Shown here: piece by piece, positions 1-64,000 of the stretch
Layout of the letters: every line of letters starts with the position of its first letter
Numbering within the stretch: the first letter of the stretch is position 1
Source of the DNA: a virus
Taxonomy: Duplodnaviria > Caudoviricetes
Length of the DNA stretch: 64,000 nucleotides
Strand: one strand, 5' to 3'
Virus record (IMG/VR): IMGVR_UViG_3300011008_000040
Location: 1-64,000 of that record
Notes under the pieces: generated by a model
Seen by the model: the letters and a program-made list of their open reading frames with translations, nothing else
Databases searched by the model: none
What the model was told of the DNA's origin: nothing
Translations under genes and position numbers: made by a program

Positions 1-870
1 ATTTGGGAGGGGGTGCAGTTTTTGAGCCCTCCCCCTACCTATCCCTGAACATCTCAAGGGTGGTAGGTCAATAGTTATATTCTGTTTATTTTCTGCTCAT
101 TACAAAAGTTGTAAATCGTACGTTTTAACACAAATCTAGAAAAATTTTTCTATTTTTTGTAAATGGGTAAACTTTTCTAGAATACCCATAACTTTTTATT
201 AGGTTGGCAAGCACGGCACGCCTTAAGAAGACGATACGCATAAACTATTTAGCTTATTGCCAAATGAAGTAAAGCCTTTTTAACACTTAAAGAAGTTTTC
301 TACAAAAGGGGAAACAATTCTTGAACAACCACACAGGGAATTCCAAAATTGTTTTTAAAAAGAAATTCTATAAATTGTTCGGGGTGTATCTTAAATGTTA
401 AACCCTCATTACAGTTTAGCCACATGAGCAAACCTTAATTCAAAGAATCACAAAACAATAGTTTCACTGACTTAAAACAAATCTTGCATAATACTATTGC
501 AGTAAAATGAAGAACCTATCTTGCGATGAAAACAAAAATTATTGATTGAACTTTCTTCTTGATTTCATAAATAGCAATGGGTATATTAGCAAATGTATAG
601 GGGCAAGGTTATCTACTTTTAATAGTGCCAACAAAACTACCAATTGTGAAATGCTAGCAAATCGAAGTTAATACTTTCTAATTAACAGATTTCTCGAATT
701 CATGAAAGGGGCATAATATTAATACATATAAGGGGGTGCCTTAAAAATGGTAATAGGTACCCTAGTATCCTAAAAATATAACGAAAAGCTCCAAATAATC
801 AAAGCCATATAAAGGGGGGGGGACAATACTCCGAAGTTACCTCCATAGGGTAGCAAAATATCGCAATACT
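1..870. other. AT-rich non-coding left region, probable genome terminus/cos-proximal DNA
   Basis: No ORF >=60 aa in the track; G-run/C-run hairpin at 5-35 (gggaggg...ccctccc), G8 run near 813; terminase at the opposite end of the window. Confidence 0.5.
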
Positions 871-872
871 TT

Positions 873-910
873 AGAGGGCTTATAATGGTGTTTCACACTA
901 TAAGCCCTCT
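873..910 (-). terminator. Hairpin closing the RNAP operon
   Basis: Perfect 12-bp inverted repeat agagggcttata/tataagccctct just downstream of ORF 936..1196. Confidence 0.65.
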
Positions 911-935
911 ATTACTTGGAGGAAAATATAACGGA

Positions 936-1196
936 TTATGGGTCTGGCACTTCTTTTGTCACTTTGACAAAACCGCCAACAACGTCATGCTTTAAAATAT
1001 CATCAATTGCTCTTTCTACTTCTCTTGCATTCTCTTCATAAGAGAGGGCATCTGAAGTGAAAACTCTATCGCCAAGTGCACTAAGAACACGCCCTCCGGT
1101 CAACACTTCATAACTGTACCATTCATCGAAGTTATTGAAATAATCGTTCGGGTTGTCTTTAGTAGTTAAAGCGCAAATCTTCAATTCAAATATCAC
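936..1196 (-). CDS. Hypothetical protein, 86 aa, coupled to RNAP gene
   Basis: ORF start overlaps RNAP stop (GTGA); acidic. Confidence 0.75.
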   Translation of the reverse strand: MIFELKICALTTKDNPNDYFNNFDEWYSYEVLTGGRVLSALGDRVFTSDALSYEENAREVERAIDDILKHDVVGGFVKVTKEVPDP

Positions 1197-4100
1197 CTCT
1201 CTTTCAGCAAGAAGTCTGAAACCGTTCCTACTGATAATCCCAAAATATCAGCAATCTCGTTCTGGTTATATCCACTTTCAGCCAAAGACTTAATTCTCTG
1301 TTCCTTAAACGGAGTAACTGTAGTTTTATAATCCCTGGGCATAGCTCTATCTCTAAGAGCATCGGTATCGGTATTGTTCAAAATATCACGGAGCATCTGA
1401 GTATGAATTGCACCAGCTTGAATAGCTTCCCATTCTTTATCGGTTATTTCAATTCGCTCTTTCTTTGCTCCATAACGAATCCTCTGCTCGGCTAACGCCT
1501 GAGCTTTGATTTTCTTTTCTTCATCTGCCGACATATTTGGATTATCTTGCTTTTTGGCTTTATAGATAATTGACGCTGAAATCTGAGCTTGTCTTTCTCT
1601 TGGAGCATTCTGCTTTGCAATCGTCAATTTATCCTTTAAAGAATCGACTTCCTTTTGATAGGCAACTCTTGCTGTCTTGTCATAAGGAATTGGCCTAGTA
1701 GAAATGCTTTCTTTTCTGGCACTATTTGCAAGTGCTTTAAGCTGATTCGCATAATTAGCATATGCAAGTTCTTTCGGATTACGGGCGTCAGAAACAAGGG
1801 TCATTGCGTCTTCAGTGTCCGCCATTTTGGAAGTAACTGTCTGACGCTTAGTTTCCTTTTCAGAATATCCCACTGGTTTAGAAGATACTTTTCTCTTCTT
1901 GCCAGTAGTTTCATCTAAAATATAACGGCCGTTCTCATCTTTCTCATACTCGTAAATAGGCTTATGATAAGTTTCGCCTGTTTGCCTATACACTTTCTCG
2001 CCAGTATTAACATCAACTCCGTTCTTAACAAGCTGAATCTTCTTACCATTCTCATCAAGAACAAAGTTTCCATCTTTGTCTTTCAAATATAACGTATACT
2101 GAGGCTTAACCTTATCAATTCGTTTCTCAGAACTTGCCCTCGAGATTAATGTCGCTGCACCACGATCAGGACCACCTTGATAAATGGCTTTCAATTCACG
2201 AATCCCATTATCAATTTCACTTTGGCGCCAATCATAGTGATGCTTTTCAGCATCGATAACAATCATCGAATGTTTAACAGCTCTCGCTATTTCATCGTTA
2301 GGAGCTCCGAGCAATGTCATATCAGTAATAAGATTAGAAACCTTACCCATTTCGGTCTGCTTGTGAAATCCATGAGCAGCATCAACAATATAACGAGGAT
2401 CGTTCTTGTCAGTAATCTCATACTTGCTAATTCCGGATTCACTGAATTCCTTAAGCTCTCTCAAATATGGCTCTGCTTTAATCTTAGTTCCGACGCCGCC
2501 TTTTGAAACCGGAATCACCATTACTGTGTCTCCGTCGAAGTCTGCTCCGGAAAGCTGTTCTGCTACTTTTGGGTTAATTCCAATAGCATCAGTTGCTTGA
2601 CCAAGACGATCCTTAGCAACTTTATGGCTATTATTAACTCTAAGTTCAGGAATCTCAAAAGTACCTGCATGAGGATACCGAATCAGAACAACCGTATCTC
2701 CAGTATTGTAATTAGGAGCATAGACTTCTTTCTCGCCTAATTCAGGAACCGGTAATATAACGTGAGATGCCTGTCTCGGTAACGAAGTAGCTTTTAAGTG
2801 AACAGCAGATGCGTCACAATCTTCAGCAAAACTATCGAGGAAATACTGTTTAATTACAGGATTGTTCAGCTGCAAAATATCACGATATTCATCAAGTTTA
2901 TTTGCATAAGACAGGTCAAGCTGCTTCTTTACCAAAGGAAGATTCTGTTTAGAAAGGAACTGCGAACTAAGAGTTCTACTCCAATCGCCCCAGTCTCCTT
3001 CAGAGTTAACAATATTGATTGTTGATAAATGCTCTTTGCCATCCTCACCAATATAGAAACGCTGACCACCTTTTTCCTCTGGCTTAATAGCTGCTCCAAA
3101 CGGATTATCACGATCGATTTCTCCGGTAGTCTGGTTTGTCTTAAGTTTCTTAAAGACATCGCCAGCTTCAGTTCCAACATGCTTATTCGTGTTAAATATA
3201 ACGTCAACACCTTCTGGCATGTCATCTGAATACATAGCCATACCTTTAAGATAATACTTGCCATCAACCATAACTCGAACCTGAGCATAGTTAGACTTGC
3301 CAAGAGAAATATCATCAACACCTCGACGGAGTTCAATTACTCCATCTTTGTCCTTACCGCCTTCTTCAGCATACCGAATCTTGACTCTACTTGAATCAAG
3401 ACTTTGCGGATAATATAACCCATACTTTGTACGCTCAAATCCAGGATGTTTTTCTTCAGCAACCTGAGAATAGACATCATAAGGCTCAAGAGTCTGAATA
3501 TCGTTAAGATTGTTATACACATCTTTACGAGATGTTCCAGGAGGAGCAATCACTCTAAGCTGTGTATACTTACCAGGATTTGTAGCCTGCTCAACCATAA
3601 TCTTGTTGATTACAGAATATCCCTCATCTTCAAGCTGTTTAAGCGCAGCATTCAATCTTACATCTGAAACACCAAGTGTTAATTCAACACCAGTACCTAC
3701 ATCGATGATGCCTTTTGAGTCGACCTGATCTTTCAAATATAACGCCATATTAGCAACGGTAGGCTTGCCAGATTTGTATTCCTGAGGTTTCAAATAATTT
3801 CTTACCGTTCCCTCAGAAACACCCATAATTTCTGCTATCTTTGTCTTTGTATAACCTTTGCCATACAAATCCATGGCTCGTTCACGATTCTCAGCAGTAA
3901 TCTTCTCTTTAGCATTCGTAATCTTAGAACGAAATTCGCCAGTTGACATATTCATGGAATAAGCAATTTCATTATCGCTCATTCCTTCTTTACGCATCCG
4001 GTTAACTTCGCTCATAAAATACGACTGATGCTGATACGGATTATCGCCAGAACCCCAAGGGTATCTGCCAGAATGCCGAGGCGTTCCATAATGAATGAGA

Positions 4101-4243
4101 TGATTTTTGAAATCCTCATCTATATTCGCTTCACGCAGCAAATCTTCAAACTCATCAGTGGTGAGTTCCATTTCATATGCTGCATGCATAATGGCTTCGA
4201 GCTCTTCTTTTTCAAAACTAGAATATAACGTATCGTTGCTCAT
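1193..4243 (-). CDS. Single-subunit DNA-directed RNA polymerase (double-psi beta-barrel, YonO-like) with three HTH repeats
   Basis: Catalytic QLSGADFDGDTV motif, RYPHAG motif, three sigma4-like HTH segments, acidic leader ending LIHYGTPRHSGRYPWG. Confidence 0.85.
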   Translation of the reverse strand: MSNDTLYSSFEKEELEAIMHAAYEMELTTDEFEDLLREANIDEDFKNHLIHYGTPRHSGRYPWGSGDNPYQHQSYFMSEVNRMRKEGMSDNEIAYSMNMSTGEFRSKITNAKEKITAENRERAMDLYGKGYTKTKIAEIMGVSEGTVRNYLKPQEYKSGKPTVANMALYLKDQVDSKGIIDVGTGVELTLGVSDVRLNAALKQLEDEGYSVINKIMVEQATNPGKYTQLRVIAPPGTSRKDVYNNLNDIQTLEPYDVYSQVAEEKHPGFERTKYGLYYPQSLDSSRVKIRYAEEGGKDKDGVIELRRGVDDISLGKSNYAQVRVMVDGKYYLKGMAMYSDDMPEGVDVIFNTNKHVGTEAGDVFKKLKTNQTTGEIDRDNPFGAAIKPEEKGGQRFYIGEDGKEHLSTINIVNSEGDWGDWSRTLSSQFLSKQNLPLVKKQLDLSYANKLDEYRDILQLNNPVIKQYFLDSFAEDCDASAVHLKATSLPRQASHVILPVPELGEKEVYAPNYNTGDTVVLIRYPHAGTFEIPELRVNNSHKVAKDRLGQATDAIGINPKVAEQLSGADFDGDTVMVIPVSKGGVGTKIKAEPYLRELKEFSESGISKYEITDKNDPRYIVDAAHGFHKQTEMGKVSNLITDMTLLGAPNDEIARAVKHSMIVIDAEKHHYDWRQSEIDNGIRELKAIYQGGPDRGAATLISRASSEKRIDKVKPQYTLYLKDKDGNFVLDENGKKIQLVKNGVDVNTGEKVYRQTGETYHKPIYEYEKDENGRYILDETTGKKRKVSSKPVGYSEKETKRQTVTSKMADTEDAMTLVSDARNPKELAYANYANQLKALANSARKESISTRPIPYDKTARVAYQKEVDSLKDKLTIAKQNAPRERQAQISASIIYKAKKQDNPNMSADEEKKIKAQALAEQRIRYGAKKERIEITDKEWEAIQAGAIHTQMLRDILNNTDTDALRDRAMPRDYKTTVTPFKEQRIKSLAESGYNQNEIADILGLSVGTVSDFLLKER

Positions 4244-4890
4244 TTGATCTTACCCTCAGCTTTCCATTTTTCAACCAGCTTATCGAGCTCGACCATTTGG
4301 TGCATAGCCGCTCTAATGCGCTCTGGTTCTGGCCTATCTTCAACAACTTCACTAGCCTGATAAATTCTTAAAATTGTTGTTATTGTTTCAGGTGCAGCTT
4401 TGTACTCTAAAAAGAACAATGCCGCATAAGACAGCAACTGGTCCATATGAACTGTAGACAGCCCTGTCTTCAAATCATTAATACGAAGCTCTTTATCCCT
4501 GAAACAAATAGTGTCCGTAGTTCCGAAACAGTTATCTGAATATTTCAACACAACTTCCGGGTCCATACGAAAACTTATCGAGTCATTAACATACGGTATT
4601 AAGTTATTGAAAATATAATCAATGTTAATAACTATTGGCGGAATTCCTGCTTTCAACAACCGAATCAGTAAATCGCTTCGGTTTGTCTTATGAAGTTTTT
4701 GATTGTACTGAATTCTCTCTTGGGCAAAGTCATGAACGATTGTCCCTATCTGTGTAGAGTACTGAGAAGCAAAGCGTCTAAATATAACGTCTTCATTCTC
4801 CCGCTCTAAACTGTAGTTAAGAAAAGAAGGATTGCTTGGGGCAAAAGTTGCATGCTTACCTCGGAGCTCTGAATGTTCGTTCCAGATCAT
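4240..4890 (-). CDS. Cas4-like/PD-(D/E)xK exonuclease (DUF2800-like)
   Basis: GTTDTICF...INDLKTG and QLLSYA motifs. Confidence 0.75.
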   Translation of the reverse strand: MIWNEHSELRGKHATFAPSNPSFLNYSLERENEDVIFRRFASQYSTQIGTIVHDFAQERIQYNQKLHKTNRSDLLIRLLKAGIPPIVINIDYIFNNLIPYVNDSISFRMDPEVVLKYSDNCFGTTDTICFRDKELRINDLKTGLSTVHMDQLLSYAALFFLEYKAAPETITTILRIYQASEVVEDRPEPERIRAAMHQMVELDKLVEKWKAEGKIK

Positions 4891-5152
4891 CTAATACCTC
4901 TTTCTTGTTCTCAGGACAAATATAACGTGCGAATGACATATTATTCATCCTTTCTACGTAATAGTCTTGATTTGGCTGGTGCTTTGATTTTGCAGTGCGT
5001 TTGCATTCGAGAGCCGCCCAGCGTCCTTCATAGAGAACAACAAGATCCGGAATCCCCTGAATATAAGATGCATCATTTTTCATTACGATACACCCTTCAA
5101 ATCTATTCTTCAGATCCTTAATCAACTTTGACTGAAACTGACTCTCTAACAT
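4856..5152 (-). CDS. VRR-NUC nuclease / Holliday junction resolvase-like
   Basis: MLESQFQ...GIPDLVVL...ALECKR...QPNQ; start reset to MLESQ. Confidence 0.8.
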   Translation of the reverse strand: MLESQFQSKLIKDLKNRFEGCIVMKNDASYIQGIPDLVVLYEGRWAALECKRTAKSKHQPNQDYYVERMNNMSFARYICPENKKEVLDDLERTFRAPR

Positions 5153-5220
5153 TTCTTTCTTCCTCTCATTGGCTGTCTCAAGCCATAAAAAATAGAAGGA
5201 GTGGATTTTCATCTTACCCC

Positions 5221-5248
5221 TTCTATTAAATACGTTGTTTTCCTTACG
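5221..5248 (-). promoter_or_regulatory. Phage promoter-like motif P1 (CGTAA-N4-WACA-N9-ATRRRA)
   Basis: cgtaa ggaa aaca acgtattta atagaa on - strand; same 28-bp spacing as 7 other copies. Confidence 0.55.
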
Positions 5249-5270
5249 AATCACGATAGTGATACAAATA

Positions 5271-5744
5271 TCACTTAAACTTTTGCAAGAAATCAAGAGA
5301 ACAATTAAGTGCCTGAGCAATAACAGCACATGAATATGCTGACGGAATTTTAGCGCCTCTAGTATAATAAGAAATAGCAGATTGCGAAATTCCTGTTAGT
5401 TCTGATAATTCTTTTTGCCCTATGCCTTTAACGTCCATAATCCAAATAAGTCTTCTTGAAAATTCCCTCCTCCATAATTCTTCTGTGTTGAACAGACCTT
5501 CCTCCTGAGTCATAAACCTTGCTGTATGCTCTAAAGCGTCATAATACACAAAAGACCCATCGTCTAAAGTAGCCTTATAATAATCAGTCTCAAGCTTCTC
5601 CCACTTAATTGTTCTTGCAGCATCAGTTCGATATAGCCAGTTAAATTGATCCCACACATAATCGTCATATGTCGCTGGAGTTGCTGAGTTCAGCTCTGAT
5701 ACAGTAATCTCCTTGCTTGTAACATTTTTATTCAATAATCCCAT
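5271..5744 (-). CDS. XRE-family HTH protein with N-terminal extension
   Basis: C-terminal GIGQKELSELTGISQSAISYYTRGAKIPS HTH_3 pattern. Confidence 0.8.
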   Translation of the reverse strand: MGLLNKNVTSKEITVSELNSATPATYDDYVWDQFNWLYRTDAARTIKWEKLETDYYKATLDDGSFVYYDALEHTARFMTQEEGLFNTEELWRREFSRRLIWIMDVKGIGQKELSELTGISQSAISYYTRGAKIPSAYSCAVIAQALNCSLDFLQKFK

Positions 5745-5765
5745 AAAATCTCCAAAATATAATTT

Positions 5766-6204
5766 TTGTCATACAATAATTCATTTCTGCCTAAATGTCT
5801 ACGCGAAATTCCAATCGGAGGCAAAAAAACGTAATTTTATCACTATAGTGTTATTTTTACATTTTTTTGACTACGATTGGAAAAACTCATAGACATTTAT
5901 CCAAAAACTTAATTATTGTCATACAATAATTCATTTTAGCCAAAAATAGGCCATTTTTAGCCCAAAATCGGCCATTTTTGACCATTTTTTCGGTATTTTT
6001 GATTTTTTGTCATACAATAATTCGACAGTTTTGGATAAATCCACCCTTTCAGGATTTATCCAAACGTAGACATTTAGCCAAAAACCGAATTATTGTCATA
6101 CAATAATTCATTTATTGTCATACAATAATTCCTCATTTCGAATTATTGTCATACAATAAATACCATTTTTAGGCACTTTTTCGATTTATTGTCATACAAT
6201 AATT
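5766..6204. repeat. Array of 7 palindromic repeats AATTATTGT-CAT-ACAATAATT plus a second motif TAGACATTTA(T/G)CCAAAAAC; candidate origin or centromere
   Basis: Copies at 5766, 5911, 6007, 6088, 6112, 6141, 6186; second motif at 5890, 6067 and inverted near 5790. Confidence 0.85.
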
Positions 6205-6461
6205 CAGAAAATATCACCATTTTCGAGTGACTCAGCGTACATTTTTAATGCGTTTTTGACTATTTCAGACTTGCTTTGTATGCCGGTAGAGCTAATTATC
6301 TTGTTCATATTCCTTGCATCTTCGAGTTTTAATCGTATGCAAAGCCGACCTACAGTGTTTTCAATCATGTTTCTTCTAGGTCTACCCCTATGTTTTTGGC
6401 TTTCCGTACAAATATCACTCCCTTTCTGGTAAAAAAGAAGTGCGGTGTATCGAACCAACAC
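6204..6461 (-). CDS. Ribbon-helix-helix (CopG/ParG-like) DNA-binding protein; start uncertain (may be 6368)
   Basis: RLCIRLKLEDARNMNKIISSTGIQSKSEIVKNALKMY RHH pattern; RGRPR AT-hook-like motif upstream. Confidence 0.6.
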   Translation of the reverse strand: MLVRYTALLFYQKGSDICTESQKHRGRPRRNMIENTVGRLCIRLKLEDARNMNKIISSTGIQSKSEIVKNALKMYAESLENGDIF

Positions 6462-6473
6462 TTCTTTATTGCC

Positions 6474-6665
6474 TCATCTTTCGTAAACCTTTCCATAAAG
6501 CCAATTAATAAACTTAACAGCTTCAGCTATTTGATCTGCGTATAACCCATTGCCCATACCATTTCTAAAATATAACTCATGAGCAATGACTGACAAATTT
6601 TGTATTACTCTATTTCTTGTTTTTTCAGGATCATCGATTTTAATAACTTCTTCTTTTACTACCAT
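6474..6665 (-). CDS. Hypothetical protein
   Basis: ORF in the - strand gene run. Confidence 0.65.
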   Translation of the reverse strand: MVVKEEVIKIDDPEKTRNRVIQNLSVIAHELYFRNGMGNGLYADQIAEAVKFINWLYGKVYER

Positions 6666-6691
6666 TGTCTACTTCTTTCTGCTACTATCTA

Positions 6692-6886
6692 CTATTTTAG
6701 AACAGCCAAAAATATCAACAGAAGCAAACAAGAAATCAAGCGAAGAGAATCCAGTACAGCTGTCTCGAACTCGGCGTCATAAATAAGCAACGCAAAATTC
6801 AATCCGGCGGCACACGCAAATATAACCATTGCAATGATTCTAATTACATTAAAAGCAATCAGCATTGTCGTCTCCGCTTTCTTCAT
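6692..6886 (-). CDS. Small membrane protein (2 TM)
   Basis: Two hydrophobic segments. Confidence 0.6.
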   Translation of the reverse strand: MKKAETTMLIAFNVIRIIAMVIFACAAGLNFALLIYDAEFETAVLDSLRLISCLLLLIFLAVLK

Positions 6887-7118
6887 TTAAATCTATAATC
6901 GCATCGATGAACCAATCCAATGAACCCTGAATAACAAGGGTCTTTTCTACTCCGCCATGCCCAAATATAACTCTTACCGATTCGTTGTCCTCGTCGGCTA
7001 CAATTCTTCTTATGTCTCGGCACGGAACGATACCCTTGAACTTTGGAAGTCTGAATTTCCAACATTCTCCAAGACCGGGAAGCCAGGTTATTAACTGTAT
7101 TCTCTTTTCAGTTTCCAT
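6849..7118 (-). CDS. Hypothetical protein
   Basis: ORF with RBS (aaggagaaag). Confidence 0.65.
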   Translation of the reverse strand: METEKRIQLITWLPGLGECWKFRLPKFKGIVPCRDIRRIVADEDNESVRVIFGHGGVEKTLVIQGSLDWFIDAIIDLNEESGDDNADCF

Positions 7119-7366
7119 TCTCTTTCTCCTTATTTATTCAAGTAACTGTTTAATTGACGCGTTTATTTCTTCCATTTTCTTCAGATATTCTTTACTCTCA
7201 TTAGTAAGGCTTTTCATTTTACTAAGGCACCATCCTCACATTTTAGCCATATGGAGTTTAGCAAAAATACGATACACCCTATGATACCGAGAGTATTTGA
7301 GATGGTTTCTGCTCATTTTGCAGTTATAGTAATCAAAATCTTTATTGAACTTATGCACCTGATCTA

Positions 7367-8599
7367 TCATGCCGTGTTCTCCTTTCTATACAATTTACTG
7401 AAATATCTGTTCTCATTGAAATTCTTCTTCTCTTTAATCGCTCGGTTTATTGCCAGATCAATCGGAGCCCTACTTCTTAAATGGTAATAATATAAATCTT
7501 TGAATGGAGTGTTCAATCTGTCTATTCGACCGGAAGCTTGAGCCATTACTTTATAGCTATAATTCTGTGAGAAAAATATAACTGTATCTGTTGTTATGCA
7601 ATTCCAACCCTCGCACGCTGATGTGTATTGGCAAAGATAACACCACTTCTCTCCATCCGGAATAGACTCATGCTTATGACCGTTCCATTCAGAAACTTTG
7701 AATCCATATGCAGCATCTCCAAGAGTCGTTTTTAAGATTTCCAGTTCATAGTCGAAGTTGTAAAATATAATTGCTTTTGGATGATCTTCCAAAATGTCCA
7801 ATAAGCTGCATACTCGATCCGGGTCGCTGTTTACAAGTCTTCTTAACACATAGCACAGTGCAGATGCATTTTCACACGGTTCTTCCTTCCATTGGTTCCA
7901 CCGATTTCTTCCAAGCTCTCGATACTTTCCTCTGTCATATTGACACCAAATATCAATGTGATGAGCCTCGGTTGGACGTTCAAATTCCATATCGACAAGA
8001 ACACGATCTCGGAAATGCTCAAGTTTTTTTGTTCCTAAATATCTGTCAACCTTCCAATAATTGCCCATTCTTCGGAGCTGTACATGCTCTCTCATGAATT
8101 CTGACCTGTTTTTATAGAATCCATTTGCAACAAACACCGGAATATAATCAGTCCATGTATCTCCCGGAGTAGCACTTAAAAGAATCCATTGGTTTGCTTT
8201 TGTGATCTTGATGAAAGCTTTAACCCATGCACCATTTCCGATAACCCGCTGCTCATCAAATATAAAGAATGCATCAGACACTCCAGAATATTTACTGATA
8301 TTATTCCATGAGTCAATTTTCACAGTTACGCCATTGTTGTCCCCAGCGCTTAAAAGAAATGACCCAAGTTCTTTGTCCCATTCGAAAGTGTCTCGCTTTC
8401 TGGCAGTGGTAATAATATAAAGGTCTTTTGGCATAGTCATTGGCTCAAATTTCGGTTTGATTCGACCTGCACAAACAAATACGTGGTAATAAGCCAATGC
8501 TGTGATCGACTTTCCGGAACCAACTCCTCCACATAAGATACATCCGTTGTGCATATGCTTAAGAGCTTCTCGTTGATGCTCATAAAGGTTAACAGACAT
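7367..8599 (-). CDS. SF2/SNF2-like helicase
   Basis: GGVGSGKS Walker A, FDEQR Walker B variant, LLSATP, EGWN, QASGRIDR; start reset to MSVNL. Confidence 0.88.
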   Translation of the reverse strand: MSVNLYEHQREALKHMHNGCILCGGVGSGKSITALAYYHVFVCAGRIKPKFEPMTMPKDLYIITTARKRDTFEWDKELGSFLLSAGDNNGVTVKIDSWNNISKYSGVSDAFFIFDEQRVIGNGAWVKAFIKITKANQWILLSATPGDTWTDYIPVFVANGFYKNRSEFMREHVQLRRMGNYWKVDRYLGTKKLEHFRDRVLVDMEFERPTEAHHIDIWCQYDRGKYRELGRNRWNQWKEEPCENASALCYVLRRLVNSDPDRVCSLLDILEDHPKAIIFYNFDYELEILKTTLGDAAYGFKVSEWNGHKHESIPDGEKWCYLCQYTSACEGWNCITTDTVIFFSQNYSYKVMAQASGRIDRLNTPFKDLYYYHLRSRAPIDLAINRAIKEKKNFNENRYFSKLYRKENTA

Positions 8600-8628
8600 T
8601 TTTACACCTGCCAAATACAATTATTAAA

Positions 8629-8665
8629 AAATGAATAGCAGTTGTATTTTTACTGCTATTCATTT
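8629..8665 (-). terminator. 14-bp stem hairpin
   Basis: aaatgaatagcagt / actgctattcattt. Confidence 0.65.
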
Positions 8666-8668
8666 GGC

Positions 8669-8851
8669 CTAGAGTTTCTTACTTTCTTTATACAATTTCC
8701 AAACTTTCATTGAAAATATAAGTCCGCAATGAACTATTTCTATAAACTTATGAATGTCAGACCAATATGTGTCTGCTGTTCTTTCCATATTAGTTAATAG
8801 TTCATCAACAATTTTGCCTCCGTGCTTGGAAATATAATCAGAATGGCTCAT
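8669..8851 (-). CDS. Small hypothetical protein under promoter P2
   Basis: RBS aggaggtg then ATG (MSHSDY); bracketed by P2 and a hairpin. Confidence 0.7.
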   Translation of the reverse strand: MSHSDYISKHGGKIVDELLTNMERTADTYWSDIHKFIEIVHCGLIFSMKVWKLYKESKKL

Positions 8852-8861
8852 TTGCCTCACC

Positions 8862-8889
8862 TCCTATATTAGGAGCTGTAAAACTTACG
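8862..8889 (-). promoter_or_regulatory. Phage promoter-like motif P2
   Basis: cgtaa gttt taca gctcctaat atagga. Confidence 0.6.
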
Positions 8890-8898
8890 ACTAATAAT

Positions 8899-9168
8899 CT
8901 ACCTAGAAAAATTCGTTATCACTCTTCCGTTCGCACAATAAAATCCGCCAACGTGGTGCACGCAATTCTGATGACAATAATATAGATTAGGAGCTTTCCA
9001 ATCAGACACTTTATCTCCAAATTCACATTCATTACAGCACACTATTGTCTTGCTCGGAATGGCACAAATATCATTAACTACTTTTTCACTATTTGTTTCA
9101 ATGTATCCGAACACAGTTAATGAATCGATGTAGTTCAAAACATCTTGTCTTTTTATATACTCGTTCAT
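8899..9168 (-). CDS. Small Cys-rich protein (YIKRxD family)
   Basis: MNEYIKRQDV...IPS...CNECEF...FYCANG; paralog of 25136..25399. Confidence 0.7.
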   Translation of the reverse strand: MNEYIKRQDVLNYIDSLTVFGYIETNSEKVVNDICAIPSKTIVCCNECEFGDKVSDWKAPNLYYCHQNCVHHVGGFYCANGRVITNFSR

Positions 9169-9215
9169 TCAGATTTCCTTCTCTTTAACTACAAAAAAAG
9201 AAATGGGAGCTGTAT

Positions 9216-9500
9216 TTAGCTCTCCACTTCTTTTCTAATGATGTAATAATGATCTGTGATCTTATACCCATATTGATCGATATAGATAAGAGTCCAGCTA
9301 TCTCCAGACCTCCAATCCTCGGCAATATCACGTTCAGAGCAGAGACCGTCATTACGAGTATCGTGGGCTCTCTTAAACCCATCAAGAATTCGTCCGACTC
9401 TCTCCCGCTCAAAATAAACGCCAATAACCTGAATTGATTTGTCCGAATAATCTGGTGCCTTTATCGTGGTCATTTTCATAAGAATATAAACTTCGTTCAT
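9216..9500 (-). CDS. Hypothetical protein
   Basis: ORF with RBS ggaggtg. Confidence 0.7.
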   Translation of the reverse strand: MNEVYILMKMTTIKAPDYSDKSIQVIGVYFERERVGRILDGFKRAHDTRNDGLCSERDIAEDWRSGDSWTLIYIDQYGYKITDHYYIIRKEVES

Positions 9501-9544
9501 TTATTTCACCTCCATTTTAAGAGGTGTATAAATTACGATTTAGG

Positions 9545-9847
9545 CTAATTTGTGCATGTAATCTTATACGGATCAAAAGTTGGAGTGTCTCCAGGAATAT
9601 TGACGTATCTGATTGGATTATCGACATACGGTGTTGTATGCAAAGCTACCTGATACTCAGCAGAATACTTTTTGCATGTTATGTACACCTCAACGATTTC
9701 TTTTGGAATGCTATCAAAATTACTAATATTTTCCAAATATCTTTTTAACTCAGTCGTTCCTTTTTCATATGCGTCCCTATACTTACATACATTTCTGTGA
9801 AGGCATACCGAGCATTCTTTAATAAAAATATCGCATTCGTTTGTCAT
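9545..9847 (-). CDS. Cys-rich hypothetical protein
   Basis: CSVCLHRNVC; ATGA coupling. Confidence 0.65.
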   Translation of the reverse strand: MTNECDIFIKECSVCLHRNVCKYRDAYEKGTTELKRYLENISNFDSIPKEIVEVYITCKKYSAEYQVALHTTPYVDNPIRYVNIPGDTPTFDPYKITCTN

Positions 9848-10077
9848 TTCACTTCCTCCTTTGGTGGATAAAGTAAACAGCTTAATCGCCTACAGCATTC
9901 AGGACAAATGTCAGGAACATGCTCATTAGGATAATTCAATGTAATAATTTGCTCGCAAATAATGCATGGCTTACCATAGGTCATACTGGGCTGCTTATTT
10001 GTAATGACTCGATTTTCTATTGAATCAGGAAAGCTCATTGTGCAATCAAGAGTTCCTTCGTCTACAACTTCACTCAT
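9844..10077 (-). CDS. Zn-finger-like small protein
   Basis: CIIC...CPEC; paralog of 24942..25139. Confidence 0.65.
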   Translation of the reverse strand: MSEVVDEGTLDCTMSFPDSIENRVITNKQPSMTYGKPCIICEQIITLNYPNEHVPDICPECCRRLSCLLYPPKEEVK

Positions 10078-10325
10078 TTGTCTATTCTCTCCACATAAAT
10101 CATTTCGTGAGGACGTAAATCATCAACCTCTTTGAATTCAAATGTTTCAAAGCGTTCAGGATGATTCTCTGGATCTTTGCAAGGTCCGTTTAATGCATAT
10201 CTGGAATCGAAGGTATGAAGGCAATAACCACCTTTGCTTTTGCAACCCATTTTGCATTCCGGTTTCTTTTCATTACAAATATAACAGACCTTCTTAACTG
10301 GCTTGTTTCCTTTTAGTAGGCTCAA
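10074..10325 (-). CDS. Cys-rich hypothetical protein
   Basis: CYIC...GYCLHT; coupled ORF. Confidence 0.65.
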   Translation of the reverse strand: MSLLKGNKPVKKVCYICNEKKPECKMGCKSKGGYCLHTFDSRYALNGPCKDPENHPERFETFEFKEVDDLRPHEMIYVERIDK

Positions 10326-10504
10326 CCATAGTCCTCCTCAATATCTTCTACTCCGGCTTCATAAATATCATTTCTCCACCAACCGATACTTACTTTGCCA
10401 GTAACAGTGTTTGTTAAAACCTGAACCGTACAATTTTCATAAATTTCTTCCTGGTCATAAACATCCATGTCTACAGACAGAATTTCTTCATCCTCATTCT
10501 CCAC
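10322..10504 (-). CDS. Acidic hypothetical protein
   Basis: YENCTVQVLTNTVTGKVSIGWW. Confidence 0.65.
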   Translation of the reverse strand: MENEDEEILSVDMDVYDQEEIYENCTVQVLTNTVTGKVSIGWWRNDIYEAGVEDIEEDYG

Positions 10505-10646
10505 TTGGATGGTACTCCTTTAAAACTATGTTTGCACTGACACGGTCCATGCCGATGTTCTCAAGATTTTGATACGCCTGCTCTATCTCCTGCTCATTGC
10601 CACTGATTTTTGCAGACCATAAAATATCAATCAGATCCCTCAGCAT
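10494..10646 (-). CDS. Hypothetical protein, 50 aa (not in ORF track)
   Basis: Manual translation MLRDLIDILWSAK...EYHPSGE. Confidence 0.55.
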   Translation of the reverse strand: MLRDLIDILWSAKISGNEQEIEQAYQNLENIGMDRVSANIVLKEYHPSGE

Positions 10647-10791
10647 TTTCGTTCTCTCTTTCTTTAAGTTCTTCCATTTTCTGTCTTACTTCTTCTCTCA
10701 GTTCTTGGTCTTCCCTTTTACGTCTCTCAACTAGTTTAAGATACTCTTTATTGGCGGTACTGATGAGCATCTTTTTAACCGCGTCTGTCAT
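10627..10791 (-). CDS. Coiled-coil protein, 54 aa (not in ORF track)
   Basis: Manual translation MTDAVKKMLIST...AEGSD. Confidence 0.55.
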   Translation of the reverse strand: MTDAVKKMLISTANKEYLKLVERRKREDQELREEVRQKMEELKERENENAEGSD

Positions 10792-11219
10792 GATGATTTT
10801 TTCTTTTTAACTCTCCAAGTTTTTTCGTATTCTTCTTCTGCGGCTTTCTTGAGCCGTTCCATTTCTCTGCGAACTTTTACTTCTTCGATGGCAATAATTT
10901 GTTTGATATCGTTCTTATACTTAGAGTACGATGGGCCAAATATCTTTTTAAGTGTTGCTGCATAAATTCCGGCTTCATAACTAAACCAATCTCCATCCAT
11001 GCATTTAACAACAGTCTTAGTTCCATCTGACCAGAAAACTATTGTAGCCGGTTCATTAAATATAACCTTTTCAATACTTAATGAAACTTCTTTTATTTTG
11101 TCGCTTACTGCCAATAAATCAGTCACATTAGGAACGTTTCCAGTATGCTCAATAGGAATAAACATACCAGGTTTAATTTCTGCAAAAAATGCTTTATCAT
11201 TATTTTCGTTAGGTCCCAT
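10788..11219 (-). CDS. Conserved phage protein
   Basis: IEKVIFNEPATIVFWSDGTKTVVKC motif; start reset to MGPNE. Confidence 0.7.
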   Translation of the reverse strand: MGPNENNDKAFFAEIKPGMFIPIEHTGNVPNVTDLLAVSDKIKEVSLSIEKVIFNEPATIVFWSDGTKTVVKCMDGDWFSYEAGIYAATLKKIFGPSYSKYKNDIKQIIAIEEVKVRREMERLKKAAEEEYEKTWRVKKKKSS

Positions 11220-11220
11220 A

Positions 11221-11400
11221 TTACTCCTCTTTAACAGAAACAATTTCTACAAGTTCTGTAGGTATGCCGCTATTGTCTGAATCAATGACAACAGCGTCAA
11301 CGCCGATGGAATTGTCAGGCTTACCAAATATAATGTTATTAGGCTTAGGTTCTTCACGTTCTACTACGTTCTGCTTCTTTCTGACTTTAATTACTTTCAA
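11221..11400 (-). CDS. Hypothetical protein, 59 aa, TTG start (not in ORF track)
   Basis: RBS ggagaac; manual translation MKVIKVRKK...VKEE. Confidence 0.5.
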   Translation of the reverse strand: MKVIKVRKKQNVVEREEPKPNNIIFGKPDNSIGVDAVVIDSDNSGIPTELVEIVSVKEE

Positions 11401-11411
11401 TTTTGTTCTCC

Positions 11412-11849
11412 TTAATCAAGAAACATCTCTGGAGTCTTCTTAATATTAAGATCTACAGGAATCGGGAAATGGAGGTCTCTAAGTCTGGCAAAATATAACA
11501 CTATCCATTCTCCGTCGCCAAGAATCACGTTCTCAAACTGATAACCATTCCAGTAATCAGCAGAAATATAAATGTTGTCCTTAACGATTCCATCTCCTGT
11601 GAAGTTCGCTTTAATGATGAGAATATAATCACCGGTGTCATCTGCACTAGGATTTCCGGTCTTCCACAATTCATTTTTACCGTGGACAATCTTTACATGC
11701 ATGTTCTTTTGCTCATCGCAAATCATGTCTTCGGCCATTTCAAGACCATCGACAAAGCCTTCAACATACATTGAGTCCTTCGTGACTTTCGTTTTCATCA
11801 TTAATCGAGCTTCTTGAATCTTTTTTAACACTCTGGTTGCCACACTCAT
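11412..11849 (-). CDS. Hypothetical protein
   Basis: ORF with RBS ggagggat. Confidence 0.7.
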   Translation of the reverse strand: MSVATRVLKKIQEARLMMKTKVTKDSMYVEGFVDGLEMAEDMICDEQKNMHVKIVHGKNELWKTGNPSADDTGDYILIIKANFTGDGIVKDNIYISADYWNGYQFENVILGDGEWIVLYFARLRDLHFPIPVDLNIKKTPEMFLD

Positions 11850-12024
11850 AAATATCCCTCCTATCTCTTATTTCTATACAATCATAGACCTTTGCCGTTG
11901 TTGGTCTTATATATCGTATCTTGCTATCGGGAAGAGCCAATCTAATTGCAATAATACTCATTACAACAACAGCTGTAACGAGCAGGAGAATAGCTATTAT
12001 TGCAATAATATCAGTCAGTTTCAT
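11761..12024 (-). CDS. Membrane-anchored hypothetical protein
   Basis: N-terminal hydrophobic helix. Confidence 0.55.
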   Translation of the reverse strand: MKLTDIIAIIAILLLVTAVVVMSIIAIRLALPDSKIRYIRPTTAKVYDCIEIRDRRDIYECGNQSVKKDSRSSINDENESHEGLNVC

Positions 12025-12614
12025 TAGAATGGGAGATCGCTGTCGTCCTCATCCATTGGTGAAGCAAAATTGCCAGACGGACCACCAATAATCGGGATTC
12101 CTGCAAACTCTTCATTGTTATCGAAATCATCTTCCCGAATATAAACAATAAGCTTATTCAGATATGCTGCAATTCCAACATTAGGACCTTTTTCATAAGT
12201 GCAAAGAGCTACTTTCACGTCAGCCCGCTCAATGAACTCATGGTCAAGATTTCCTACTGTATCAATATCAAGCTGCATTTTTCCTCTTGGAACAACTCTC
12301 CAAATTGCTTCCGGGGCAATTTTTCCGAATGTAATTTTGAGAGAGTAGCTAGGTTCCCCTTCTCCGTCTTGAGGAAGCCGAGTCTTAATATTGCAACCTC
12401 TGATCACATTACCCTTGGTGCCATGAAGCTCAACATTGCGAAGATCTTCAGCCATTTCCTGAGTAAGTTCAATGCTGAAATATCTTTTTCCAATCGGGTT
12501 TCCCTGAGAATCCTGACCAACTGGGGCATTATACTCACCTACTGCACCAGAGAAATTTCTCCAGGTTCCCGGAAGGATGCGGACGTTTTTAAATACTTTC
12601 ATTACAGATGACAT
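12024..12614 (-). CDS. Single-stranded DNA-binding protein
   Basis: WRNFSG...RYFSIEL OB-fold pattern, acidic tail ending DSDLPF. Confidence 0.75.
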   Translation of the reverse strand: MSSVMKVFKNVRILPGTWRNFSGAVGEYNAPVGQDSQGNPIGKRYFSIELTQEMAEDLRNVELHGTKGNVIRGCNIKTRLPQDGEGEPSYSLKITFGKIAPEAIWRVVPRGKMQLDIDTVGNLDHEFIERADVKVALCTYEKGPNVGIAAYLNKLIVYIREDDFDNNEEFAGIPIIGGPSGNFASPMDEDDSDLPF

Positions 12615-12930
12615 TTTTTAATCTCCTATTTTTTATATTTTTAAATATAATTATGAGGCGGATGCAGTATCTCAGTACTAGCTTAATCCACCTCGTTTAT
12701 TTCTTTTTGCGTTCTTCGCGTTTTGTTGGCAGCATAACAATACCCTTTTCGAGATACTTAAGCTGCCTTGAATGATTAAGCTGATTATGCCTCCGTGCTT
12801 TCTGAGCCATTACTGTTCTTCCTTTCATAAATATAAATGTAAGCCATACCAAGCACAGCCGCAATGACAATCAAACTTGCAATGCAGCATGTGAAAATAT
12901 CAAGGAACCGCATACCAGTAAAGAATTTAA

Positions 12931-13320
12931 TCATCTTTTATACCTCTCTGTGAATGGAGGATAAGTTTCTCCAGCGTATTCATGGATCTCCTTATCCATT
13001 TTCTCAGTTGACCACCAATAATCCTTATCGTTGTTTTCTTCTCGATCAAAATCAAACAAATCGCCATACTCTTTTGCGATTTCAGTAATTGACTCCATCA
13101 TCTGAGTGCAAATATCACCATTGATGATGCCCATACGACCAAGAGCTAAAATTGCCATATCAATTCCATATGCAGTTCCATTGTCTAGGCCTTCATTGTA
13201 TGCTTTCTGTCTGATTGGATCGAACTTCTCAGTCACAAATTTATTAAGGAGAGCAGCAAAATATCTATCGTGGTCCGCTTTAGTATAGAATGCGGCATAG
13301 AATTTATTCTTCGGCGCCAT
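12931..13320 (-). CDS. Hypothetical protein
   Basis: ORF with RBS ggagtc. Confidence 0.65.
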   Translation of the reverse strand: MAPKNKFYAAFYTKADHDRYFAALLNKFVTEKFDPIRQKAYNEGLDNGTAYGIDMAILALGRMGIINGDICTQMMESITEIAKEYGDLFDFDREENNDKDYWWSTEKMDKEIHEYAGETYPPFTERYKR

Positions 13321-13479
13321 TTTCTGACTCCTTTTTCATATATCTGCTTCGCTCATAATCTATAAGATCCTTACAAGTTTTACAGAGATATACGTCATGA
13401 TTAATTTCGTCTTTGTAAAGAGGACCATGTGAATCGCCACAAACCCGACACTTTACAACAGTTGATTGAAGTTTGTTTT

Positions 13480-13686
13480 TCATTTAGTCTCCTTAAATAT
13501 CCATATGACTGCACCGAGAATACAAGCTAGTTCGTGGTCAGACAAATCCGTTTTTCTATTAATAATTGGCCCGACAGTGCTTGTAGCAGTCATTAATGTT
13601 TGAGGTAATCCAATCACTATTCTATTTCGGCGCTTACTATATTCAATGCTGTACCCATCATTTGTGCTAAGGAAATCAGCCATCAA
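13480..13686 (-). CDS. Hypothetical protein
   Basis: ORF in gene run. Confidence 0.6.
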   Translation of the reverse strand: MMADFLSTNDGYSIEYSKRRNRIVIGLPQTLMTATSTVGPIINRKTDLSDHELACILGAVIWIFKETK

Positions 13687-13687
13687 A

Positions 13688-13879
13688 CTACTCCTCTTCC
13701 TGTAATGGGCAATAACCAGAATGCCGGAAATTCGCCATTGATACAGGATAGGGATATGGTGGATCAGCTTCTTTCAGTTCTTTTGTCAACCTTGCTCGAA
13801 AACATTCCTTTGGGCAAATATCACTATTGTAATTAGAGCAATGACAGAAATCACTATGGTCATACTTAAATTGGTTCAT
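13688..13879 (-). CDS. Cys-rich small protein
   Basis: HCSN..CPKECFRA..YCP. Confidence 0.6.
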   Translation of the reverse strand: MNQFKYDHSDFCHCSNYNSDICPKECFRARLTKELKEADPPYPYPVSMANFRHSGYCPLQEEE

Positions 13880-14117
13880 TTTTATTCTCCGATGGATAAT
13901 ATTTTTTAATTATTTCTTCATCATAATAAGGACAATTGCTCCATCTTTTATAGCATCTGTCGCACCCATTTGGAGCTTTACAGGATACTCCATGATCTCT
14001 TAAAAGAAAATAAAACTTACACCTACTTTTTACATTAGGACTCCAATCTGGCCAATATCCTTCTTTAAGTATCTTTTTTATTTTCCTCACTTTGAAGTTC
14101 CTTTTCCATAGACTCAA
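13866..14117 (-). CDS. Cys-rich small protein
   Basis: CKAPNGCDRC..CPYY. Confidence 0.55.
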   Translation of the reverse strand: MSLWKRNFKVRKIKKILKEGYWPDWSPNVKSRCKFYFLLRDHGVSCKAPNGCDRCYKRWSNCPYYDEEIIKKYYPSENKNEPI

Positions 14118-14493
14118 TCATCCAATCCAAATATACTCTGGCTTTTTTCAGATCTTCGAGGCCATTCTTTTCACGGAATCTCCAAATGTACTTAAGAACA
14201 TTCCCTTTACAGTAATCTTGAAAACCAGAAGGAGGCATTGATGCTTCAATTGCTTTGATGCACTCAATACCTCCCTGTGTATAGTGGTTCGGATGATTGA
14301 CATTGTCATGGGATATCCCTTTTACCTTTGTTTTATTTGGAACATCCTGATCATTATAAACAGAAGCCGAGTCTTTTTCTTTTGGAATAAATCGTGAGTT
14401 TGGTATGTTATTCAAACACTCATGCTCACGATCTCCATAACAAGTTCTTCCAAAATTTAAACATTCATTGCATAACTCGAAAATATCAATCAT
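14065..14493 (-). CDS. DUF3310 (SaV-like) protein with Cys-rich N-terminus
   Basis: DNVNHPNHYTQGGIECIKAI...GNVLKYIWR...KNGLEDLKKARVYL. Confidence 0.8.
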   Translation of the reverse strand: MIDIFELCNECLNFGRTCYGDREHECLNNIPNSRFIPKEKDSASVYNDQDVPNKTKVKGISHDNVNHPNHYTQGGIECIKAIEASMPPSGFQDYCKGNVLKYIWRFREKNGLEDLKKARVYLDWMIESMEKELQSEENKKDT

Positions 14494-14499
14494 CTCCTT

Positions 14500-17400
14500 T
14501 TAGCTTGAAAACCATTCAAAGTCACCGAACTTGCCTATTGTTTCAATGGCATCGTCAACTAATGAAATATAAAATGTCTCGTCAATGTCATTCTCACGGC
14601 CTTGTTCTTTGACCACTTCTGATTCCAGCCAACGATATCCAAGCGCTCCGGCGGTCGAAGCATATTTGCCATTTTCCCCACGAACCAACACTCCGCCACC
14701 ACGTCCCTTTTTAATTGGACAGAATTGGCCTGTTTTTCCAATGAATTGATAACAATGATGTCTGGCAATTTCTTCTTTGAGGTCTTCAATCGTATAATTA
14801 GACAAGTCGAAATTCAATTTTCGAACTTTTTCAGGATGCGCAGCGTTATACTCTCTGGTTGCCAACTCTTTCGCAAACACTTCATCATCAGGAAGATTTT
14901 CATTAAAGTCCAAATATAACGCTGAAGTTGTGTTTACAGTTTCGCACATGTCTGAAAACTCAATAGGCTCTTTACTGAAAAGCTTCTTAAAGACATAAGG
15001 AACTGCAAATTGCTTTCCGGTTGCTGTCCATTGACCTGGACTTTCTTCATCATCAGCTGCACACTTAGCAATATAAACAGCATTGTTAACTAAGCAGATC
15101 TTTTCAAATTTATGTTCAACTTCAAACGTATAGCCATAACGTTTGCCAAAGTTAAGAATATAATTCTGAAGATCTTTTGACGGATTGGCTACTTTTATAC
15201 TATCTGTTTTGATATGGATAACCTCTCCGCCCCTAGCAATTACTTCACTAAGCAAGTCGATCATGAATAATGCTCCACGCTTGGCAACAATATTATCTTT
15301 ATTCCGCACATCTCTAAATGGACTTTTATATCCATCTCGTTCTGTCTGAGCAGTTAAACCATATACACTGTTAATGACAATTTTCAGAGCATTTGACAAA
15401 GCTTTAGGATTACTGTCAGCCGTAAGATACTTTGCAAGTTTACCGCCAAACATCTTTCCAGCTCTCTCATAATCCTTATGCTTAATCGCAATTCGAGCTT
15501 CCATTAAGTCATTGAAAATATCAGTGTACTCACCAAACAAGTATTCGGAGGTAATACTATGCGGGTGCATTGATGCTACGTCATAGGTAATTACATTCTG
15601 ATACATTCCTGGCTTTGCCCAAACGAAACCGCCTTCACCTGCAAATTGACCTTTGTATGATGACCTTTCATCTTTTGGCTTGGAAATATCAAATGTATAG
15701 CCTTCAAAGTATGGCAGCAGACTCTTTGCTTCGCCATGTGGTTCAGCCATCATTTCAGGAAAATTCTTCCTGAGGAATTTTTCCATATTAGGATCTAAAT
15801 CAAATATAGGTTCGGCAAGATTCCTGTAATGGAAATGAGACTGAGGCTGCTTATTGGTTCCAAATATCAATTTTGCAGATAAAGCATTAGTCGTATCATT
15901 GATTGCACCTTCTGCCAAATCAGCAAGAATTTCTCTGGCTAAGAAGTCCCCTTGAAGATGTTTCCACAATGCTTCTGTAGCGATAACGTCATTAAGACAA
16001 TACTTAGCAACTTCATCCCACATATCGTCTGGAACAGGTTGATCCCATCTTAGGCCAAGTTCCTGATGATGCTGTCCTAATTCAATTTCCCATTTTTTCA
16101 ATCCTTGCTTTTTTGCAGGAAATTCAAGCGTATCGGCATAATGAATATTCCATGCGCTTCCAATATATCCATCTCGATTGTTTGATGTTATTTTGGAAGA
16201 ACGTTTAAATACTTCAGGTATGCTGTCTCCTAAAATAATTCCAGCAGCTATATGATTGTCGTAAGACCTTGTATTATGACCTACAAGTTTATACTTCAAT
16301 AGCTGCTCTATAATTTTTGGAGAAGGATTTAAAATATAATGAGGATCTTTATCAACAGCTTTGTATGCTACCAGATTTCCATTAGGAAATACTTCGAAGT
16401 CCCAGATAACAATGTCGTCACTTGCATAACCAGTGAACACATTATTATCCAATGGCGCCTCTGACTTAAATTTCATTTGCGGGATTAAAGCCATACATTC
16501 CTGAGCATGATGAGTACTCCTTCCGGCAAATGTTGTGAGAGCAGGCCTCATATCACTTACGTCATAATCCATTCCACTTTCATAAGCATCATCAAGAATT
16601 TTCTTAATGAATTTAACGCTTGTAACAGTTGCATGTGGGGGATACTCTTTTAACATACTTCGCCGAATGACAGTTCTTATTGCTGTTTCATTTTTTAATC
16701 CGTCAAAATTTATCACTTTTTTCTCTTCTTTTATTGGCAATCCGCTGCTTATGCTTGCTATAGGAATATCATTGCAACGAATTACTTTTCTTCTTAGGGA
16801 ACTCTTACCTGTAAATACTTTAACTTCGATGCCATCTTCATAGATTCGACTTAGGTCATCGGCATTTCCGCCAGTGTAAATATAAGTAAGATGAAGCCCT
16901 TGACCTCCTTTACTTACTTCAGCATATGTCTTTGGCCATTTAGATGCTGCTTCGATATTACGTTCAAGAGATTTGTTCCCTTCTCTATCACGAAGATCAA
17001 AGTCAATTACAATCCAATTTTTATACTCGTCGGGAAAAAACAAATAGTGAAGCTTATCAGTTGAAATATCACTTAACTTTGTCTTCACTTTGTCCCATGG
17101 TTTAATTGGAGTTTCATCTTCTTTAGCATACTGTGCAGGCCAATCCTTACAAATATCATCCATTAACGAATGCGTGCAATTCAAATCAAGCCAGTTGTCA
17201 GACTTCTGTGCAGGCTCTTTTTTCTCATCTTTTGTCTTCTTGGGAGATGTCTCTGCTGCATCCATAACAACATTTGTAAATTTATCAGTTATGAAACCTT
17301 TGTACACATTCCAGGCTCGAGCACCTGTTTCATCGACAGCATCCCGCTCTACAAATTCTTTAAAATATGATTTCAATTCTTCTTTAAATACACGCTGCTG

Positions 17401-18588
17401 ATAACGAAACGGCACCCTTGCATCATCGCAGTACTTATTATACCGTTCCCATGCTATCTTTAACGTCGTTCCATTTTCATTTTTGAATTGCTCATAATAT
17501 TCAAGAACAAAGTTGTAGAAGTCATTCGATGCTCCAATCATTGACGTCGGAATGTAGTCATCATAATATTTCGGATCTTCCTGATAAATATCAAGACAAT
17601 GCTTTGCAATGCCGCCAAGCTCAAACTTAATCTTAGCCATTAATTTGTCATACTCAGATCTAGGAACTTTCTTGCCTGATGGAGAAACGTCTATCAACCT
17701 TCGTATAATACCTGACTTTGAGTCTGTGATCTTGACGGGTTTATTTGTTCCCATAAATAAAAAGCTGTTAAACTGCATAGTGTAAGCAGTTTTGAACTTC
17801 TCATTCACTACCATTAATTCATGAGCTACAAGACTATTAAGCCGAGTATTATCTTCAATTCTACTTAGGTCACCGTCATGCTGTATTGCAACAAGAGGAT
17901 TTGACTTAAATGCCTCGAGTGCAAACACGTTTGTCGCTGATCCAAGCGCTCGTGAATCAAAAATTGAAAAATATCCATCGAACAAATCCTGCATAATGTT
18001 AAGCACAGTTGACTTACCTGTTTTTGGAGCACCATACATCACAATAAATTTTTGAATATACTTTGAATCACCGGACACAACAGCTCCTATTGCCCATTCA
18101 AGCTTATGACGCTCCTCCGGTGCATACAGCACATTCATTAATTCATTCCATGCAGAAATATCACATTCTTCCAATGGATACTTTAATTTCTTACTTGCAT
18201 AATCAGCCTTGGTAGTTTCAGTGTTTGAGAAAACCAATTTTTCATCAAGGGGAACAAAGTTGTCTCGGCATTGATTTCTAAGATAGCTGTGCCATTTATC
18301 GACCATCTTATTGTCGCCATCCCACATATACAGGACATTAACATCTTTTGCTTCGGGATGATCTTTTTTGAATTTCTCAGCATAAATATCAAGCTCACGG
18401 TCAATAAGATTTAATGCAGTTTGCTCAACCGTCGACCACAAATGATGTTCTTCATCCCAAACAGCGTAGAAATCTCCGCCTCGAATCATTACATCTGAGT
18501 TTAATCCTACTATGAATTTCGGATAGATTTCATATACATCTTTCCCCGGTTTTGCCTTTCTAAACCAAGGTTTCATAAAATCAGGCAT
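14500..18588 (-). CDS. Fused SF3 helicase - AEP primase - family B DNA polymerase with 3'-5' exonuclease
   Basis: GAPKTGKS Walker A; DFDLR and EVSKGGQGLHL primase motifs; WDFEVF, GHNTRSYD, YCLNDV exo motifs; DVASMHP, KIVINSVYG, KTDS pol motifs. Confidence 0.88.
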   Translation of the reverse strand: MPDFMKPWFRKAKPGKDVYEIYPKFIVGLNSDVMIRGGDFYAVWDEEHHLWSTVEQTALNLIDRELDIYAEKFKKDHPEAKDVNVLYMWDGDNKMVDKWHSYLRNQCRDNFVPLDEKLVFSNTETTKADYASKKLKYPLEECDISAWNELMNVLYAPEERHKLEWAIGAVVSGDSKYIQKFIVMYGAPKTGKSTVLNIMQDLFDGYFSIFDSRALGSATNVFALEAFKSNPLVAIQHDGDLSRIEDNTRLNSLVAHELMVVNEKFKTAYTMQFNSFLFMGTNKPVKITDSKSGIIRRLIDVSPSGKKVPRSEYDKLMAKIKFELGGIAKHCLDIYQEDPKYYDDYIPTSMIGASNDFYNFVLEYYEQFKNENGTTLKIAWERYNKYCDDARVPFRYQQRVFKEELKSYFKEFVERDAVDETGARAWNVYKGFITDKFTNVVMDAAETSPKKTKDEKKEPAQKSDNWLDLNCTHSLMDDICKDWPAQYAKEDETPIKPWDKVKTKLSDISTDKLHYLFFPDEYKNWIVIDFDLRDREGNKSLERNIEAASKWPKTYAEVSKGGQGLHLTYIYTGGNADDLSRIYEDGIEVKVFTGKSSLRRKVIRCNDIPIASISSGLPIKEEKKVINFDGLKNETAIRTVIRRSMLKEYPPHATVTSVKFIKKILDDAYESGMDYDVSDMRPALTTFAGRSTHHAQECMALIPQMKFKSEAPLDNNVFTGYASDDIVIWDFEVFPNGNLVAYKAVDKDPHYILNPSPKIIEQLLKYKLVGHNTRSYDNHIAAGIILGDSIPEVFKRSSKITSNNRDGYIGSAWNIHYADTLEFPAKKQGLKKWEIELGQHHQELGLRWDQPVPDDMWDEVAKYCLNDVIATEALWKHLQGDFLAREILADLAEGAINDTTNALSAKLIFGTNKQPQSHFHYRNLAEPIFDLDPNMEKFLRKNFPEMMAEPHGEAKSLLPYFEGYTFDISKPKDERSSYKGQFAGEGGFVWAKPGMYQNVITYDVASMHPHSITSEYLFGEYTDIFNDLMEARIAIKHKDYERAGKMFGGKLAKYLTADSNPKALSNALKIVINSVYGLTAQTERDGYKSPFRDVRNKDNIVAKRGALFMIDLLSEVIARGGEVIHIKTDSIKVANPSKDLQNYILNFGKRYGYTFEVEHKFEKICLVNNAVYIAKCAADDEESPGQWTATGKQFAVPYVFKKLFSKEPIEFSDMCETVNTTSALYLDFNENLPDDEVFAKELATREYNAAHPEKVRKLNFDLSNYTIEDLKEEIARHHCYQFIGKTGQFCPIKKGRGGGVLVRGENGKYASTAGALGYRWLESEVVKEQGRENDIDETFYISLVDDAIETIGKFGDFEWFSS

Positions 18589-18629
18589 TACATGTTAATT
18601 CCCCTTTCTCCGAAATATCAAAGAGGAAC

Positions 18630-18875
18630 TTATTCTTCAGTCTTCCCCTCTGTGTCTTCTTTAAATACGACGGTTCCGGACTTATTTTCAATCTCAACTT
18701 TTTTCCCCAACCGTCTTTTAACAGCTTTTACGATGCCAATTCCAACATTAATAGTAAAAATAGCCGAGAATACGCCCATGGTCATTCCATAACCGAAATC
18801 CTTACCAAGTTTCTTTACTTGCTTTGCTGTCATCATCGGAAACTCAATTTCAAATACATATTTCTCGTTTTCCAT
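18630..18875 (-). CDS. Small membrane protein
   Basis: Central hydrophobic helix. Confidence 0.65.
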   Translation of the reverse strand: MENEKYVFEIEFPMMTAKQVKKLGKDFGYGMTMGVFSAIFTINVGIGIVKAVKRRLGKKVEIENKSGTVVFKEDTEGKTEE

Positions 18876-18898
18876 TTCTTATTCTCCTTTTAAATATA

Positions 18899-19471
18899 TC
18901 AATACTGATCGTATAATTCGCCTAAGTACCAATTCATTTGATACCATAATTCTGCATTTCTCATATCAAGATCAGGATTCTTAATCGAAAATAATCCGCC
19001 ATCACCATTCCGACAATAATTATGGTCTATTACATTAGATACTATTCGTGAAACCATATACTCATCGTAATACTCATCCGAATATCTATCCAGATGAGTA
19101 TTCTTGAGCATTCCGCAGAACCATTCACCGGAACGATCACCTACTTCTGGATCTCCCATGATATGGTCCTCACATTTTCGCGCAAGTGCAGTCATCATTT
19201 CAAGCATATTGCAGTCATGAGTCAAATATCTATACACGTCATGATATGTGTATTTAAGTTCGCTCAATCCCTCTATTGCTTCTATGAAACGGAACCGCAT
19301 TTCGATCCCATCCTGAACGCGATTACAGTCGTTTGGGTAAATAGAAGTGAAGTTAATGGAATATAAATACTCCATCAGCTTCACAAAACTAACCCCATAC
19401 ATGTCGCTGCACCAATTATTTGTTAGGCCAATCAACCAGTGTTTATAATCGTTACGAATCTGGTCCCTCAT
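18899..19471 (-). CDS. Conserved phage protein
   Basis: NRVQDGIEMR, MLEMMTALARKCE, GGLFS, ELWYQM; start reset to MRDQIR (RBS gaaaggac). Confidence 0.7.
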   Translation of the reverse strand: MRDQIRNDYKHWLIGLTNNWCSDMYGVSFVKLMEYLYSINFTSIYPNDCNRVQDGIEMRFRFIEAIEGLSELKYTYHDVYRYLTHDCNMLEMMTALARKCEDHIMGDPEVGDRSGEWFCGMLKNTHLDRYSDEYYDEYMVSRIVSNVIDHNYCRNGDGGLFSIKNPDLDMRNAELWYQMNWYLGELYDQY

Positions 19472-19485
19472 TATTGTCCTTTCTG

Positions 19486-20085
19486 TTAGGTTGCCGACAT
19501 GTAATCTGAATAAGTCATATCCTGTGTGCAAATATCAATGTCAAGATTTGCATCGAAATTCCTAACGCATATTTCATCTTTACGCATCTTACGAATATAA
19601 TCAATTGGATCAACAGGATTATTGTCATCAAGAAGCATCAAATACCCAGTCAACCAATCTCGTGGGTCAGTTCGCTCGTACATTTCATCGGTGAAAACGT
19701 CATCTGAGAATCGGAACAAGGTTACTTTGGTCCTGTCATTTGTATAACTTGCAAACTCAGATGGAGTTATTTCATACAAATATCCAGGAGCGTCAACCTG
19801 AGTATCGTCCTCAACTTCTGTGTCCGGATACTCTTCCTGCTCTTTTTCTTTTTCCTGACGAATCTTCTCAGCATAAATAGAAGGGTCAGGTTTATTCTTT
19901 GCAGCTGCTGCTTTCTCGATTGCTTCTTGATTAATTCTGGCAAAAGTTTCTTTAACGGATTCAATTTCTTCCTGTGCCTGAGCCCTATACTTTTCTTTAA
20001 CAGCTAACCATGTGATTACTGATCCTATAGCCGACCCAGCAACAAATATCAATGGCTCTTTAATCGTCTTCAGATTCAAATTCAT
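19486..20085 (-). CDS. N-terminally membrane-anchored acidic protein
   Basis: FVAGSAIGSVITWLAV TM then coiled coil; start reset to MNLNLK. Confidence 0.7.
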   Translation of the reverse strand: MNLNLKTIKEPLIFVAGSAIGSVITWLAVKEKYRAQAQEEIESVKETFARINQEAIEKAAAAKNKPDPSIYAEKIRQEKEKEQEEYPDTEVEDDTQVDAPGYLYEITPSEFASYTNDRTKVTLFRFSDDVFTDEMYERTDPRDWLTGYLMLLDDNNPVDPIDYIRKMRKDEICVRNFDANLDIDICTQDMTYSDYMSAT

Positions 20086-20296
20086 TTTCAGTTTCATCGG
20101 CAAGCCCACCTCTCTTTATAAATGAAATTACAAATTTCTCCACCTGGCATTTTTCCAGATCATCTTCTATACCTTCAAGTCTTTTCGAAATATCATTGTA
20201 TAGAGATTTAATCTTCTTCATGTCCTCTGGATTTGATTTAGGTTTTAGCTCCGGTGCATATGTATCAGCCTGTACTATATACTTATTAAACGCCAT
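20060..20296 (-). CDS. Hypothetical protein
   Basis: ORF in gene run. Confidence 0.6.
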   Translation of the reverse strand: MAFNKYIVQADTYAPELKPKSNPEDMKKIKSLYNDISKRLEGIEDDLEKCQVEKFVISFIKRGGLADETENEFESEDD

Positions 20297-20314
20297 TCAA
20301 TTTCCTTTCAAATA

Positions 20315-21295
20315 TCAAAGAAGATCCATTACATTTCCATCTACATTGAAATCAAGAATAACTGACTCTGCTTGATACTTTTCATCATAGAATTCAATTG
20401 GAACAAACTCAATTCTGTTATCACCTGTCGGATAATCAGGGTCATAATGCCATCCAACGACCTGACCTTCTTTGGTACGATCAAAGCCAAGCCTATCATA
20501 TACTTCATTCAGGAAGACCGTGTGATTAGGTCTGTACCTAAGAAGCATGTTGAAATAATCCTGTGCCTTAATAATATAGTCTCTGTTGTACCAAGATGTC
20601 GCCAAGTCGCCAACATCTCCATCAAACTCTTTGCTATGCTCCTTATCAAATATCCGAGCATACATACTATAGCAATCAAGCTCGTCCTCAATTGTAGACC
20701 TTACTACTTTTCTGGTCTTCGGGGCACCGTTCTTATCAAGTTTCTGCTTTCCATCCTTATCGAGATCAGGAACTGCATACTCCTTATTCTTCAGTCCAAA
20801 ACGGAACTCACGATCGGCATCTTCACCGAGAATATCAATTACGTTCTGTCTATACTTAGCATACTGGCGCTCCATAAGAGTGCATGCTGCCAAAGTGCTG
20901 ACATAACGATTATTCAGTTTGCCGTAGCCAATAGACATTAAAGCTATTGATCCAATTTCAGTAACTGCCACAGGAGCATACAATTTACCAACTTTAAAAC
21001 CAGCCTGAATATAGGCTTTAACAAGGGCTTTGCGATAGTCATTAATCGGAAGAACTCCCTCAACTTCTTCTTCATCAAATCCCTCCACAGGTTTTTTTGC
21101 ATGCACTTCATCCAGAATATCCTGAACATCGCACATAACTGCATCATGTTTCTTTGCGGCGCGCCACATTAAATATAAACTAGCGACAGATCCTACTGCT
21201 CCAACACAAAACGCAATTGTCGGACCTGCTTTATACATCTTGATCGCAGTCTTGCTAACGACCGGATTATTTGCTATTGTCTCTTTCAAATTCAT
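20315..21295 (-). CDS. Membrane-associated paralog 1 (DUF6353-like)
   Basis: Two hydrophobic helices, YRQNVIDILG, VFLNEVYDRLG, VGW; paralogous to 22158 and 23272. Confidence 0.65.
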   Translation of the reverse strand: MNLKETIANNPVVSKTAIKMYKAGPTIAFCVGAVGSVASLYLMWRAAKKHDAVMCDVQDILDEVHAKKPVEGFDEEEVEGVLPINDYRKALVKAYIQAGFKVGKLYAPVAVTEIGSIALMSIGYGKLNNRYVSTLAACTLMERQYAKYRQNVIDILGEDADREFRFGLKNKEYAVPDLDKDGKQKLDKNGAPKTRKVVRSTIEDELDCYSMYARIFDKEHSKEFDGDVGDLATSWYNRDYIIKAQDYFNMLLRYRPNHTVFLNEVYDRLGFDRTKEGQVVGWHYDPDYPTGDNRIEFVPIEFYDEKYQAESVILDFNVDGNVMDLL

Positions 21296-21319
21296 ACTTT
21301 TTGCCTTTCTAAAATATAA

Positions 21320-21538
21320 TTACATTAATTCCAGGAGATTTGTTTGCCCTGGAACTTGCTTTTTCTTGACCATGCGAGCTTTATTCATTGGTATCTTTCT
21401 TTTTGTATGAGATTTATAAATTGCATAAATCTGGGCATCAGGCATATCAGAGATCCTTTGACCTCTGATAATGCCCGAAGGATAAATAGTAATGAGCTTA
21501 GCCCGCATTTCCTGAATTTCTCTATCCATAAATATCAA
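21320..21538 (-). CDS. Hypothetical protein
   Basis: ISDMPDAQIYAIY motif. Confidence 0.6.
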   Translation of the reverse strand: MIFMDREIQEMRAKLITIYPSGIIRGQRISDMPDAQIYAIYKSHTKRKIPMNKARMVKKKQVPGQTNLLELM

Positions 21539-22143
21539 CGAGGCAGGATCTTAGCTTTCGGAAGAGTAATAATGTATCCTTCTTCAGCCTGACGAACTTC
21601 TGCAAAATCCAGATTCTGCCAACCCCAATCCTGAAGAGTATAGTTAGATGTTGGAACTTTTGACAAATTGTACATATCGAGAACTGTTGCGACCCGGCAG
21701 CGTGCAATTTGATTCTTCAATTCTGTAAGAACTGCATCTGCCTCTCCATACGTCGGATACGTAAATTCATCATAATCAAGCTGAGTGGCCATAGTTGGTT
21801 TTGGCGTCGCTTGCTGCTGATAGTAATTGCTATACGAATATCTTTCGGCTGGCAATTTACTTCTATCAACTGGTTTATAGTCAGAGTAAACCATCATCCT
21901 GACTGCATTTGTCACTGTGTCGATAGCTGCCTGAATGAATGACCAAGATAAATCTTTAATTTTAGGGGCAACCCACTGTGTCATCAGTCCCTGTTCAATG
22001 TCTCTAAAGTCTTGTGCAAATATCATTCGTAAAAGCTTATTATTCTTTTTCTTACGAACAGTCGGCTGCTTAGACACAACAGCATCCAAAGCTTTCTTAT
22101 TTTCTTCTTTCGATTTATTCGAATTGGACGGGTAATTATCCAT
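21535..22143 (-). CDS. Conserved phage protein
   Basis: GEADAVLTEL...ATVLDMY...WGW..L...GYIITLPK. Confidence 0.7.
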   Translation of the reverse strand: MDNYPSNSNKSKEENKKALDAVVSKQPTVRKKKNNKLLRMIFAQDFRDIEQGLMTQWVAPKIKDLSWSFIQAAIDTVTNAVRMMVYSDYKPVDRSKLPAERYSYSNYYQQQATPKPTMATQLDYDEFTYPTYGEADAVLTELKNQIARCRVATVLDMYNLSKVPTSNYTLQDWGWQNLDFAEVRQAEEGYIITLPKAKILPR

Positions 22144-22157
22144 ATTAAATATCTCCC

Positions 22158-23012
22158 TTACATTCTATCTCTTGCCCAAGAAGGTACATAATGCGGAGGA
22201 ACTCTGAAGTTCAGAACCCAGCATGGCCTATCGTCAACAATCAATGATGTTGGACTCAATTCAATCAATCCTTCTTTATCGAGTCGCCACATAAGACTTT
22301 CTGCTGAACCAGCCTGAGGAAGTCCAAGTGCCAAATATACATCATTAAGTGTCGCATAACCATCAAATGCCATTGCTTCTTTCAACATGTTCTGATTGAC
22401 AGCATTTATCTGGCTTCGAATATAATCTATATCGGAATAGAAATATCTTCCGCTCCAATAATCAAAGCACAAAGTCGTGCCATCTCGCGTGTCATATACA
22501 TTGATGATATGACCTTCGTCATCAGTCAAAAGTTCCATACGGTCACGCATTATTTTCTGACCGATTTCTTTCTCTTTTTTATCCCCGACAACTTCTTTTG
22601 TCGCATTTCTATACTCATTCAATGCAGTCTCAGACAACTGATATGCTGCTGCCATTGCTGCCGTACGCTTAAGACCTTCTTTCGTTGACAGCACAGCGCA
22701 CACTGCTCCTCCTGTAAGAGCTAAAGCTGATGGAATATAATACTTCCATCCAAGTTTAACAACTTCTTTAGGAGGAATCTCAATTGCATCAGTATCGACC
22801 GGAACGATAGTGTCATTATTCTGAGCCTGAATATCTTTTGCTATTTCGTCCTTCTTATCTTCTACTTTTTTGCACGTCTTTACAGTCGCAACAACTGCCA
22901 AAGGAACTGCCGCAGCCATCAAGCTTATACCGAATCCTGTCAAAACTTCTGGCTTATGTGCTTCTGCCAGTTTAAAAAGATTAAGCCATGACCGTTTAAA
23001 ATCGACTTTCAT
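22158..23012 (-). CDS. Membrane-associated paralog 2 (DUF6353-like)
   Basis: PEVLTGFG TM, WKYYIPS, CFDYWSGRYF, ATLNDVYLALG. Confidence 0.65.
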   Translation of the reverse strand: MKVDFKRSWLNLFKLAEAHKPEVLTGFGISLMAAAVPLAVVATVKTCKKVEDKKDEIAKDIQAQNNDTIVPVDTDAIEIPPKEVVKLGWKYYIPSALALTGGAVCAVLSTKEGLKRTAAMAAAYQLSETALNEYRNATKEVVGDKKEKEIGQKIMRDRMELLTDDEGHIINVYDTRDGTTLCFDYWSGRYFYSDIDYIRSQINAVNQNMLKEAMAFDGYATLNDVYLALGLPQAGSAESLMWRLDKEGLIELSPTSLIVDDRPCWVLNFRVPPHYVPSWARDRM

Positions 23013-23059
23013 ATAATCTTCCTTTCCAAATATAATTTTTGAAAAAGAAAAAGAGGCTG

Positions 23060-23218
23060 TTAAACCTCTTTCGCTTCTTCAGTGCCATTATTATCGACAT
23101 TCTCTTTTGTCTGATCTGTCGTCGTGTACTTATAAAGTTCTCTTGCTCCCATGAATGTCTGTGCAAGACCGCCTACAATACCGGCAATGATCGAAACCAA
23201 TTTAATAGTGTTGTCCAT
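23060..23218 (-). CDS. Small membrane protein, 52 aa, under P3 (not in ORF track)
   Basis: Manual translation MDNTIKLVSIIAGIVGGLAQ...EAKEV; RBS gaaaggaagg; hairpin gaggctgttaaacctc at its end. Confidence 0.65.
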   Translation of the reverse strand: MDNTIKLVSIIAGIVGGLAQTFMGARELYKYTTTDQTKENVDNNGTEEAKEV

Positions 23219-23238
23219 AATTTATTTAACACCTTCCT

Positions 23239-23266
23239 TTCTATTATACGGCTTGTAATTTTTACG
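23239..23266 (-). promoter_or_regulatory. Phage promoter-like motif P3
   Basis: cgtaa aaat taca agccgtata atagaa. Confidence 0.65.
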
Positions 23267-23271
23267 AGATA

Positions 23272-24123
23272 TCACTCTGTCGGGCCAATTCCGGAAAACT
23301 TCTTATAAGGTTCTCCGCAACCATAGCCATAGCCCCATGCAAATGCTTCGCCGTCAGAACTAAATTGAGGCTCCCAAGTAAACTGAACAACATTGATTTT
23401 TTCGCCTGTACTCTCATCTGTAATATTCCAGTGCTCAAAATCAATCCATGGCTCAATTCCCCAGTCTTCCATCATAATTCCTACGTCATATCCATATGCA
23501 TCTCCAAATTCTTCAGGAAACATGTCAATTATTCCAAGAAATGCGAAGAACTCTCTGACAGAAGCAGAACCACGCAGAGCAAAATTTCTGTTTAAATGGT
23601 ACTCCGCCTCTATTACGTCAGCTGCAGTAGACTGGAAATATATATCGCCATGATCTGGAATATCTTTTATGCAAAACCATTCTACACCGGGCTCAGATTT
23701 CTTATGGTCTAAGCCCTGAACTACCTCAGCAGCTACAGCCGGAGCAGCGAGTGCACGATATCTTGCCATTTTGTCTCTGGCTGAGATGAATGCCGAATTT
23801 ATCATGCTATTATATGCAATCCATTTCTGATTCGATTTATGGATGCAATAAATAGTTGTTGCCGCCGATGCAATAACCGGAGCATAGTTTCTGATTGTAT
23901 TTTTAACTATTTCTTTCCGAGTCATTTTGTTTTCCAGATTTGCATCCTCGGGAATTTTCTCGGATTCATATTCAACCTGCTTTCTTGTGCAAGCGATTGC
24001 AAAACCGGTAGTAACCAGTACTCCAATTGCAGCATACATAGAATATGCTTTTGGAGAATCTAATTTCTTTAACGTAGCAAGAACCTTCTCAAATTTACTT
24101 GGATCAATTTTCAATTTTCGCAT
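23272..24123 (-). CDS. Membrane-associated paralog 3 (DUF6353-like)
   Basis: TM, RNYAPV, YFQST, LNRNF, SVREFFAFLG. Confidence 0.65.
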   Translation of the reverse strand: MRKLKIDPSKFEKVLATLKKLDSPKAYSMYAAIGVLVTTGFAIACTRKQVEYESEKIPEDANLENKMTRKEIVKNTIRNYAPVIASAATTIYCIHKSNQKWIAYNSMINSAFISARDKMARYRALAAPAVAAEVVQGLDHKKSEPGVEWFCIKDIPDHGDIYFQSTAADVIEAEYHLNRNFALRGSASVREFFAFLGIIDMFPEEFGDAYGYDVGIMMEDWGIEPWIDFEHWNITDESTGEKINVVQFTWEPQFSSDGEAFAWGYGYGCGEPYKKFSGIGPTE

Positions 24124-24278
24124 GTATGTTCTCCTTTATATTTCTTAAAAATATCTTTCAGATAATCAAATGGCGGGTCATACAATCCAGCTTTACCAGT
24201 TTTGTAATGGTAAATCATATGAACTCCAAGTTCTAAAGCAACAAGAAAACTTAGAACAAAGAACAATACACCCAGCAT
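24111..24278 (-). CDS. Small membrane protein, 55 aa (not in ORF track)
   Basis: Manual translation MLGVLFFVLSFLVALELG...CEN. Confidence 0.55.
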   Translation of the reverse strand: MLGVLFFVLSFLVALELGVHMIYHYKTGKAGLYDPPFDYLKDIFKKYKGEHTCEN

Positions 24279-24552
24279 AAATATCAATCTTCCTTTCTCT
24301 TTATGCGGTAATTTCTATCTTTAACACTGGCTGAACTCCATATTCAGTCATTTCAACCAACATTGTAATCCACAACACTTCATGGCTCCAATATTTAGAA
24401 TCTGATGGCAAATTTCCAAATGGCTCAAAATCTAATATCGTTTCCATTTGTCCACTATCATTATCAAATGTATTCAGAAAAACTGCCTCTGATTTAAGCA
24501 ACGCGCCTGATAATTCGGCCAATGTCATAAATATCAATCTTCCTTTCTCTTT
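24276..24552. repeat. 27-bp direct repeat (identical RBS+ATG leader) flanking a 250-bp gene module
   Basis: cataaatatcaatcttcctttctcttt at 24276-24302 and 24526-24552. Confidence 0.85.
24301..24528 (-). CDS. Hypothetical protein
   Basis: Starts at the repeated leader (MTLAEL). Confidence 0.65.
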   Translation of the reverse strand: MTLAELSGALLKSEAVFLNTFDNDSGQMETILDFEPFGNLPSDSKYWSHEVLWITMLVEMTEYGVQPVLKIEITA

Positions 24553-24670
24553 TCATTAAATGTTCGTATAAGTTCTTTTAGTTCTTCTTCAGACAAAATC
24601 TGAGTTATTAATAAATCATTTTCCATAATCACAAAAAATAAAGGCAGCTGTTTAAGCCGCCCAACCTAAA

Positions 24671-24967
24671 TTAAGAAACCGGTCCCAACCATACCTTATG
24701 TTCTCCTGACAGCGTTCCTATCCAATGAAGATTTCCAGCCGTATCATAGTATTTGCAATATACTTCTTCATTTAGAACAGCATCTCTTAATTTATCTATC
24801 ATGTTATTAAGGATAACTGTGTTTGCCCAATACGTTCTGTCAAAGCAGCATTGAATGACAAGTGGCTTTTCAATTTCATGAATCTCTTCACCGTCAACGA
24901 AATCATGATGAAGCACTAACTTATAGCGTTCAAATTTTATATCACTCACCGTCCGCTGCATCCTCAT
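24671..24967 (-). CDS. Hypothetical protein
   Basis: ORF in gene run. Confidence 0.65.
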   Translation of the reverse strand: MRMQRTVSDIKFERYKLVLHHDFVDGEEIHEIEKPLVIQCCFDRTYWANTVILNNMIDKLRDAVLNEEVYCKYYDTAGNLHWIGTLSGEHKVWLGPVS

Positions 24968-25139
24968 AAAGAATCTTCTTCAGCCTCTTTTTGCACTCAT
25001 CGCATATTCTTGTGGTTGGGATATAGCTACCGTAGTTCCCGAATCCAAGCGGAATAAAACCATCACAAATCATGCAACTTGTACCAACTTGGCACGGATA
25101 TGGTTCAAACTCAATAGTTCCAATGTTGTCTTCACTCAT
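24942..25139 (-). CDS. Zn-finger-like small protein
   Basis: CMIC...CDEC; start reset to MSEDN; paralog of 9844. Confidence 0.65.
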   Translation of the reverse strand: MSEDNIGTIEFEPYPCQVGTSCMICDGFIPLGFGNYGSYIPTTRICDECKKRLKKILYEDAADGE

Positions 25140-25399
25140 GTCCCGCCATCCATTCTTGCACCATTTGCACAAAAGAAATCGTCTCCGTGACACGCCGTGG
25201 TCAGAACACAATAATAACTATTGGAGTTACCATATATTCTTCCATAAAAGCAATCCTTACACCTTACCACTTCCGCAACATCTGCGGATGGGATTTTGTT
25301 GATTGCTGATTTCATTCTGTATTCCATATCTTCATCAATATAACCACGGAAACGATGAATTTCATTTAATGCGTCTTCACGCTTGATGTATTCAGCCAT
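25136..25399 (-). CDS. Small Cys-rich protein (YIKREDA...IPSADV...RCKDC family)
   Basis: Motifs typical of Clostridia phage accessory genes. Confidence 0.7.
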   Translation of the reverse strand: MAEYIKREDALNEIHRFRGYIDEDMEYRMKSAINKIPSADVAEVVRCKDCFYGRIYGNSNSYYCVLTTACHGDDFFCANGARMDGGT

Positions 25400-25737
25400 T
25401 CAAGTTCTTCCTTTACAATGTCATCTTTGTACCAATGTTCTTCTAAATTATAAATACCACAAACTTCTGCTATCTGTTTGCAAACATTAAATTTTGTTCT
25501 TTCGATAAAATTTGCCATTTCCTCATTCGACATGCGACGGATAAGGTCGGCATTGGTATCACCATTGACAAATTTCAGGAAATCATCTCTATTCAAGAAA
25601 ATAGTATAGAGAACGTAATCAGCACAGATACGGACAGCTTCCTGTTCTGCTTCTGACAGCGTATTTTTGTTCCAATCCCCATTGACATCCTGACCATGAA
25701 ATAGAAGATTTTCAAAGTAATGCTCAAGATTACTCAT
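25366..25737 (-). CDS. Hypothetical protein
   Basis: TNADLIRRMSNEEMANFI motif. Confidence 0.65.
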   Translation of the reverse strand: MSNLEHYFENLLFHGQDVNGDWNKNTLSEAEQEAVRICADYVLYTIFLNRDDFLKFVNGDTNADLIRRMSNEEMANFIERTKFNVCKQIAEVCGIYNLEEHWYKDDIVKEELEWLNTSSVKTH

Positions 25738-25967
25738 TTATCTACCTCTTCCTCTTCTCTTATGACTATTAGGTCACACTCTCCATTCTCATCTATCGAA
25801 ACATAACTCGAGTCTATGCAATAACCATCCTCATTGCTCAAGCAGTTACTTACAGCACATCTCATAAAATACTTTTCCTCTTGTTGTTTTATTTTATACA
25901 AACTACAGTCGTAACAAGTTAGTTTAACGCATTTATGCCCTGTAAATTCACAATTTTGGCTTATCAT
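25734..25967 (-). CDS. Cys-rich small protein
   Basis: Multiple CxxC. Confidence 0.6.
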   Translation of the reverse strand: MISQNCEFTGHKCVKLTCYDCSLYKIKQQEEKYFMRCAVSNCLSNEDGYCIDSSYVSIDENGECDLIVIREEEEVDK

Positions 25968-26602
25968 ACCAATGAATCTTTTATGTTAATAAATTCAGCA
26001 CCAATTTTTGATAGAGTTTCATTGCCAGCAGCAGCAATTTTTGTCAAAGCATCGCGTATATCTTCTTTCTCCATTGGCTTACTTAACACTCTATCTAGAG
26101 TAATAATCTCACTAAATGGCAGGCTCTTAATCCAGTCACAGAAATCATGCCACTCGTCGAGTTTATGGTTCTTGCGCTTAGGATAGATACCAGCAAGCAC
26201 TTCATAATTCAGCTGCACTGTACGCTTCTGGTTATAGGAACTTGGAAGAAGCTGGATCATTTGCCACCACCAGTACTTATCTTTGGTTTCGAGGTATTTA
26301 TCTCTGTAAGCATTTAATACTCCAATAGTATCTTTTAAATTATCAAGCGCACTATCCTTATAATATTGATTATCCCATGTTATTAGAATCGGATCTTCAT
26401 CCAGATGCTCATAAGAGAAATCATCAAGATCAAATTCCTTAGCAGCAATCTTATGCATGGTACTACAGCTATTCGCCACAGTGCCTACTTTGTAAGTGTC
26501 AATTTCCTTCCATAGATACAGTGGAGCCGTAATATCAACAGTGACATTGATCATACGCCGATACTTAGCATCAACCGATCCCGCTCGAGCAAGCCGCATC
26601 AT
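25964..26602 (-). pseudogene. ThyX-like (FAD-dependent thymidylate synthase-like) C-terminal part, separated from its N-terminus by an inversion
   Basis: VDITAPLYLWKE.DTYKVGTVANSCSTMHK, LLPSSYNQKR, KLDEWHDFC; begins mid-domain at MMRLARAG. Confidence 0.75.
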
Positions 26603-26604
26603 AA

Positions 26605-26790
26605 GATGTTACTTCTGTAAAACATGGAGAGTGGGAAATCTTGGAATCATTTTCTCTGGAATACGATAATTCTCATAAAGATCGTTGCAGATGCACAAGC
26701 TGTGGATTTATTCATGAGTTTACTGACTTTCATTATGGCCAATATAATTTTTGCCCAGAGTGTGGGGCTAAAATGGATGGTGTAAAATGA
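26605..26790 (+). pseudogene. C-terminal half of the 27209..27394 gene (DVTSVKHGEW...CTSCG...NFCPECGAKMD)
   Basis: Manual translation; continues ...IKNLQA after re-inversion. Confidence 0.7.
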
Positions 26791-26984
26791 TAACATTAAA
26801 AGGCGGGGTATTTCCACATGTTGGAACTATTCCTAATGAATTTGAAGTTGCGTATCAGATTGTTTCAGAATTGCAAAGGACTAATGTGCTCAAAGTAAGA
26901 AAAGAAATGATCGGGGATACACCTTATTATGTTTGGGAGCTAAAAATAGAAACTATACATATAGGAGAAAGAACGAATGATTAA
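26787..26984 (+). CDS. Hypothetical protein carried in the inversion
   Basis: ATGA-coupled ORF inside inverted segment. Confidence 0.65.
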   Translation: MITLKGGVFPHVGTIPNEFEVAYQIVSELQRTNVLKVRKEMIGDTPYYVWELKIETIHIGERTND

Positions 26985-27213
26985 ATTTGAGCATACAGAA
27001 GTAACCGGTTGGGAAGCTGCTATTCGTGGAATGAGAAACCCGATGAACAGTTGGGATAAGAGTGATACATTCTGCAACTTTGAAAAATGTAGTGAATGCT
27101 CTGACAGACCTAAATGCGATCATGAAATGATGCCTGGACCTCCAGCCGGTCGTCCATATCGATCAACTAATTTAAACTTTAATTATATTGGCCCAAACGA
27201 TCATGACCTTATG
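26977..27213 (+). pseudogene. ThyX-like N-terminal part
   Basis: MIKFEHTEVTGWEAAIRGMRNPMNSWDKSD...IGPNDHDLM; joins MRLARAG after re-inversion. Confidence 0.8.
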
Positions 27214-27394
27214 CTTGGAGATTTTTAATCGATTCGATGTGTCTGTCACAAGCCATATTCACAGTTTCTATATGATCTTTTATTCCTTCTCCACTAATGT
27301 CTATCATAATCTTTAACACATTTTCAGAAGGAACTATCTTATCTTCTAATATGACTTTGATAGCATCTTTACGCTTAATTAACTCATCAATCAT
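27209..27394 (-). pseudogene. N-terminal half of an IKRxDA-family Zn-finger gene truncated by the inversion
   Basis: MIDELIKRKDAI...IKNLQA then stop at the junction. Confidence 0.65.
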
Positions 27395-27758
27395 CTTTAA
27401 TAACTCCAATTGTTCTTTTCAACAAATATGAAAGTTCCATTAAATCATTAGATGCCATTGAATATCCACATTCGTATCCTTCTTTATAAGATTTTCGAAT
27501 TGCATCGTCAACTTCTTCATTTGTTTTCTTTAATGCATTATTTCTTCCATTTTCAAATGATATATTGATTAATTCAATAACTCTTTTCCCGGAATACGTT
27601 CTATCTGGATATATCGTCTCTCCGCCAAGTCTTATTTTATTCATTTTCTTCCTTTCCAACTTATTCTCCTTTAATCCATATAATCTGTCAAATGAACTGA
27701 CTAATGCTATACAAAACATACAAGCGCACATAATAATAATATTTAGAATATCACTCAT
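27387..27758 (-). CDS. Hypothetical protein (N-terminal hydrophobic segment; may be two genes)
   Basis: ORF track; internal RBS before MNKIR. Confidence 0.5.
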   Translation of the reverse strand: MSDILNIIIMCACMFCIALVSSFDRLYGLKENKLERKKMNKIRLGGETIYPDRTYSGKRVIELINISFENGRNNALKKTNEEVDDAIRKSYKEGYECGYSMASNDLMELSYLLKRTIGVIKDD

Positions 27759-28055
27759 TTATTCTCCTGCTTTCCATTCAGTAATATGAATCTGATAGTT
27801 TTTAGGAGCATAGTCCTCATTAATATTGACCATAACTATTTCAGATTTATTGAACTCACTGGCAACAAGAGAATAATTATTGTGCTTCTCTGGAATATAA
27901 CAGCCTTGCCATTTCATACTAAATTGTCCAGAATCAACTACATAAGTAGTAATATTTCTATTAACCGGCACATGGCGACCATCAGCTAACCGAAATATAA
28001 TGGATTTAATCCAAATGTCTTTGTCATTATTTGTTCCTTTAAATGTTAATGCCAT
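27759..28055 (-). CDS. Hypothetical protein
   Basis: ORF in gene run. Confidence 0.6.
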   Translation of the reverse strand: MALTFKGTNNDKDIWIKSIIFRLADGRHVPVNRNITTYVVDSGQFSMKWQGCYIPEKHNNYSLVASEFNKSEIVMVNINEDYAPKNYQIHITEWKAGE

Positions 28056-28480
28056 TTCTTTTTCTCTATTTTGTATTCAGGGCAATACCTAATTTGATAA
28101 GTAATATCCCCGTCTTTCATTATTGGTTCTGCTTCCCAACCCTCTATTGGAGTAAATTCAGAACTCCAACTGCATCCGCCATAACAATTTCCACAAGTCC
28201 AACATGGTTGATCATGAGTTTTTGGTACTATAGTGTATGTTTTAACGGCAGGTCCAAGGATAATATCAAAATATTCAATAGAGCCATCTTCATTTTTTAC
28301 AGACAACCGGCTGCCATTTTTTAAGCATCCACGAGTATACCCATACCGTCTACCAAGGAAAGAATCAGCTTCAACAAGTGATCGAAATGGATACTCTGTT
28401 TTATCTTTAAGCGAAATCAGTATGCAAGATCTGGTTCGTCTGCTCTGTTTTGGCTCCAATAGTGCTTGCTGCGATTCCAT
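28046..28480 (-). CDS. Protein with NUMOD1-like segment and Cys-rich C-terminus
   Basis: FRSLVEADSFLG; QPCWTCGNCYGGCSWS...YCPEY. Confidence 0.6.
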   Translation of the reverse strand: MESQQALLEPKQSRRTRSCILISLKDKTEYPFRSLVEADSFLGRRYGYTRGCLKNGSRLSVKNEDGSIEYFDIILGPAVKTYTIVPKTHDQPCWTCGNCYGGCSWSSEFTPIEGWEAEPIMKDGDITYQIRYCPEYKIEKKKWH

Positions 28481-28685
28481 GATTCATAGCCTCCGTATTA
28501 ATCTTATAGCACACAGATGGAATATCACTAAGGTAAATACTTCCAATTTCGTCAAGTTTGTCCCTATGCCGTATAATCAAATGGTCAATCAATGTAGGAA
28601 GAAAATTAGCTGATCTAACGCCATAGTCAGTAACTATTGTTCGGCCACAAAATTTACACACATAGTCTTTCTTTGTCTGGCTCAT
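28407..28685 (-). CDS. C2H2-like Zn-finger protein
   Basis: YVCKFCG...LIDHLIIRH. Confidence 0.6.
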   Translation of the reverse strand: MSQTKKDYVCKFCGRTIVTDYGVRSANFLPTLIDHLIIRHRDKLDEIGSIYLSDIPSVCYKINTEAMNHGIAASTIGAKTEQTNQILHTDFA

Positions 28686-28950
28686 TTTCTACTCTCCTAT
28701 AGATCTTACTGATAAGAACACCATGGTCTGTACCGTAAAACAATTTATGAAGCTCGTAATTATGCCGATGACAATTTCGAAAATGATCAACCAGAGCAAA
28801 TTCTCCGTGAATCGGCCACATTACATTAGCCGGAAAATAAACAAGTCCACCATCCGGATTATCGAACATGGTGAACTTCTCATTACAGAATTTGCATTGA
28901 AAGACATGAATAACGTCTTTAACCGGCATTTTTAGCCTCCAGTTGCTCAA
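28654..28950 (-). CDS. C2H2-like Zn-finger protein
   Basis: FQCKFCN...LVDHFRNCH; tandem paralog of 28407. Confidence 0.6.
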   Translation of the reverse strand: MSNWRLKMPVKDVIHVFQCKFCNEKFTMFDNPDGGLVYFPANVMWPIHGEFALVDHFRNCHRHNYELHKLFYGTDHGVLISKIYRRVENEPDKERLCV

Positions 28951-29125
28951 GTCCCAACTTTTCTTTTCTTCTTGCCTCTACCTCATAATTCCAACCACAT
29001 TTGATGCAAGCTGAAATATCTTTGCATGAACAGTCAACTCCCTTTGGACGAATAAAGCATCTGTGAATCTTTGATTCAGATTTTCCCTTAAGGTTAATAT
29101 TAATACTCATGAATAAGCCCTCCAT
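28919..29125 (-). CDS. Cys-rich small protein
   Basis: CIKCGWNYEVEARRK. Confidence 0.6.
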   Translation of the reverse strand: MEGLFMSININLKGKSESKIHRCFIRPKGVDCSCKDISACIKCGWNYEVEARRKEKLGLEQLEAKNAG

Positions 29126-29468
29126 CAGTTGTATAAATATAATGAGCTTTTGTCAGCTCAGGGTTCACTTTAGCAATGCGAATAGTCTCATCGAATGTAG
29201 CTTTTGCACAATCATAGTTATCCCAAAGAACATGAATGGCATCTGAAAGTGTATTAGATGTCTCCATTCTTGTTTGAACATCGATTATCTGGCCATTAAA
29301 TATAAATGAAGTTTTTAAAACAAAATCTTCATAATCTAACGCAAAATCTCCAACTCCATCTGTTTTTCTCAATTTCACTAAATAAAATGCCATTTTAATA
29401 ATCGGAAGAATTGCATAGTAGAATGTTGCTATCCCTAGCACGATTAAAAGAATTATAAGTAGACGCAT
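29100..29468 (-). CDS. Membrane-anchored hypothetical protein
   Basis: Start reset to MRLLII; TM helix. Confidence 0.6.
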   Translation of the reverse strand: MRLLIILLIVLGIATFYYAILPIIKMAFYLVKLRKTDGVGDFALDYEDFVLKTSFIFNGQIIDVQTRMETSNTLSDAIHVLWDNYDCAKATFDETIRIAKVNPELTKAHYIYTTDGGLIHEY

Positions 29469-29559
29469 GTAATCTCCTTTTGCAATAAAAATAGAGCCAC
29501 ATTTCTGTAGCTCTATCATTTAAATATGTTTTTTTTTAAGTTTTTTGATTCGTTTTTTA

Positions 29560-29850
29560 TTAGTTTTCTGAAAAATATTCTTCATAATCATCGGCGGGGC
29601 CATGCTCGTAATAAATCTCATCCTCGCCGCAGTCGTAGGTCTGGAATGCAGTATTTCCGCATTTTGGGCATACCCATTCTCTGCTTTCGTCATCCCAGAT
29701 CATACGTTCGTCGCAAACGATGCAATCTACATCATTAACGTCGAAAGTCAAATCTTCTCTACTTCTGTTCATTGAATAAACCTCCGTATTCAAAGTTGCC
29801 GACTTATTATACTCCAAAATGAGAATTTGGTCAAATGGGAGATTTATCAA
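29560..29850 (-). CDS. Zn-ribbon protein
   Basis: CIVC...WVCPKCG; start may be later (MNRSRE). Confidence 0.6.
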   Translation of the reverse strand: MINLPFDQILILEYNKSATLNTEVYSMNRSREDLTFDVNDVDCIVCDERMIWDDESREWVCPKCGNTAFQTYDCGEDEIYYEHGPADDYEEYFSEN

Positions 29851-30193
29851 ATACTGTTTCCCAAGAATATCGAGGAAGAGGCTTAACTTTCATGCCCCAC
29901 ATAAGCTGCCTTACTGTGACAGTTGGGTATAGACCTTTTTTAGTTATAGGACCTGCCTTCTTATTGAAATAATCCAGAAATCGCTCATTCAAATATAAAT
30001 CATCAACTAAATAACGATCAATTTCTGTCCAATACGTGCTTTTTGTCTCTTTATTAAACCTTTGCTGTATAACTGCAAGGCCACGGTCTTCTATCAAATA
30101 TAAAGTGCATCTGCTATACACCGGATGGTCACACTTATACGTGGTTCCATACATAGACAATGCGAGTTTTGGAGGGGTATAATGATATCGCAT
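29831..30193 (-). CDS. Conserved phage protein
   Basis: YKCDHPVYSRCTLY...GLAVIQQRF...YPTVTVRQ. Confidence 0.7.
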   Translation of the reverse strand: MRYHYTPPKLALSMYGTTYKCDHPVYSRCTLYLIEDRGLAVIQQRFNKETKSTYWTEIDRYLVDDLYLNERFLDYFNKKAGPITKKGLYPTVTVRQLMWGMKVKPLPRYSWETVFDKSPI

Positions 30194-30237
30194 AAAAAGA
30201 CAAGGGACTGTTTTTCACAATCCCTCTCCTTTCAGTC

Positions 30238-30654
30238 TTAAATCTTATGCTTCGGCATTGGAACTTGATGCCTATCGCTTTTCGATGTCAAAGAATATCC
30301 ATTCTCTTCAAAGACCAATATCCGTTTGTTAATAATCAAATTCACAGCTAATGTTAGTACAGACATTCCAATAGACGTGACACACGTTGCTGTCCCCAAA
30401 ATCAAATCGATACGATCTCTACGCTTTTTGCCGTTTGCTTCTTCTCTCATTTTATCTGCATCAGCATCAATTCTGAGTTCTTCTGCTCTGGCTTCTGCTT
30501 GAATCTTATCATCTTCATTTGCAGACTTCACCAGCATGTCATAATGCTTAAATATCTTACTATATTCCTCTGAATCCGGTTCTAACCTGGACAATTTGTC
30601 ATGAAGTCTCTCAATTTCTTCATCATGTGAAGCTCTAGTTAAATCGTTCATCAC
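30238..30654 (-). CDS. Coiled-coil protein with C-terminal TM
   Basis: Charged helix then hydrophobic segment. Confidence 0.7.
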   Translation of the reverse strand: MMNDLTRASHDEEIERLHDKLSRLEPDSEEYSKIFKHYDMLVKSANEDDKIQAEARAEELRIDADADKMREEANGKKRRDRIDLILGTATCVTSIGMSVLTLAVNLIINKRILVFEENGYSLTSKSDRHQVPMPKHKI

Positions 30655-30679
30655 ATACCTCCATATGTTTAATACTTCA

Positions 30680-30922
30680 TTAACTGGATTGTATATTTTG
30701 CGAATGATCTTCTTCGACTGCCACTCTGAATGTTATGGCTTTCATCGAAGGAATTTGCTCAGGAGGAATATTAAACTCGAAAAGATATGTGTCTTTTTCC
30801 TCTGATCTGCGAACATGAATAACGCCTTTTGGTCTAAAGTCCGGTCTGCCTTTCAATATAAGAAGACCAACAACAATTAGTAATGCGCCAAATATAACAA
30901 GTTCCCATGAAAATGTTGTCAT
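30680..30922 (-). CDS. Small membrane protein
   Basis: N-terminal TM. Confidence 0.65.
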   Translation of the reverse strand: MTTFSWELVIFGALLIVVGLLILKGRPDFRPKGVIHVRRSEEKDTYLFEFNIPPEQIPSMKAITFRVAVEEDHSQNIQSS

Positions 30923-31320
30923 TTTTCAAGGCTCCTTTCAGTGATACCTAATTGGATCAGATCTTTAACTTCCTCAACATCAACAAACAGACAAGGAAGC
31001 ACAATTAGTTGAGCGATTTTGTCGCCAACTTCAAAATCAACTATCTGTTTACTTGTGTTTATAAGTATGACATGAATTGAGTCACGATACGAAGCATCAA
31101 CAACCCCTTGAGAAATGACGCCTTTCTCTCTCATAATTTTGCTCTTCCCGGCGATAATTCCAATGCTATCAGTAGGAAGCTTAACATGCACTCCAGTGTC
31201 AATGACTTTTCGCTCTCCTGGATATATTGTAAAAGAATAAGGGGCCTTGAAATCAAAACCCCCATCCATCTGATGCCCACGAACTGGCAAATATGCTCCA
31301 TCATCAAGAAATACTTTCAT
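30919..31320 (-). CDS. dut: Degenerate trimeric dUTPase-like protein
   Basis: DGGFDFKAP, IDTGVHV, GVVDASYR, GDKIAQL; motif II altered and motif V missing. Confidence 0.7.
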   Translation of the reverse strand: MKVFLDDGAYLPVRGHQMDGGFDFKAPYSFTIYPGERKVIDTGVHVKLPTDSIGIIAGKSKIMREKGVISQGVVDASYRDSIHVILINTSKQIVDFEVGDKIAQLIVLPCLFVDVEEVKDLIQLGITERSLEK

Positions 31321-31520
31321 TATTCGCCATCTCCATCGTACTGAACTTCTTTTATGTAATTAATATGAGGATTAACAAAACCATTTTCTGTAAAGAAATC
31401 TAAAAGAAGCTGTCCTAATTCTTTTATTTCAGATTCAGGTGTTCCAGCATGAATATTAAATTGTGTCTCATCTTCTTTCGTGTGCATAAAACCAACATTA
31501 AAAGTTTTATAAGCGCTCAT
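31320..31520 (-). CDS. Hypothetical protein
   Basis: EDETQF...ELGQLLLDF. Confidence 0.65.
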   Translation of the reverse strand: MSAYKTFNVGFMHTKEDETQFNIHAGTPESEIKELGQLLLDFFTENGFVNPHINYIKEVQYDGDGE

Positions 31521-31726
31521 CCTCTTACTCCTTTTATAAATGTTTTCGATCTTCCATAATTATCAGTAATTGTTACTTCTGATCCGGTTAAATACCACGA
31601 TTTTTCAGAATCCCAGACAACATCAATAGAGGTTCCATCCCATGTTGGAATTTCATAAGTATTTCCTTTATACGTTGCCTTATACATTACTCTTTTTAAT
31701 TCTAGCATATTTATCTTCCTTTCCAA
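31517..31726 (-). CDS. Hypothetical protein
   Basis: Coupled ORF. Confidence 0.6.
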   Translation of the reverse strand: MERKINMLELKRVMYKATYKGNTYEIPTWDGTSIDVVWDSEKSWYLTGSEVTITDNYGRSKTFIKGVRG

Positions 31727-31956
31727 ATATAGCCTGTGTGCTCGTATAGTAGCTTTGGAGAAATATAATAGTTGATCTTCCCCTTCTTAGAACTGATTTC
31801 CTTTACATCAAGGATCTCTTTGCCATCTCTTGTGGCCGTTCCAATCGGCAGCCATCCGGAAATAATGCCAGCTCGAACCCAACAGGCATCCTTTCCATAT
31901 ACTTTTGCAGCTGTCGATATCGGAACTGACCCAACTCCAAATATCAACTCATCCAT
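31711..31956 (-). CDS. Winged-helix/excisionase-like DNA-binding protein
   Basis: VPISTAAKVYGKDACWVRAGII...YYISPKLL. Confidence 0.6.
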   Translation of the reverse strand: MDELIFGVGSVPISTAAKVYGKDACWVRAGIISGWLPIGTATRDGKEILDVKEISSKKGKINYYISPKLLYEHTGYIWKGR

Positions 31957-31968
31957 TAAATTCCTCCT

Positions 31969-32217
31969 TTAATATATTGTAGAATTTTCAAGCATTTGAT
32001 TGAGCTCATATGAGTCATATACATCATCGTTAAGAGCATGGGCACCGACCGTCATAAGTATCGGCCATGTAGCATCTCCGTCAATATACATGCCCGGACC
32101 AATCTTAATTGCGCCATCATTAGAATATAAATAGGAAGCCATCAGACCTCCTATACCAATTCCAAATAAAATAGAACAACAAATAATAGCCGTAATTTTT
32201 GATGTTGACATATTCAT
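31969..32217 (-). CDS. Small membrane protein
   Basis: N-terminal TM. Confidence 0.6.
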   Translation of the reverse strand: MNMSTSKITAIICCSILFGIGIGGLMASYLYSNDGAIKIGPGMYIDGDATWPILMTVGAHALNDDVYDSYELNQMLENSTIY

Positions 32218-32227
32218 AGCTGCTCCT

Positions 32228-32386
32228 TTAACCGCTACCCAAGAACTGAGCCACTTGAGCTTCCGTTAGTTTAAGAATAGAAGCGATTTGATCATTACTG
32301 TATCCCTTTGAACGATACTCCATGATCTTATTCGCTTTCCAAACCGGTAACCTAACTTTGTTTCTGACGACATACTGAATAGCCAT
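32228..32386 (-). CDS. Stand-alone sigma4-like HTH protein, 52 aa
   Basis: YRSKGYSNDQIASILKLTEAQVAQFL; start reset to MAIQY (RBS ggaggt). Confidence 0.65.
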   Translation of the reverse strand: MAIQYVVRNKVRLPVWKANKIMEYRSKGYSNDQIASILKLTEAQVAQFLGSG

Positions 32387-32420
32387 AAAAATACCTCCAT
32401 AAAATTTGGCAAAAAATAAA

Positions 32421-32490
32421 AGAGGCTGTGGTCTTCGAAACCACGTCTCCGTATCCAATCACGGCGTGCTACCTTTACACCATTGCTATT
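32421..32490 (-). ncRNA. tRNA-like RNA 2 (degenerate acceptor stem, 6-nt anticodon loop)
   Basis: D-arm GTGT-AAAGGTA-GCAC, CCGTG-ATTGGA-TACGG, AGAC, T-arm GTGGT-TTCGAAG-ACCAC; directly after P4, followed by U-tract. Confidence 0.6.
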
Positions 32491-32504
32491 GCTAGTTACC
32501 TACC

Positions 32505-32532
32505 TCTCATATGGTGGGCTGTAGTTTTTACG
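32505..32532 (-). promoter_or_regulatory. Phage promoter-like motif P4
   Basis: cgtaa aaac taca gcccaccat atgaga. Confidence 0.7.
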
Positions 32533-33041
32533 ACGCATTTTTGGATGATAACTATTATGCACATATTGCTGTCGTCTGCGTGTTGGTCTTTAAAAAATAT
32601 ATTTTTAGTCAGATGCTTCCAGCCACTTTTTCTAACCTAGATTAATGGTTTGTTTATTCTAGAATAAAAATTCTAATCTAGAATAACTTTTAAGATGTTT
32701 TAGCCATAAAATTAATGTTAACATTTTATTCATAAACATCGAAAAAGTTCTGAAATATACATAGCCCTACCCTTATCTTTTTATCTACAATGTAACCTTC
32801 TTATTTCACAATCCAAAAGGATTGTTGCAGTAATCCAAAAAATGAAATATTTCATCCAAATCTAATTACATTCCGTCTTAAAGCTTGATGACGGCGGTCT
32901 CTGGTTACGTAACAATTTAAATGGATTGTGAAGTAAGAAATCTACAAATTCGTCTAAATATCAAAAATCCGAAGTAACCTTAAAAGTTACCATATTTGCA
33001 TTTTATTACAGGTATTACCCATTTATGCCAAAAAATTGTTA

Positions 33042-33070
33042 TTGATTTACTGTTGCAAGTATGCTATATT
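33042..33070 (+). promoter_or_regulatory. Host sigma70/sigmaA-type promoter
   Basis: TTGATT-N17-TATATT with TG extended -10, upstream of 33107. Confidence 0.55.
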
Positions 33071-33106
33071 GCATTCGTAAAACATAACAAAAGGAGATAT
33101 ACTATC

Positions 33107-33511
33107 ATGAATAATCAGCGTTCCGAACTTTCTCAATCTAATAAATACTGGATTCCTAAATACCGGTATCTTGAATTGAAGAACTTCTGCTTGCAATATC
33201 CTGATTGGGAAAAGCAAATAAAAGAGATCAGTTTTTTGAAAGCAAAAACTGAAATATCCACCTCGGGAAATTTTTCAAATCCAACAGAGAAACTCGCCAT
33301 CATCCTGGAAGCTTCTAAATCTAAAATGGATCTTATTGAGACCACTGCTTATTTGGCCGATCCGGTTCTTTCCAAATGGATACTAATAGCTGTCACAAAA
33401 GCTTATACTTATGAATATCTTAGGTACAAACTCGATATGCCTGCAGGAAGGTCAATGTACTATGACCGGTATCGCAAGTTCTTCTATCTTCTTGACCAGA
33501 ATAGAAACTAA
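33107..33511 (+). CDS. Putative transcriptional regulator (counter-oriented, lysogeny-type gene)
   Basis: RBS aaggag; C-terminal YEYLRYKLDMPAGRSMYYDRYRKFF helical DNA-binding-like segment; start reset to MNNQR. Confidence 0.65.
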   Translation: MNNQRSELSQSNKYWIPKYRYLELKNFCLQYPDWEKQIKEISFLKAKTEISTSGNFSNPTEKLAIILEASKSKMDLIETTAYLADPVLSKWILIAVTKAYTYEYLRYKLDMPAGRSMYYDRYRKFFYLLDQNRN

Positions 33512-33732
33512 TATAATTTCTTAATAAACACTTTAGATCCGGTCCTGCACCTCATGACAAAAAACTTGATCCGCAGCGTAATATACTCAATCCATGTTGC
33601 CCTGATTTTATAAAAAGCTAGCCCAGAATGCGTATAACAAATTATTGACTCGTATCTGGATCGTTCTTCATCAGAGAAACTGAAATTGTTCCACTCTATA
33701 TTCATTACTCCATATTCTTTTCTTTTAAACAC
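33508..33732 (-). CDS. Hypothetical protein
   Basis: GTG start after motif L1. Confidence 0.5.
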   Translation of the reverse strand: MFKRKEYGVMNIEWNNFSFSDEERSRYESIICYTHSGLAFYKIRATWIEYITLRIKFFVMRCRTGSKVFIKKLY

Positions 33733-33741
33733 TTTGAATCA

Positions 33742-33756
33742 CTCCCATTTTGAATT
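33742..33756 (-). promoter_or_regulatory. Late promoter-like motif L1 (AATTCAAAATGGGAG)
   Basis: One of 5 near-identical intergenic 15-mers. Confidence 0.55.
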
Positions 33757-33786
33757 AAACGAAAAAGAAAGGAGATTGTTAATCTC

Positions 33787-34050
33787 CTAAGAGTTAACAA
33801 CCTCCTCCGATACTGGAACCATCTCTCCTTTCTTCAATTCGTAATACTCGTCCATAACATCGGCATTGACCTCTGCCTCAACAGACGAAGCACATGTCCA
33901 AAGCAGAAAAATCGTATTCGCAAGTGTCAAGACTGTTGTTCCGATCTGAACAAACTTCTTAACTCCTTCGCTCGTAAAGAATTTCCTGATTTTTGACTCT
34001 TTTCTGCTTTCAACTGCATTAACATTGTCACCCATTATTATTTCCTCCAT
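33787..34050 (-). CDS. Small membrane protein under P5
   Basis: TM segment; bracketed by P5 and hairpin aggagattgttaatctcct. Confidence 0.65.
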   Translation of the reverse strand: MEEIIMGDNVNAVESRKESKIRKFFTSEGVKKFVQIGTTVLTLANTIFLLWTCASSVEAEVNADVMDEYYELKKGEMVPVSEEVVNS

Positions 34051-34085
34051 ATAAAATATTATTGATATTGTAGAGGTTCCTGTCC

Positions 34086-34113
34086 TCTCATATAGAGGAA
34101 TGTATTTTTTACG
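34086..34113 (-). promoter_or_regulatory. Phage promoter-like motif P5
   Basis: cgtaa aaaa taca ttcctctat atgaga. Confidence 0.7.
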
Positions 34114-34146
34114 AAAAAAGAAAGGCTCTGTTTTAGAGCCTAACTC

Positions 34147-34287
34147 TTATGAATAATCCCAGTCCATTGCTCCATAATCTTCAGTATCATCTTTGTCTTC
34201 TGTATAAGGCGCATACGTAATCGGTCCTTCACCTGTGTATACGTGCATGACCATCATCGTTCTTGTGTCTACTATTGTGCTAAACAT
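34147..34287 (-). CDS. Acidic 46-aa protein under P6 (not in ORF track)
   Basis: RBS ggaggt; manual translation MFSTIVDTRT...MDWDYS; hairpin aggctctgttttagagcct follows. Confidence 0.6.
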   Translation of the reverse strand: MFSTIVDTRTMMVMHVYTGEGPITYAPYTEDKDDTEDYGAMDWDYS

Positions 34288-34325
34288 TGTTCTGACCTCC
34301 GATTATTTAGTATTTGAGTTAATAT

Positions 34326-34353
34326 TCTCATTATGTAAACTGTATATTTTACG
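34326..34353 (-). promoter_or_regulatory. Phage promoter-like motif P6
   Basis: cgtaa aata taca gtttacata atgaga. Confidence 0.7.
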
Positions 34354-34421
34354 ACTTTAAATCACTAAAGAATCAAAGGCAAAAAGAAAGAGCCCTGCAT
34401 TTCTACAGAGCTCTTCTTCTT

Positions 34422-34631
34422 TTAGATCAGGTCAATCAATGATCCAATCGCATCACTCGAAATATCAAGTTCTGCATCAATTTTTAGCTTAACTCTTCCC
34501 TCCTGTTCTACAGCATAAAGCTCATTAATAGATATCTTACCATCAACGCCGATCTTCTTTGCTAAGAATTTCGCTATGAGTTTTTTCGCTAAAGCATTTA
34601 CTACCTTGTTCGATAATGCTAATTTTAACAT
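34422..34631 (-). CDS. Small conserved protein under P7
   Basis: RBS aaaggag; hairpin plus U-tract at 34385-34415. Confidence 0.7.
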   Translation of the reverse strand: MLKLALSNKVVNALAKKLIAKFLAKKIGVDGKISINELYAVEQEGRVKLKIDAELDISSDAIGSLIDLI

Positions 34632-34647
34632 ATTTTTATAACTCCTT

Positions 34648-34675
34648 TCTCATTAGAAGAGTTGTAAATATTACG
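34648..34675 (-). promoter_or_regulatory. Phage promoter-like motif P7
   Basis: cgtaa tatt taca actcttcta atgaga. Confidence 0.7.
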
Positions 34676-34683
34676 CAAAAAAT

Positions 34684-34750
34684 GTAAAAGCGTTGCAAGA
34701 ATCGAACTTGCATCTCTCTTTCGAGCGCATTACCTTTATGCTAAACACGT
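34684..34750 (-). ncRNA. tRNA-like RNA 1 with the anticodon arm replaced by a GAAA tetraloop
   Basis: ACGTGTT TA GCAT-AAAGGTA-ATGC G CTC-GAAA-GAG AGAT GCAAG-TTCGATT-CTTGC AACGCTT T. Confidence 0.75.
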
Positions 34751-34755
34751 ATATA

Positions 34756-34783
34756 TCTCATATAGAGAAATGTATTTTTTACG
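34756..34783 (-). promoter_or_regulatory. Phage promoter-like motif P8
   Basis: cgtaa aaaa taca tttctctat atgaga. Confidence 0.7.
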
Positions 34784-34861
34784 AAATGACATTTTTGTAG
34801 GTTTGTGCCAAGTGTATGAGTATGCTAAAATCTCTACACTTTAATCCAAGGAGAAAATATA

Positions 34862-36094
34862 ATGTTAATTACTTGTCCAGAATGCGAATTACAAGTTTCC
34901 GATAAAGCTATTTCATGCCCTCATTGCGGCTATCCAATAAAAGAAACTAAACAAATGAGAGCACCATCTGCCAAAAAGCGCATGAGGCTGCCAAATGGTT
35001 TTGGACAAATATCAGAAATTAAAGGTCGGAATTTAAGAAACAGATTCAGAGCAATGATTACCGAGGGTACTTCTGAATATGGACGACCAATACAAAAGTT
35101 ACTTCGACCACAAGCTTATTTTCCAACATATAAGGATGCATATGAGGCATTACTTGAACACCATAAGAATCCATACGATACAAGTAAAGAACTAACTTTA
35201 GAAGAAGTTTACGATAAATGGATAGATAAGCATTCAGAAGAAGTATCCACTCAAGAAACACTAAAACAATATAAAAGTGCATGGCTTTATTGCGGTTCTC
35301 TTAAACAAATGAAAATTCGAGACATAAGGGCCCACCACATAAAAGAATGTTTGAACAAAGGAACCAAAATATTAGAAGATGGTGAAATAGAAGCCACTCC
35401 ACGAAAGAAAAGCAGTATTAAGATCTTATTCAACTTACTTTTTGATTATGCACTTGAATACGAATACGTCGACAAAAATTATGCTCGCTCGTTTAAACTG
35501 CCTAAAAATATAAAAGAAGACATTGATGAATCTCTGGAGCATCATATGACGTTTACTCCAGAGGAACTTCAATGTCTATGGAATAATTCAGATTCAACAG
35601 AGGTTAAAGGAATTCTAATTCAATGCTATATGGGCTGGAGACCTCAAGAACTCTGCAATCTGGAAATATCAAATGTTAATCTTAATGAAAAGTCTATTAT
35701 AGGAGGCATGAAAACTGCCGATGGCCGAGATCGAGTTGTTCCAATTCATCCAAAAATAGAGCCACTTATTATAGAATGCTACGAACAAGCTGCAGCGGCC
35801 AATTCAAAATATCTATTTATAATACCGGACAAACGTACTGCCGGTAGAATGATCCATTTAACGTATAACAAATACTATAAAGATTTTCAAAATATCATGA
35901 AGTCGCTTGGCTTGCATGAAAACCACAAACCGCATGATGCCAGAAAGCAATTTATAACAGCAGCAAAAGAAGCTAATGTAAATGACTTCGCAATAAAACT
36001 AATGGTCGGACATAAAATAACAGACATAACCGAAGCCGTTTACACTGAACGAAAATTTGATTGGCTTTACGAAGAGATCTGTAAAATACCTTGA
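34862..36094 (+). CDS. int: Tyrosine integrase with N-terminal zinc ribbon
   Basis: CPEC/CPHC; GWRPQEL, PHDARK, LMVGHK, VYTE catalytic residues. Confidence 0.92.
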   Translation: MLITCPECELQVSDKAISCPHCGYPIKETKQMRAPSAKKRMRLPNGFGQISEIKGRNLRNRFRAMITEGTSEYGRPIQKLLRPQAYFPTYKDAYEALLEHHKNPYDTSKELTLEEVYDKWIDKHSEEVSTQETLKQYKSAWLYCGSLKQMKIRDIRAHHIKECLNKGTKILEDGEIEATPRKKSSIKILFNLLFDYALEYEYVDKNYARSFKLPKNIKEDIDESLEHHMTFTPEELQCLWNNSDSTEVKGILIQCYMGWRPQELCNLEISNVNLNEKSIIGGMKTADGRDRVVPIHPKIEPLIIECYEQAAAANSKYLFIIPDKRTAGRMIHLTYNKYYKDFQNIMKSLGLHENHKPHDARKQFITAAKEANVNDFAIKLMVGHKITDITEAVYTERKFDWLYEEICKIP

Positions 36095-36099
36095 AAAAA

Positions 36100-36270
36100 T
36101 AAATGCCATGTAAACAATAAAAAGAGGCAGTATAGGATTAGTGTAGGAATACTATCATTCTAACTAACCTATACTGCCTTTAACAGTTCTTCAAATTGCA
36201 GGAATACCTATAAAACTTAATACTTTTCTAGCATAAATTTGCTGGCAAGTGTATTTGTAAACACTTAACT
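36100..36270. other. Candidate attP region
   Basis: Non-coding, 3' of int; 12-bp inverted repeat 36125-36136/36168-36179; TG(T/C)AGGAATA at 36142 and 36197. Confidence 0.45.
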
Positions 36271-36347
36271 TGCAGCTTTGAGACGTTAAACGACATTAAA
36301 ATATACGATTAATGTATGAACTAACTTCTTTGGACTGCTTTTTAAAC

Positions 36348-36533
36348 TTAATTCGACTTCTTAATAAGTATCCTATCCTCGCCAAACACTATTGCATCGC
36401 TCTCTTCATTAACCAGATAAATTGGAGCACCAGGAAGGGCACGTTTAAATTCTATGAATTCAAGCAGAAGTCTCCTTCGTCGTTCACCATACGCATATGG
36501 CAACCGCTCAGTTTTATTATCTGTAATATTCAT
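36348..36533 (-). CDS. Hypothetical protein
   Basis: ORF with RBS ggagtg. Confidence 0.6.
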   Translation of the reverse strand: MNITDNKTERLPYAYGERRRRLLLEFIEFKRALPGAPIYLVNEESDAIVFGEDRILIKKSN

Positions 36534-36540
36534 TATGGCA

Positions 36541-36765
36541 TCACTCCATAATATTCAACATAATGGTATAATCTTGAGCTACTTCATCAAAGAAAAGCCA
36601 GTTACCGCTATCAGTTTCGATAAAATTACTTCCACCACAAACATTCTTAGTCGGCAGCTTACCCTGTTCTCTTGCTGCTTCGTCACAATAGCCTTCAATA
36701 AAAGTAATTACATTACCATCAGGGGTAATCTCAACTACTTTTTCAGATATAATGCGGACATACAT
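36541..36765 (-). CDS. Hypothetical protein
   Basis: ORF with RBS gaggt. Confidence 0.6.
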   Translation of the reverse strand: MYVRIISEKVVEITPDGNVITFIEGYCDEAAREQGKLPTKNVCGGSNFIETDSGNWLFFDEVAQDYTIMLNIME

Positions 36766-36782
36766 TGCTGCTTACCTCACTC

Positions 36783-37214
36783 TTAATATTTCTCCAGTGT
36801 CTCTATTGAACCTATTTCATTATTTAAATAACCATTACCTTCAAGATCTTCATGGTAAACCTGCCACATCCGTTTCAAAGACTTATACTCTTCCTCACGT
36901 ATACGTCCTTCAGATTCATACTTCTTACACAAGAATTTAATTCGATCATAAAGGATTTCCCTTAAACCAGCTTGGAGCGCAACTGTTCGTGTATTACTCC
37001 CCTGTGTTTCAGCATCCAATTCCTTAGAAAGCTTCTCGACCTTCTTACTAAGCTCAACGAGCTCATTTGCAATTTTATCAATTTTATCTTCCATTGTGTC
37101 TTTAGTCTCGTCAGCTTTATCCTGTTTCTCCCATTTGCGTTTCAAATATAAAGCGCCAATGGTGGCACAGGCAGTGACGAGTGCAGACCCAATAATTTTT
37201 AGTATTTCAATCAC
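36783..37214 (-). CDS. Membrane-anchored coiled-coil protein, lysis-module type
   Basis: N-terminal TM; GLREILYDRI...YHEDLEGNG C-terminus typical of genes next to holins. Confidence 0.65.
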   Translation of the reverse strand: MIEILKIIGSALVTACATIGALYLKRKWEKQDKADETKDTMEDKIDKIANELVELSKKVEKLSKELDAETQGSNTRTVALQAGLREILYDRIKFLCKKYESEGRIREEEYKSLKRMWQVYHEDLEGNGYLNNEIGSIETLEKY

Positions 37215-37363
37215 TTTACGACCTCCTGTTCTTGCTTATCTGCGTGTAAAGTAATTCGTTTTTCAGTTTGCGGATGAAGCTTTGGCCCATGCTCGCAACA
37301 CCAACACAGTTCTTTTCCCGGAGGAACTGAATCCCCGCATATCTTACATTTAGGAAGAACCAA
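37211..37363 (-). CDS. Zn-finger peptide, 50 aa, TTG start (not in ORF track)
   Basis: Manual translation MVLPKCKICGDSVPPGKELCWCCEHG...VVK; GTGA overlap with next gene. Confidence 0.5.
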   Translation of the reverse strand: MVLPKCKICGDSVPPGKELCWCCEHGPKLHPQTEKRITLHADKQEQEVVK

Positions 37364-37464
37364 AACCTTTATTTCCTTTTCTATCACTTGTACTTACCAA
37401 AAATGTTTAAAATATCCCTCTTTCACTAATTTAGGGAAAACCAACATACAGACGACGATGAAAT

Positions 37465-38499
37465 ATGCTAAATTCTCTTCAAGATATAAATCAGGAGAGA
37501 ATCATGTACGAACAGTTACGAAATGAACTTATGGCTAGGTTAGCTGCAACTTTTCCAACTGACGATATTCAAATGATGCTTTCTACTCTCGACAGAGTTA
37601 TGCTTGACTATGATGTTCAAAAGAAAGAAACAGCCATTCAAGTCTATGACGCTTCGATCTACAATTCAATGAAGCTTTACCTTCTTTGCAAGAAAGCTGC
37701 CGGATTAAAAGAAGAAAGCTTACTAAATCTTAAATACACATTAAAACGATTTGCCGATAGTATGGGAAAAGCGCTAACTGAAATATCAACTAACGACATA
37801 CGAGGGTATCTATTTTATTATCAACAAAGGAATAACACATCTCCTGCTACATTGGAGAAAATTAGAGAGCGCCTGAACACTTACTTTCAATGGTGCCAAG
37901 AAGAAGGACTAATCACAATTAATCCGGCTGCACGTGTATCTAAAATTAAAGTTCCGAGATCTGAACGAAGAGCATTAACTGCTGAAGAGCTTGAATACTG
38001 TAGAAATCAATGCAAAACTTTAAGGGAAAAGGCGCTATTTGAAGTCTTGTATTCTACTGGCGCTCGAGTAGCTGAAATATCAAACTGCAATTTAACTGAC
38101 ATCGACTGGTCGCATGGAAGCATACGTGTATTTGGAAAGAACTCTGAATACTATACCGTTTACTTAAATGCAAAAGCTAAGGTTTCTCTTAAACGATATC
38201 TAAAAACCAGGGACGACAATTGTCCTGCTCTATTTATTACTACAAGGAAACCTGCAAGGAGACTATCTACTCGTGGAATTCGCAATGAAATAGAAGCTAT
38301 AGGTAAACGAGCAGAAATAGATGTGGTAGTTTCTCCACATGTAATGCGTCATACAATGGCTACAATGGCTCTACAGCACGGATCGTCATTAGAAATAGTG
38401 CAGCATTTACTGAATCACAAATCTCCATCAACAACACAAATATATGCGGAAATGGATCGAACAGAGATTGCTGCAGCGCATAAAAGAGCTGTAATATAG
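37465..38499 (+). CDS. Second tyrosine recombinase (XerD-like with SAM-like domain)
   Basis: STGARVAE, PHVMRH, LLNHK, TQIY. Confidence 0.9.
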   Translation: MLNSLQDINQERIMYEQLRNELMARLAATFPTDDIQMMLSTLDRVMLDYDVQKKETAIQVYDASIYNSMKLYLLCKKAAGLKEESLLNLKYTLKRFADSMGKALTEISTNDIRGYLFYYQQRNNTSPATLEKIRERLNTYFQWCQEEGLITINPAARVSKIKVPRSERRALTAEELEYCRNQCKTLREKALFEVLYSTGARVAEISNCNLTDIDWSHGSIRVFGKNSEYYTVYLNAKAKVSLKRYLKTRDDNCPALFITTRKPARRLSTRGIRNEIEAIGKRAEIDVVVSPHVMRHTMATMALQHGSSLEIVQHLLNHKSPSTTQIYAEMDRTEIAAAHKRAVI

Positions 38500-38518
38500 C
38501 AAATATCAAGACATTTTA

Positions 38519-38551
38519 AGAGCTGCCCCTGGTTAAGAGACAGCTCTTTTT
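38519..38551 (+). terminator. Intrinsic terminator after recombinase
   Basis: agagctg...cagctct followed by ttttt. Confidence 0.65.
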
Positions 38552-38717
38552 ATGCCTTAGAAACGGTTCTTTTTACTACCCAATCGCTTCAAATTGTGAA
38601 ATAGTTGTACAGGAAGGTAAAATCCCTATTACATCGTTCCGATTTGCACATAACTTGATACGCTTCGCATTATGCACCGAAAACCCATGCTTGCTTCAGA
38701 TTGTGATTTAAATTGTG

Positions 38718-40334
38718 CTATGCCATTGTCAATGTGATTCCTGTTGTGGTGCTATCATCAAGGAATGGCGAACCAATTCTTACACTTTTCAGTACACCAG
38801 CACCATAGTCAGCAACCATCAGGTCAAATGTTGGAGTGGTTACTCCACTCAAATGTTTGAGGTTAGCGGTAATAACCATTGGAATAGGTGTTGTTGCATC
38901 ACTTTCCCAAATTTTATCATTATGACTATGGCCACCTATCATGTATCTAACTTTGCCTGTTGCACTTGTAAAATCGTAGGAAATTGAGTTAAGAGTAATA
39001 GTTGTGTGGTTGTTATATGCATCGCACAGTAACTGTGCATTCTCGATTAAAGATGGAATGATATAACCGCCACTTGTTGACACCCACAAAATCTGTGCCC
39101 ACCTATCTGCAACCGTCATTCCGTTGCTATGGTCTGTTCCAGAATCAAGCACAAAATAAGTTGCCTGCGGTGTGTTAAATGCGTAATATGCTTTTCCTTC
39201 CTGTTGGAACATAAGGTTTACAATCTGATTTTGCGTTAGTGTAACAGTTCCCTGTTCGTTGTTGTCATGGTTTCCAAAAACAGGATAATAAGGGAAGAAG
39301 TCCTTTTTCATTCTTCCATCGCATAACCCAAGTTTGTAGGCAACAGTTGTGTCACTTTCTTTAGCTGTTAACCAATCTCCACCGCATAATGTGAAACTTG
39401 TAGGAGTAAGTAGATATGTTCTATGCAGACATTCAATATAATCTCTATACTGTGTTTCCCATGTATTTGTATCGTTTAATACATGTGGGTCGGTGAACCA
39501 AAGAAACGCATCGCTTTTACCTGTTGCAGATACAAGTAGATTAGTGAACGGTCTTACATATTGCGATGCATTAAAATTTTCCACATAGTTGCTTTGGTAA
39601 AATAGATTATCAAAGTTATCTATTTCGTTTTCTGCATCTGTCACCCTTGTATCAATATCCCCGAGTTTACTATTTGCGGATGTTGGATATTTTAAAGTAA
39701 AATCAGTACCATTAGTAGTAAAGACATAGTTTGTTCCTACTATTGAAGTTAAATTGGCAATACTTGCTGGGTATGAAATTACAGTGCGGCTTGGTGCTAC
39801 TACACTCGTGTCTTCAGAAACGAACTCAACTTGAACTTGTACTTTATAGTTTGTATATTCGCCTCTTGCTATTCCAATTTCAAATGTTTTACTACCCGCT
39901 GTTCCATTTATGAAAGTTGTTGATTTCGTTTCGTTAGCTACGGTCATATACGAACTCATCAAGCCTGATGCAACACGAACACGAATTGGGGCATAACTAC
40001 CCGTTGGTGTTACTGAACCATCTAAAACTGCTACAGTTAAGCGAAAAGAGCCCTTTGGTAGGTATGTTGTGTTTGCAATGATGCTTTGCATCCACCCCTC
40101 ACTCGTTTTTGTGCCGTTGCAAATTATAGTATTGTCTGTATAGGACTTAATGGAGCATCCATGATATGTGCCAGAACTGTTTTTAAAACTCAAAAAGTTT
40201 TTGTTGCATCTTACAATGGTTAATGATTCTTCTTCTGTTGTAAAATCTGTGATTGCATCTGCAATATCAGTATTAAACTTTACAACTCCGTTTGTGCTAT
40301 ATGTTGGTTGGTTATATACGAATCCATATTTCAT
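38718..40334 (-). CDS. Tail-fibre/adhesin-like protein with C-terminal metallophosphoesterase domain
   Basis: Beta-sandwich-like N-half, short coiled coil, then TDPH, GGDW, GNHD, GHSH motifs. Confidence 0.65.
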   Translation of the reverse strand: MKYGFVYNQPTYSTNGVVKFNTDIADAITDFTTEEESLTIVRCNKNFLSFKNSSGTYHGCSIKSYTDNTIICNGTKTSEGWMQSIIANTTYLPKGSFRLTVAVLDGSVTPTGSYAPIRVRVASGLMSSYMTVANETKSTTFINGTAGSKTFEIGIARGEYTNYKVQVQVEFVSEDTSVVAPSRTVISYPASIANLTSIVGTNYVFTTNGTDFTLKYPTSANSKLGDIDTRVTDAENEIDNFDNLFYQSNYVENFNASQYVRPFTNLLVSATGKSDAFLWFTDPHVLNDTNTWETQYRDYIECLHRTYLLTPTSFTLCGGDWLTAKESDTTVAYKLGLCDGRMKKDFFPYYPVFGNHDNNEQGTVTLTQNQIVNLMFQQEGKAYYAFNTPQATYFVLDSGTDHSNGMTVADRWAQILWVSTSGGYIIPSLIENAQLLCDAYNNHTTITLNSISYDFTSATGKVRYMIGGHSHNDKIWESDATTPIPMVITANLKHLSGVTTPTFDLMVADYGAGVLKSVRIGSPFLDDSTTTGITLTMA

Positions 40335-40791
40335 TTATTGCTGTCTTTAACTCATCAATCTTCTCGGATTGGGTAGCAAGAGCAGCGCCAACAGAACCAG
40401 ATCCATAAGTAGTTGAGCTATCATACTCAACATCTCCAGCATCCAAGCCATCGATGTCTGAACTCAGTTCACTAATTGCTTCACCGACAGATCCGGAAGT
40501 ATGCGTTGCAGATCCATCGTATGAAATATCTTCGGCGGTCAATCCCTGAAGATCATCCATTGTGGGAATCACAACATCTTCTTCACTTGGGTCGACCCAG
40601 ATATGGTTTCGCTCGGTTATAGGTTCGGTGTCCGAAACGATTACAAAGTTCTCTACAGACTCATTATAAACCCAATCTTTTACTGTTTTACCTTTTGCTT
40701 TTTTGGCCGTCTCGCCCTGCTGAAGAACCAATAAGTCATTGTCCTCTATCGCAACGGCTTCGACCAGTTCACTAATTTGTCTATCAGCCAT
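40312..40791 (-). CDS. Tail-fibre N-terminal/anchor protein
   Basis: MADRQISELVEA...DLLVLQQG...; NHIWVDP; two YDxxxTxxSGSVGxAL repeats. Confidence 0.65.
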   Translation of the reverse strand: MADRQISELVEAVAIEDNDLLVLQQGETAKKAKGKTVKDWVYNESVENFVIVSDTEPITERNHIWVDPSEEDVVIPTMDDLQGLTAEDISYDGSATHTSGSVGEAISELSSDIDGLDAGDVEYDSSTTYGSGSVGAALATQSEKIDELKTAINEIWIRI

Positions 40792-40801
40792 AATTATTAC
40801 T

Positions 40802-40816
40802 CTCCCATTTTGAATT
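40802..40816 (-). promoter_or_regulatory. Late promoter-like motif L2
   Basis: aattcaaaatgggag 10 nt upstream of ATG 40791. Confidence 0.55.
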
Positions 40817-40832
40817 TTTCACTGAACTGAGC

Positions 40833-41054
40833 TTACTCCTCATCATTCTTACTCTTATTGTACTCAGCAGTACTGATACCAAGAAGAGCGCCAAGGAGAG
40901 TGCAAACAACTGCAGAGGTTTTAGCAACCTCAGTAGCAAACGGCCAACCCCAAATAGCTGCGAGGCCAACATAAGCAGTAGTGAGGGCGGGCAGGCAAAT
41001 CATTACGACCCATTTAAGAATGTCGTACCAAGCATTCGGAAGTTTCATTTTCAA
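40833..41054 (-). CDS. Holin (Dp-1 type)
   Basis: YDILKWVVMICLPALTT...IWG...LLGALLGIST, two TM. Confidence 0.8.
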   Translation of the reverse strand: MKMKLPNAWYDILKWVVMICLPALTTAYVGLAAIWGWPFATEVAKTSAVVCTLLGALLGISTAEYNKSKNDEE

Positions 41055-41065
41055 TTATCTCCTTA

Positions 41066-41785
41066 TTATTTAATAATAGTTATGGCAACTTCCCAATCAT
41101 CTCGATTAGCAATGCCATCGACCTCTAAATTGTTCATGTATTGAAATGTAGTAGTCGCATCAAGCGTATTATGCCAGAATTCTCCATCGGCTCCATCAGG
41201 TCCAACACTAATTCCCCAACAAAGCATTAAAGCCTGCCAAAGTCTAACTTTGTCTGATGGATTTTTCAGTCCATCTCCTAAAGCTACTTCATAAGCAAAC
41301 TTATCCTCGGCCGGTTCATCATCGTCACTTGGAGTATCGTCCTCTTCCTGCTCAGGCCATCTAAGAACACAATCCCAAGGGTAATTCCAATAACCCTGAA
41401 CACGAATCTCATTCCCTGACTGATCTCCTGGAATACTATTGCCTTCAGAAGATCTAGCATGAACAACCTGATGATTTCCTACATACATTGCAGTATGGTT
41501 TAATTCATTGAGAAGAATATCTCCCCTCTTCAAACCATCACCATTATAAAGATTCACACTATTAGTAACGTTTTCAAATCCACAAGCTAAGAATACAGGT
41601 TTCATATTACCTGTATACGATGCTCCTCTGGATCTAACAGGAACTCCGGCCCGCTCCCATGCAGTAATAACAAGCGAACTGCAATCGTAGTCCGGACCCC
41701 AACGATTTTGCTGAGAATATCCATGGCTATTATCAGCAGCAATGTTCTCCATAAAAGCCGTTGCTGCTTCTGCTCTAGATTTCAT
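41066..41785 (-). CDS. Endolysin: NlpC/P60 peptidase plus peptidoglycan-binding domain
   Basis: YDCSS, HTAMY; C-terminal VRLWQALM...ADGEF..T..FQ...LEVDGI. Confidence 0.85.
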   Translation of the reverse strand: MKSRAEAATAFMENIAADNSHGYSQQNRWGPDYDCSSLVITAWERAGVPVRSRGASYTGNMKPVFLACGFENVTNSVNLYNGDGLKRGDILLNELNHTAMYVGNHQVVHARSSEGNSIPGDQSGNEIRVQGYWNYPWDCVLRWPEQEEDDTPSDDDEPAEDKFAYEVALGDGLKNPSDKVRLWQALMLCWGISVGPDGADGEFWHNTLDATTTFQYMNNLEVDGIANRDDWEVAITIIK

Positions 41786-41991
41786 TTTGCATGCTCCCCA
41801 TCGAGAGGTCCACCGATCAGCACTGCCATTTTCTCTGCTTCACAATCTCTGCAAAGATTGCCAGGATCATGTTTACCTCTGGAGACATACTCCCTTCCGC
41901 AAACAGCGCATGTAAATTTTTCGGCATGATCTTCGGCAAATATAATAATTTTTGCAGCCTGATAAAGCTGCCTTGCTTTATTGCTTATCAT
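41782..41991 (-). CDS. Zn-finger small protein
   Basis: CAVC...CRDC. Confidence 0.6.
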   Translation of the reverse strand: MISNKARQLYQAAKIIIFAEDHAEKFTCAVCGREYVSRGKHDPGNLCRDCEAEKMAVLIGGPLDGEHAK

Positions 41992-41996
41992 TTCAT

Positions 41997-42740
41997 TTAC
42001 CTCTCTTTGTGATTATCTGTAACAATAATTCTATCTCCACCAAACAAAATGCTGTCATAGTCTTCATTAGCAAGATAATACTGAATCGGATTTTCGATCA
42101 TGTTCTGAATTTCTTCAGGAAGCAATAATGTTGGCGGCGTATCGTCGGTTCCATACAACGTATTCTCAAGGTCATTTAAAACTTCTTGAGTCAATAACGT
42201 GCTATCTATAGTTACTAATGAAACTGGCCTATACTGACCTATTTTTATAGGTAGTGTGGTCAATTCCCAAGAAAAACTAATCGGCTCAGGAGCATCATTT
42301 ATAATCTTATAAACACGCTGCTGAGCCGATGCTTTACATCCATAAAGAATATGGATTTTATACCCGAAATCATTACCTTTAAGGCTGTTTCCGAATACGG
42401 TTCTATAACAAAAAGCAAATGAGCGCCTTGACTGCTGTATAATTCTAGCTCCATCGGCTATATCAGCAACGCCAAAGCACTCATTAAACTCATCGGGAGA
42501 AGAGTAGGCTTCGATTGTTGCCTCCAACTCCTCCCGAGAATATAGATTTAAGTATTTTTTATCATCAGCATAGATACTGGATGCTTCTCCGCCAACTGAT
42601 CGCTCAGTTACACCGATAAGGCCATTCCATGCTACGCCAGATCTGTATGTTCCATCATTATTTTGGACATACAGCACGCCTCGTCTGACACCCGTTTCAA
42701 AGTATCGTTTCTCGGCTTCATCCCAAGTTAATCTTGCCAC
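41997..42740 (-). CDS. Major tail protein paralog 3
   Basis: MARLTWD..E..ETGVRRGVLY...GVAWNGL, YADDKKYLNL, YKIHILYG; homologous to 54591 and 55263. Confidence 0.8.
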   Translation of the reverse strand: MARLTWDEAEKRYFETGVRRGVLYVQNNDGTYRSGVAWNGLIGVTERSVGGEASSIYADDKKYLNLYSREELEATIEAYSSPDEFNECFGVADIADGARIIQQSRRSFAFCYRTVFGNSLKGNDFGYKIHILYGCKASAQQRVYKIINDAPEPISFSWELTTLPIKIGQYRPVSLVTIDSTLLTQEVLNDLENTLYGTDDTPPTLLLPEEIQNMIENPIQYYLANEDYDSILFGGDRIIVTDNHKER

Positions 42741-42761
42741 TGTCGGATGCCATCCTTTCCA

Positions 42762-42776
42762 CTACCATTTTGAATT
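42762..42776 (-). promoter_or_regulatory. Late promoter-like motif L3
   Basis: aattcaaaatggtag directly after stop of 42777..48005. Confidence 0.55.
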
Positions 42777-45700
42777 TTAGCCATAAAGAATTAAATCTTC
42801 AATCCAAATTTCAGTTGCTGCCGAAGGATTTGTTACAACGGACTCTACTCCTATAGTATAATTCCCTGTAAAATTAGATACATCCAACTCATATATAGCA
42901 TAATCTGTTGTAAGGCTTAAGAGTTTTGCATCTCCTGTCGTATAACCCACTGTTTCTCTTGCATACAAATAAAGCATCCCATTTCCTGATCCAACATTCG
43001 GATAGTGTGCTTCGGCAGAAGTTGGTTTCTTAGCCTTTATCTGAATAATAGAATAATTTGTAAGATCGATCTGAGTATTTACTTTGAATCCACCATAATA
43101 CACCAACTGAGTTGATATTACACTATTCCATTTCTGCCCCCAAACACCAGCATTCGTTTCTGATACGAACCCACCGGAAAATGGTACTTGTGTGCCACTA
43201 CCCATAATGTTAAGGTATTGTTCATTAGTAGTATTCACAGAGTATGGGTATTGCCCAACGCCATCAATGAAAACATCTAGATGTGTAGTCCAAGCGATCT
43301 CAACCTCTACCACATTACTATATGCAGAATCTGTGTAATAAATTCCATCGCCAATAGCTTTAAGTCTATATTGGTAGGTTCTACCTCCAATCAATCCGAC
43401 ATTAGTATATGACACTGCCATAGAAGACAGCTGATCAGACACAACGGTGTACTCAGAATCAGTGCTTAATTTACGCTCAAGTTTGTAACTAGACGCATTA
43501 GCAACAAGATCCCAAGTTAATTCAACTGCTTTAGAACCGCTGACGGTTGTTTCGACGCCAGACATAACTGGAGTTGCAAGCTGTTGCGCAACTGGCTGTT
43601 CTATCTCAATAGAATCATCCATTGGAACAGAATCACGAAATGTGACATAATCTCCAAGAGCAGTAATCTGATAGTCATATTCGGCGCCCCAAGTAAGATT
43701 AGCATCACTATAACTAGTAGCAGGACCAGAATAAATAGTAGACCACACAGTATCAGATGCTAATTTTCGCTCGAGTTTATACCCTATCGCATTTGAATTT
43801 GTTCCCCATGATGCAGTAACAGTGTTCACGTCTGTAACCTGAGCAAGAGTAATACTCACAGGATTAAGCCAAATCAATCCAGCATATGGATCTGGCACTT
43901 CAAATACAGTTATTTCACTATAGTCAGAGCTAAATACATTAATCTCATTACCTATAGCTTTCATACGATAGTCATATGTCACCCCATAGGTAGTTCCCGT
44001 ATCAACATACTGCCTTGTGGCCGAAGAAACCTGAATTCTTGTCCAATCTGCTCCGGCATCATAGCTTACTTTTCTTTCGATGTAGTAAGACTGAGCACCA
44101 GAAACAAAACTCCAAGAAATTTGAACACTACCTGCAAATCTGTCAGCAACTGAAAGCTCAAACACAGGAGGAGCCAAAGTAATAATATCGCCATTCATAG
44201 CTATTACTGTTACGGCATTGCTTAATTCAGAATCGCCATAATTAGCATTATTACCTAATGCCGTCAAACGATACGAATACTCTGACAAGTATTCAGTTGT
44301 CATGTCAATATATGACGTTGTTTCCGGAGAAAGGCTAGCCTCTAAAATATCATAAAGACCATCGCCTTTCTTTCTTTCCAACATGTATCCTTCAGCATGA
44401 GGAACTGCTTCCCAGTTTAACTCAATAAAGGCAAGCGGATCATAAATATAAGTACTTGTCAGAACTGGGGGTTCGCACCTACCACCTGCATTACCGTTTT
44501 CTATTAGAACAAGAAAACCTCCTGGAGGACCATCGTAGTATCCAGTTTCAGCAACAGGAAACATTAAATAAATATATGTTTCTCCTGCAACTGCAGATGT
44601 GTCTGTGAAAGTTAAAGCCGACGAATTATAAACTGTAACATAAGATGACTGCGGCTCAGCCTCTAATTTGCGAAGGATTTTATAGCTTGCAGCATGATCT
44701 ACTTCAGACCAAGTAAATATAACTGAGCCGTTTTCGACTACAAAATCTGCAGTCTCAAACCATTTAAGCGCCGTTTCTGGCTCTTCATACACAATTATAT
44801 GACTATCAGATGTTTCATAGTTTTCAGCAGTATTATAAGCTCTAAAATCATATGTTGTTCTACTAGATGTAAGTTTTGCATTATGCAGAGTTCCATATTT
44901 TGTTGTTTCAGTGCGACCAGCTAAAGCACTAAAGCCAAATGATGACCACCATGATCTATCATGTCGACGATACTCAAAATATGTCGTTTCAGCTCTGGAA
45001 TCTCCATAAATAAACCATAAAATAGTATAACTATATCCTCCATACACATATGGAGCAGGGTCATATATAAATGGAGCGAACAATTTGTTCGACACTTCTG
45101 GCATAATTGCTGAAACAACATTGCTAAACTGAGATGATAACTTGTCCGGACCACTCACAAATAACCGATAGTCAAATTCTTTTCCAATCGATGCTGTGCT
45201 TACACTATCAAGTGCGCCCATTCTGCTTGCTTGACTTTTTACCAAACTATACCACTGAGGATTTTCAGGTTTTCTTACTTCAAAGTTTTCATACGCTGTT
45301 GCTGCAGTTACAGGCTTTGAAATATCAGTAAGAAGGTATATTTTAGCAGCATCTCCACTATAAATAGGAAATGCTCCTTTAATTGGATTAACAGGATAAT
45401 AGTCTAATCCGAATCCGACAACAACCTCATTGGACCGCTCAGATTCACCATGATCTTCATCACCGTACGTTCTGATACGATACAAATATGTCGCATTCTT
45501 TTTTGGCGGATAGGCAGATTGAGTTCCATCATCAGTAAAGGTATACTCATCATCTCCACTAGGAACATCAAAATATCCTCTGGGCTCCCAGATGCCAAGC
45601 ATTTTATTGTTGCTAAATTCCAAATATGCGGCTCCACCATCATCGCCAGGAGTTGAACTTCCTGCTGGACCAGCCGATAGAATTTTACGCTCTATGTAAT

Positions 45701-48005
45701 ATCGATATCCTTCAACAAGATTTTGAGCCAAAACACTTATTGCATCAGATGAACTTCCAGATAGAGCAGTTAGTTCAGGAGTCGGCAATTTCTCTTCATT
45801 AGCAATTGTAAGAGGAACATCGGAATATGCAATGATTATACCCCTTCCTCCGTCTCTACCAGGAGTTCCATATCGCCAAGTGTTGTAATTATAACCATCA
45901 AATGACGGTCTACCAAATGTGTCAGACTTTCTATGAACTAACTTGTTTGAAGCATTATAGTAATTCTCATTACAAAATGCTCCCGGACCAGTTCCGCCTT
46001 CTGCATTAGCGCCACACCCGGCATTTCCGCCATTACCTCTATCAGTTTCCTCTTCTGGAACAAGACCATACGTTGAATTAGGAAGCGACTCATTCAGAAC
46101 GAATTCCTCATAGTCTGCGGCATTTCTACTTGCTGTTTCATCAAGGTATGAAGTAACAGCTGGGGCTACAGCACTGCCTCCATTGACATATGCCATGCCT
46201 CCGCTTCCTCCACCTCCACCAGCTTTGAGGTCTACATTTGAATGTTTAAAGAAGAAATTGTATCCTTTAGCACCTTTTCCGCCATAGTATCTAACGCCAT
46301 TGTATACAACATCTTCGCCATCTTCGCCTTCTCCAGTATCTCCTCTTCCGCCTTCTCCTCCATCAATTCCTTCTTTGCCAGTTTTTCCGTATACATCATT
46401 AGTATATGGATTCATGACTCCGGACTTGCATCTGTATGCTTGAGAATCACCAGAAGAATATACTGTCTCGTCTGGGCAAGTAACAGAAGATTCTGTGTGG
46501 TTCAATCGATACCAATATCCAGTGTTGTCATACCCATTTGTGCCTGTTCCACGCATACCAATTGAACAATGATAAGCACCTGCAGTAGGATTATTAATAA
46601 CAACTTCTCTAATACTGCCACCTAGCCCAGGCTGACCAGCTTTTCCTGGTTCACCGGGAGATGAATCAATTGTAAGTTGCCCACCTTCCTCGCCTAAGCC
46701 GGGAGGAGGAGAACTCATTTCGCCTTTTAACCCACCTTGGCCGCCTGCTATAATAACAAAACGAAGTTTAGTGCAACCTTCAGGAACAATAATGTCACAA
46801 GGTTCAATTGCTTCAATATAATTAGTATAATTGTTGCCAAACCACTGCGACTCATAACCTGAAATAAATTCAGAAGTAGCTTTAACAAAAGAAGATGCAT
46901 AAGTAGTAACTTTACGCAAATATGCCGTTACTTGTTCTCCAAATGCATCCAGAAAAGTATACCGATGCCCAACTGCCTCATTCACTATTTTAATATCGCC
47001 GCTTACAATTTTTGCAGAACTGTAATAGGCCATAATCCGATTCGCAACATTCTCACTATTGAGAACATTTATAAGCGTAGCATCGCTGATTTTAACTGTG
47101 TACTCTTCGCCATCAGTCTCATTTATCCTGCTAATGGAGCTCATGTTGTCATAATAAGGTACGCCAACTACAGTTCCAATTCCACTAACTACTACAAAAT
47201 TAGGATGAGCAAGTTCGATAACCATACTATCCGTAGTTCTTAAACTTGGAACATAAATAGGGGCTTTATCAAATATAACTCTCTTATGGCTAACTGGAGT
47301 CGAGCTTGTATTATCAAATAGAGTTACTTCATCTTCACTTTCATCAAACTGATAACTATGCTCAACAACCAACACCTCTGTTGCAACTGCAGGATAGCCT
47401 ACTTTTCCGTCAATATAGATACGATCAGAATCAATTTCATCTGGCTCGTCTTCTGTTTTAAGGAAAGTAAAGCGCATATCCCCATCGGCATCTCTAAGAA
47501 TAGAAATGTTATGAGCAAACATTAGCTGATGAAGGTTGTCTCGTCTGGATTTAAAAGGCAAATATCCAAATACCTGTGTCACTGCGACATCTTCGTCAAT
47601 GCTGTATTCAACAATATTTCCAATTATCTCTTCCAGAACATCCGATACAGTTTGACCTGTGTAAACTCCGCCAATATGTGACGATTTTGCAAGAAGCCCT
47701 ATTGCTGACACACACTCAAGTTTAAATTCTATTTTGGTTACACGGGTAATCTCGTTAATAAAGAATTTATAAACAAGAGTTCCATTTTTAAAATACCAAA
47801 CAGGGGTTCCAAATGGCAGCGTTCTAAGGCCATCAACATCTACTCCCCTATAGTAAACATTAACAGAAAAAGTATCGATTGAAAGCTTATCACCTATAAT
47901 GTCTACATCCTGAATGGTACTAGGTTCTTTAATATCATTATTTACAAAATAAAAGCTGGGATTTGCTAAGTCACTAATATAGATTTCGTAACTAGGAACG
48001 GCCAT
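42777..48005 (-). CDS. Tail tip/hub protein with Gly-rich domain and multiple FN3 repeats
   Basis: N-terminal hub-like region, GGxGG-rich segment, repeated LxW..V..A..Y.LER...YxDxx...YxYRLxA FN3 motifs. Confidence 0.8.
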   Translation of the reverse strand: MAVPSYEIYISDLANPSFYFVNNDIKEPSTIQDVDIIGDKLSIDTFSVNVYYRGVDVDGLRTLPFGTPVWYFKNGTLVYKFFINEITRVTKIEFKLECVSAIGLLAKSSHIGGVYTGQTVSDVLEEIIGNIVEYSIDEDVAVTQVFGYLPFKSRRDNLHQLMFAHNISILRDADGDMRFTFLKTEDEPDEIDSDRIYIDGKVGYPAVATEVLVVEHSYQFDESEDEVTLFDNTSSTPVSHKRVIFDKAPIYVPSLRTTDSMVIELAHPNFVVVSGIGTVVGVPYYDNMSSISRINETDGEEYTVKISDATLINVLNSENVANRIMAYYSSAKIVSGDIKIVNEAVGHRYTFLDAFGEQVTAYLRKVTTYASSFVKATSEFISGYESQWFGNNYTNYIEAIEPCDIIVPEGCTKLRFVIIAGGQGGLKGEMSSPPPGLGEEGGQLTIDSSPGEPGKAGQPGLGGSIREVVINNPTAGAYHCSIGMRGTGTNGYDNTGYWYRLNHTESSVTCPDETVYSSGDSQAYRCKSGVMNPYTNDVYGKTGKEGIDGGEGGRGDTGEGEDGEDVVYNGVRYYGGKGAKGYNFFFKHSNVDLKAGGGGGSGGMAYVNGGSAVAPAVTSYLDETASRNAADYEEFVLNESLPNSTYGLVPEEETDRGNGGNAGCGANAEGGTGPGAFCNENYYNASNKLVHRKSDTFGRPSFDGYNYNTWRYGTPGRDGGRGIIIAYSDVPLTIANEEKLPTPELTALSGSSSDAISVLAQNLVEGYRYYIERKILSAGPAGSSTPGDDGGAAYLEFSNNKMLGIWEPRGYFDVPSGDDEYTFTDDGTQSAYPPKKNATYLYRIRTYGDEDHGESERSNEVVVGFGLDYYPVNPIKGAFPIYSGDAAKIYLLTDISKPVTAATAYENFEVRKPENPQWYSLVKSQASRMGALDSVSTASIGKEFDYRLFVSGPDKLSSQFSNVVSAIMPEVSNKLFAPFIYDPAPYVYGGYSYTILWFIYGDSRAETTYFEYRRHDRSWWSSFGFSALAGRTETTKYGTLHNAKLTSSRTTYDFRAYNTAENYETSDSHIIVYEEPETALKWFETADFVVENGSVIFTWSEVDHAASYKILRKLEAEPQSSYVTVYNSSALTFTDTSAVAGETYIYLMFPVAETGYYDGPPGGFLVLIENGNAGGRCEPPVLTSTYIYDPLAFIELNWEAVPHAEGYMLERKKGDGLYDILEASLSPETTSYIDMTTEYLSEYSYRLTALGNNANYGDSELSNAVTVIAMNGDIITLAPPVFELSVADRFAGSVQISWSFVSGAQSYYIERKVSYDAGADWTRIQVSSATRQYVDTGTTYGVTYDYRMKAIGNEINVFSSDYSEITVFEVPDPYAGLIWLNPVSITLAQVTDVNTVTASWGTNSNAIGYKLERKLASDTVWSTIYSGPATSYSDANLTWGAEYDYQITALGDYVTFRDSVPMDDSIEIEQPVAQQLATPVMSGVETTVSGSKAVELTWDLVANASSYKLERKLSTDSEYTVVSDQLSSMAVSYTNVGLIGGRTYQYRLKAIGDGIYYTDSAYSNVVEVEIAWTTHLDVFIDGVGQYPYSVNTTNEQYLNIMGSGTQVPFSGGFVSETNAGVWGQKWNSVISTQLVYYGGFKVNTQIDLTNYSIIQIKAKKPTSAEAHYPNVGSGNGMLYLYARETVGYTTGDAKLLSLTTDYAIYELDVSNFTGNYTIGVESVVTNPSAATEIWIEDLILYG

Positions 48006-48009
48006 CGCA

Positions 48010-48402
48010 TCACGTCCTTTGCGGCTGCATTGGGACGAACTTTATGTCCATCTCATCCCAGCGTTTATAATCTGCATAAAAACCCTTATAGACATCAGTC
48101 CCGCTCAATATCTTCGCATCAAATGTCATTGTCGTCTGACCAAATGGCATTGTGATAGTATGATAATCAACAGGCTCTGAAATCTTATAATAAAATGAAT
48201 CGTAATCAGTAGGATACTCCGGATCTGCTTTGACTTTCATAGAATATTCATAGGTTGTACCTATAATATCTCTAATAGAACGTCCTGAAATAGCTGTTCC
48301 GGAGTTTCTACCTTCCATAAGTTCAAACGAGCGTTTCAGTGTGTCATACTCCACCAGAACGCGATAAGTAATTGAATCAACCGTAATTCTGGTTGCGATC
48401 AT
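48010..48402 (-). CDS. Distal tail (Dit-like) protein
   Basis: Position after TMP; GRSIRDIIG, HTITMP. Confidence 0.65.
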   Translation of the reverse strand: MIATRITVDSITYRVLVEYDTLKRSFELMEGRNSGTAISGRSIRDIIGTTYEYSMKVKADPEYPTDYDSFYYKISEPVDYHTITMPFGQTTMTFDAKILSGTDVYKGFYADYKRWDEMDIKFVPMQPQRT

Positions 48403-48411
48403 AAACTCACC

Positions 48412-51400
48412 TCACGCATTAATTAAACTTTCACCTAATCTGTTACCTTCTACAACAATAGCAGGCTGAAGAACAGCCGCCAGCTGAGCAAGAGAACCAT
48501 TAAAGGTCATATTAACATTTACTGGCCGTTCATTGTTCACATCTGACATCGATGCCAGAGAAGTCGGGTCAATCGTTGCCACAAGTCCTTGACTTGCTTT
48601 ATCAACTTCTGCCTGCTGCATAGCACCATACCCATAAGAAATATCGCCAACTGCACCAAGAGCATACTTGTTAGCTGAAAGGAAGTCAGTAATCTGTCGT
48701 GAACCTTCCTCAACATTACTAAGGTCAAGTACAGGCGTAATAGTTGGGTTGGTTTCGAGATCTGCAGTTAAAGCCTCGGCAATTCTTGTCATAGCATTTG
48801 ACGCTGTATCAATTGCCATTCCAGCCATTTCTTCAGTTGACTTGACAACAGATCTAGTCTCAGATTCAATGCCAATAGCCATACCCAATGCCATATACTC
48901 ACCTATCCGCATAAATACACGCGAAGGTGAACGAACAGAAAGGGCGTTACTTACTATATTCGTTGCTGTTGTTGCAATTGTATATGCTGCCGAATAAACA
49001 GATGCTGCTCCACTCCAAAGACCATTTGCCATACCAATAGACATATTATAGCCTATTGTATTAAACCAACCAGTTGGAGCATTAGCGCCGTTATACGCAT
49101 TAGCGCCAAGATTATACCCTGCATTATAAGCTGATCCTTGACCAGCCATAATGCCTCTAACAAAGTTATTAGCTATGTTAATGCCGGCATTACTTGCTGA
49201 CATTGCCGCATTGTTGAGGGAAACGGTAAGATTATTTACCATAGTAATGCCTGCAGCGCTTACCATTCCCATACTATTTTGAATTCCATTGGCAAGATTC
49301 ATTGACATCTCATTACCAAGATTCAACATAGCCGCTTTCAATGACACTCCAAGAGTAGCAATCTGTCCAGCTACCTGAGAAAGGTTAGAAAGTGCCTGAG
49401 CATAACTAGCAATATTTGAAGCATCTCCTGTGAACTTATTCTTATTAAGTTCTTTTACGCCTTTAGCTACCTCAACCAAACCTGTTCCAATACTGATAAG
49501 AGGTATCGACGCAAGAGTACCAATGCTTCTTCCAAAATTCTCAATTCCAGTTCCAATAGCAGTAATGCTATCGCCAACACCAGACAAACTTGCAGAAATA
49601 GCATCAACACCAAGACTAATCTTCTCAAGACCGCCCTGTATACTTACACTTAAACCGTCAAATGCTACGCCTATCATAGCAGCAAGAGCATCAATTCCGG
49701 CTCCGATTGTTACCGCTCCAGCTGCAATAGCTGCTGAAACAGCCTGAATCGCCACGCCAATACCTTCACCAAGAAAATGTATACTGGCTCCAATTGCTTC
49801 ATTAGCCGATGCAATTCCTTGACCAATAGCTGCAATTCCAAGAGCGATACCTGCTCCAATACTTGCTATGACAGCTGTTATTCCAGCTGCAACTGCTGCT
49901 AAAGCAACCCCTATACCTAATCCGATTGCTCCTATTGCTGTTCCGACAGATACTCCAAATCCAGCAATAACTGCTTCGATGCCTAAACCTAAAGCCGTAA
50001 TTGCTACAGCAGCAACTGCTAGACCTGCAGCAAGAGCTACTACAGCAACAGCAGCAAGGGCTAATGCACCAGCTCCTGCTAAAATTGTAGGGCCTAATGC
50101 GCCAAGAACCATTAATGCAGCTACTACAATACCTAATGTGGCTGCCAGTACTACAAGCCCTGCTATGCATTCAAATCCTTGCTTAGAAATAAGAATAAAT
50201 GCTTCTAATGCTGCTGCCATAAGCAACAACGACGCAGAAACTATTGCGATTGCAGCTGCAGCTGCAAGAACAGATGGGCCAACGGCTCCTAAGACAACCA
50301 ATGCTGCTGTCACAACCGCTAATGCGCCAACTAAACGCAATAGTCCGTCAGCAGCGGCGTCCTGTTTAGCTATTAGTGTAAAAGCTTCTAATGCTACAGC
50401 TAATACCAATAGCGATGCTGCCATAACGCCCATTGCCACAGCCGCAGCAAGTAGTGCAACAGGGTTTACTAGCTTTGCCAACAATGCAAGCGAACCACCT
50501 GCAAGAAGGATCGAAATAGCCATAGTGCTAAGAGCATTGGCTGTACCTTCCATATTACTTACTAGTGTAAATAATGCTAATGCACCGGCAAGAACAATAA
50601 GCGCGGCCGCAAATATCAAAATAGCTGCAGAAGTAGCAATAAGAGTCGCCGGATTGACCTTCAATGCTTGAATCGCTTTAGAAAAGCCAATTAGCATTCC
50701 TCCAACGCTAGCAAGTGCTCCCGTCATAATTCCAAGAGCAGTTGCCAACTTTTCAGGTTTGATTGCTGAAAGAACTACCAATGAAGCCGTCACAAGTGCT
50801 AAGCCTGCTCCAAGCATCAAAAGACTTCTTGAAACTGATTCGATTGTCTTTGTAATTGTGCTACCACCCTGAGGAAATAGCATTCCAAGAAGTCCGCCTG
50901 AGTCACCGAATAGAGATCCTCCAAGCAAGCCCTTCTCTTTAAAACCAGAAACAAATTCACTAACAGCTTTCAGAACTTCACCGATATTGTTGCCAAGATT
51001 CGGAATCACTTTTGCAAGCTTCAGAGCCTGAACACCAATATACCCAGCGGCTACTTTTAAAGCATCTCCAAATGAGAAGTTGCTGAGCATCTTCCTCAAA
51101 GTGGCTATAATATTGCTGAATAGTTTAGCAATTCCTTCAAATACATTTGTAACGCCATTTAGGTCAAGAGCATTCTTAATGCCTGTCCATAACCCTGAAA
51201 AGAACTGCTTAACTGGTTCTAGTACCCCTTTAAGGTTGCCAATTTTGCCAATGAAATTAGAAATCGCATTAGTAATTTTCTGAAATGGAGTAACACCATC
51301 ATCTGTTGTCTTAAAGAAATCAGCAATAACTGTGCCGACACCCTTAAGGCGATCGCCAATTGCTTTAAGGCCTTCGCCAGGCTGCCATTGCTCAAACTTA

Positions 51401-53172
51401 AGTCTGAGCTCCTCTATTTTACCAGCAAAGAAATTAATAGCCTCAGCTGCAGTGGCTGAAACGTTGCCAAATAACTCTGTTAAATGGACTGTTTCAAGGA
51501 AATCGCCTACTCGATTAAAACCAGAAGTAAATAATTCTATTACATTTTTACCAAAACGCCCAACTGCGTTCACTGCTGGACTAAGCGAACTAAGAAAATC
51601 TTTAACTATTCGACCAACATTTTGAAGAACACGTCCGACACTCTTCCCTAAACCAAACACAGTGTCTAAAACAGTTTTAAGTTTTTCACCTGCTGGAGTT
51701 AGTTCTTTACTATCACCAACATAAAGTCTAAACGCTTCTGTAAACTCTTTAAACCTCTGAGTAATATTTAAAAGAGTTCCGGCATTAAGTTCGCCAAAAA
51801 AGTTAGCCCATCTATCTTTAACTAAATCTAATAACTGCTTAATATTTGTAAGAGAATTAATAATACCATCAGCTAATTTCTGTTGACCGCCATAATCAGC
51901 CCATATCTTAAGCAATGAATTTCTTGCTTCTGTCCCATGTGTAAAAATGTCGTATAGACCTTCAGCAACACCAGACCACAAAGTCTTAGCCTGATCATAC
52001 TTACCAAACAGAAGTTCGAAAGTCTTCATCCAGCCAGAACTAACAGCATCCTTAGTTGCATCTATAGCATCTCTGAACGTTCTTGCTTCCTGAGCAGCTT
52101 TGTAAGTTTCAAGACTAAATTTGTATTCATCACTTGCCAATTTCTCAATTGACTGGGACAAATACTCAGATAGTTCAGCATTGCCTTTAAGCTCTTCTTC
52201 ACTAATATCAAGAGCTTCGGCCATTTCTTTTGTAGTAAGCTTACCTTCCTTTTGAAGGTCGACAAGCTCGACCATGTCTTTAGCCCAAAGACCAGTTTGA
52301 TCATGAATCTGTGAAATGAGTTCGGCAGCCTTACCATACTCAGTAAGAACGCCTTTTTCACCAACCAATGTCTGAGTGTCAAGCCAACCTTCGGCAAGCG
52401 TTTCTCTAAAATTAGAGACTGTAACAGCAGTGTTCTTTCCGGTCGTTACAATCTGATCCCCTACTTTTTTTAATGTGCCAGATGCAAGACCAGCCTGAAT
52501 AGCCATCTCTTTGAACTCTTTGGTTCCCATATTAGCCAACTCAACTGATTTCCAGTCTTGAAGCTTAAGAGAACCCATGCCAATAGCCTGAGCAAGATTG
52601 TACATTACTCGGCTAGCTGTTCCAGCATTTTGACCTGATCTAGCAGCCCAAGTAGCGATACCCTCCATTGCGCCCATGGCATTTTCCAATGGCACATCAT
52701 TTGCTGTGAATTTACCAATGTTATTAGCCATATCGGTAAAGTTATAGCTAGTTTCATCAGTAAAGTAGAGCAGTTTCTCCATTTGGCCAGAAACTGCTTC
52801 GACATCAAGACCTGTTGCAGCCATAATAGTTGCAACATTTGATGTCATTTCACCGTACTTTTCCCAACCTGCACTAATCTGGTCAATTGAGAGACTTTTT
52901 ACAAGTTTTTCACCAAGATCAACTGCCTGAGCGCCTATCCGCATCAAAGCACCCATAGCAATTGCTTCAAATGCAGAAAACTTCTCTCCGGCAGTAGCCA
53001 CGGCATCACTTACGGCACCAAAATTAATCTTAGACCCAACGTCCTCAAACTTGGAAAAATTTAAGGCCTGTTTTAATTTATCTAAAGTTCCAATACTTGT
53101 CTGAACATTCTTTTCAAACTGCTGGTTGTCGAACCGCATTTCTACAGTCCGGCTATCAATTACAGTACTCAT
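48412..53172 (-). CDS. Tape measure protein
   Basis: About 1590 aa, Ala/Gly-rich hydrophobic repeats; DSRTVEMRFDNQQFE start (reset to MSTVI). Confidence 0.9.
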   Translation of the reverse strand: MSTVIDSRTVEMRFDNQQFEKNVQTSIGTLDKLKQALNFSKFEDVGSKINFGAVSDAVATAGEKFSAFEAIAMGALMRIGAQAVDLGEKLVKSLSIDQISAGWEKYGEMTSNVATIMAATGLDVEAVSGQMEKLLYFTDETSYNFTDMANNIGKFTANDVPLENAMGAMEGIATWAARSGQNAGTASRVMYNLAQAIGMGSLKLQDWKSVELANMGTKEFKEMAIQAGLASGTLKKVGDQIVTTGKNTAVTVSNFRETLAEGWLDTQTLVGEKGVLTEYGKAAELISQIHDQTGLWAKDMVELVDLQKEGKLTTKEMAEALDISEEELKGNAELSEYLSQSIEKLASDEYKFSLETYKAAQEARTFRDAIDATKDAVSSGWMKTFELLFGKYDQAKTLWSGVAEGLYDIFTHGTEARNSLLKIWADYGGQQKLADGIINSLTNIKQLLDLVKDRWANFFGELNAGTLLNITQRFKEFTEAFRLYVGDSKELTPAGEKLKTVLDTVFGLGKSVGRVLQNVGRIVKDFLSSLSPAVNAVGRFGKNVIELFTSGFNRVGDFLETVHLTELFGNVSATAAEAINFFAGKIEELRLKFEQWQPGEGLKAIGDRLKGVGTVIADFFKTTDDGVTPFQKITNAISNFIGKIGNLKGVLEPVKQFFSGLWTGIKNALDLNGVTNVFEGIAKLFSNIIATLRKMLSNFSFGDALKVAAGYIGVQALKLAKVIPNLGNNIGEVLKAVSEFVSGFKEKGLLGGSLFGDSGGLLGMLFPQGGSTITKTIESVSRSLLMLGAGLALVTASLVVLSAIKPEKLATALGIMTGALASVGGMLIGFSKAIQALKVNPATLIATSAAILIFAAALIVLAGALALFTLVSNMEGTANALSTMAISILLAGGSLALLAKLVNPVALLAAAVAMGVMAASLLVLAVALEAFTLIAKQDAAADGLLRLVGALAVVTAALVVLGAVGPSVLAAAAAIAIVSASLLLMAAALEAFILISKQGFECIAGLVVLAATLGIVVAALMVLGALGPTILAGAGALALAAVAVVALAAGLAVAAVAITALGLGIEAVIAGFGVSVGTAIGAIGLGIGVALAAVAAGITAVIASIGAGIALGIAAIGQGIASANEAIGASIHFLGEGIGVAIQAVSAAIAAGAVTIGAGIDALAAMIGVAFDGLSVSIQGGLEKISLGVDAISASLSGVGDSITAIGTGIENFGRSIGTLASIPLISIGTGLVEVAKGVKELNKNKFTGDASNIASYAQALSNLSQVAGQIATLGVSLKAAMLNLGNEMSMNLANGIQNSMGMVSAAGITMVNNLTVSLNNAAMSASNAGINIANNFVRGIMAGQGSAYNAGYNLGANAYNGANAPTGWFNTIGYNMSIGMANGLWSGAASVYSAAYTIATTATNIVSNALSVRSPSRVFMRIGEYMALGMAIGIESETRSVVKSTEEMAGMAIDTASNAMTRIAEALTADLETNPTITPVLDLSNVEEGSRQITDFLSANKYALGAVGDISYGYGAMQQAEVDKASQGLVATIDPTSLASMSDVNNERPVNVNMTFNGSLAQLAAVLQPAIVVEGNRLGESLINA

Positions 53173-53555
53173 ATCGTCGTAATCTCCTTCCAAGCAGTTT
53201 CTGCAATTTGATCAAACAATGGTTGCATTGCAGGATTTATATAATCTCGACCTCTAACATAACCACCATTTCTAGTCCCATGACCATATTGAAGAATGAT
53301 AGCTATATTGACGCCCTTGTTTTCATTTGTGTTGTACCATTCAATAGAGGCAGAATCCTTAGATCGAACAATTCGATACTCCCAAGATTCAGCCGTCTTT
53401 CCAGATTGTCTTGGAGTTGCTGCAGCAAGAGCAGCGACACCCTGCCGCCCATATTTGTCTAATTCTCCAAGTTTTACTACATTCAGGAGCTTTTCAAAAT
53501 ATTTGTTTGTTCTTGAAAAATCTCCTTTTTGATGAAATGTAATCACGGTGCTCAC
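53169..53555 (-). CDS. Tail/neck completion protein (HK97 gp10-like)
   Basis: ATPRQSGKTAESW, ILQYGHGT..GGYV.GRDYINPA. Confidence 0.7.
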   Translation of the reverse strand: MSTVITFHQKGDFSRTNKYFEKLLNVVKLGELDKYGRQGVAALAAATPRQSGKTAESWEYRIVRSKDSASIEWYNTNENKGVNIAIILQYGHGTRNGGYVRGRDYINPAMQPLFDQIAETAWKEITTI

Positions 53556-54104
53556 TTATCCTTTGGAATTATGCGCTTTCCGTCTTGATGCATTAAGTGC
53601 TGCATTCCTATTCATTATCTCACGCTTGCTCATCTTCTTAGGCGGAGTATTCTTAATACTGCACACCTTAATAAGCGTCAGTAGACGGTTAAGATGCCAC
53701 TTTTCGAACTCAACAGGAACGTTGTATGCGATCATCCAGTAATAAATTAACTCGCTTGTTATGATTTCAGTACTTGGCTTTGCCTTCTGCAATTCATTAA
53801 AAGTAGTAGCTGTCATTGGATCATCTATGTATGCTTGAATCTTATCGCAATTAGCTTGCGTTAGATTGTAATATACATTCGGATCTACATTCTGGGTGAT
53901 CGTCATGCAACGAATGTAATCAATAATCTCTTCCTGTGACTTAGGATTCTTCTTTGAAGACAAAAATGGCTTGTGCCACCTTGACTCCCATTTTGAAAGA
54001 GATAAAAGGGAATGCTCTAACTGCAACTTTTGCTCTTTTGTATAAACAAATTCGCTTGTAGCTTCATTAAACTTTTCAGTTCCCGGAACCACTATAGTAA
54101 GCAT
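53556..54104 (-). CDS. Tail assembly chaperone 2
   Basis: LEHSLLSLSKWES, ITSELIYYWM, WHLNRLLTLI. Confidence 0.7.
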   Translation of the reverse strand: MLTIVVPGTEKFNEATSEFVYTKEQKLQLEHSLLSLSKWESRWHKPFLSSKKNPKSQEEIIDYIRCMTITQNVDPNVYYNLTQANCDKIQAYIDDPMTATTFNELQKAKPSTEIITSELIYYWMIAYNVPVEFEKWHLNRLLTLIKVCSIKNTPPKKMSKREIMNRNAALNASRRKAHNSKG

Positions 54105-54128
54105 TCCCTTTACCTCACCTATATAGAT

Positions 54129-54524
54129 TTACTGAACTAATGTTTTTACGTTAGTAGCTTCCTGAACTTCACTTGGAAGGATACCTTTAATAAATGCAGC
54201 TGCCTTATCTGCATCTGTAACAAGTTCCATATACAGCTGATCATACGCAAGGGTCTGCTCAAATGCTTCAGAAATCTCCTCAGACTTAATAAAACGCCTT
54301 CCATCCGGGCTTTTCTGACCATATGCAATGTGCAGAATCTTAGCAAACATGTCCATTATTGCATTGCCATCTTTGGTATTAATAATGGTTCTAAGCATCT
54401 GCTCAAGACCGCCAGGAACAGAAGTCTGAAGTTTCATTAGCTCAGACTGTGTCAAATTAAAGTAAAAATCTTCTTCCAGTTCATTATCGTTGAAATCACG
54501 ATATTTAATTGTCTTCTTTAACAT
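54129..54524 (-). CDS. Tail assembly chaperone 1
   Basis: MLKKTIKYRDFN...FYFNLT...AYGQKS.DGRRFIKS. Confidence 0.7.
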   Translation of the reverse strand: MLKKTIKYRDFNDNELEEDFYFNLTQSELMKLQTSVPGGLEQMLRTIINTKDGNAIMDMFAKILHIAYGQKSPDGRRFIKSEEISEAFEQTLAYDQLYMELVTDADKAAAFIKGILPSEVQEATNVKTLVQ

Positions 54525-54549
54525 CCTTATTCTCCTTTTTAAATTAAAA

Positions 54550-54581
54550 GGAGGTCCAATCGTCTCTCAGAAAGGACCTCC
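54550..54581 (-). terminator. Intrinsic terminator after major tail genes
   Basis: ggaggtcc/ggacctcc stem with U-tract on - strand. Confidence 0.7.
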
Positions 54582-54590
54582 AATTGTTAA

Positions 54591-55241
54591 TTAAGTAAGC
54601 GCAGCTTTGATCGCGTTCGGAAGAGGAAGGGTAGCCGGATTACTTGCATCACCATAAAGTGTATCCAGAAGAGCTTCGAGTTTCGTCGAATTGCACTTCG
54701 TAGAATCGATAATAACGCAAGCAGTCGGCTTGAAACCAGTCACATCTACCGGAGTTGTTGTGATCTCCCAAGAGAATGTAATCGCCTCAGGAGAATCGTT
54801 AATGGTCTGATAAGACTTCTCAGAAGGAGATGCTTTGCAGCCATAAAGAATATGAATCTTATAGCCATAGTCCTCAGCAGCTACATCATTACCAAGAGCA
54901 GTTCTGTAGCAGAAACCAAAAGACTTTCTAGCCTGCTGTCCAATGTTCATGCCAGCAACCGGAGTTGCAGAACCATCACACTGAGCAAACTCATCAGGAT
55001 AGGTATAAGCTTCAATTGTTGCGCCGAATTCCTCGACAGAATACAGATTAAGGTACTTAATATCATCAGCATAGATAGCAGTTGCTTCAGCACCAGAAGG
55101 ACTCTCTGTTACAGAAGTAAGACCGTTCCATGCTACACCATTGGCATAAGTACCGTTGGCATTCTGAACATAGAGAACACCATTACGTATACCGGTTTCA
55201 TAAAAATGCTCACCGGTTTTATCCCATTGCAGTCTAGCCAT
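54591..55241 (-). CDS. Major tail protein paralog 2
   Basis: MARLQWD..GE..YETG..GVAWNGL.SVTESPSGAE. Confidence 0.88.
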   Translation of the reverse strand: MARLQWDKTGEHFYETGIRNGVLYVQNANGTYANGVAWNGLTSVTESPSGAEATAIYADDIKYLNLYSVEEFGATIEAYTYPDEFAQCDGSATPVAGMNIGQQARKSFGFCYRTALGNDVAAEDYGYKIHILYGCKASPSEKSYQTINDSPEAITFSWEITTTPVDVTGFKPTACVIIDSTKCNSTKLEALLDTLYGDASNPATLPLPNAIKAALT

Positions 55242-55262
55242 TTGTATTTCTCCTTACTTCAA

Positions 55263-56102
55263 TCAGGTAATCGTCAGAAGAGTCTTGATCTCATCCGGGA
55301 ACGGGAGTCTCGGTTTGCCATCCCAAGCACTAGTTGTGGCGATCTCAGTAAAGTTATTTGCAATAGACGGAGTCGTACCAGAAACAGTAGCTGTCGTGCA
55401 AACATAATACTTAGAAGAACTCGTGCAGGTATCGCCAAGCGCATAGCTGTTACTAGAGCTGAACGCAGTGCTATCTGCACCATACAGATATGCTTCAAGA
55501 ACAGCAAGAGCGGCCTTGAGCGCAGCATCTGTAGCAGGTGTAGCACTAGCAAACTTCGTAGAATCAATAACCACTGTGGCTGTCGGCTTGAAACCAGTAA
55601 CAGCAACAGGAGTGGTCGTCAGTTCCCAAGAGAATGTAATCGCTTCCGGAGAATCATTAATGGTCTGGTATGCTTTCTCAGAAGGAGATGCTTTGCAGCC
55701 ATAAATGATATGGAGTTTGTAGCCGTAGTCTTCAGCGGCAACGTCATTACCAACAGCAGTCCGATAACAAAGACCAAATGTCTTCCTGGACTGCTGACCG
55801 ATTTCTGCACCAGTGACAAGAACAGCAGAGCCGTCGCACTGACCAAATTCATCGGGATATGTATAAGCTTCGATTGTTGCACCGAATTCTTCAGCTGAAT
55901 AGAGATTCAGATACTTAATGTCATCTGCATAAATAGGGGTTGCCTCGGCACCAGAAGGGCTTTCGGTAACAGCAGTGAGGCCATTCCAAGCTACGCCTTC
56001 AGGATAATCGCCATCATCCTCATCAAGGAGATAGAGAACGCCTTTGCGTACACCAGTTTCATACAGATGTTCACCAGTACTATCCCATACAAGTTTAGCC
56101 AT
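55263..56102 (-). CDS. Major tail protein paralog 1 with carbohydrate-binding-like insertion
   Basis: Near-identical core to 54591 gene; insert AFSSSNSYALGDTCTSSSKYYVCTTA. Confidence 0.88.
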   Translation of the reverse strand: MAKLVWDSTGEHLYETGVRKGVLYLLDEDDGDYPEGVAWNGLTAVTESPSGAEATPIYADDIKYLNLYSAEEFGATIEAYTYPDEFGQCDGSAVLVTGAEIGQQSRKTFGLCYRTAVGNDVAAEDYGYKLHIIYGCKASPSEKAYQTINDSPEAITFSWELTTTPVAVTGFKPTATVVIDSTKFASATPATDAALKAALAVLEAYLYGADSTAFSSSNSYALGDTCTSSSKYYVCTTATVSGTTPSIANNFTEIATTSAWDGKPRLPFPDEIKTLLTIT

Positions 56103-56120
56103 ATTAAAATAGCCTCCTCA

Positions 56121-56426
56121 TTAATAATAGATGGTGAAAATCCAATGATTGAGATTATCTGCCTCATAATACCGGTCCATAGTGCAATACTGAAGTTTCT
56201 CCAGTTCATCAGGAATGGTAGAATCAGGGTTCTTATCAATCACTGTGATCATATAACTTTTACGGTAATTGTAGAGGTCGTCATTGGCATACCATGGAAT
56301 ACCTCTTGCCCGCTCGTATATAATGCATGGGTATGTGAGTTTAACTGTTTCAGGAGGTTGAAAATATACACTTCTAGTACCCAGAACTGACTCCAGGAGT
56401 TTCTGCAGATTGAGCCTGCTCGCCAT
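56121..56426 (-). CDS. Tail terminator
   Basis: VYFQPPE..LTYPCIIY; start reset to MASRL. Confidence 0.7.
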   Translation of the reverse strand: MASRLNLQKLLESVLGTRSVYFQPPETVKLTYPCIIYERARGIPWYANDDLYNYRKSYMITVIDKNPDSTIPDELEKLQYCTMDRYYEADNLNHWIFTIYY

Positions 56427-56739
56427 TGTATACACCTCCAATCGACAGAATTAACCTCGGATACTGGACTTCGACACTTGAAACTTTCCACTTGGTTCCA
56501 TTCCAATTGACGTATCTAATCCATGCTATATTCTGCGTTACGTAAGGATCAGATAGAATACTAATCTCGTTGCTAATATTAATGTTATCATTAATCTTCT
56601 GAGCAGTTTCCCACTTCCGAACAGCGCGATTAACATCTCCGTAATAAGTCCGTTCAGTTACTTGATCGATCCAAATACCAGATTCGGCAGGATACTCGAC
56701 AGTCTGAACAAAACCGATCTGTCCATAAAACTTAGCCAT
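56374..56739 (-). CDS. Head closure protein
   Basis: MAKFYGQIGF, YYGDV, ISILSDPY, WKVSSVEVQYPRLIL. Confidence 0.7.
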   Translation of the reverse strand: MAKFYGQIGFVQTVEYPAESGIWIDQVTERTYYGDVNRAVRKWETAQKINDNINISNEISILSDPYVTQNIAWIRYVNWNGTKWKVSSVEVQYPRLILSIGGVYNGEQAQSAETPGVSSGY

Positions 56740-56782
56740 AACGCACCTCTACAATATTGAAGGGAGCCTACCAATTAATAGA

Positions 56783-56797
56783 CTCCCATTTTGAATT
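56783..56797 (-). promoter_or_regulatory. Late promoter-like motif L4 overlapping a hairpin
   Basis: aattcaaaatgggag; hairpin gggagcct/agactccc at 56762-56787. Confidence 0.55.
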
Positions 56798-56828
56798 TTA
56801 GTTAATTTTCTCTAACTCTTGAGCAAAA

Positions 56829-59306
56829 TTAGGAGTGAGGCTCAAGAACAAGATTTGCAAGGCTATATACCTTGCTTACAGACACGCCGCCGACTGTTGC
56901 GGTGAGCTTAATCTTCTGAGTACGCTTGTTAACAACACGGCCAACAGCATACATATCGGAAGTCATATCGACCGGAGCAGCTTCAGAATCCCCACCGAGC
57001 ATCTGAACAGTAACAGTAGCTCCATCAGTCGCAGTAACATCAAAGGCAATGTAGTAACCAGACTGCAGAGCAGGATTACCGGAGTAACCAGTGTATCCTG
57101 TTACATAATGCAGAGTGCCAGTAATATAGTCGTCGTGGAAGATGACATTCTCCTGCAGAGCAGAAACGAGCTTGCCATAACGAGTGGTCGTGCCATCAGT
57201 AGGCTCAACATTCAGGAATGCACTATAAGTCAGTTCGAGAGCAATAGCACTCTTCGGACGGATCATAGCACCAGAGCAACGGGTCTCAATGAGATACTTC
57301 TGAGCATTGAAGTCAATGTCGAAGTCATCGAACATATTGACCTGACCACCCTTATCGGCGCCAACATTATAGTCATTCAGGTTAACAATGATGCCGGCCA
57401 GTTCAAAGGTCACGCCGTCTTTCTCACGCATGAGATCTTCCATCGGAGGAACAGCAACGATCTCTTTAACACGAAGAGCAGTTGCGAGTTTGTCGATGGA
57501 ATCATAGATCACACGACCAGTGGTGTCTTCCATCAGCAGGCAATCATTGAGCATATCCTCAGTCGTGAACAGAGTCGGGTTGCCAGAACCACGGTACTCT
57601 TTGCGAGCCTTAACAGCAGACTTAATGAAAGCCTTTGCCTTAGCATCGTCGGTTGTGCTGTTGGTAACAGCGATCGTCTTTTTGATCGTGAAGAGATTAT
57701 CATCAGTCCAAATCGGGCGAATGTTGGTTTCGCTGATCTTGTCATTGGAAGCAGCGCTACGGCCATCGCCAACAAGAATTGCACGTGCGATCTCTTCATC
57801 GAGCATCATGCGCATCTCGCTCTTCAGCCATGCGACAACATCGAAATCGGTAATATCGATCTGATCGTCGCGATCAATCTTCTGCTTCTTATAGATAGTC
57901 GTCGGGGTTGTTGTACGCTTCAGAATATTGAAGACTTCCTCAACTTTTGCATTGCCCTTAACATAGCCCTTTGCGCGAGCATCGGCCTCAGTCAGGTCAG
58001 CGTTCAGGCTCTTAATACGAGAGAACGGGGTCTTGTGAACACCATTCAGAACTTTGCCAACCCATTCATCAGGATCGCGATAGAATCCCGGAGTCTGGGT
58101 AACAGCTTTTGCTTCGGGGAACAGATAATCGATATCTTCAATGCCGTGAGCAAGAACAGCCTCTTTCAGGCTTCCGCAACGACGGGCATCGCTAAAGATT
58201 TCTGCCATTTCGGAATGAGAAAGAACGGTCACATCATTCTTCTCTTCAGTTTCAAATACGTTGTGCTTCATTTCTTCTCCTTCGGGCGCCTTGCCCTCAT
58301 CATTATTAGATTTCTTTGCTTTCTTGGCTTTGGCATCTTCAATGGCCTGACCAATCAAAGCATAAACAACATTTCTCTGTTTCTCAGACAGAGTATCAAG
58401 GACATCTTTGACGGTTTCACCATCTTCTTCGTCCTCATTTTCATTATCGGCATGCTCAATTTCGGAATGCTCTACTTCTTTGCCTTCATTTTCAACATCT
58501 TCAATTGCCTGACCAATAAGAGCATAGACTACTTTCTTCTGCTTCTCGGTCAAAGTATTGAAAACGTCAGCAACAGTTTCGCCGTCATCCACTTCGGCTT
58601 CGACTTCAACAATCTCGCCAGCTTTTACAGCATGCTCAACTACTTCTTCCTGCTTGGGCTGTTTCTTTGCGTTTGCAGTCTGCTTTTTAGGTGCAGGAGC
58701 AGGTTCCGGCTCAGCTTTAACTTCTTCAACCGGTTCCTGTTTCGGCTCTTCAACAGGCTGTGCTTCAGGCTCAGGCGCAGGTGCAGGTTCTGGAGCAGGA
58801 CCAGATACTGGTACTACCGGCTTTTCATCCGGATCGATAATCGTATGCTCAAGGCAAAGCTCATCTTCACCATGATAGATAATGCCAGAATCCTCAAGAA
58901 TCTCACCATGCTCCATAACAGCATCGATAAAAGCTCCCGGATTAGCACCGGCAAGGACAAGACTCACTTCACGAATCGTGCCATGAACAACATCATTGCC
59001 ATACTGCTTCAGCTTGTTTGCGTAGATAGACAGAGAAGTTACATCGCCATGCTGTACAATCTGTTTAGCATTTACGCCTGCCGGTGTACTATTGAACGAG
59101 CAGTAAGCGTAAACACCTTCATCCCGATTCTCAAGCAAAGCATGCCCAAGAACGTTCATAGGATCGTTGTGATCGTGATTCCAGACCAGCGGAACCGTCT
59201 GTCCGTCATTGTGCTTAAATGCATCTTTACGGATCGTACGTCCATCAGAGCACTTAAGATCATTTCTGGTTGCCCAGCCGCTAAAATCATAAGTAACTCT
59301 ACTCAT
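56829..59306 (-). CDS. Prohead protease - scaffold - major capsid fusion with C-terminal Ig-like domain
   Basis: HK97-type protease (VPLVWNH, EVSLVLAGANPGA), acidic Pro-rich linker with duplicated helix, capsid (LDEEIARAILVGDG, FDIDFNAQKYLIETR). Confidence 0.88.
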   Translation of the reverse strand: MSRVTYDFSGWATRNDLKCSDGRTIRKDAFKHNDGQTVPLVWNHDHNDPMNVLGHALLENRDEGVYAYCSFNSTPAGVNAKQIVQHGDVTSLSIYANKLKQYGNDVVHGTIREVSLVLAGANPGAFIDAVMEHGEILEDSGIIYHGEDELCLEHTIIDPDEKPVVPVSGPAPEPAPAPEPEAQPVEEPKQEPVEEVKAEPEPAPAPKKQTANAKKQPKQEEVVEHAVKAGEIVEVEAEVDDGETVADVFNTLTEKQKKVVYALIGQAIEDVENEGKEVEHSEIEHADNENEDEEDGETVKDVLDTLSEKQRNVVYALIGQAIEDAKAKKAKKSNNDEGKAPEGEEMKHNVFETEEKNDVTVLSHSEMAEIFSDARRCGSLKEAVLAHGIEDIDYLFPEAKAVTQTPGFYRDPDEWVGKVLNGVHKTPFSRIKSLNADLTEADARAKGYVKGNAKVEEVFNILKRTTTPTTIYKKQKIDRDDQIDITDFDVVAWLKSEMRMMLDEEIARAILVGDGRSAASNDKISETNIRPIWTDDNLFTIKKTIAVTNSTTDDAKAKAFIKSAVKARKEYRGSGNPTLFTTEDMLNDCLLMEDTTGRVIYDSIDKLATALRVKEIVAVPPMEDLMREKDGVTFELAGIIVNLNDYNVGADKGGQVNMFDDFDIDFNAQKYLIETRCSGAMIRPKSAIALELTYSAFLNVEPTDGTTTRYGKLVSALQENVIFHDDYITGTLHYVTGYTGYSGNPALQSGYYIAFDVTATDGATVTVQMLGGDSEAAPVDMTSDMYAVGRVVNKRTQKIKLTATVGGVSVSKVYSLANLVLEPHS

Positions 59307-59440
59307 TTTGATTTTTTACCTCATAAAAAGTAATTTTATATAAACCTTAGATCATTCGACTTAATTTCAATTCTAATCACAGCTTCGGAATACGGACTTA
59401 ATCTCTTATTCCATATGCAATTCTAAATTGCCGTTCGGTC

Positions 59441-60694
59441 TCACTGGTCTGGAAAGTTTATACTATCTTCATTATCAGAATCCTGACTCCTTGTAGTAGC
59501 GAACTCTTGCCCTTGCTGTGCATTAAGATTCTTATTCCTGAGTTCATCGGCCTTCGCGTCATCAACAGGCTTCATGCCGACAACCTGCCTAATTTCATTC
59601 GAAGACATGATCTCATTCCTTGTAAACTTATCAGCAATTTCAGCAAGTTGAGCCACCGGAACAAGTCTGAACGGATCTCTGAAGAAAACAATAGACTGCC
59701 CTCTTGTACGAGCAGTCTTAGTCAGAAACTTACGTTTCATTTCATCAACAATAGCCGCCATAATCGGCTCAATTGTTCGATTGTAATAGTTGAGCATTAC
59801 CTGCTCAGTTGCGGTTCCTTCTAGAATTTCTTTAGTAATACCAAGCTGGCTATAAAGCATATTAGTCAAATATTCAATCTGATTCATCAGATTGTTATCT
59901 ACAGACCTGTTAAGCTGAGTAATATGCTCAGTATTGTCTATATACGCAATTCCATACTTTGTATTAGCCAGCTGCATTTCAATGTTTTTACGACGTTCTT
60001 CTGCCTGCAATCTTCTAGCATCAGATTTAACAACATAAGGAAGCTGAATGATGAGATCCAATTTCCCGGACCCGCTCTGTTCGTCGATAGCGTCCAAAAG
60101 ATTCAGTTTCCTTATAAGTCTCTGAAGAGTTGAGTTAGGCTCATTCATAATTGCATACAAGGGGTTCTCAACAATTGAGACCATATTTTTCAGAAGAGTT
60201 ACTTCCTCAAAATTCCCTGTTCGCTCATTGTATAACCTTACTCTAACATGATTTGGATACCACTGAACAATCTTTCCAGCCTTCATTGTTCGAATCTCAT
60301 ATGCTTCTGACAACAATGGATTGAACGTCGTATCAACAGGTACAATAGCAACGCAACCTTCATCAAACATTGACATCACAATGTCCTGCATTAATGCTCG
60401 ACCTGTCTGATCGATATTTGCTTCGACATTAAGACAATTATTTAAGCCAGATTGTATTACCTCAACAAAACGACCATTCTCATCCAACTTAACATGTTGG
60501 ACAGTAATGGCCGCACAGTCTACTGAAATTCTATTGTAAATAGCAGTTACTATCGAACGCTCGTTTCCTCTTGTTAATCGGATTCGATCAGGTCGATATG
60601 AAGAAACCATTCCAAGATCTCGATACTCATAAGGAGGATCTCGATTCATAAATGCATTCCAGGCATTTTTCAGCCTGTCAGTTAAAACTGGCAT
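59441..60694 (-). CDS. Portal protein
   Basis: LNVEANIDQTGRA, GKLDLIIQLPY, YYNRTIEPI, IMSSNEIRQ; position before capsid. Confidence 0.88.
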   Translation of the reverse strand: MPVLTDRLKNAWNAFMNRDPPYEYRDLGMVSSYRPDRIRLTRGNERSIVTAIYNRISVDCAAITVQHVKLDENGRFVEVIQSGLNNCLNVEANIDQTGRALMQDIVMSMFDEGCVAIVPVDTTFNPLLSEAYEIRTMKAGKIVQWYPNHVRVRLYNERTGNFEEVTLLKNMVSIVENPLYAIMNEPNSTLQRLIRKLNLLDAIDEQSGSGKLDLIIQLPYVVKSDARRLQAEERRKNIEMQLANTKYGIAYIDNTEHITQLNRSVDNNLMNQIEYLTNMLYSQLGITKEILEGTATEQVMLNYYNRTIEPIMAAIVDEMKRKFLTKTARTRGQSIVFFRDPFRLVPVAQLAEIADKFTRNEIMSSNEIRQVVGMKPVDDAKADELRNKNLNAQQGQEFATTRSQDSDNEDSINFPDQ

Positions 60695-60714
60695 TTGAGG
60701 AGCACCTCCTTGTT

Positions 60715-61185
60715 TTATTTATATCTGTTCGAATAATACTCCGCAAATTTCTCATAATTTAAACGATCAACGTCATTTGCCCATTCAACAGCAAACTGTT
60801 CTCCATTGATCATTTTCACCTTAAAAACAGGATCATCTGGGCTATATCTATAAATGTCTACGGAACCATCTTTATAATTTTTTGATGTATGTGCTTCCAC
60901 ATAAGCACGACCAGCATGAAGCAATTCTGCAGCTTCCTCATAATCACTTTCTTTTATCTTGGAATAGGCAGCCATTGATGCCATCTGAGCCATCTGAGCA
61001 CGACCTAATGCTGTTTTGTTAAAGTGCTTATCTAATTTATCGACCTGTTTTTTATTTTCACGAGCCTGCCTTTTCTCTTCTCTGACGCGCCCAGCAGCAG
61101 TCCGTGTGCCATCTTCATTCTGGAAACGTCTAACGCCCCAGCGCTGACCTTTAATACCATGATGCATCAATGTTTCTTCATTCAT
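60715..61185 (-). CDS. HHG-motif protein C
   Basis: MNEETLMHHGIKGQRWGVRRFQNEDGTRT..G; unique C-terminus. Confidence 0.8.
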   Translation of the reverse strand: MNEETLMHHGIKGQRWGVRRFQNEDGTRTAAGRVREEKRQARENKKQVDKLDKHFNKTALGRAQMAQMASMAAYSKIKESDYEEAAELLHAGRAYVEAHTSKNYKDGSVDIYRYSPDDPVFKVKMINGEQFAVEWANDVDRLNYEKFAEYYSNRYK

Positions 61186-61795
61186 CGTCGTCATCCTCAC
61201 TTTGTTTTCCAGAATTCATCTGGCCTATCTTTTTCTTCTTGTTAAATGCATTATACGCCTGTATAGAAGCATCGACAGTTTCTTTTCCGGCACTTGCCTC
61301 AAGCATCTTCTTAATTGCTATCGTCGCTGCACCTTCAACTACTTTCTCAACAACATTCTTTGACGCATTAGCAACACCATTAGCAACTCCTTCAGCTACT
61401 TTTCCAGGAGCCATCTTAACGCCTTTTTTAACGCCCTGCTGCGCCTCTTTAGCTATGCTCTGAACATAGTTATGACCTTTAACTGCAGTATTAGCAACGG
61501 ACTTCAATGTCTTTGACGACATCTTAGAAATCGCAGAATTAATAGCCTCAGAATTATTAGTATAAAGATACCCTGCAGCTGCAACGCTACCGGCAATCAA
61601 TGCTGCTTTCCCTACATTCTTAAGAACTGTTTTCTGAGAAGCAGTCAAACCTTTCTTGCTAGATCCAGAACTTTCACGATTCTCTTGTTCTCTAGCTTTC
61701 CCAGCAGCTGTACGAGTTCCATCCGCATTTTGAAAACGCCGAACGCCCCACTTCTGGCCCTTGATGCCATGATGCATCAATACTTCTTCATTCAT
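61178..61795 (-). CDS. HHG-motif protein B (with hydrophobic helix)
   Basis: MNEEVLMHHGIKGQKWGVRRFQNADGTRT..G; KAALIAGSVAAAGYLY. Confidence 0.8.
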   Translation of the reverse strand: MNEEVLMHHGIKGQKWGVRRFQNADGTRTAAGKAREQENRESSGSSKKGLTASQKTVLKNVGKAALIAGSVAAAGYLYTNNSEAINSAISKMSSKTLKSVANTAVKGHNYVQSIAKEAQQGVKKGVKMAPGKVAEGVANGVANASKNVVEKVVEGAATIAIKKMLEASAGKETVDASIQAYNAFNKKKKIGQMNSGKQSEDDDDE

Positions 61796-61806
61796 AACAT
61801 ACTCTC

Positions 61807-62241
61807 CTAACCAAGTCTTGATGCCACTCTTCTGAACTCATTGATCTTCGCTCTATTTTCTAAAGCATACTCATCAACTTCAAGCTCAGTTGCTGTAAAC
61901 GTGATCTTAGGATCAACAGTAGCATTGAGTCTCCACTCAAGCTCAGCAGCATTTTGCTTCATAGCATCAATAGCTGCAGAACTCTGAGGCGGATCGAAGA
62001 ACAGCTTAACTTTTAAGAAAATATAGGTTTTAATACCAGCAAGATCTGTTGCGCTTCCAACAAAGTCAGACCAAACTGCTGTCTTATCTGATATCGAAAA
62101 TGGAGTGGAAGGACCTACCCCAAGCTGATATAGGATCATGAAGACTGTGTTGATATGCATCAGAACATCAGCATCAAAGAATGTATAACTTTCATCGATT
62201 CCAAGAAGTTTCTTAATCGATGTCAAAATTGATTCTGACAT
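61807..62241 (-). CDS. Head-tail connector/adaptor
   Basis: SILTSIKKLLG, MHINTV, FLKVKLFFDPP, ELEWRL; start reset to MSESI. Confidence 0.7.
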   Translation of the reverse strand: MSESILTSIKKLLGIDESYTFFDADVLMHINTVFMILYQLGVGPSTPFSISDKTAVWSDFVGSATDLAGIKTYIFLKVKLFFDPPQSSAAIDAMKQNAAELEWRLNATVDPKITFTATELEVDEYALENRAKINEFRRVASRLG

Positions 62242-62305
62242 GTTGGAACCTCCATAAAACAAAAAGAGCCTGCCGTTAAGCAGACTCAAAAATACAAATA
62301 CTTAA

Positions 62306-62503
62306 TTATTCTGTTTTCCACAGAATTTCTTCGCAGATCTTTCCTCGTTCATTTGGTTCATAATTTTTATCTAAACCACGCAAAGTAAGTTCATCACCTA
62401 CGGCAAGCATGATATCGCAAATGTCATCATCGGAAAGATTGTCAAAATCAACTTTCAAGCCAATATCCTTTATCAACTCTTTTTGCTTTTCTGTGAAAAC
62501 CAT
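62306..62503 (-). CDS. Putative immunity protein, 65 aa, acidic
   Basis: RBS aaaggag; MVFTEKQKELIK...GLDKNYEPNERGKICEEIL directly after toxin-like gene. Confidence 0.6.
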   Translation of the reverse strand: MVFTEKQKELIKDIGLKVDFDNLSDDDICDIMLAVGDELTLRGLDKNYEPNERGKICEEILWKTE

Positions 62504-62519
62504 AGATGATTCTCCTTTC

Positions 62520-62939
62520 TTACTTTGATAGTTTTTCAGCAAGCTTAGAATGTGTTGGCCATACCGTTGTAATTACTCCATTATCTGGATTCACTGCAAC
62601 GGTTGCTTTCTTTCCTATATATTGCTGGCTTGGCTCTCCCTGATCATTATACCTAACAGGTTTTATCCTAAGTGGATTTCTAAGAGCATTTACAATACTG
62701 CCATACTCCACTTTTCTCTCAGGAAGTTTTGACTGCTTATACGCATGCTCTGAAAATCTGGTAACCTTCGTGCCATTCTTAGTAGTGATAGACCCGCCTT
62801 CAACTATCTCATAAAACCGTTTCTTGGTATAATGACCTAATTCTTCTGGCGTTCGTCTTACTCCCCATTTCTGACCTTTAATACCATGATGAACCAAAAC
62901 ATCTGAGTTGTCAACTACTTTTCTTTTAACTACTACCAT
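62520..62939 (-). CDS. HHG-motif protein A with putative BECR-fold ribonuclease toxin domain
   Basis: VLVHHGIKGQKWG; FSEHA...ALRNP...YIGKKATVAVNPDNGVITTVWPT; start reset to MVVVK. Confidence 0.65.
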   Translation of the reverse strand: MVVVKRKVVDNSDVLVHHGIKGQKWGVRRTPEELGHYTKKRFYEIVEGGSITTKNGTKVTRFSEHAYKQSKLPERKVEYGSIVNALRNPLRIKPVRYNDQGEPSQQYIGKKATVAVNPDNGVITTVWPTHSKLAEKLSK

Positions 62940-62947
62940 TTTGAATT
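62933..62947 (-). promoter_or_regulatory. Late promoter-like motif L5 (contains the ATG)
   Basis: aattcaaaATGgtag. Confidence 0.5.
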
Positions 62948-62958
62948 CCTCCGGCAAA

Positions 62959-64000
62959 TCAGTCAAACGAGTCCTTATTCAGCTTGTAAGCAACAAAGGC
63001 ATCCAGCAAAGCAGCAACATTATCAATCTTCTCGCTATGTCTCTTCTTGGATAGTTTGCGATTTCCGTTCGTATCCTGAATAGCAATAGCATTTCCCATC
63101 GCATATGTCATTAACTGCTCATCAAATACCAAAAGCCTGTCCTCTGCAAGCTTCTTCAGCTCACCAAGAGGAACAGACTCTGTCTTTGCTCCCTGTATTA
63201 CCTTTTCAATACCATAAGCACCATTCTCAGTTTCCCATCGTTCAACAAATGAACGGGCATTATACGGGTCAAACCCAAAACAACGAACGTCATACTGAGA
63301 CTGAGCAATAAATGCATCCAGATCATCGTATACTTCCATCAAATCCAAGATAGATCCTTCAAGAACTCGAAGACTCCCCTCTTTAATGAAGTCTTCATAC
63401 TTTGTTCTAGTCGCCAACTGAAGCCGGCTGAATGTCAAAGACGAAATGTAGCTTCTGGCTTTAACTCCAAATCGACCTTTACTAAGTGGAAACAAAAATG
63501 TGAATGCGCAAAAGTCATCGCCCTGAGATAAGTCGGCGCCCATAGCGCATGGCAAATTCCAAAAGTCGCATCTCGAATGAGGAAGCGTTTCTTCATAAGT
63601 AAAGAAGTACGTTGATCCTTCCATCGGGATGTTAAATCTCTTCGCTAAAATGTCATTTCGTGCAGCAGGAACCTTCTCGGCTCTTTGAACATCATTAAAG
63701 TAAGTCTCATAGCTAACGGTCTTTCCAAGATTTGGATTAGCTTTTAACCAAATCATAGGATCTGTTTTTCCTAGCTCTATCTCATCAAGGCTATCAAGCT
63801 TATAATACCAAATCGACACATGCGGATTCAGATACTCACCTTTCAAGATGTCCATAAGTTCCATCTTAATAGTGTCACCTATGCCATTTCGAACAGTTCC
63901 TTCTGAACTCGTAGCGACTATGATGTAGTCGTCAAGACCACCTTTAGCAGCACCTTGAGCAATGGCATCAATCGGACTTTCTCTGATCTCGCAAGACAAC
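62959..64000 (-). CDS. terL: Terminase large subunit, C-terminal part (truncated by window)
   Basis: IVATSSEG, KANPNLG, MGADLSQGDDF, GFDPYNA, KIDNVAALLDA. Confidence 0.92.
   Translation of the reverse strand, partial: LSCEIRESPIDAIAQGAAKGGLDDYIIVATSSEGTVRNGIGDTIKMELMDILKGEYLNPHVSIWYYKLDSLDEIELGKTDPMIWLKANPNLGKTVSYETYFNDVQRAEKVPAARNDILAKRFNIPMEGSTYFFTYEETLPHSRCDFWNLPCAMGADLSQGDDFCAFTFLFPLSKGRFGVKARSYISSLTFSRLQLATRTKYEDFIKEGSLRVLEGSILDLMEVYDDLDAFIAQSQYDVRCFGFDPYNARSFVERWETENGAYGIEKVIQGAKTESVPLGELKKLAEDRLLVFDEQLMTYAMGNAIAIQDTNGNRKLSKKRHSEKIDNVAALLDAFVAYKLNKDSFD

Follow-up and report, generated by a model that had tools for sequence, protein, structure and literature searches.

A DUF7211 peptide shared by diverse basic proteins near the phage terminase and portal genes is a probable virion-loading tag

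The capsid targeting peptide of phage T4 is removed by the head protease. The available parts of earlier papers describe T4 internal proteins as carried inside the head, where they touch the packed DNA through lysines, and as countering host defence; the targeting peptide also loads foreign proteins (PMC3012670). For MuF polymorphic toxins, delivery together with phage DNA has been proposed (PMC5576092), and BECR RNase domains are typical cargo of polyvalent proteins (PMC5512222). Here we analyze a 64,000-nucleotide stretch (the window) of a 72.7-kb gut phage genome, in which one short peptide is likewise joined to several different proteins.

Three minus-strand genes, here called A, B, and C, lie between the terminase and portal genes (Table 1) and share the motif L-x-HHGI(K/R)GQ(K/R)WGVRR. 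That arrangement, claimed in a sequence-only reading of the window, is confirmed, since all three exceed the cut-off of Pfam DUF7211 (PF23847), a family to which no function is assigned. The model has 25 positions and a cut-off of 27 bits; A, B, and C score 29.8, 30.8, and 29.3 bits in a profile scan of the proteins and 33.0, 33.9, and 31.8 bits in a genome search, which gave no match above the cut-off in any of 14 control genomes. A degenerate DNA pattern of the tag finds four minus-strand sites, and a reversed control pattern finds none. The fourth copy lies beyond the window (genome 65308-66042) in a 244-aa protein with a DUF6582-like domain ahead of the tag; hmmscan gives this protein 24.5 bits and the genome search 27.1. 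Because this copy starts at residue 91, behind another domain, the tag is not always N-terminal. Its extended consensus is about 30 residues long: (D/S)(Y/E)L-x-H-[HY]-G-[IV]-K-G-[QM]-K-W-G-V-R-R-[FY]-Q-N-x-D-G-[ST]-L-T-x-A-G-K-K-R. No solved structure matches the tag at E <= 10, and the name 'DUF7211' appears in none of the papers in the literature searched. The copies had also been described as similar at the DNA level. The likeness is real (72% mean column identity) and is a consequence of protein conservation, because synonymous changes dominate: any two copies are separated, across 15 tag codons, by 3-9 synonymous and 1-3 non-synonymous differences. Selection acts on the tag peptide rather than on the DNA, and this predominance of synonymous differences rules out a DNA or RNA element.

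Table 1. Positions of the tagged genes, their neighbors, and the polymerase in the window
Feature	Position	Strand	Evidence or property
YonO-like single-chain RNA polymerase, 1016 aa, ADFDGD loop	1193..4243	-	phrog_4291 E 0, residues 40-1013
Polymerase leader LIHYGTPRHSGRYPWGSG	4049..4102	-	residues 48-65 of longest ORF
Prohead protease (S78)-spacer-major capsid protein fusion	56829..59306	-	Pfam and PHROG matches
Spacer of fusion, residues 125-395	58122..58934	-	9/9 His in hydrophobic-x-His context
Portal protein	59441..60694	-	Phage_portal E 4.5e-18; phrog_12 E 5.9e-46
Protein C, tag and cargo of no recognised kind	60715..61185	-	DUF7211 match
Tag core of C LMHHGIKGQRWGVRR	61126..61170	-	genome profile search
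Protein B, tag and Ala/Lys-rich basic cargo, acidic end	61178..61795	-	phrog_32444, near full length
Tag core of B LMHHGIKGQKWGVRR	61736..61780	-	genome profile search
K, Phage_connect_2 (PF24829) connector-like, acidic	61807..62289	-	Pfam E 4.2e-37
Small acidic partner of A, 65 aa, untagged	62306..62503	-	pI 4.37
Protein A, tag and basic, weakly DUF4258-like cargo	62520..62939	-	pI 9.85
Tag core of A LVHHGIKGQKWGVRR	62853..62897	-	genome profile search
Large terminase	62959..64000, runs past window, ends genome 64776	-	TerL_nuclease E 2.7e-34

Behind the tag the three proteins are indeed unrelated, with BLASTP E >= 10 between cargo regions in all three pairs. The longest ORF of A, 62520-62966, opens at TTG; the ATG at 62939 is the probable start, as relatives of A begin at the corresponding position. 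Five relatives of the A cargo were found, every one tagged. The description of A as nuclease-like holds weakly: its match to DUF4258 (PF14076; E 0.02) scores 15.7 bits, below the cut-off of 25, yet weak matches over the whole profile recur in 6/6 A relatives, with a best E of 0.0068. By sequence, A is weakly like this BECR toxin family of the RelE/ParE superfamily. A structural match of the A profile to 1vkz was rejected (E 0.14, chance level). The untagged partner of A is counted from an internal ATG, the listed ORF beginning at 62542. In 15 of 15 viral loci a homolog of this partner (phmmer E 1.2e-16 to 8e-12, pI about 4.1) directly follows the A-like gene, and the partner has no Pfam match. 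We regard it as a candidate immunity or antitoxin protein. B had been read as carrying a membrane-spanning, Ala-rich domain; it is Ala-rich, but its best 19-residue hydropathy of 1.17 lies below the threshold of 1.6 and gives no firm transmembrane helix. For C, the longest ORF (60715-61200) reaches a GTG at 61200, with a probable ATG at 61185. The protein Atlas holds C from residue 6 onward and gave no usable look-alike for its cargo.

Matches to the tag at E <= 1e-3 occur in 28,742 representative protein clusters. In one phage lineage it stands at the head of 1-7 very basic proteins, whose genes lie on either side of the large terminase gene and ahead of the portal gene. The lineage that carries it includes Lactococcus phage 1706, Faecalibacterium phage Oengus, and many actinophages, and has a head with a protease-capsid fusion, a type present in 244 phage records, and no MuF. 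The system had been proposed to be independent of MuF, and a search of the complete 72.7-kb genome agrees, giving no Phage_Mu_F (PF04233) match at E <= 1; among the control genomes, 5 of 14 exceeded the cut-off for this family. We chose 80 viral loci by likeness to this tag, so that close relatives are over-represented among them, and 60 of these have 2-7 tagged ORFs. In 175 of 193 ORFs, no more than 30 residues separate the first tag from the start of the longest ORF. The usual gene order is the connector-like gene K, one or more tagged genes (D), TerL (T), one or more tagged genes, portal (P), and the protease-capsid fusion (M); across the 82 sources scanned, this genome and FP_oengus among them, the order K D T D P M is found in 23 and K T D P M in 10. 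The slot between terminase and portal contains tags in all seven phages of this head type that we examined (this one, FP_oengus, 1706, ReqiPepy6, Gravy, GantcherGoblin, and Count), and in ReqiPepy6 each of the seven genes that separate TerL from portal bears a tag. K goes with the tagged genes throughout the lineage, K-like proteins being present in 69 of these 82 sources. K matches phrog_4247, 'virion structural protein', and its counterpart in phage 1706, ORF6, is recorded as 'structural protein'. Since no Phage_connect_1 adaptor was found among seven proteins tested downstream of the capsid gene, K may be the head adaptor. Searches of solved structures by sequence gave none for K and none for the capsid fusion.

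A survey of domains fused to the tag bears out the proposal that C-termini are swapped behind it in the terminase-portal slot. Among 129 tagged proteins, five carry Gln_amidase and three GNAT; ADP-ribosyltransferase, CW_7, and 2H phosphoesterase domains also occur in tagged proteins. According to the available part of one study, such cargo types fit predicted packaged effectors (PMC5512222), as does the BECR-like A with its conserved acidic partner. An enzyme domain is recognisable in only about 10% of tagged proteins, and 123 of the 129 match DUF7211 only, among the families listed. Representative tagged proteins are very basic, 129 of 134 having a pI above 9 (median 9.9). One possibility is that these proteins serve mostly as structural components inside the head, coating or condensing DNA and using the tag for assembly or oligomerisation, rather than as host-directed effectors. 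Such a role would suit the high pI, the fact that most cargo is rich in Lys, Ala, and Glu and belongs to no enzyme family, and a tagged-gene copy number that ranges from 0 to 7 per source (82 scanned), as though dosage mattered. We consider it improbable, however, because toxin-like domains and enzymes turn up repeatedly as cargo, A is paired with an immunity-like protein, and cargo this varied would not fit a single structural role.

The connection to the virion comes from phage 1706. In its GenBank record (EU081845), the depositors labelled ORF7 and ORF75 'structural protein', and marked terminase, portal, and capsid only as 'putative'. ORF7 has two tags, and ORF75 is the homolog of the polymerase discussed below (E 1.4e-173) and has the leader. 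These labels are said to rest on LC-MS/MS, in the work of Garneau in 2008. Untagged ORF62 and ORF71 share the label, so it is not specific to tagged proteins. The notes in the ReqiPepy6 record repeat the 1706 labels. The Faecalibacterium phage literature holds no virion proteomics of Oengus, an Arthrobacter phage paper mentions neither the tag nor mass spectrometry, and PMC4155818 has nothing on 1706 virion proteins. By analogy with the 1706 record, virion loading of tagged proteins is plausible, and we infer that this phage behaves like 1706. The tag could instead be unrelated to the virion and act inside the infected cell by binding DNA, the terminase, or a host factor, its position reflecting late co-expression only. 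It is basic (KGQKWGVRR), and a tagged gene often sits where the small terminase is expected (the K-D-T order). The 1706 labels argue against this explanation, as does the diversity of the cargo, which is too great for a packaging factor; moreover, a separate gene next to HNH is probably small-terminase-like (phrog_4259 match, no Pfam match). We judge this explanation very improbable and favor the view that DUF7211 is a virion-loading tag, which we think is probably correct.

The tag had been expected to be trimmed by the prohead protease. In capsid-precursor spacers, 114 of 127 His lie in a candidate site, [LIVM]-x-H-[GASN], whereas behind the tag only 18 of 367 cargo His do, which is background level. 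With no cut site found behind the tag above this background, trimming is not supported. More broadly, 286 of 305 spacer His, and 30 of 36 in six cultured phages, have a hydrophobic residue at -2, and these hydrophobic-x-His motifs are candidate protease sites. In tagged proteins a protease-like L-x-H occurs only at the start of the tag, where His or Tyr follows. Long proteins repeat the tag 2-8 times at borders between enzyme or toxin domains, and enzyme domains precede it in some proteins. Since it is internal or repeated in many proteins, the tag is not simply an N-terminal leader. It is possible that the tag serves mainly for processing, with L-x-H as the head-protease cut site and the core as recognition element, so as to split multi-module precursors or remove N-terminal extensions while loading is caused otherwise. 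The repeats fall exactly at module borders, Leu stands at -2 in 93% of internal copies as a hydrophobic residue does in the spacers, and four-tag proteins lie between TerL and portal, a place taken in other phages by individual tagged genes. However, His is followed by a small residue (A, G, S, or N) in the spacer and by His or Tyr in the tag, so that the two sites are unlike where both are constrained. The residue that precedes His varies, the cut sites of this protease type are candidates only, and a cut site alone would not require some 30 conserved residues. On balance we find this explanation unlikely. A tentative proposal, to which we give rather little weight, is that the tag acts as a pseudo-substrate: its L-x-H-[HY]-G would mimic the spacer L-x-H-[GASN] and hold cargo in the substrate groove of the protease domain that comes with each capsid subunit, and the cargo would be freed when protease and spacer are degraded. 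If so, one 30-residue peptide could load many copies of any protein into the head of a very widespread lineage, from toxins and counter-defence enzymes to an entire RNA polymerase that begins transcription as soon as it enters the cell, and would offer a portable protein-packaging tag for phages of Gram-positive hosts.

The genome also encodes a large RNA polymerase with helix-turn-helix domains at both ends (Pfam HTH matches). The DxDGD catalytic loop is of the YonO/crAss type, according to the available part of 10.1101/842583. The polymerase had been said to have a leader related to the tag. A leader is present, near the N-terminus in 120 of 120 polymerase relatives among the matches listed, and is a possible tag variant with a 4-residue insert; its identity with the tag is weakly supported. 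Local hhalign runs align the two with P 3.5e-4 and a probability of 37%, the global run having given a meaningless end alignment. The Pfam DUF7211 model gives no match at E <= 10 on this polymerase and sub-threshold matches on two others (E 0.004 and 0.006). Covariation of tag and leader flanks within genomes showed no signal (0.174 vs 0.146). Judged from these alignments, homology of the leader to the tag is weakly supported.

Taken together, our results suggest that DUF7211 may be a modular address peptide of about 30 residues, used by a single lineage of siphophages whose head is of the protease-capsid fusion type. The tag itself, we infer, would direct a varying group of very basic accessory proteins into the head as it assembles, and the loaded cargo would leave together with the DNA and be ejected at infection. 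In this phage the cargo would comprise toxin-like A, B, C, and the fourth protein beyond the window. The untagged acidic partner of A would stay behind, and the YonO-like polymerase would probably be loaded too, through a variant tag. If the tag loads the head, it would explain tens of thousands of unannotated genes in gut Clostridia phages and soil actinophages. It would also reveal cargo delivered before gene expression, namely toxin-like RNases with immunity partners, acetyltransferases, deamidases, 2H phosphoesterases, and perhaps a polymerase, and would supply a short peptide with which proteins could be packaged in cultured, harmless phage-host systems (Gordonia, Arthrobacter, Lactococcus). 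A virion-borne polymerase strategy would thereby be added to a lineage that includes temperate siphophages.

Several known systems resemble this one in part. N4-like and crAss-like phages likewise carry a phage polymerase in the particle, as the 1706 ORF75 label suggests here. Unlike those phages, this lineage includes temperate and lytic siphophages, and packaging of its polymerase is putative. YonO of SPbeta is not known to be a virion protein. Multi-tag relatives of up to 1872 aa combine GNAT, papain-like, and other domains in a single chain encoded in the head module, as polyvalent proteins do (Iyer et al. 2017), although the tag was not found named in the available part of that paper (PMC5512222). 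A, B, and C each carry a single module, whereas at least two effector domains are found in relatives such as P0001 (1745 aa), which has several tags and GNAT and Gln_amidase among its Pfam domains. In T4, the capsid targeting sequence of IPI-III and Alt is likewise one short peptide on diverse small basic or enzymatic proteins, as the available part of PMC3012670 describes. The present tag differs in being longer (~30 residues), in being internal or repeated at times, in going with a siphophage protease-capsid fusion head, and in that no cut site was found behind it. A sequence relation between it and the T4 peptide is not expected. MuF toxins of temperate Firmicutes phages, common in the gut, likewise have variable toxin-like C-termini and are encoded near the portal in the DNA-packaging module, according to the available part of Jamet et al. 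2017 (PMC5576092). As in that system, A, a candidate toxin by sequence, has an immunity-like adjacent partner, a feature of A only; the carrier here is a 30-residue peptide rather than a domain of ~110 residues, with several tagged genes per phage.

Three tagged genes, A, B and C, share the core L-x-HHGI(K/R)GQ(K/R)WGVRR, and FQN-x-DGTRTAAG is additionally common to B and C. All three proteins exceed the cut-off of Pfam DUF7211, as do none of 14 control genomes. Pfam assigns DUF7211 no function, and the name was not found in the literature searched. The cargo behind the tag shows no similarity between A, B and C (BLASTP, E ≥ 10), confirming the sequence-only reading of one tag on three unrelated C-termini. 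A DNA element as the conserved unit is ruled out. Pairwise, the 15 tag codons carry 3-9 synonymous differences and 1-3 replacements, and it is thus the peptide that is conserved. The tag had also been called MuF-independent, which holds, as a search of the whole genome found no Phage MuF domain.

Tagged genes and head genes in their order on the minus strand, with a further tag copy. The window is bases 1-64000 of an IMG/VR virus record of 72,737 bases, rated complete; "genome" marks positions in the whole record.
Feature	Coordinates	Strand	Remarks
Large terminase (TerL)	62959 to genome 64776	minus	
A, tagged	62520-62939	minus	
Small acidic ORF, untagged	62306-62503	minus	next to A
K, connector-like	61807-62289	minus	Phage_connect_2, E 4.2e-37
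B, tagged	61178-61795	minus	
C, tagged	60715-61185	minus	
Portal	59441-60694	minus	
Prohead protease-spacer-capsid fusion	56829-59306	minus	825 aa
Fourth tag copy	genome 65308-66042		beyond window; tag at residue 91, after DUF6582-like domain

Elsewhere, the sole plus-strand ORF block (window 32996-38499, with a 410-aa ORF at 34862-36094) may be a lysogeny module; the rest of the genome is minus-strand. A 1362-aa primase-polymerase fusion lies at 14500-18588 (phrog_4210, E 0; DUF5906) and has its counterpart in ORF55 of Lactococcus phage 1706. Beyond the window is a diversity-generating retroelement (genome 67929-71452; 5929-9452 in the stretch L001 of this genome). It consists of a reverse transcriptase (L001 5929-7119; RVT_1, E 1.3e-11), a 119-nt template repeat (7344-7462) and a variable repeat (7593-7711) at the 3' end of a tail-like gene (631 aa), and all 17 of 17 mismatches between the repeats fall on template adenines.

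The tag is a module and not merely a leader. Its conservation runs from the Leu at -2 (93%) to about +28, with a variable upstream flank, and it recurs in proteins of up to 1872 residues. Each of the 150 top-scoring profile matches has two to five matched tag stretches, and the longest sequences listed show about eight on visual inspection. In long proteins it stands between acetyltransferase, papain-like deamidase, ADP-ribosyltransferase and low-complexity modules; the slot between TerL and portal can hold four-tag proteins or, in other phages, separate tagged genes. An internal tag follows a 2H phosphoesterase domain in gp013 of Rhodococcus phage ReqiPepy6 and in gp12 of Gordonia phage Gravy. 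This domain belongs to the 2'-5' RNA ligase superfamily, and both proteins (L126:564-2159 and L128:5567-7132, stretches of the two phages) also have a Gly/Ser-rich stretch; they may represent a packaged counter-defence enzyme.

A profile built from this phage's four tags matched 28,742 representative clusters at E ≤ 1e-3, a figure that falls to 13,919 at E ≤ 1e-10. Matches in bacterial genomes were mostly in gut Clostridia bins. Scanning viral contigs gave at least 576 stretches, of which the best 80 loci, biased to close kin of this tag, were analysed. ORFs with the tag pattern were present in 79 of these 80, with two to seven in 60; 188 ORFs have one tag, four have two and four have four, and 175/193 ORFs have their first tag no more than 30 residues from the longest possible start. 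In a fixed order, K is followed by tagged gene(s), TerL, again tagged gene(s), portal and the protease-capsid fusion. Across 82 sources (the 80 loci, this genome and FP_oengus), tagged genes occupy both slots in 23 and only the slot after TerL in 10. Representative tagged proteins are strongly basic (median pI 9.9; pI > 9 in 129/134), and 27/134 have a membrane-like segment. A domain scan of 129 tagged proteins found a known cargo domain in few: Gln_amidase (5), Acetyltransf_3 (3), Acetyltransf_1 (3), GNAT_acetyltran (2), and CW_7, DUF6582, OEP and DUF6321 once each.

Of the 244 phage records with a relative of the capsid fusion, 95 are from Arthrobacter, 55 from Gordonia, 54 from Streptomyces and 13 from Lactococcus, with the rest from others. 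This supercluster, including 1706 and FP_oengus, and its putative polymerase are set out in a preprint (10.1101/842583). All seven lineage members scanned have tags in the same slot; in ReqiPepy6 all seven TerL-to-portal genes are tagged, as is the annotated acetyltransferase gp9 of GantcherGoblin. In 1706 (L127:2139-3889), ReqiPepy6 (L126:220-2159) and Gravy (L128:5223-7132), the K gene runs four bases into the next tagged gene, which suggests that their translation is coupled. In this window 11 bases separate K from B. Many relatives have a basic gene with a conserved ..YDP.KA.EYY.RTRELKGR.. start between portal and capsid fusion (L137:5052-5936, L126:11202-11852); it is missing in this phage, which has a gap of 134 bases.

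In a set of 5.8 billion proteins, only five are relatives of A, all five tagged. The nuclease-like domain assigned to A remains tentative: all six proteins match DUF4258 over the whole profile, but weakly and below cut-off (best E 0.0068). DUF4258 is placed in PMC11980606 among BECR-fold toxins of the RelE/ParE superfamily, without a described member. A homolog of the acidic ORF is the next gene after the A-like gene in 15/15 viral loci (E 1.2e-16 to 8e-12; pI ~4.1), where it lies between TerL and portal. By sequence, A and its untagged acidic partner have the layout of a putative toxin paired with an immunity protein or antitoxin. B had been described as a TM/Ala-rich protein. It is Ala/Lys-rich with an acidic end, but no firm membrane helix was found in it. 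For the cargo of C, neither profile matches nor a protein Atlas search gave an identity.

The RNA polymerase call holds for ORF 1193-4243, given its phrog_4291 match (E 0), ADFDGD loop and terminal helix-turn-helix domains. Its leader, LIHYGTPRHSGRYPWGSG, occupies residues 48-65 of the longest ORF. The leader is found near the N-terminus, often 5-13 residues in (median start 13), in 25/26 long relatives from viral loci, the one miss being a gene clipped by the locus end, and in 120/120 relatives among the database matches listed. The leader was said to be related to the tag; the evidence is mixed, and the relation is likely at most. In its favour, L-x-H-[HY]-G aligns in register in the profile comparison and WG follows after a four-residue insert, but with a probability of only 37% (P 3.5e-4). 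Weakly in favour too, two polymerases match the DUF7211 model below threshold (E 0.0041 and 0.0064). Against it, this phage's polymerase has no match at E ≤ 10, and no within-genome covariation was seen between the flanks of tag and leader.

The fusion spacers do carry a recurrent L-x-H-small motif. In 53 distinct fusions, 286/305 spacer His have Leu, Met, Val or Ile at -2, or in rare cases Phe, Tyr or Cys, compared with 7-45% for other residue types, and Ala, Gly, Ser and Asn predominate right after the His. This phage follows the -2 rule at 9/9 spacer His and six cultured phages at 30/36. The full site, [LIVM]-x-H-[GASN], takes 114/127 spacer His, 18/367 His in cargo, which is background, 6/335 in TerL and 59/235 in portal, counts from related sequences that are not independent. 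The motif is a reasonable candidate maturation site. The idea that the prohead protease trims the tag, as in T4, is not supported, since no site above background lies behind the tag and, after the L-x-H of the tag itself, the next residue is His or Tyr instead of a small one. Cleavage may fall just ahead of the tag core, or the tag may dock as a pseudo-substrate. By eye, the translated spacer (58122-58934) contains two near-identical helical repeats, ..TLTEKQKKVVYALIGQAIED.. and ..TLSEKQRNVVYALIGQAIED..

The 1706 paper reportedly used SDS-PAGE and LC-MS/MS to identify 15 structural proteins. The case for virion loading from 1706 draws on record labels together with this reported result. In the depositors' record (EU081845), terminase, portal and capsid/protease are 'putative', and ORF6 (the K homolog), ORF7 and ORF75 are plainly 'structural protein'. 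ORF7 (463 aa, between K and TerL) has two DUF7211 matches (27.6 and 24.8 bits), and ORF75 is the polymerase homolog and carries the leader. ReqiPepy6 notes repeat the labels ('similar to 1706_gp07, structural protein'; '1706_gp75, structural protein'). The same label is on untagged ORF62 and ORF71, amid replication genes (L135:1053-1331 and L135:5659-6012, in 1706).

By sequence, the tag is a member of none of three known systems, the T4 targeting, MuF and polyvalent-protein systems. It resembles the T4 capsid targeting sequence (PMC3012670) in its putative mode of action. Tagged genes occupy the genomic position of MuF toxins (PMC5576092), and the tag's long multi-module relatives fit the sense of polyvalent proteins (PMC5512222).
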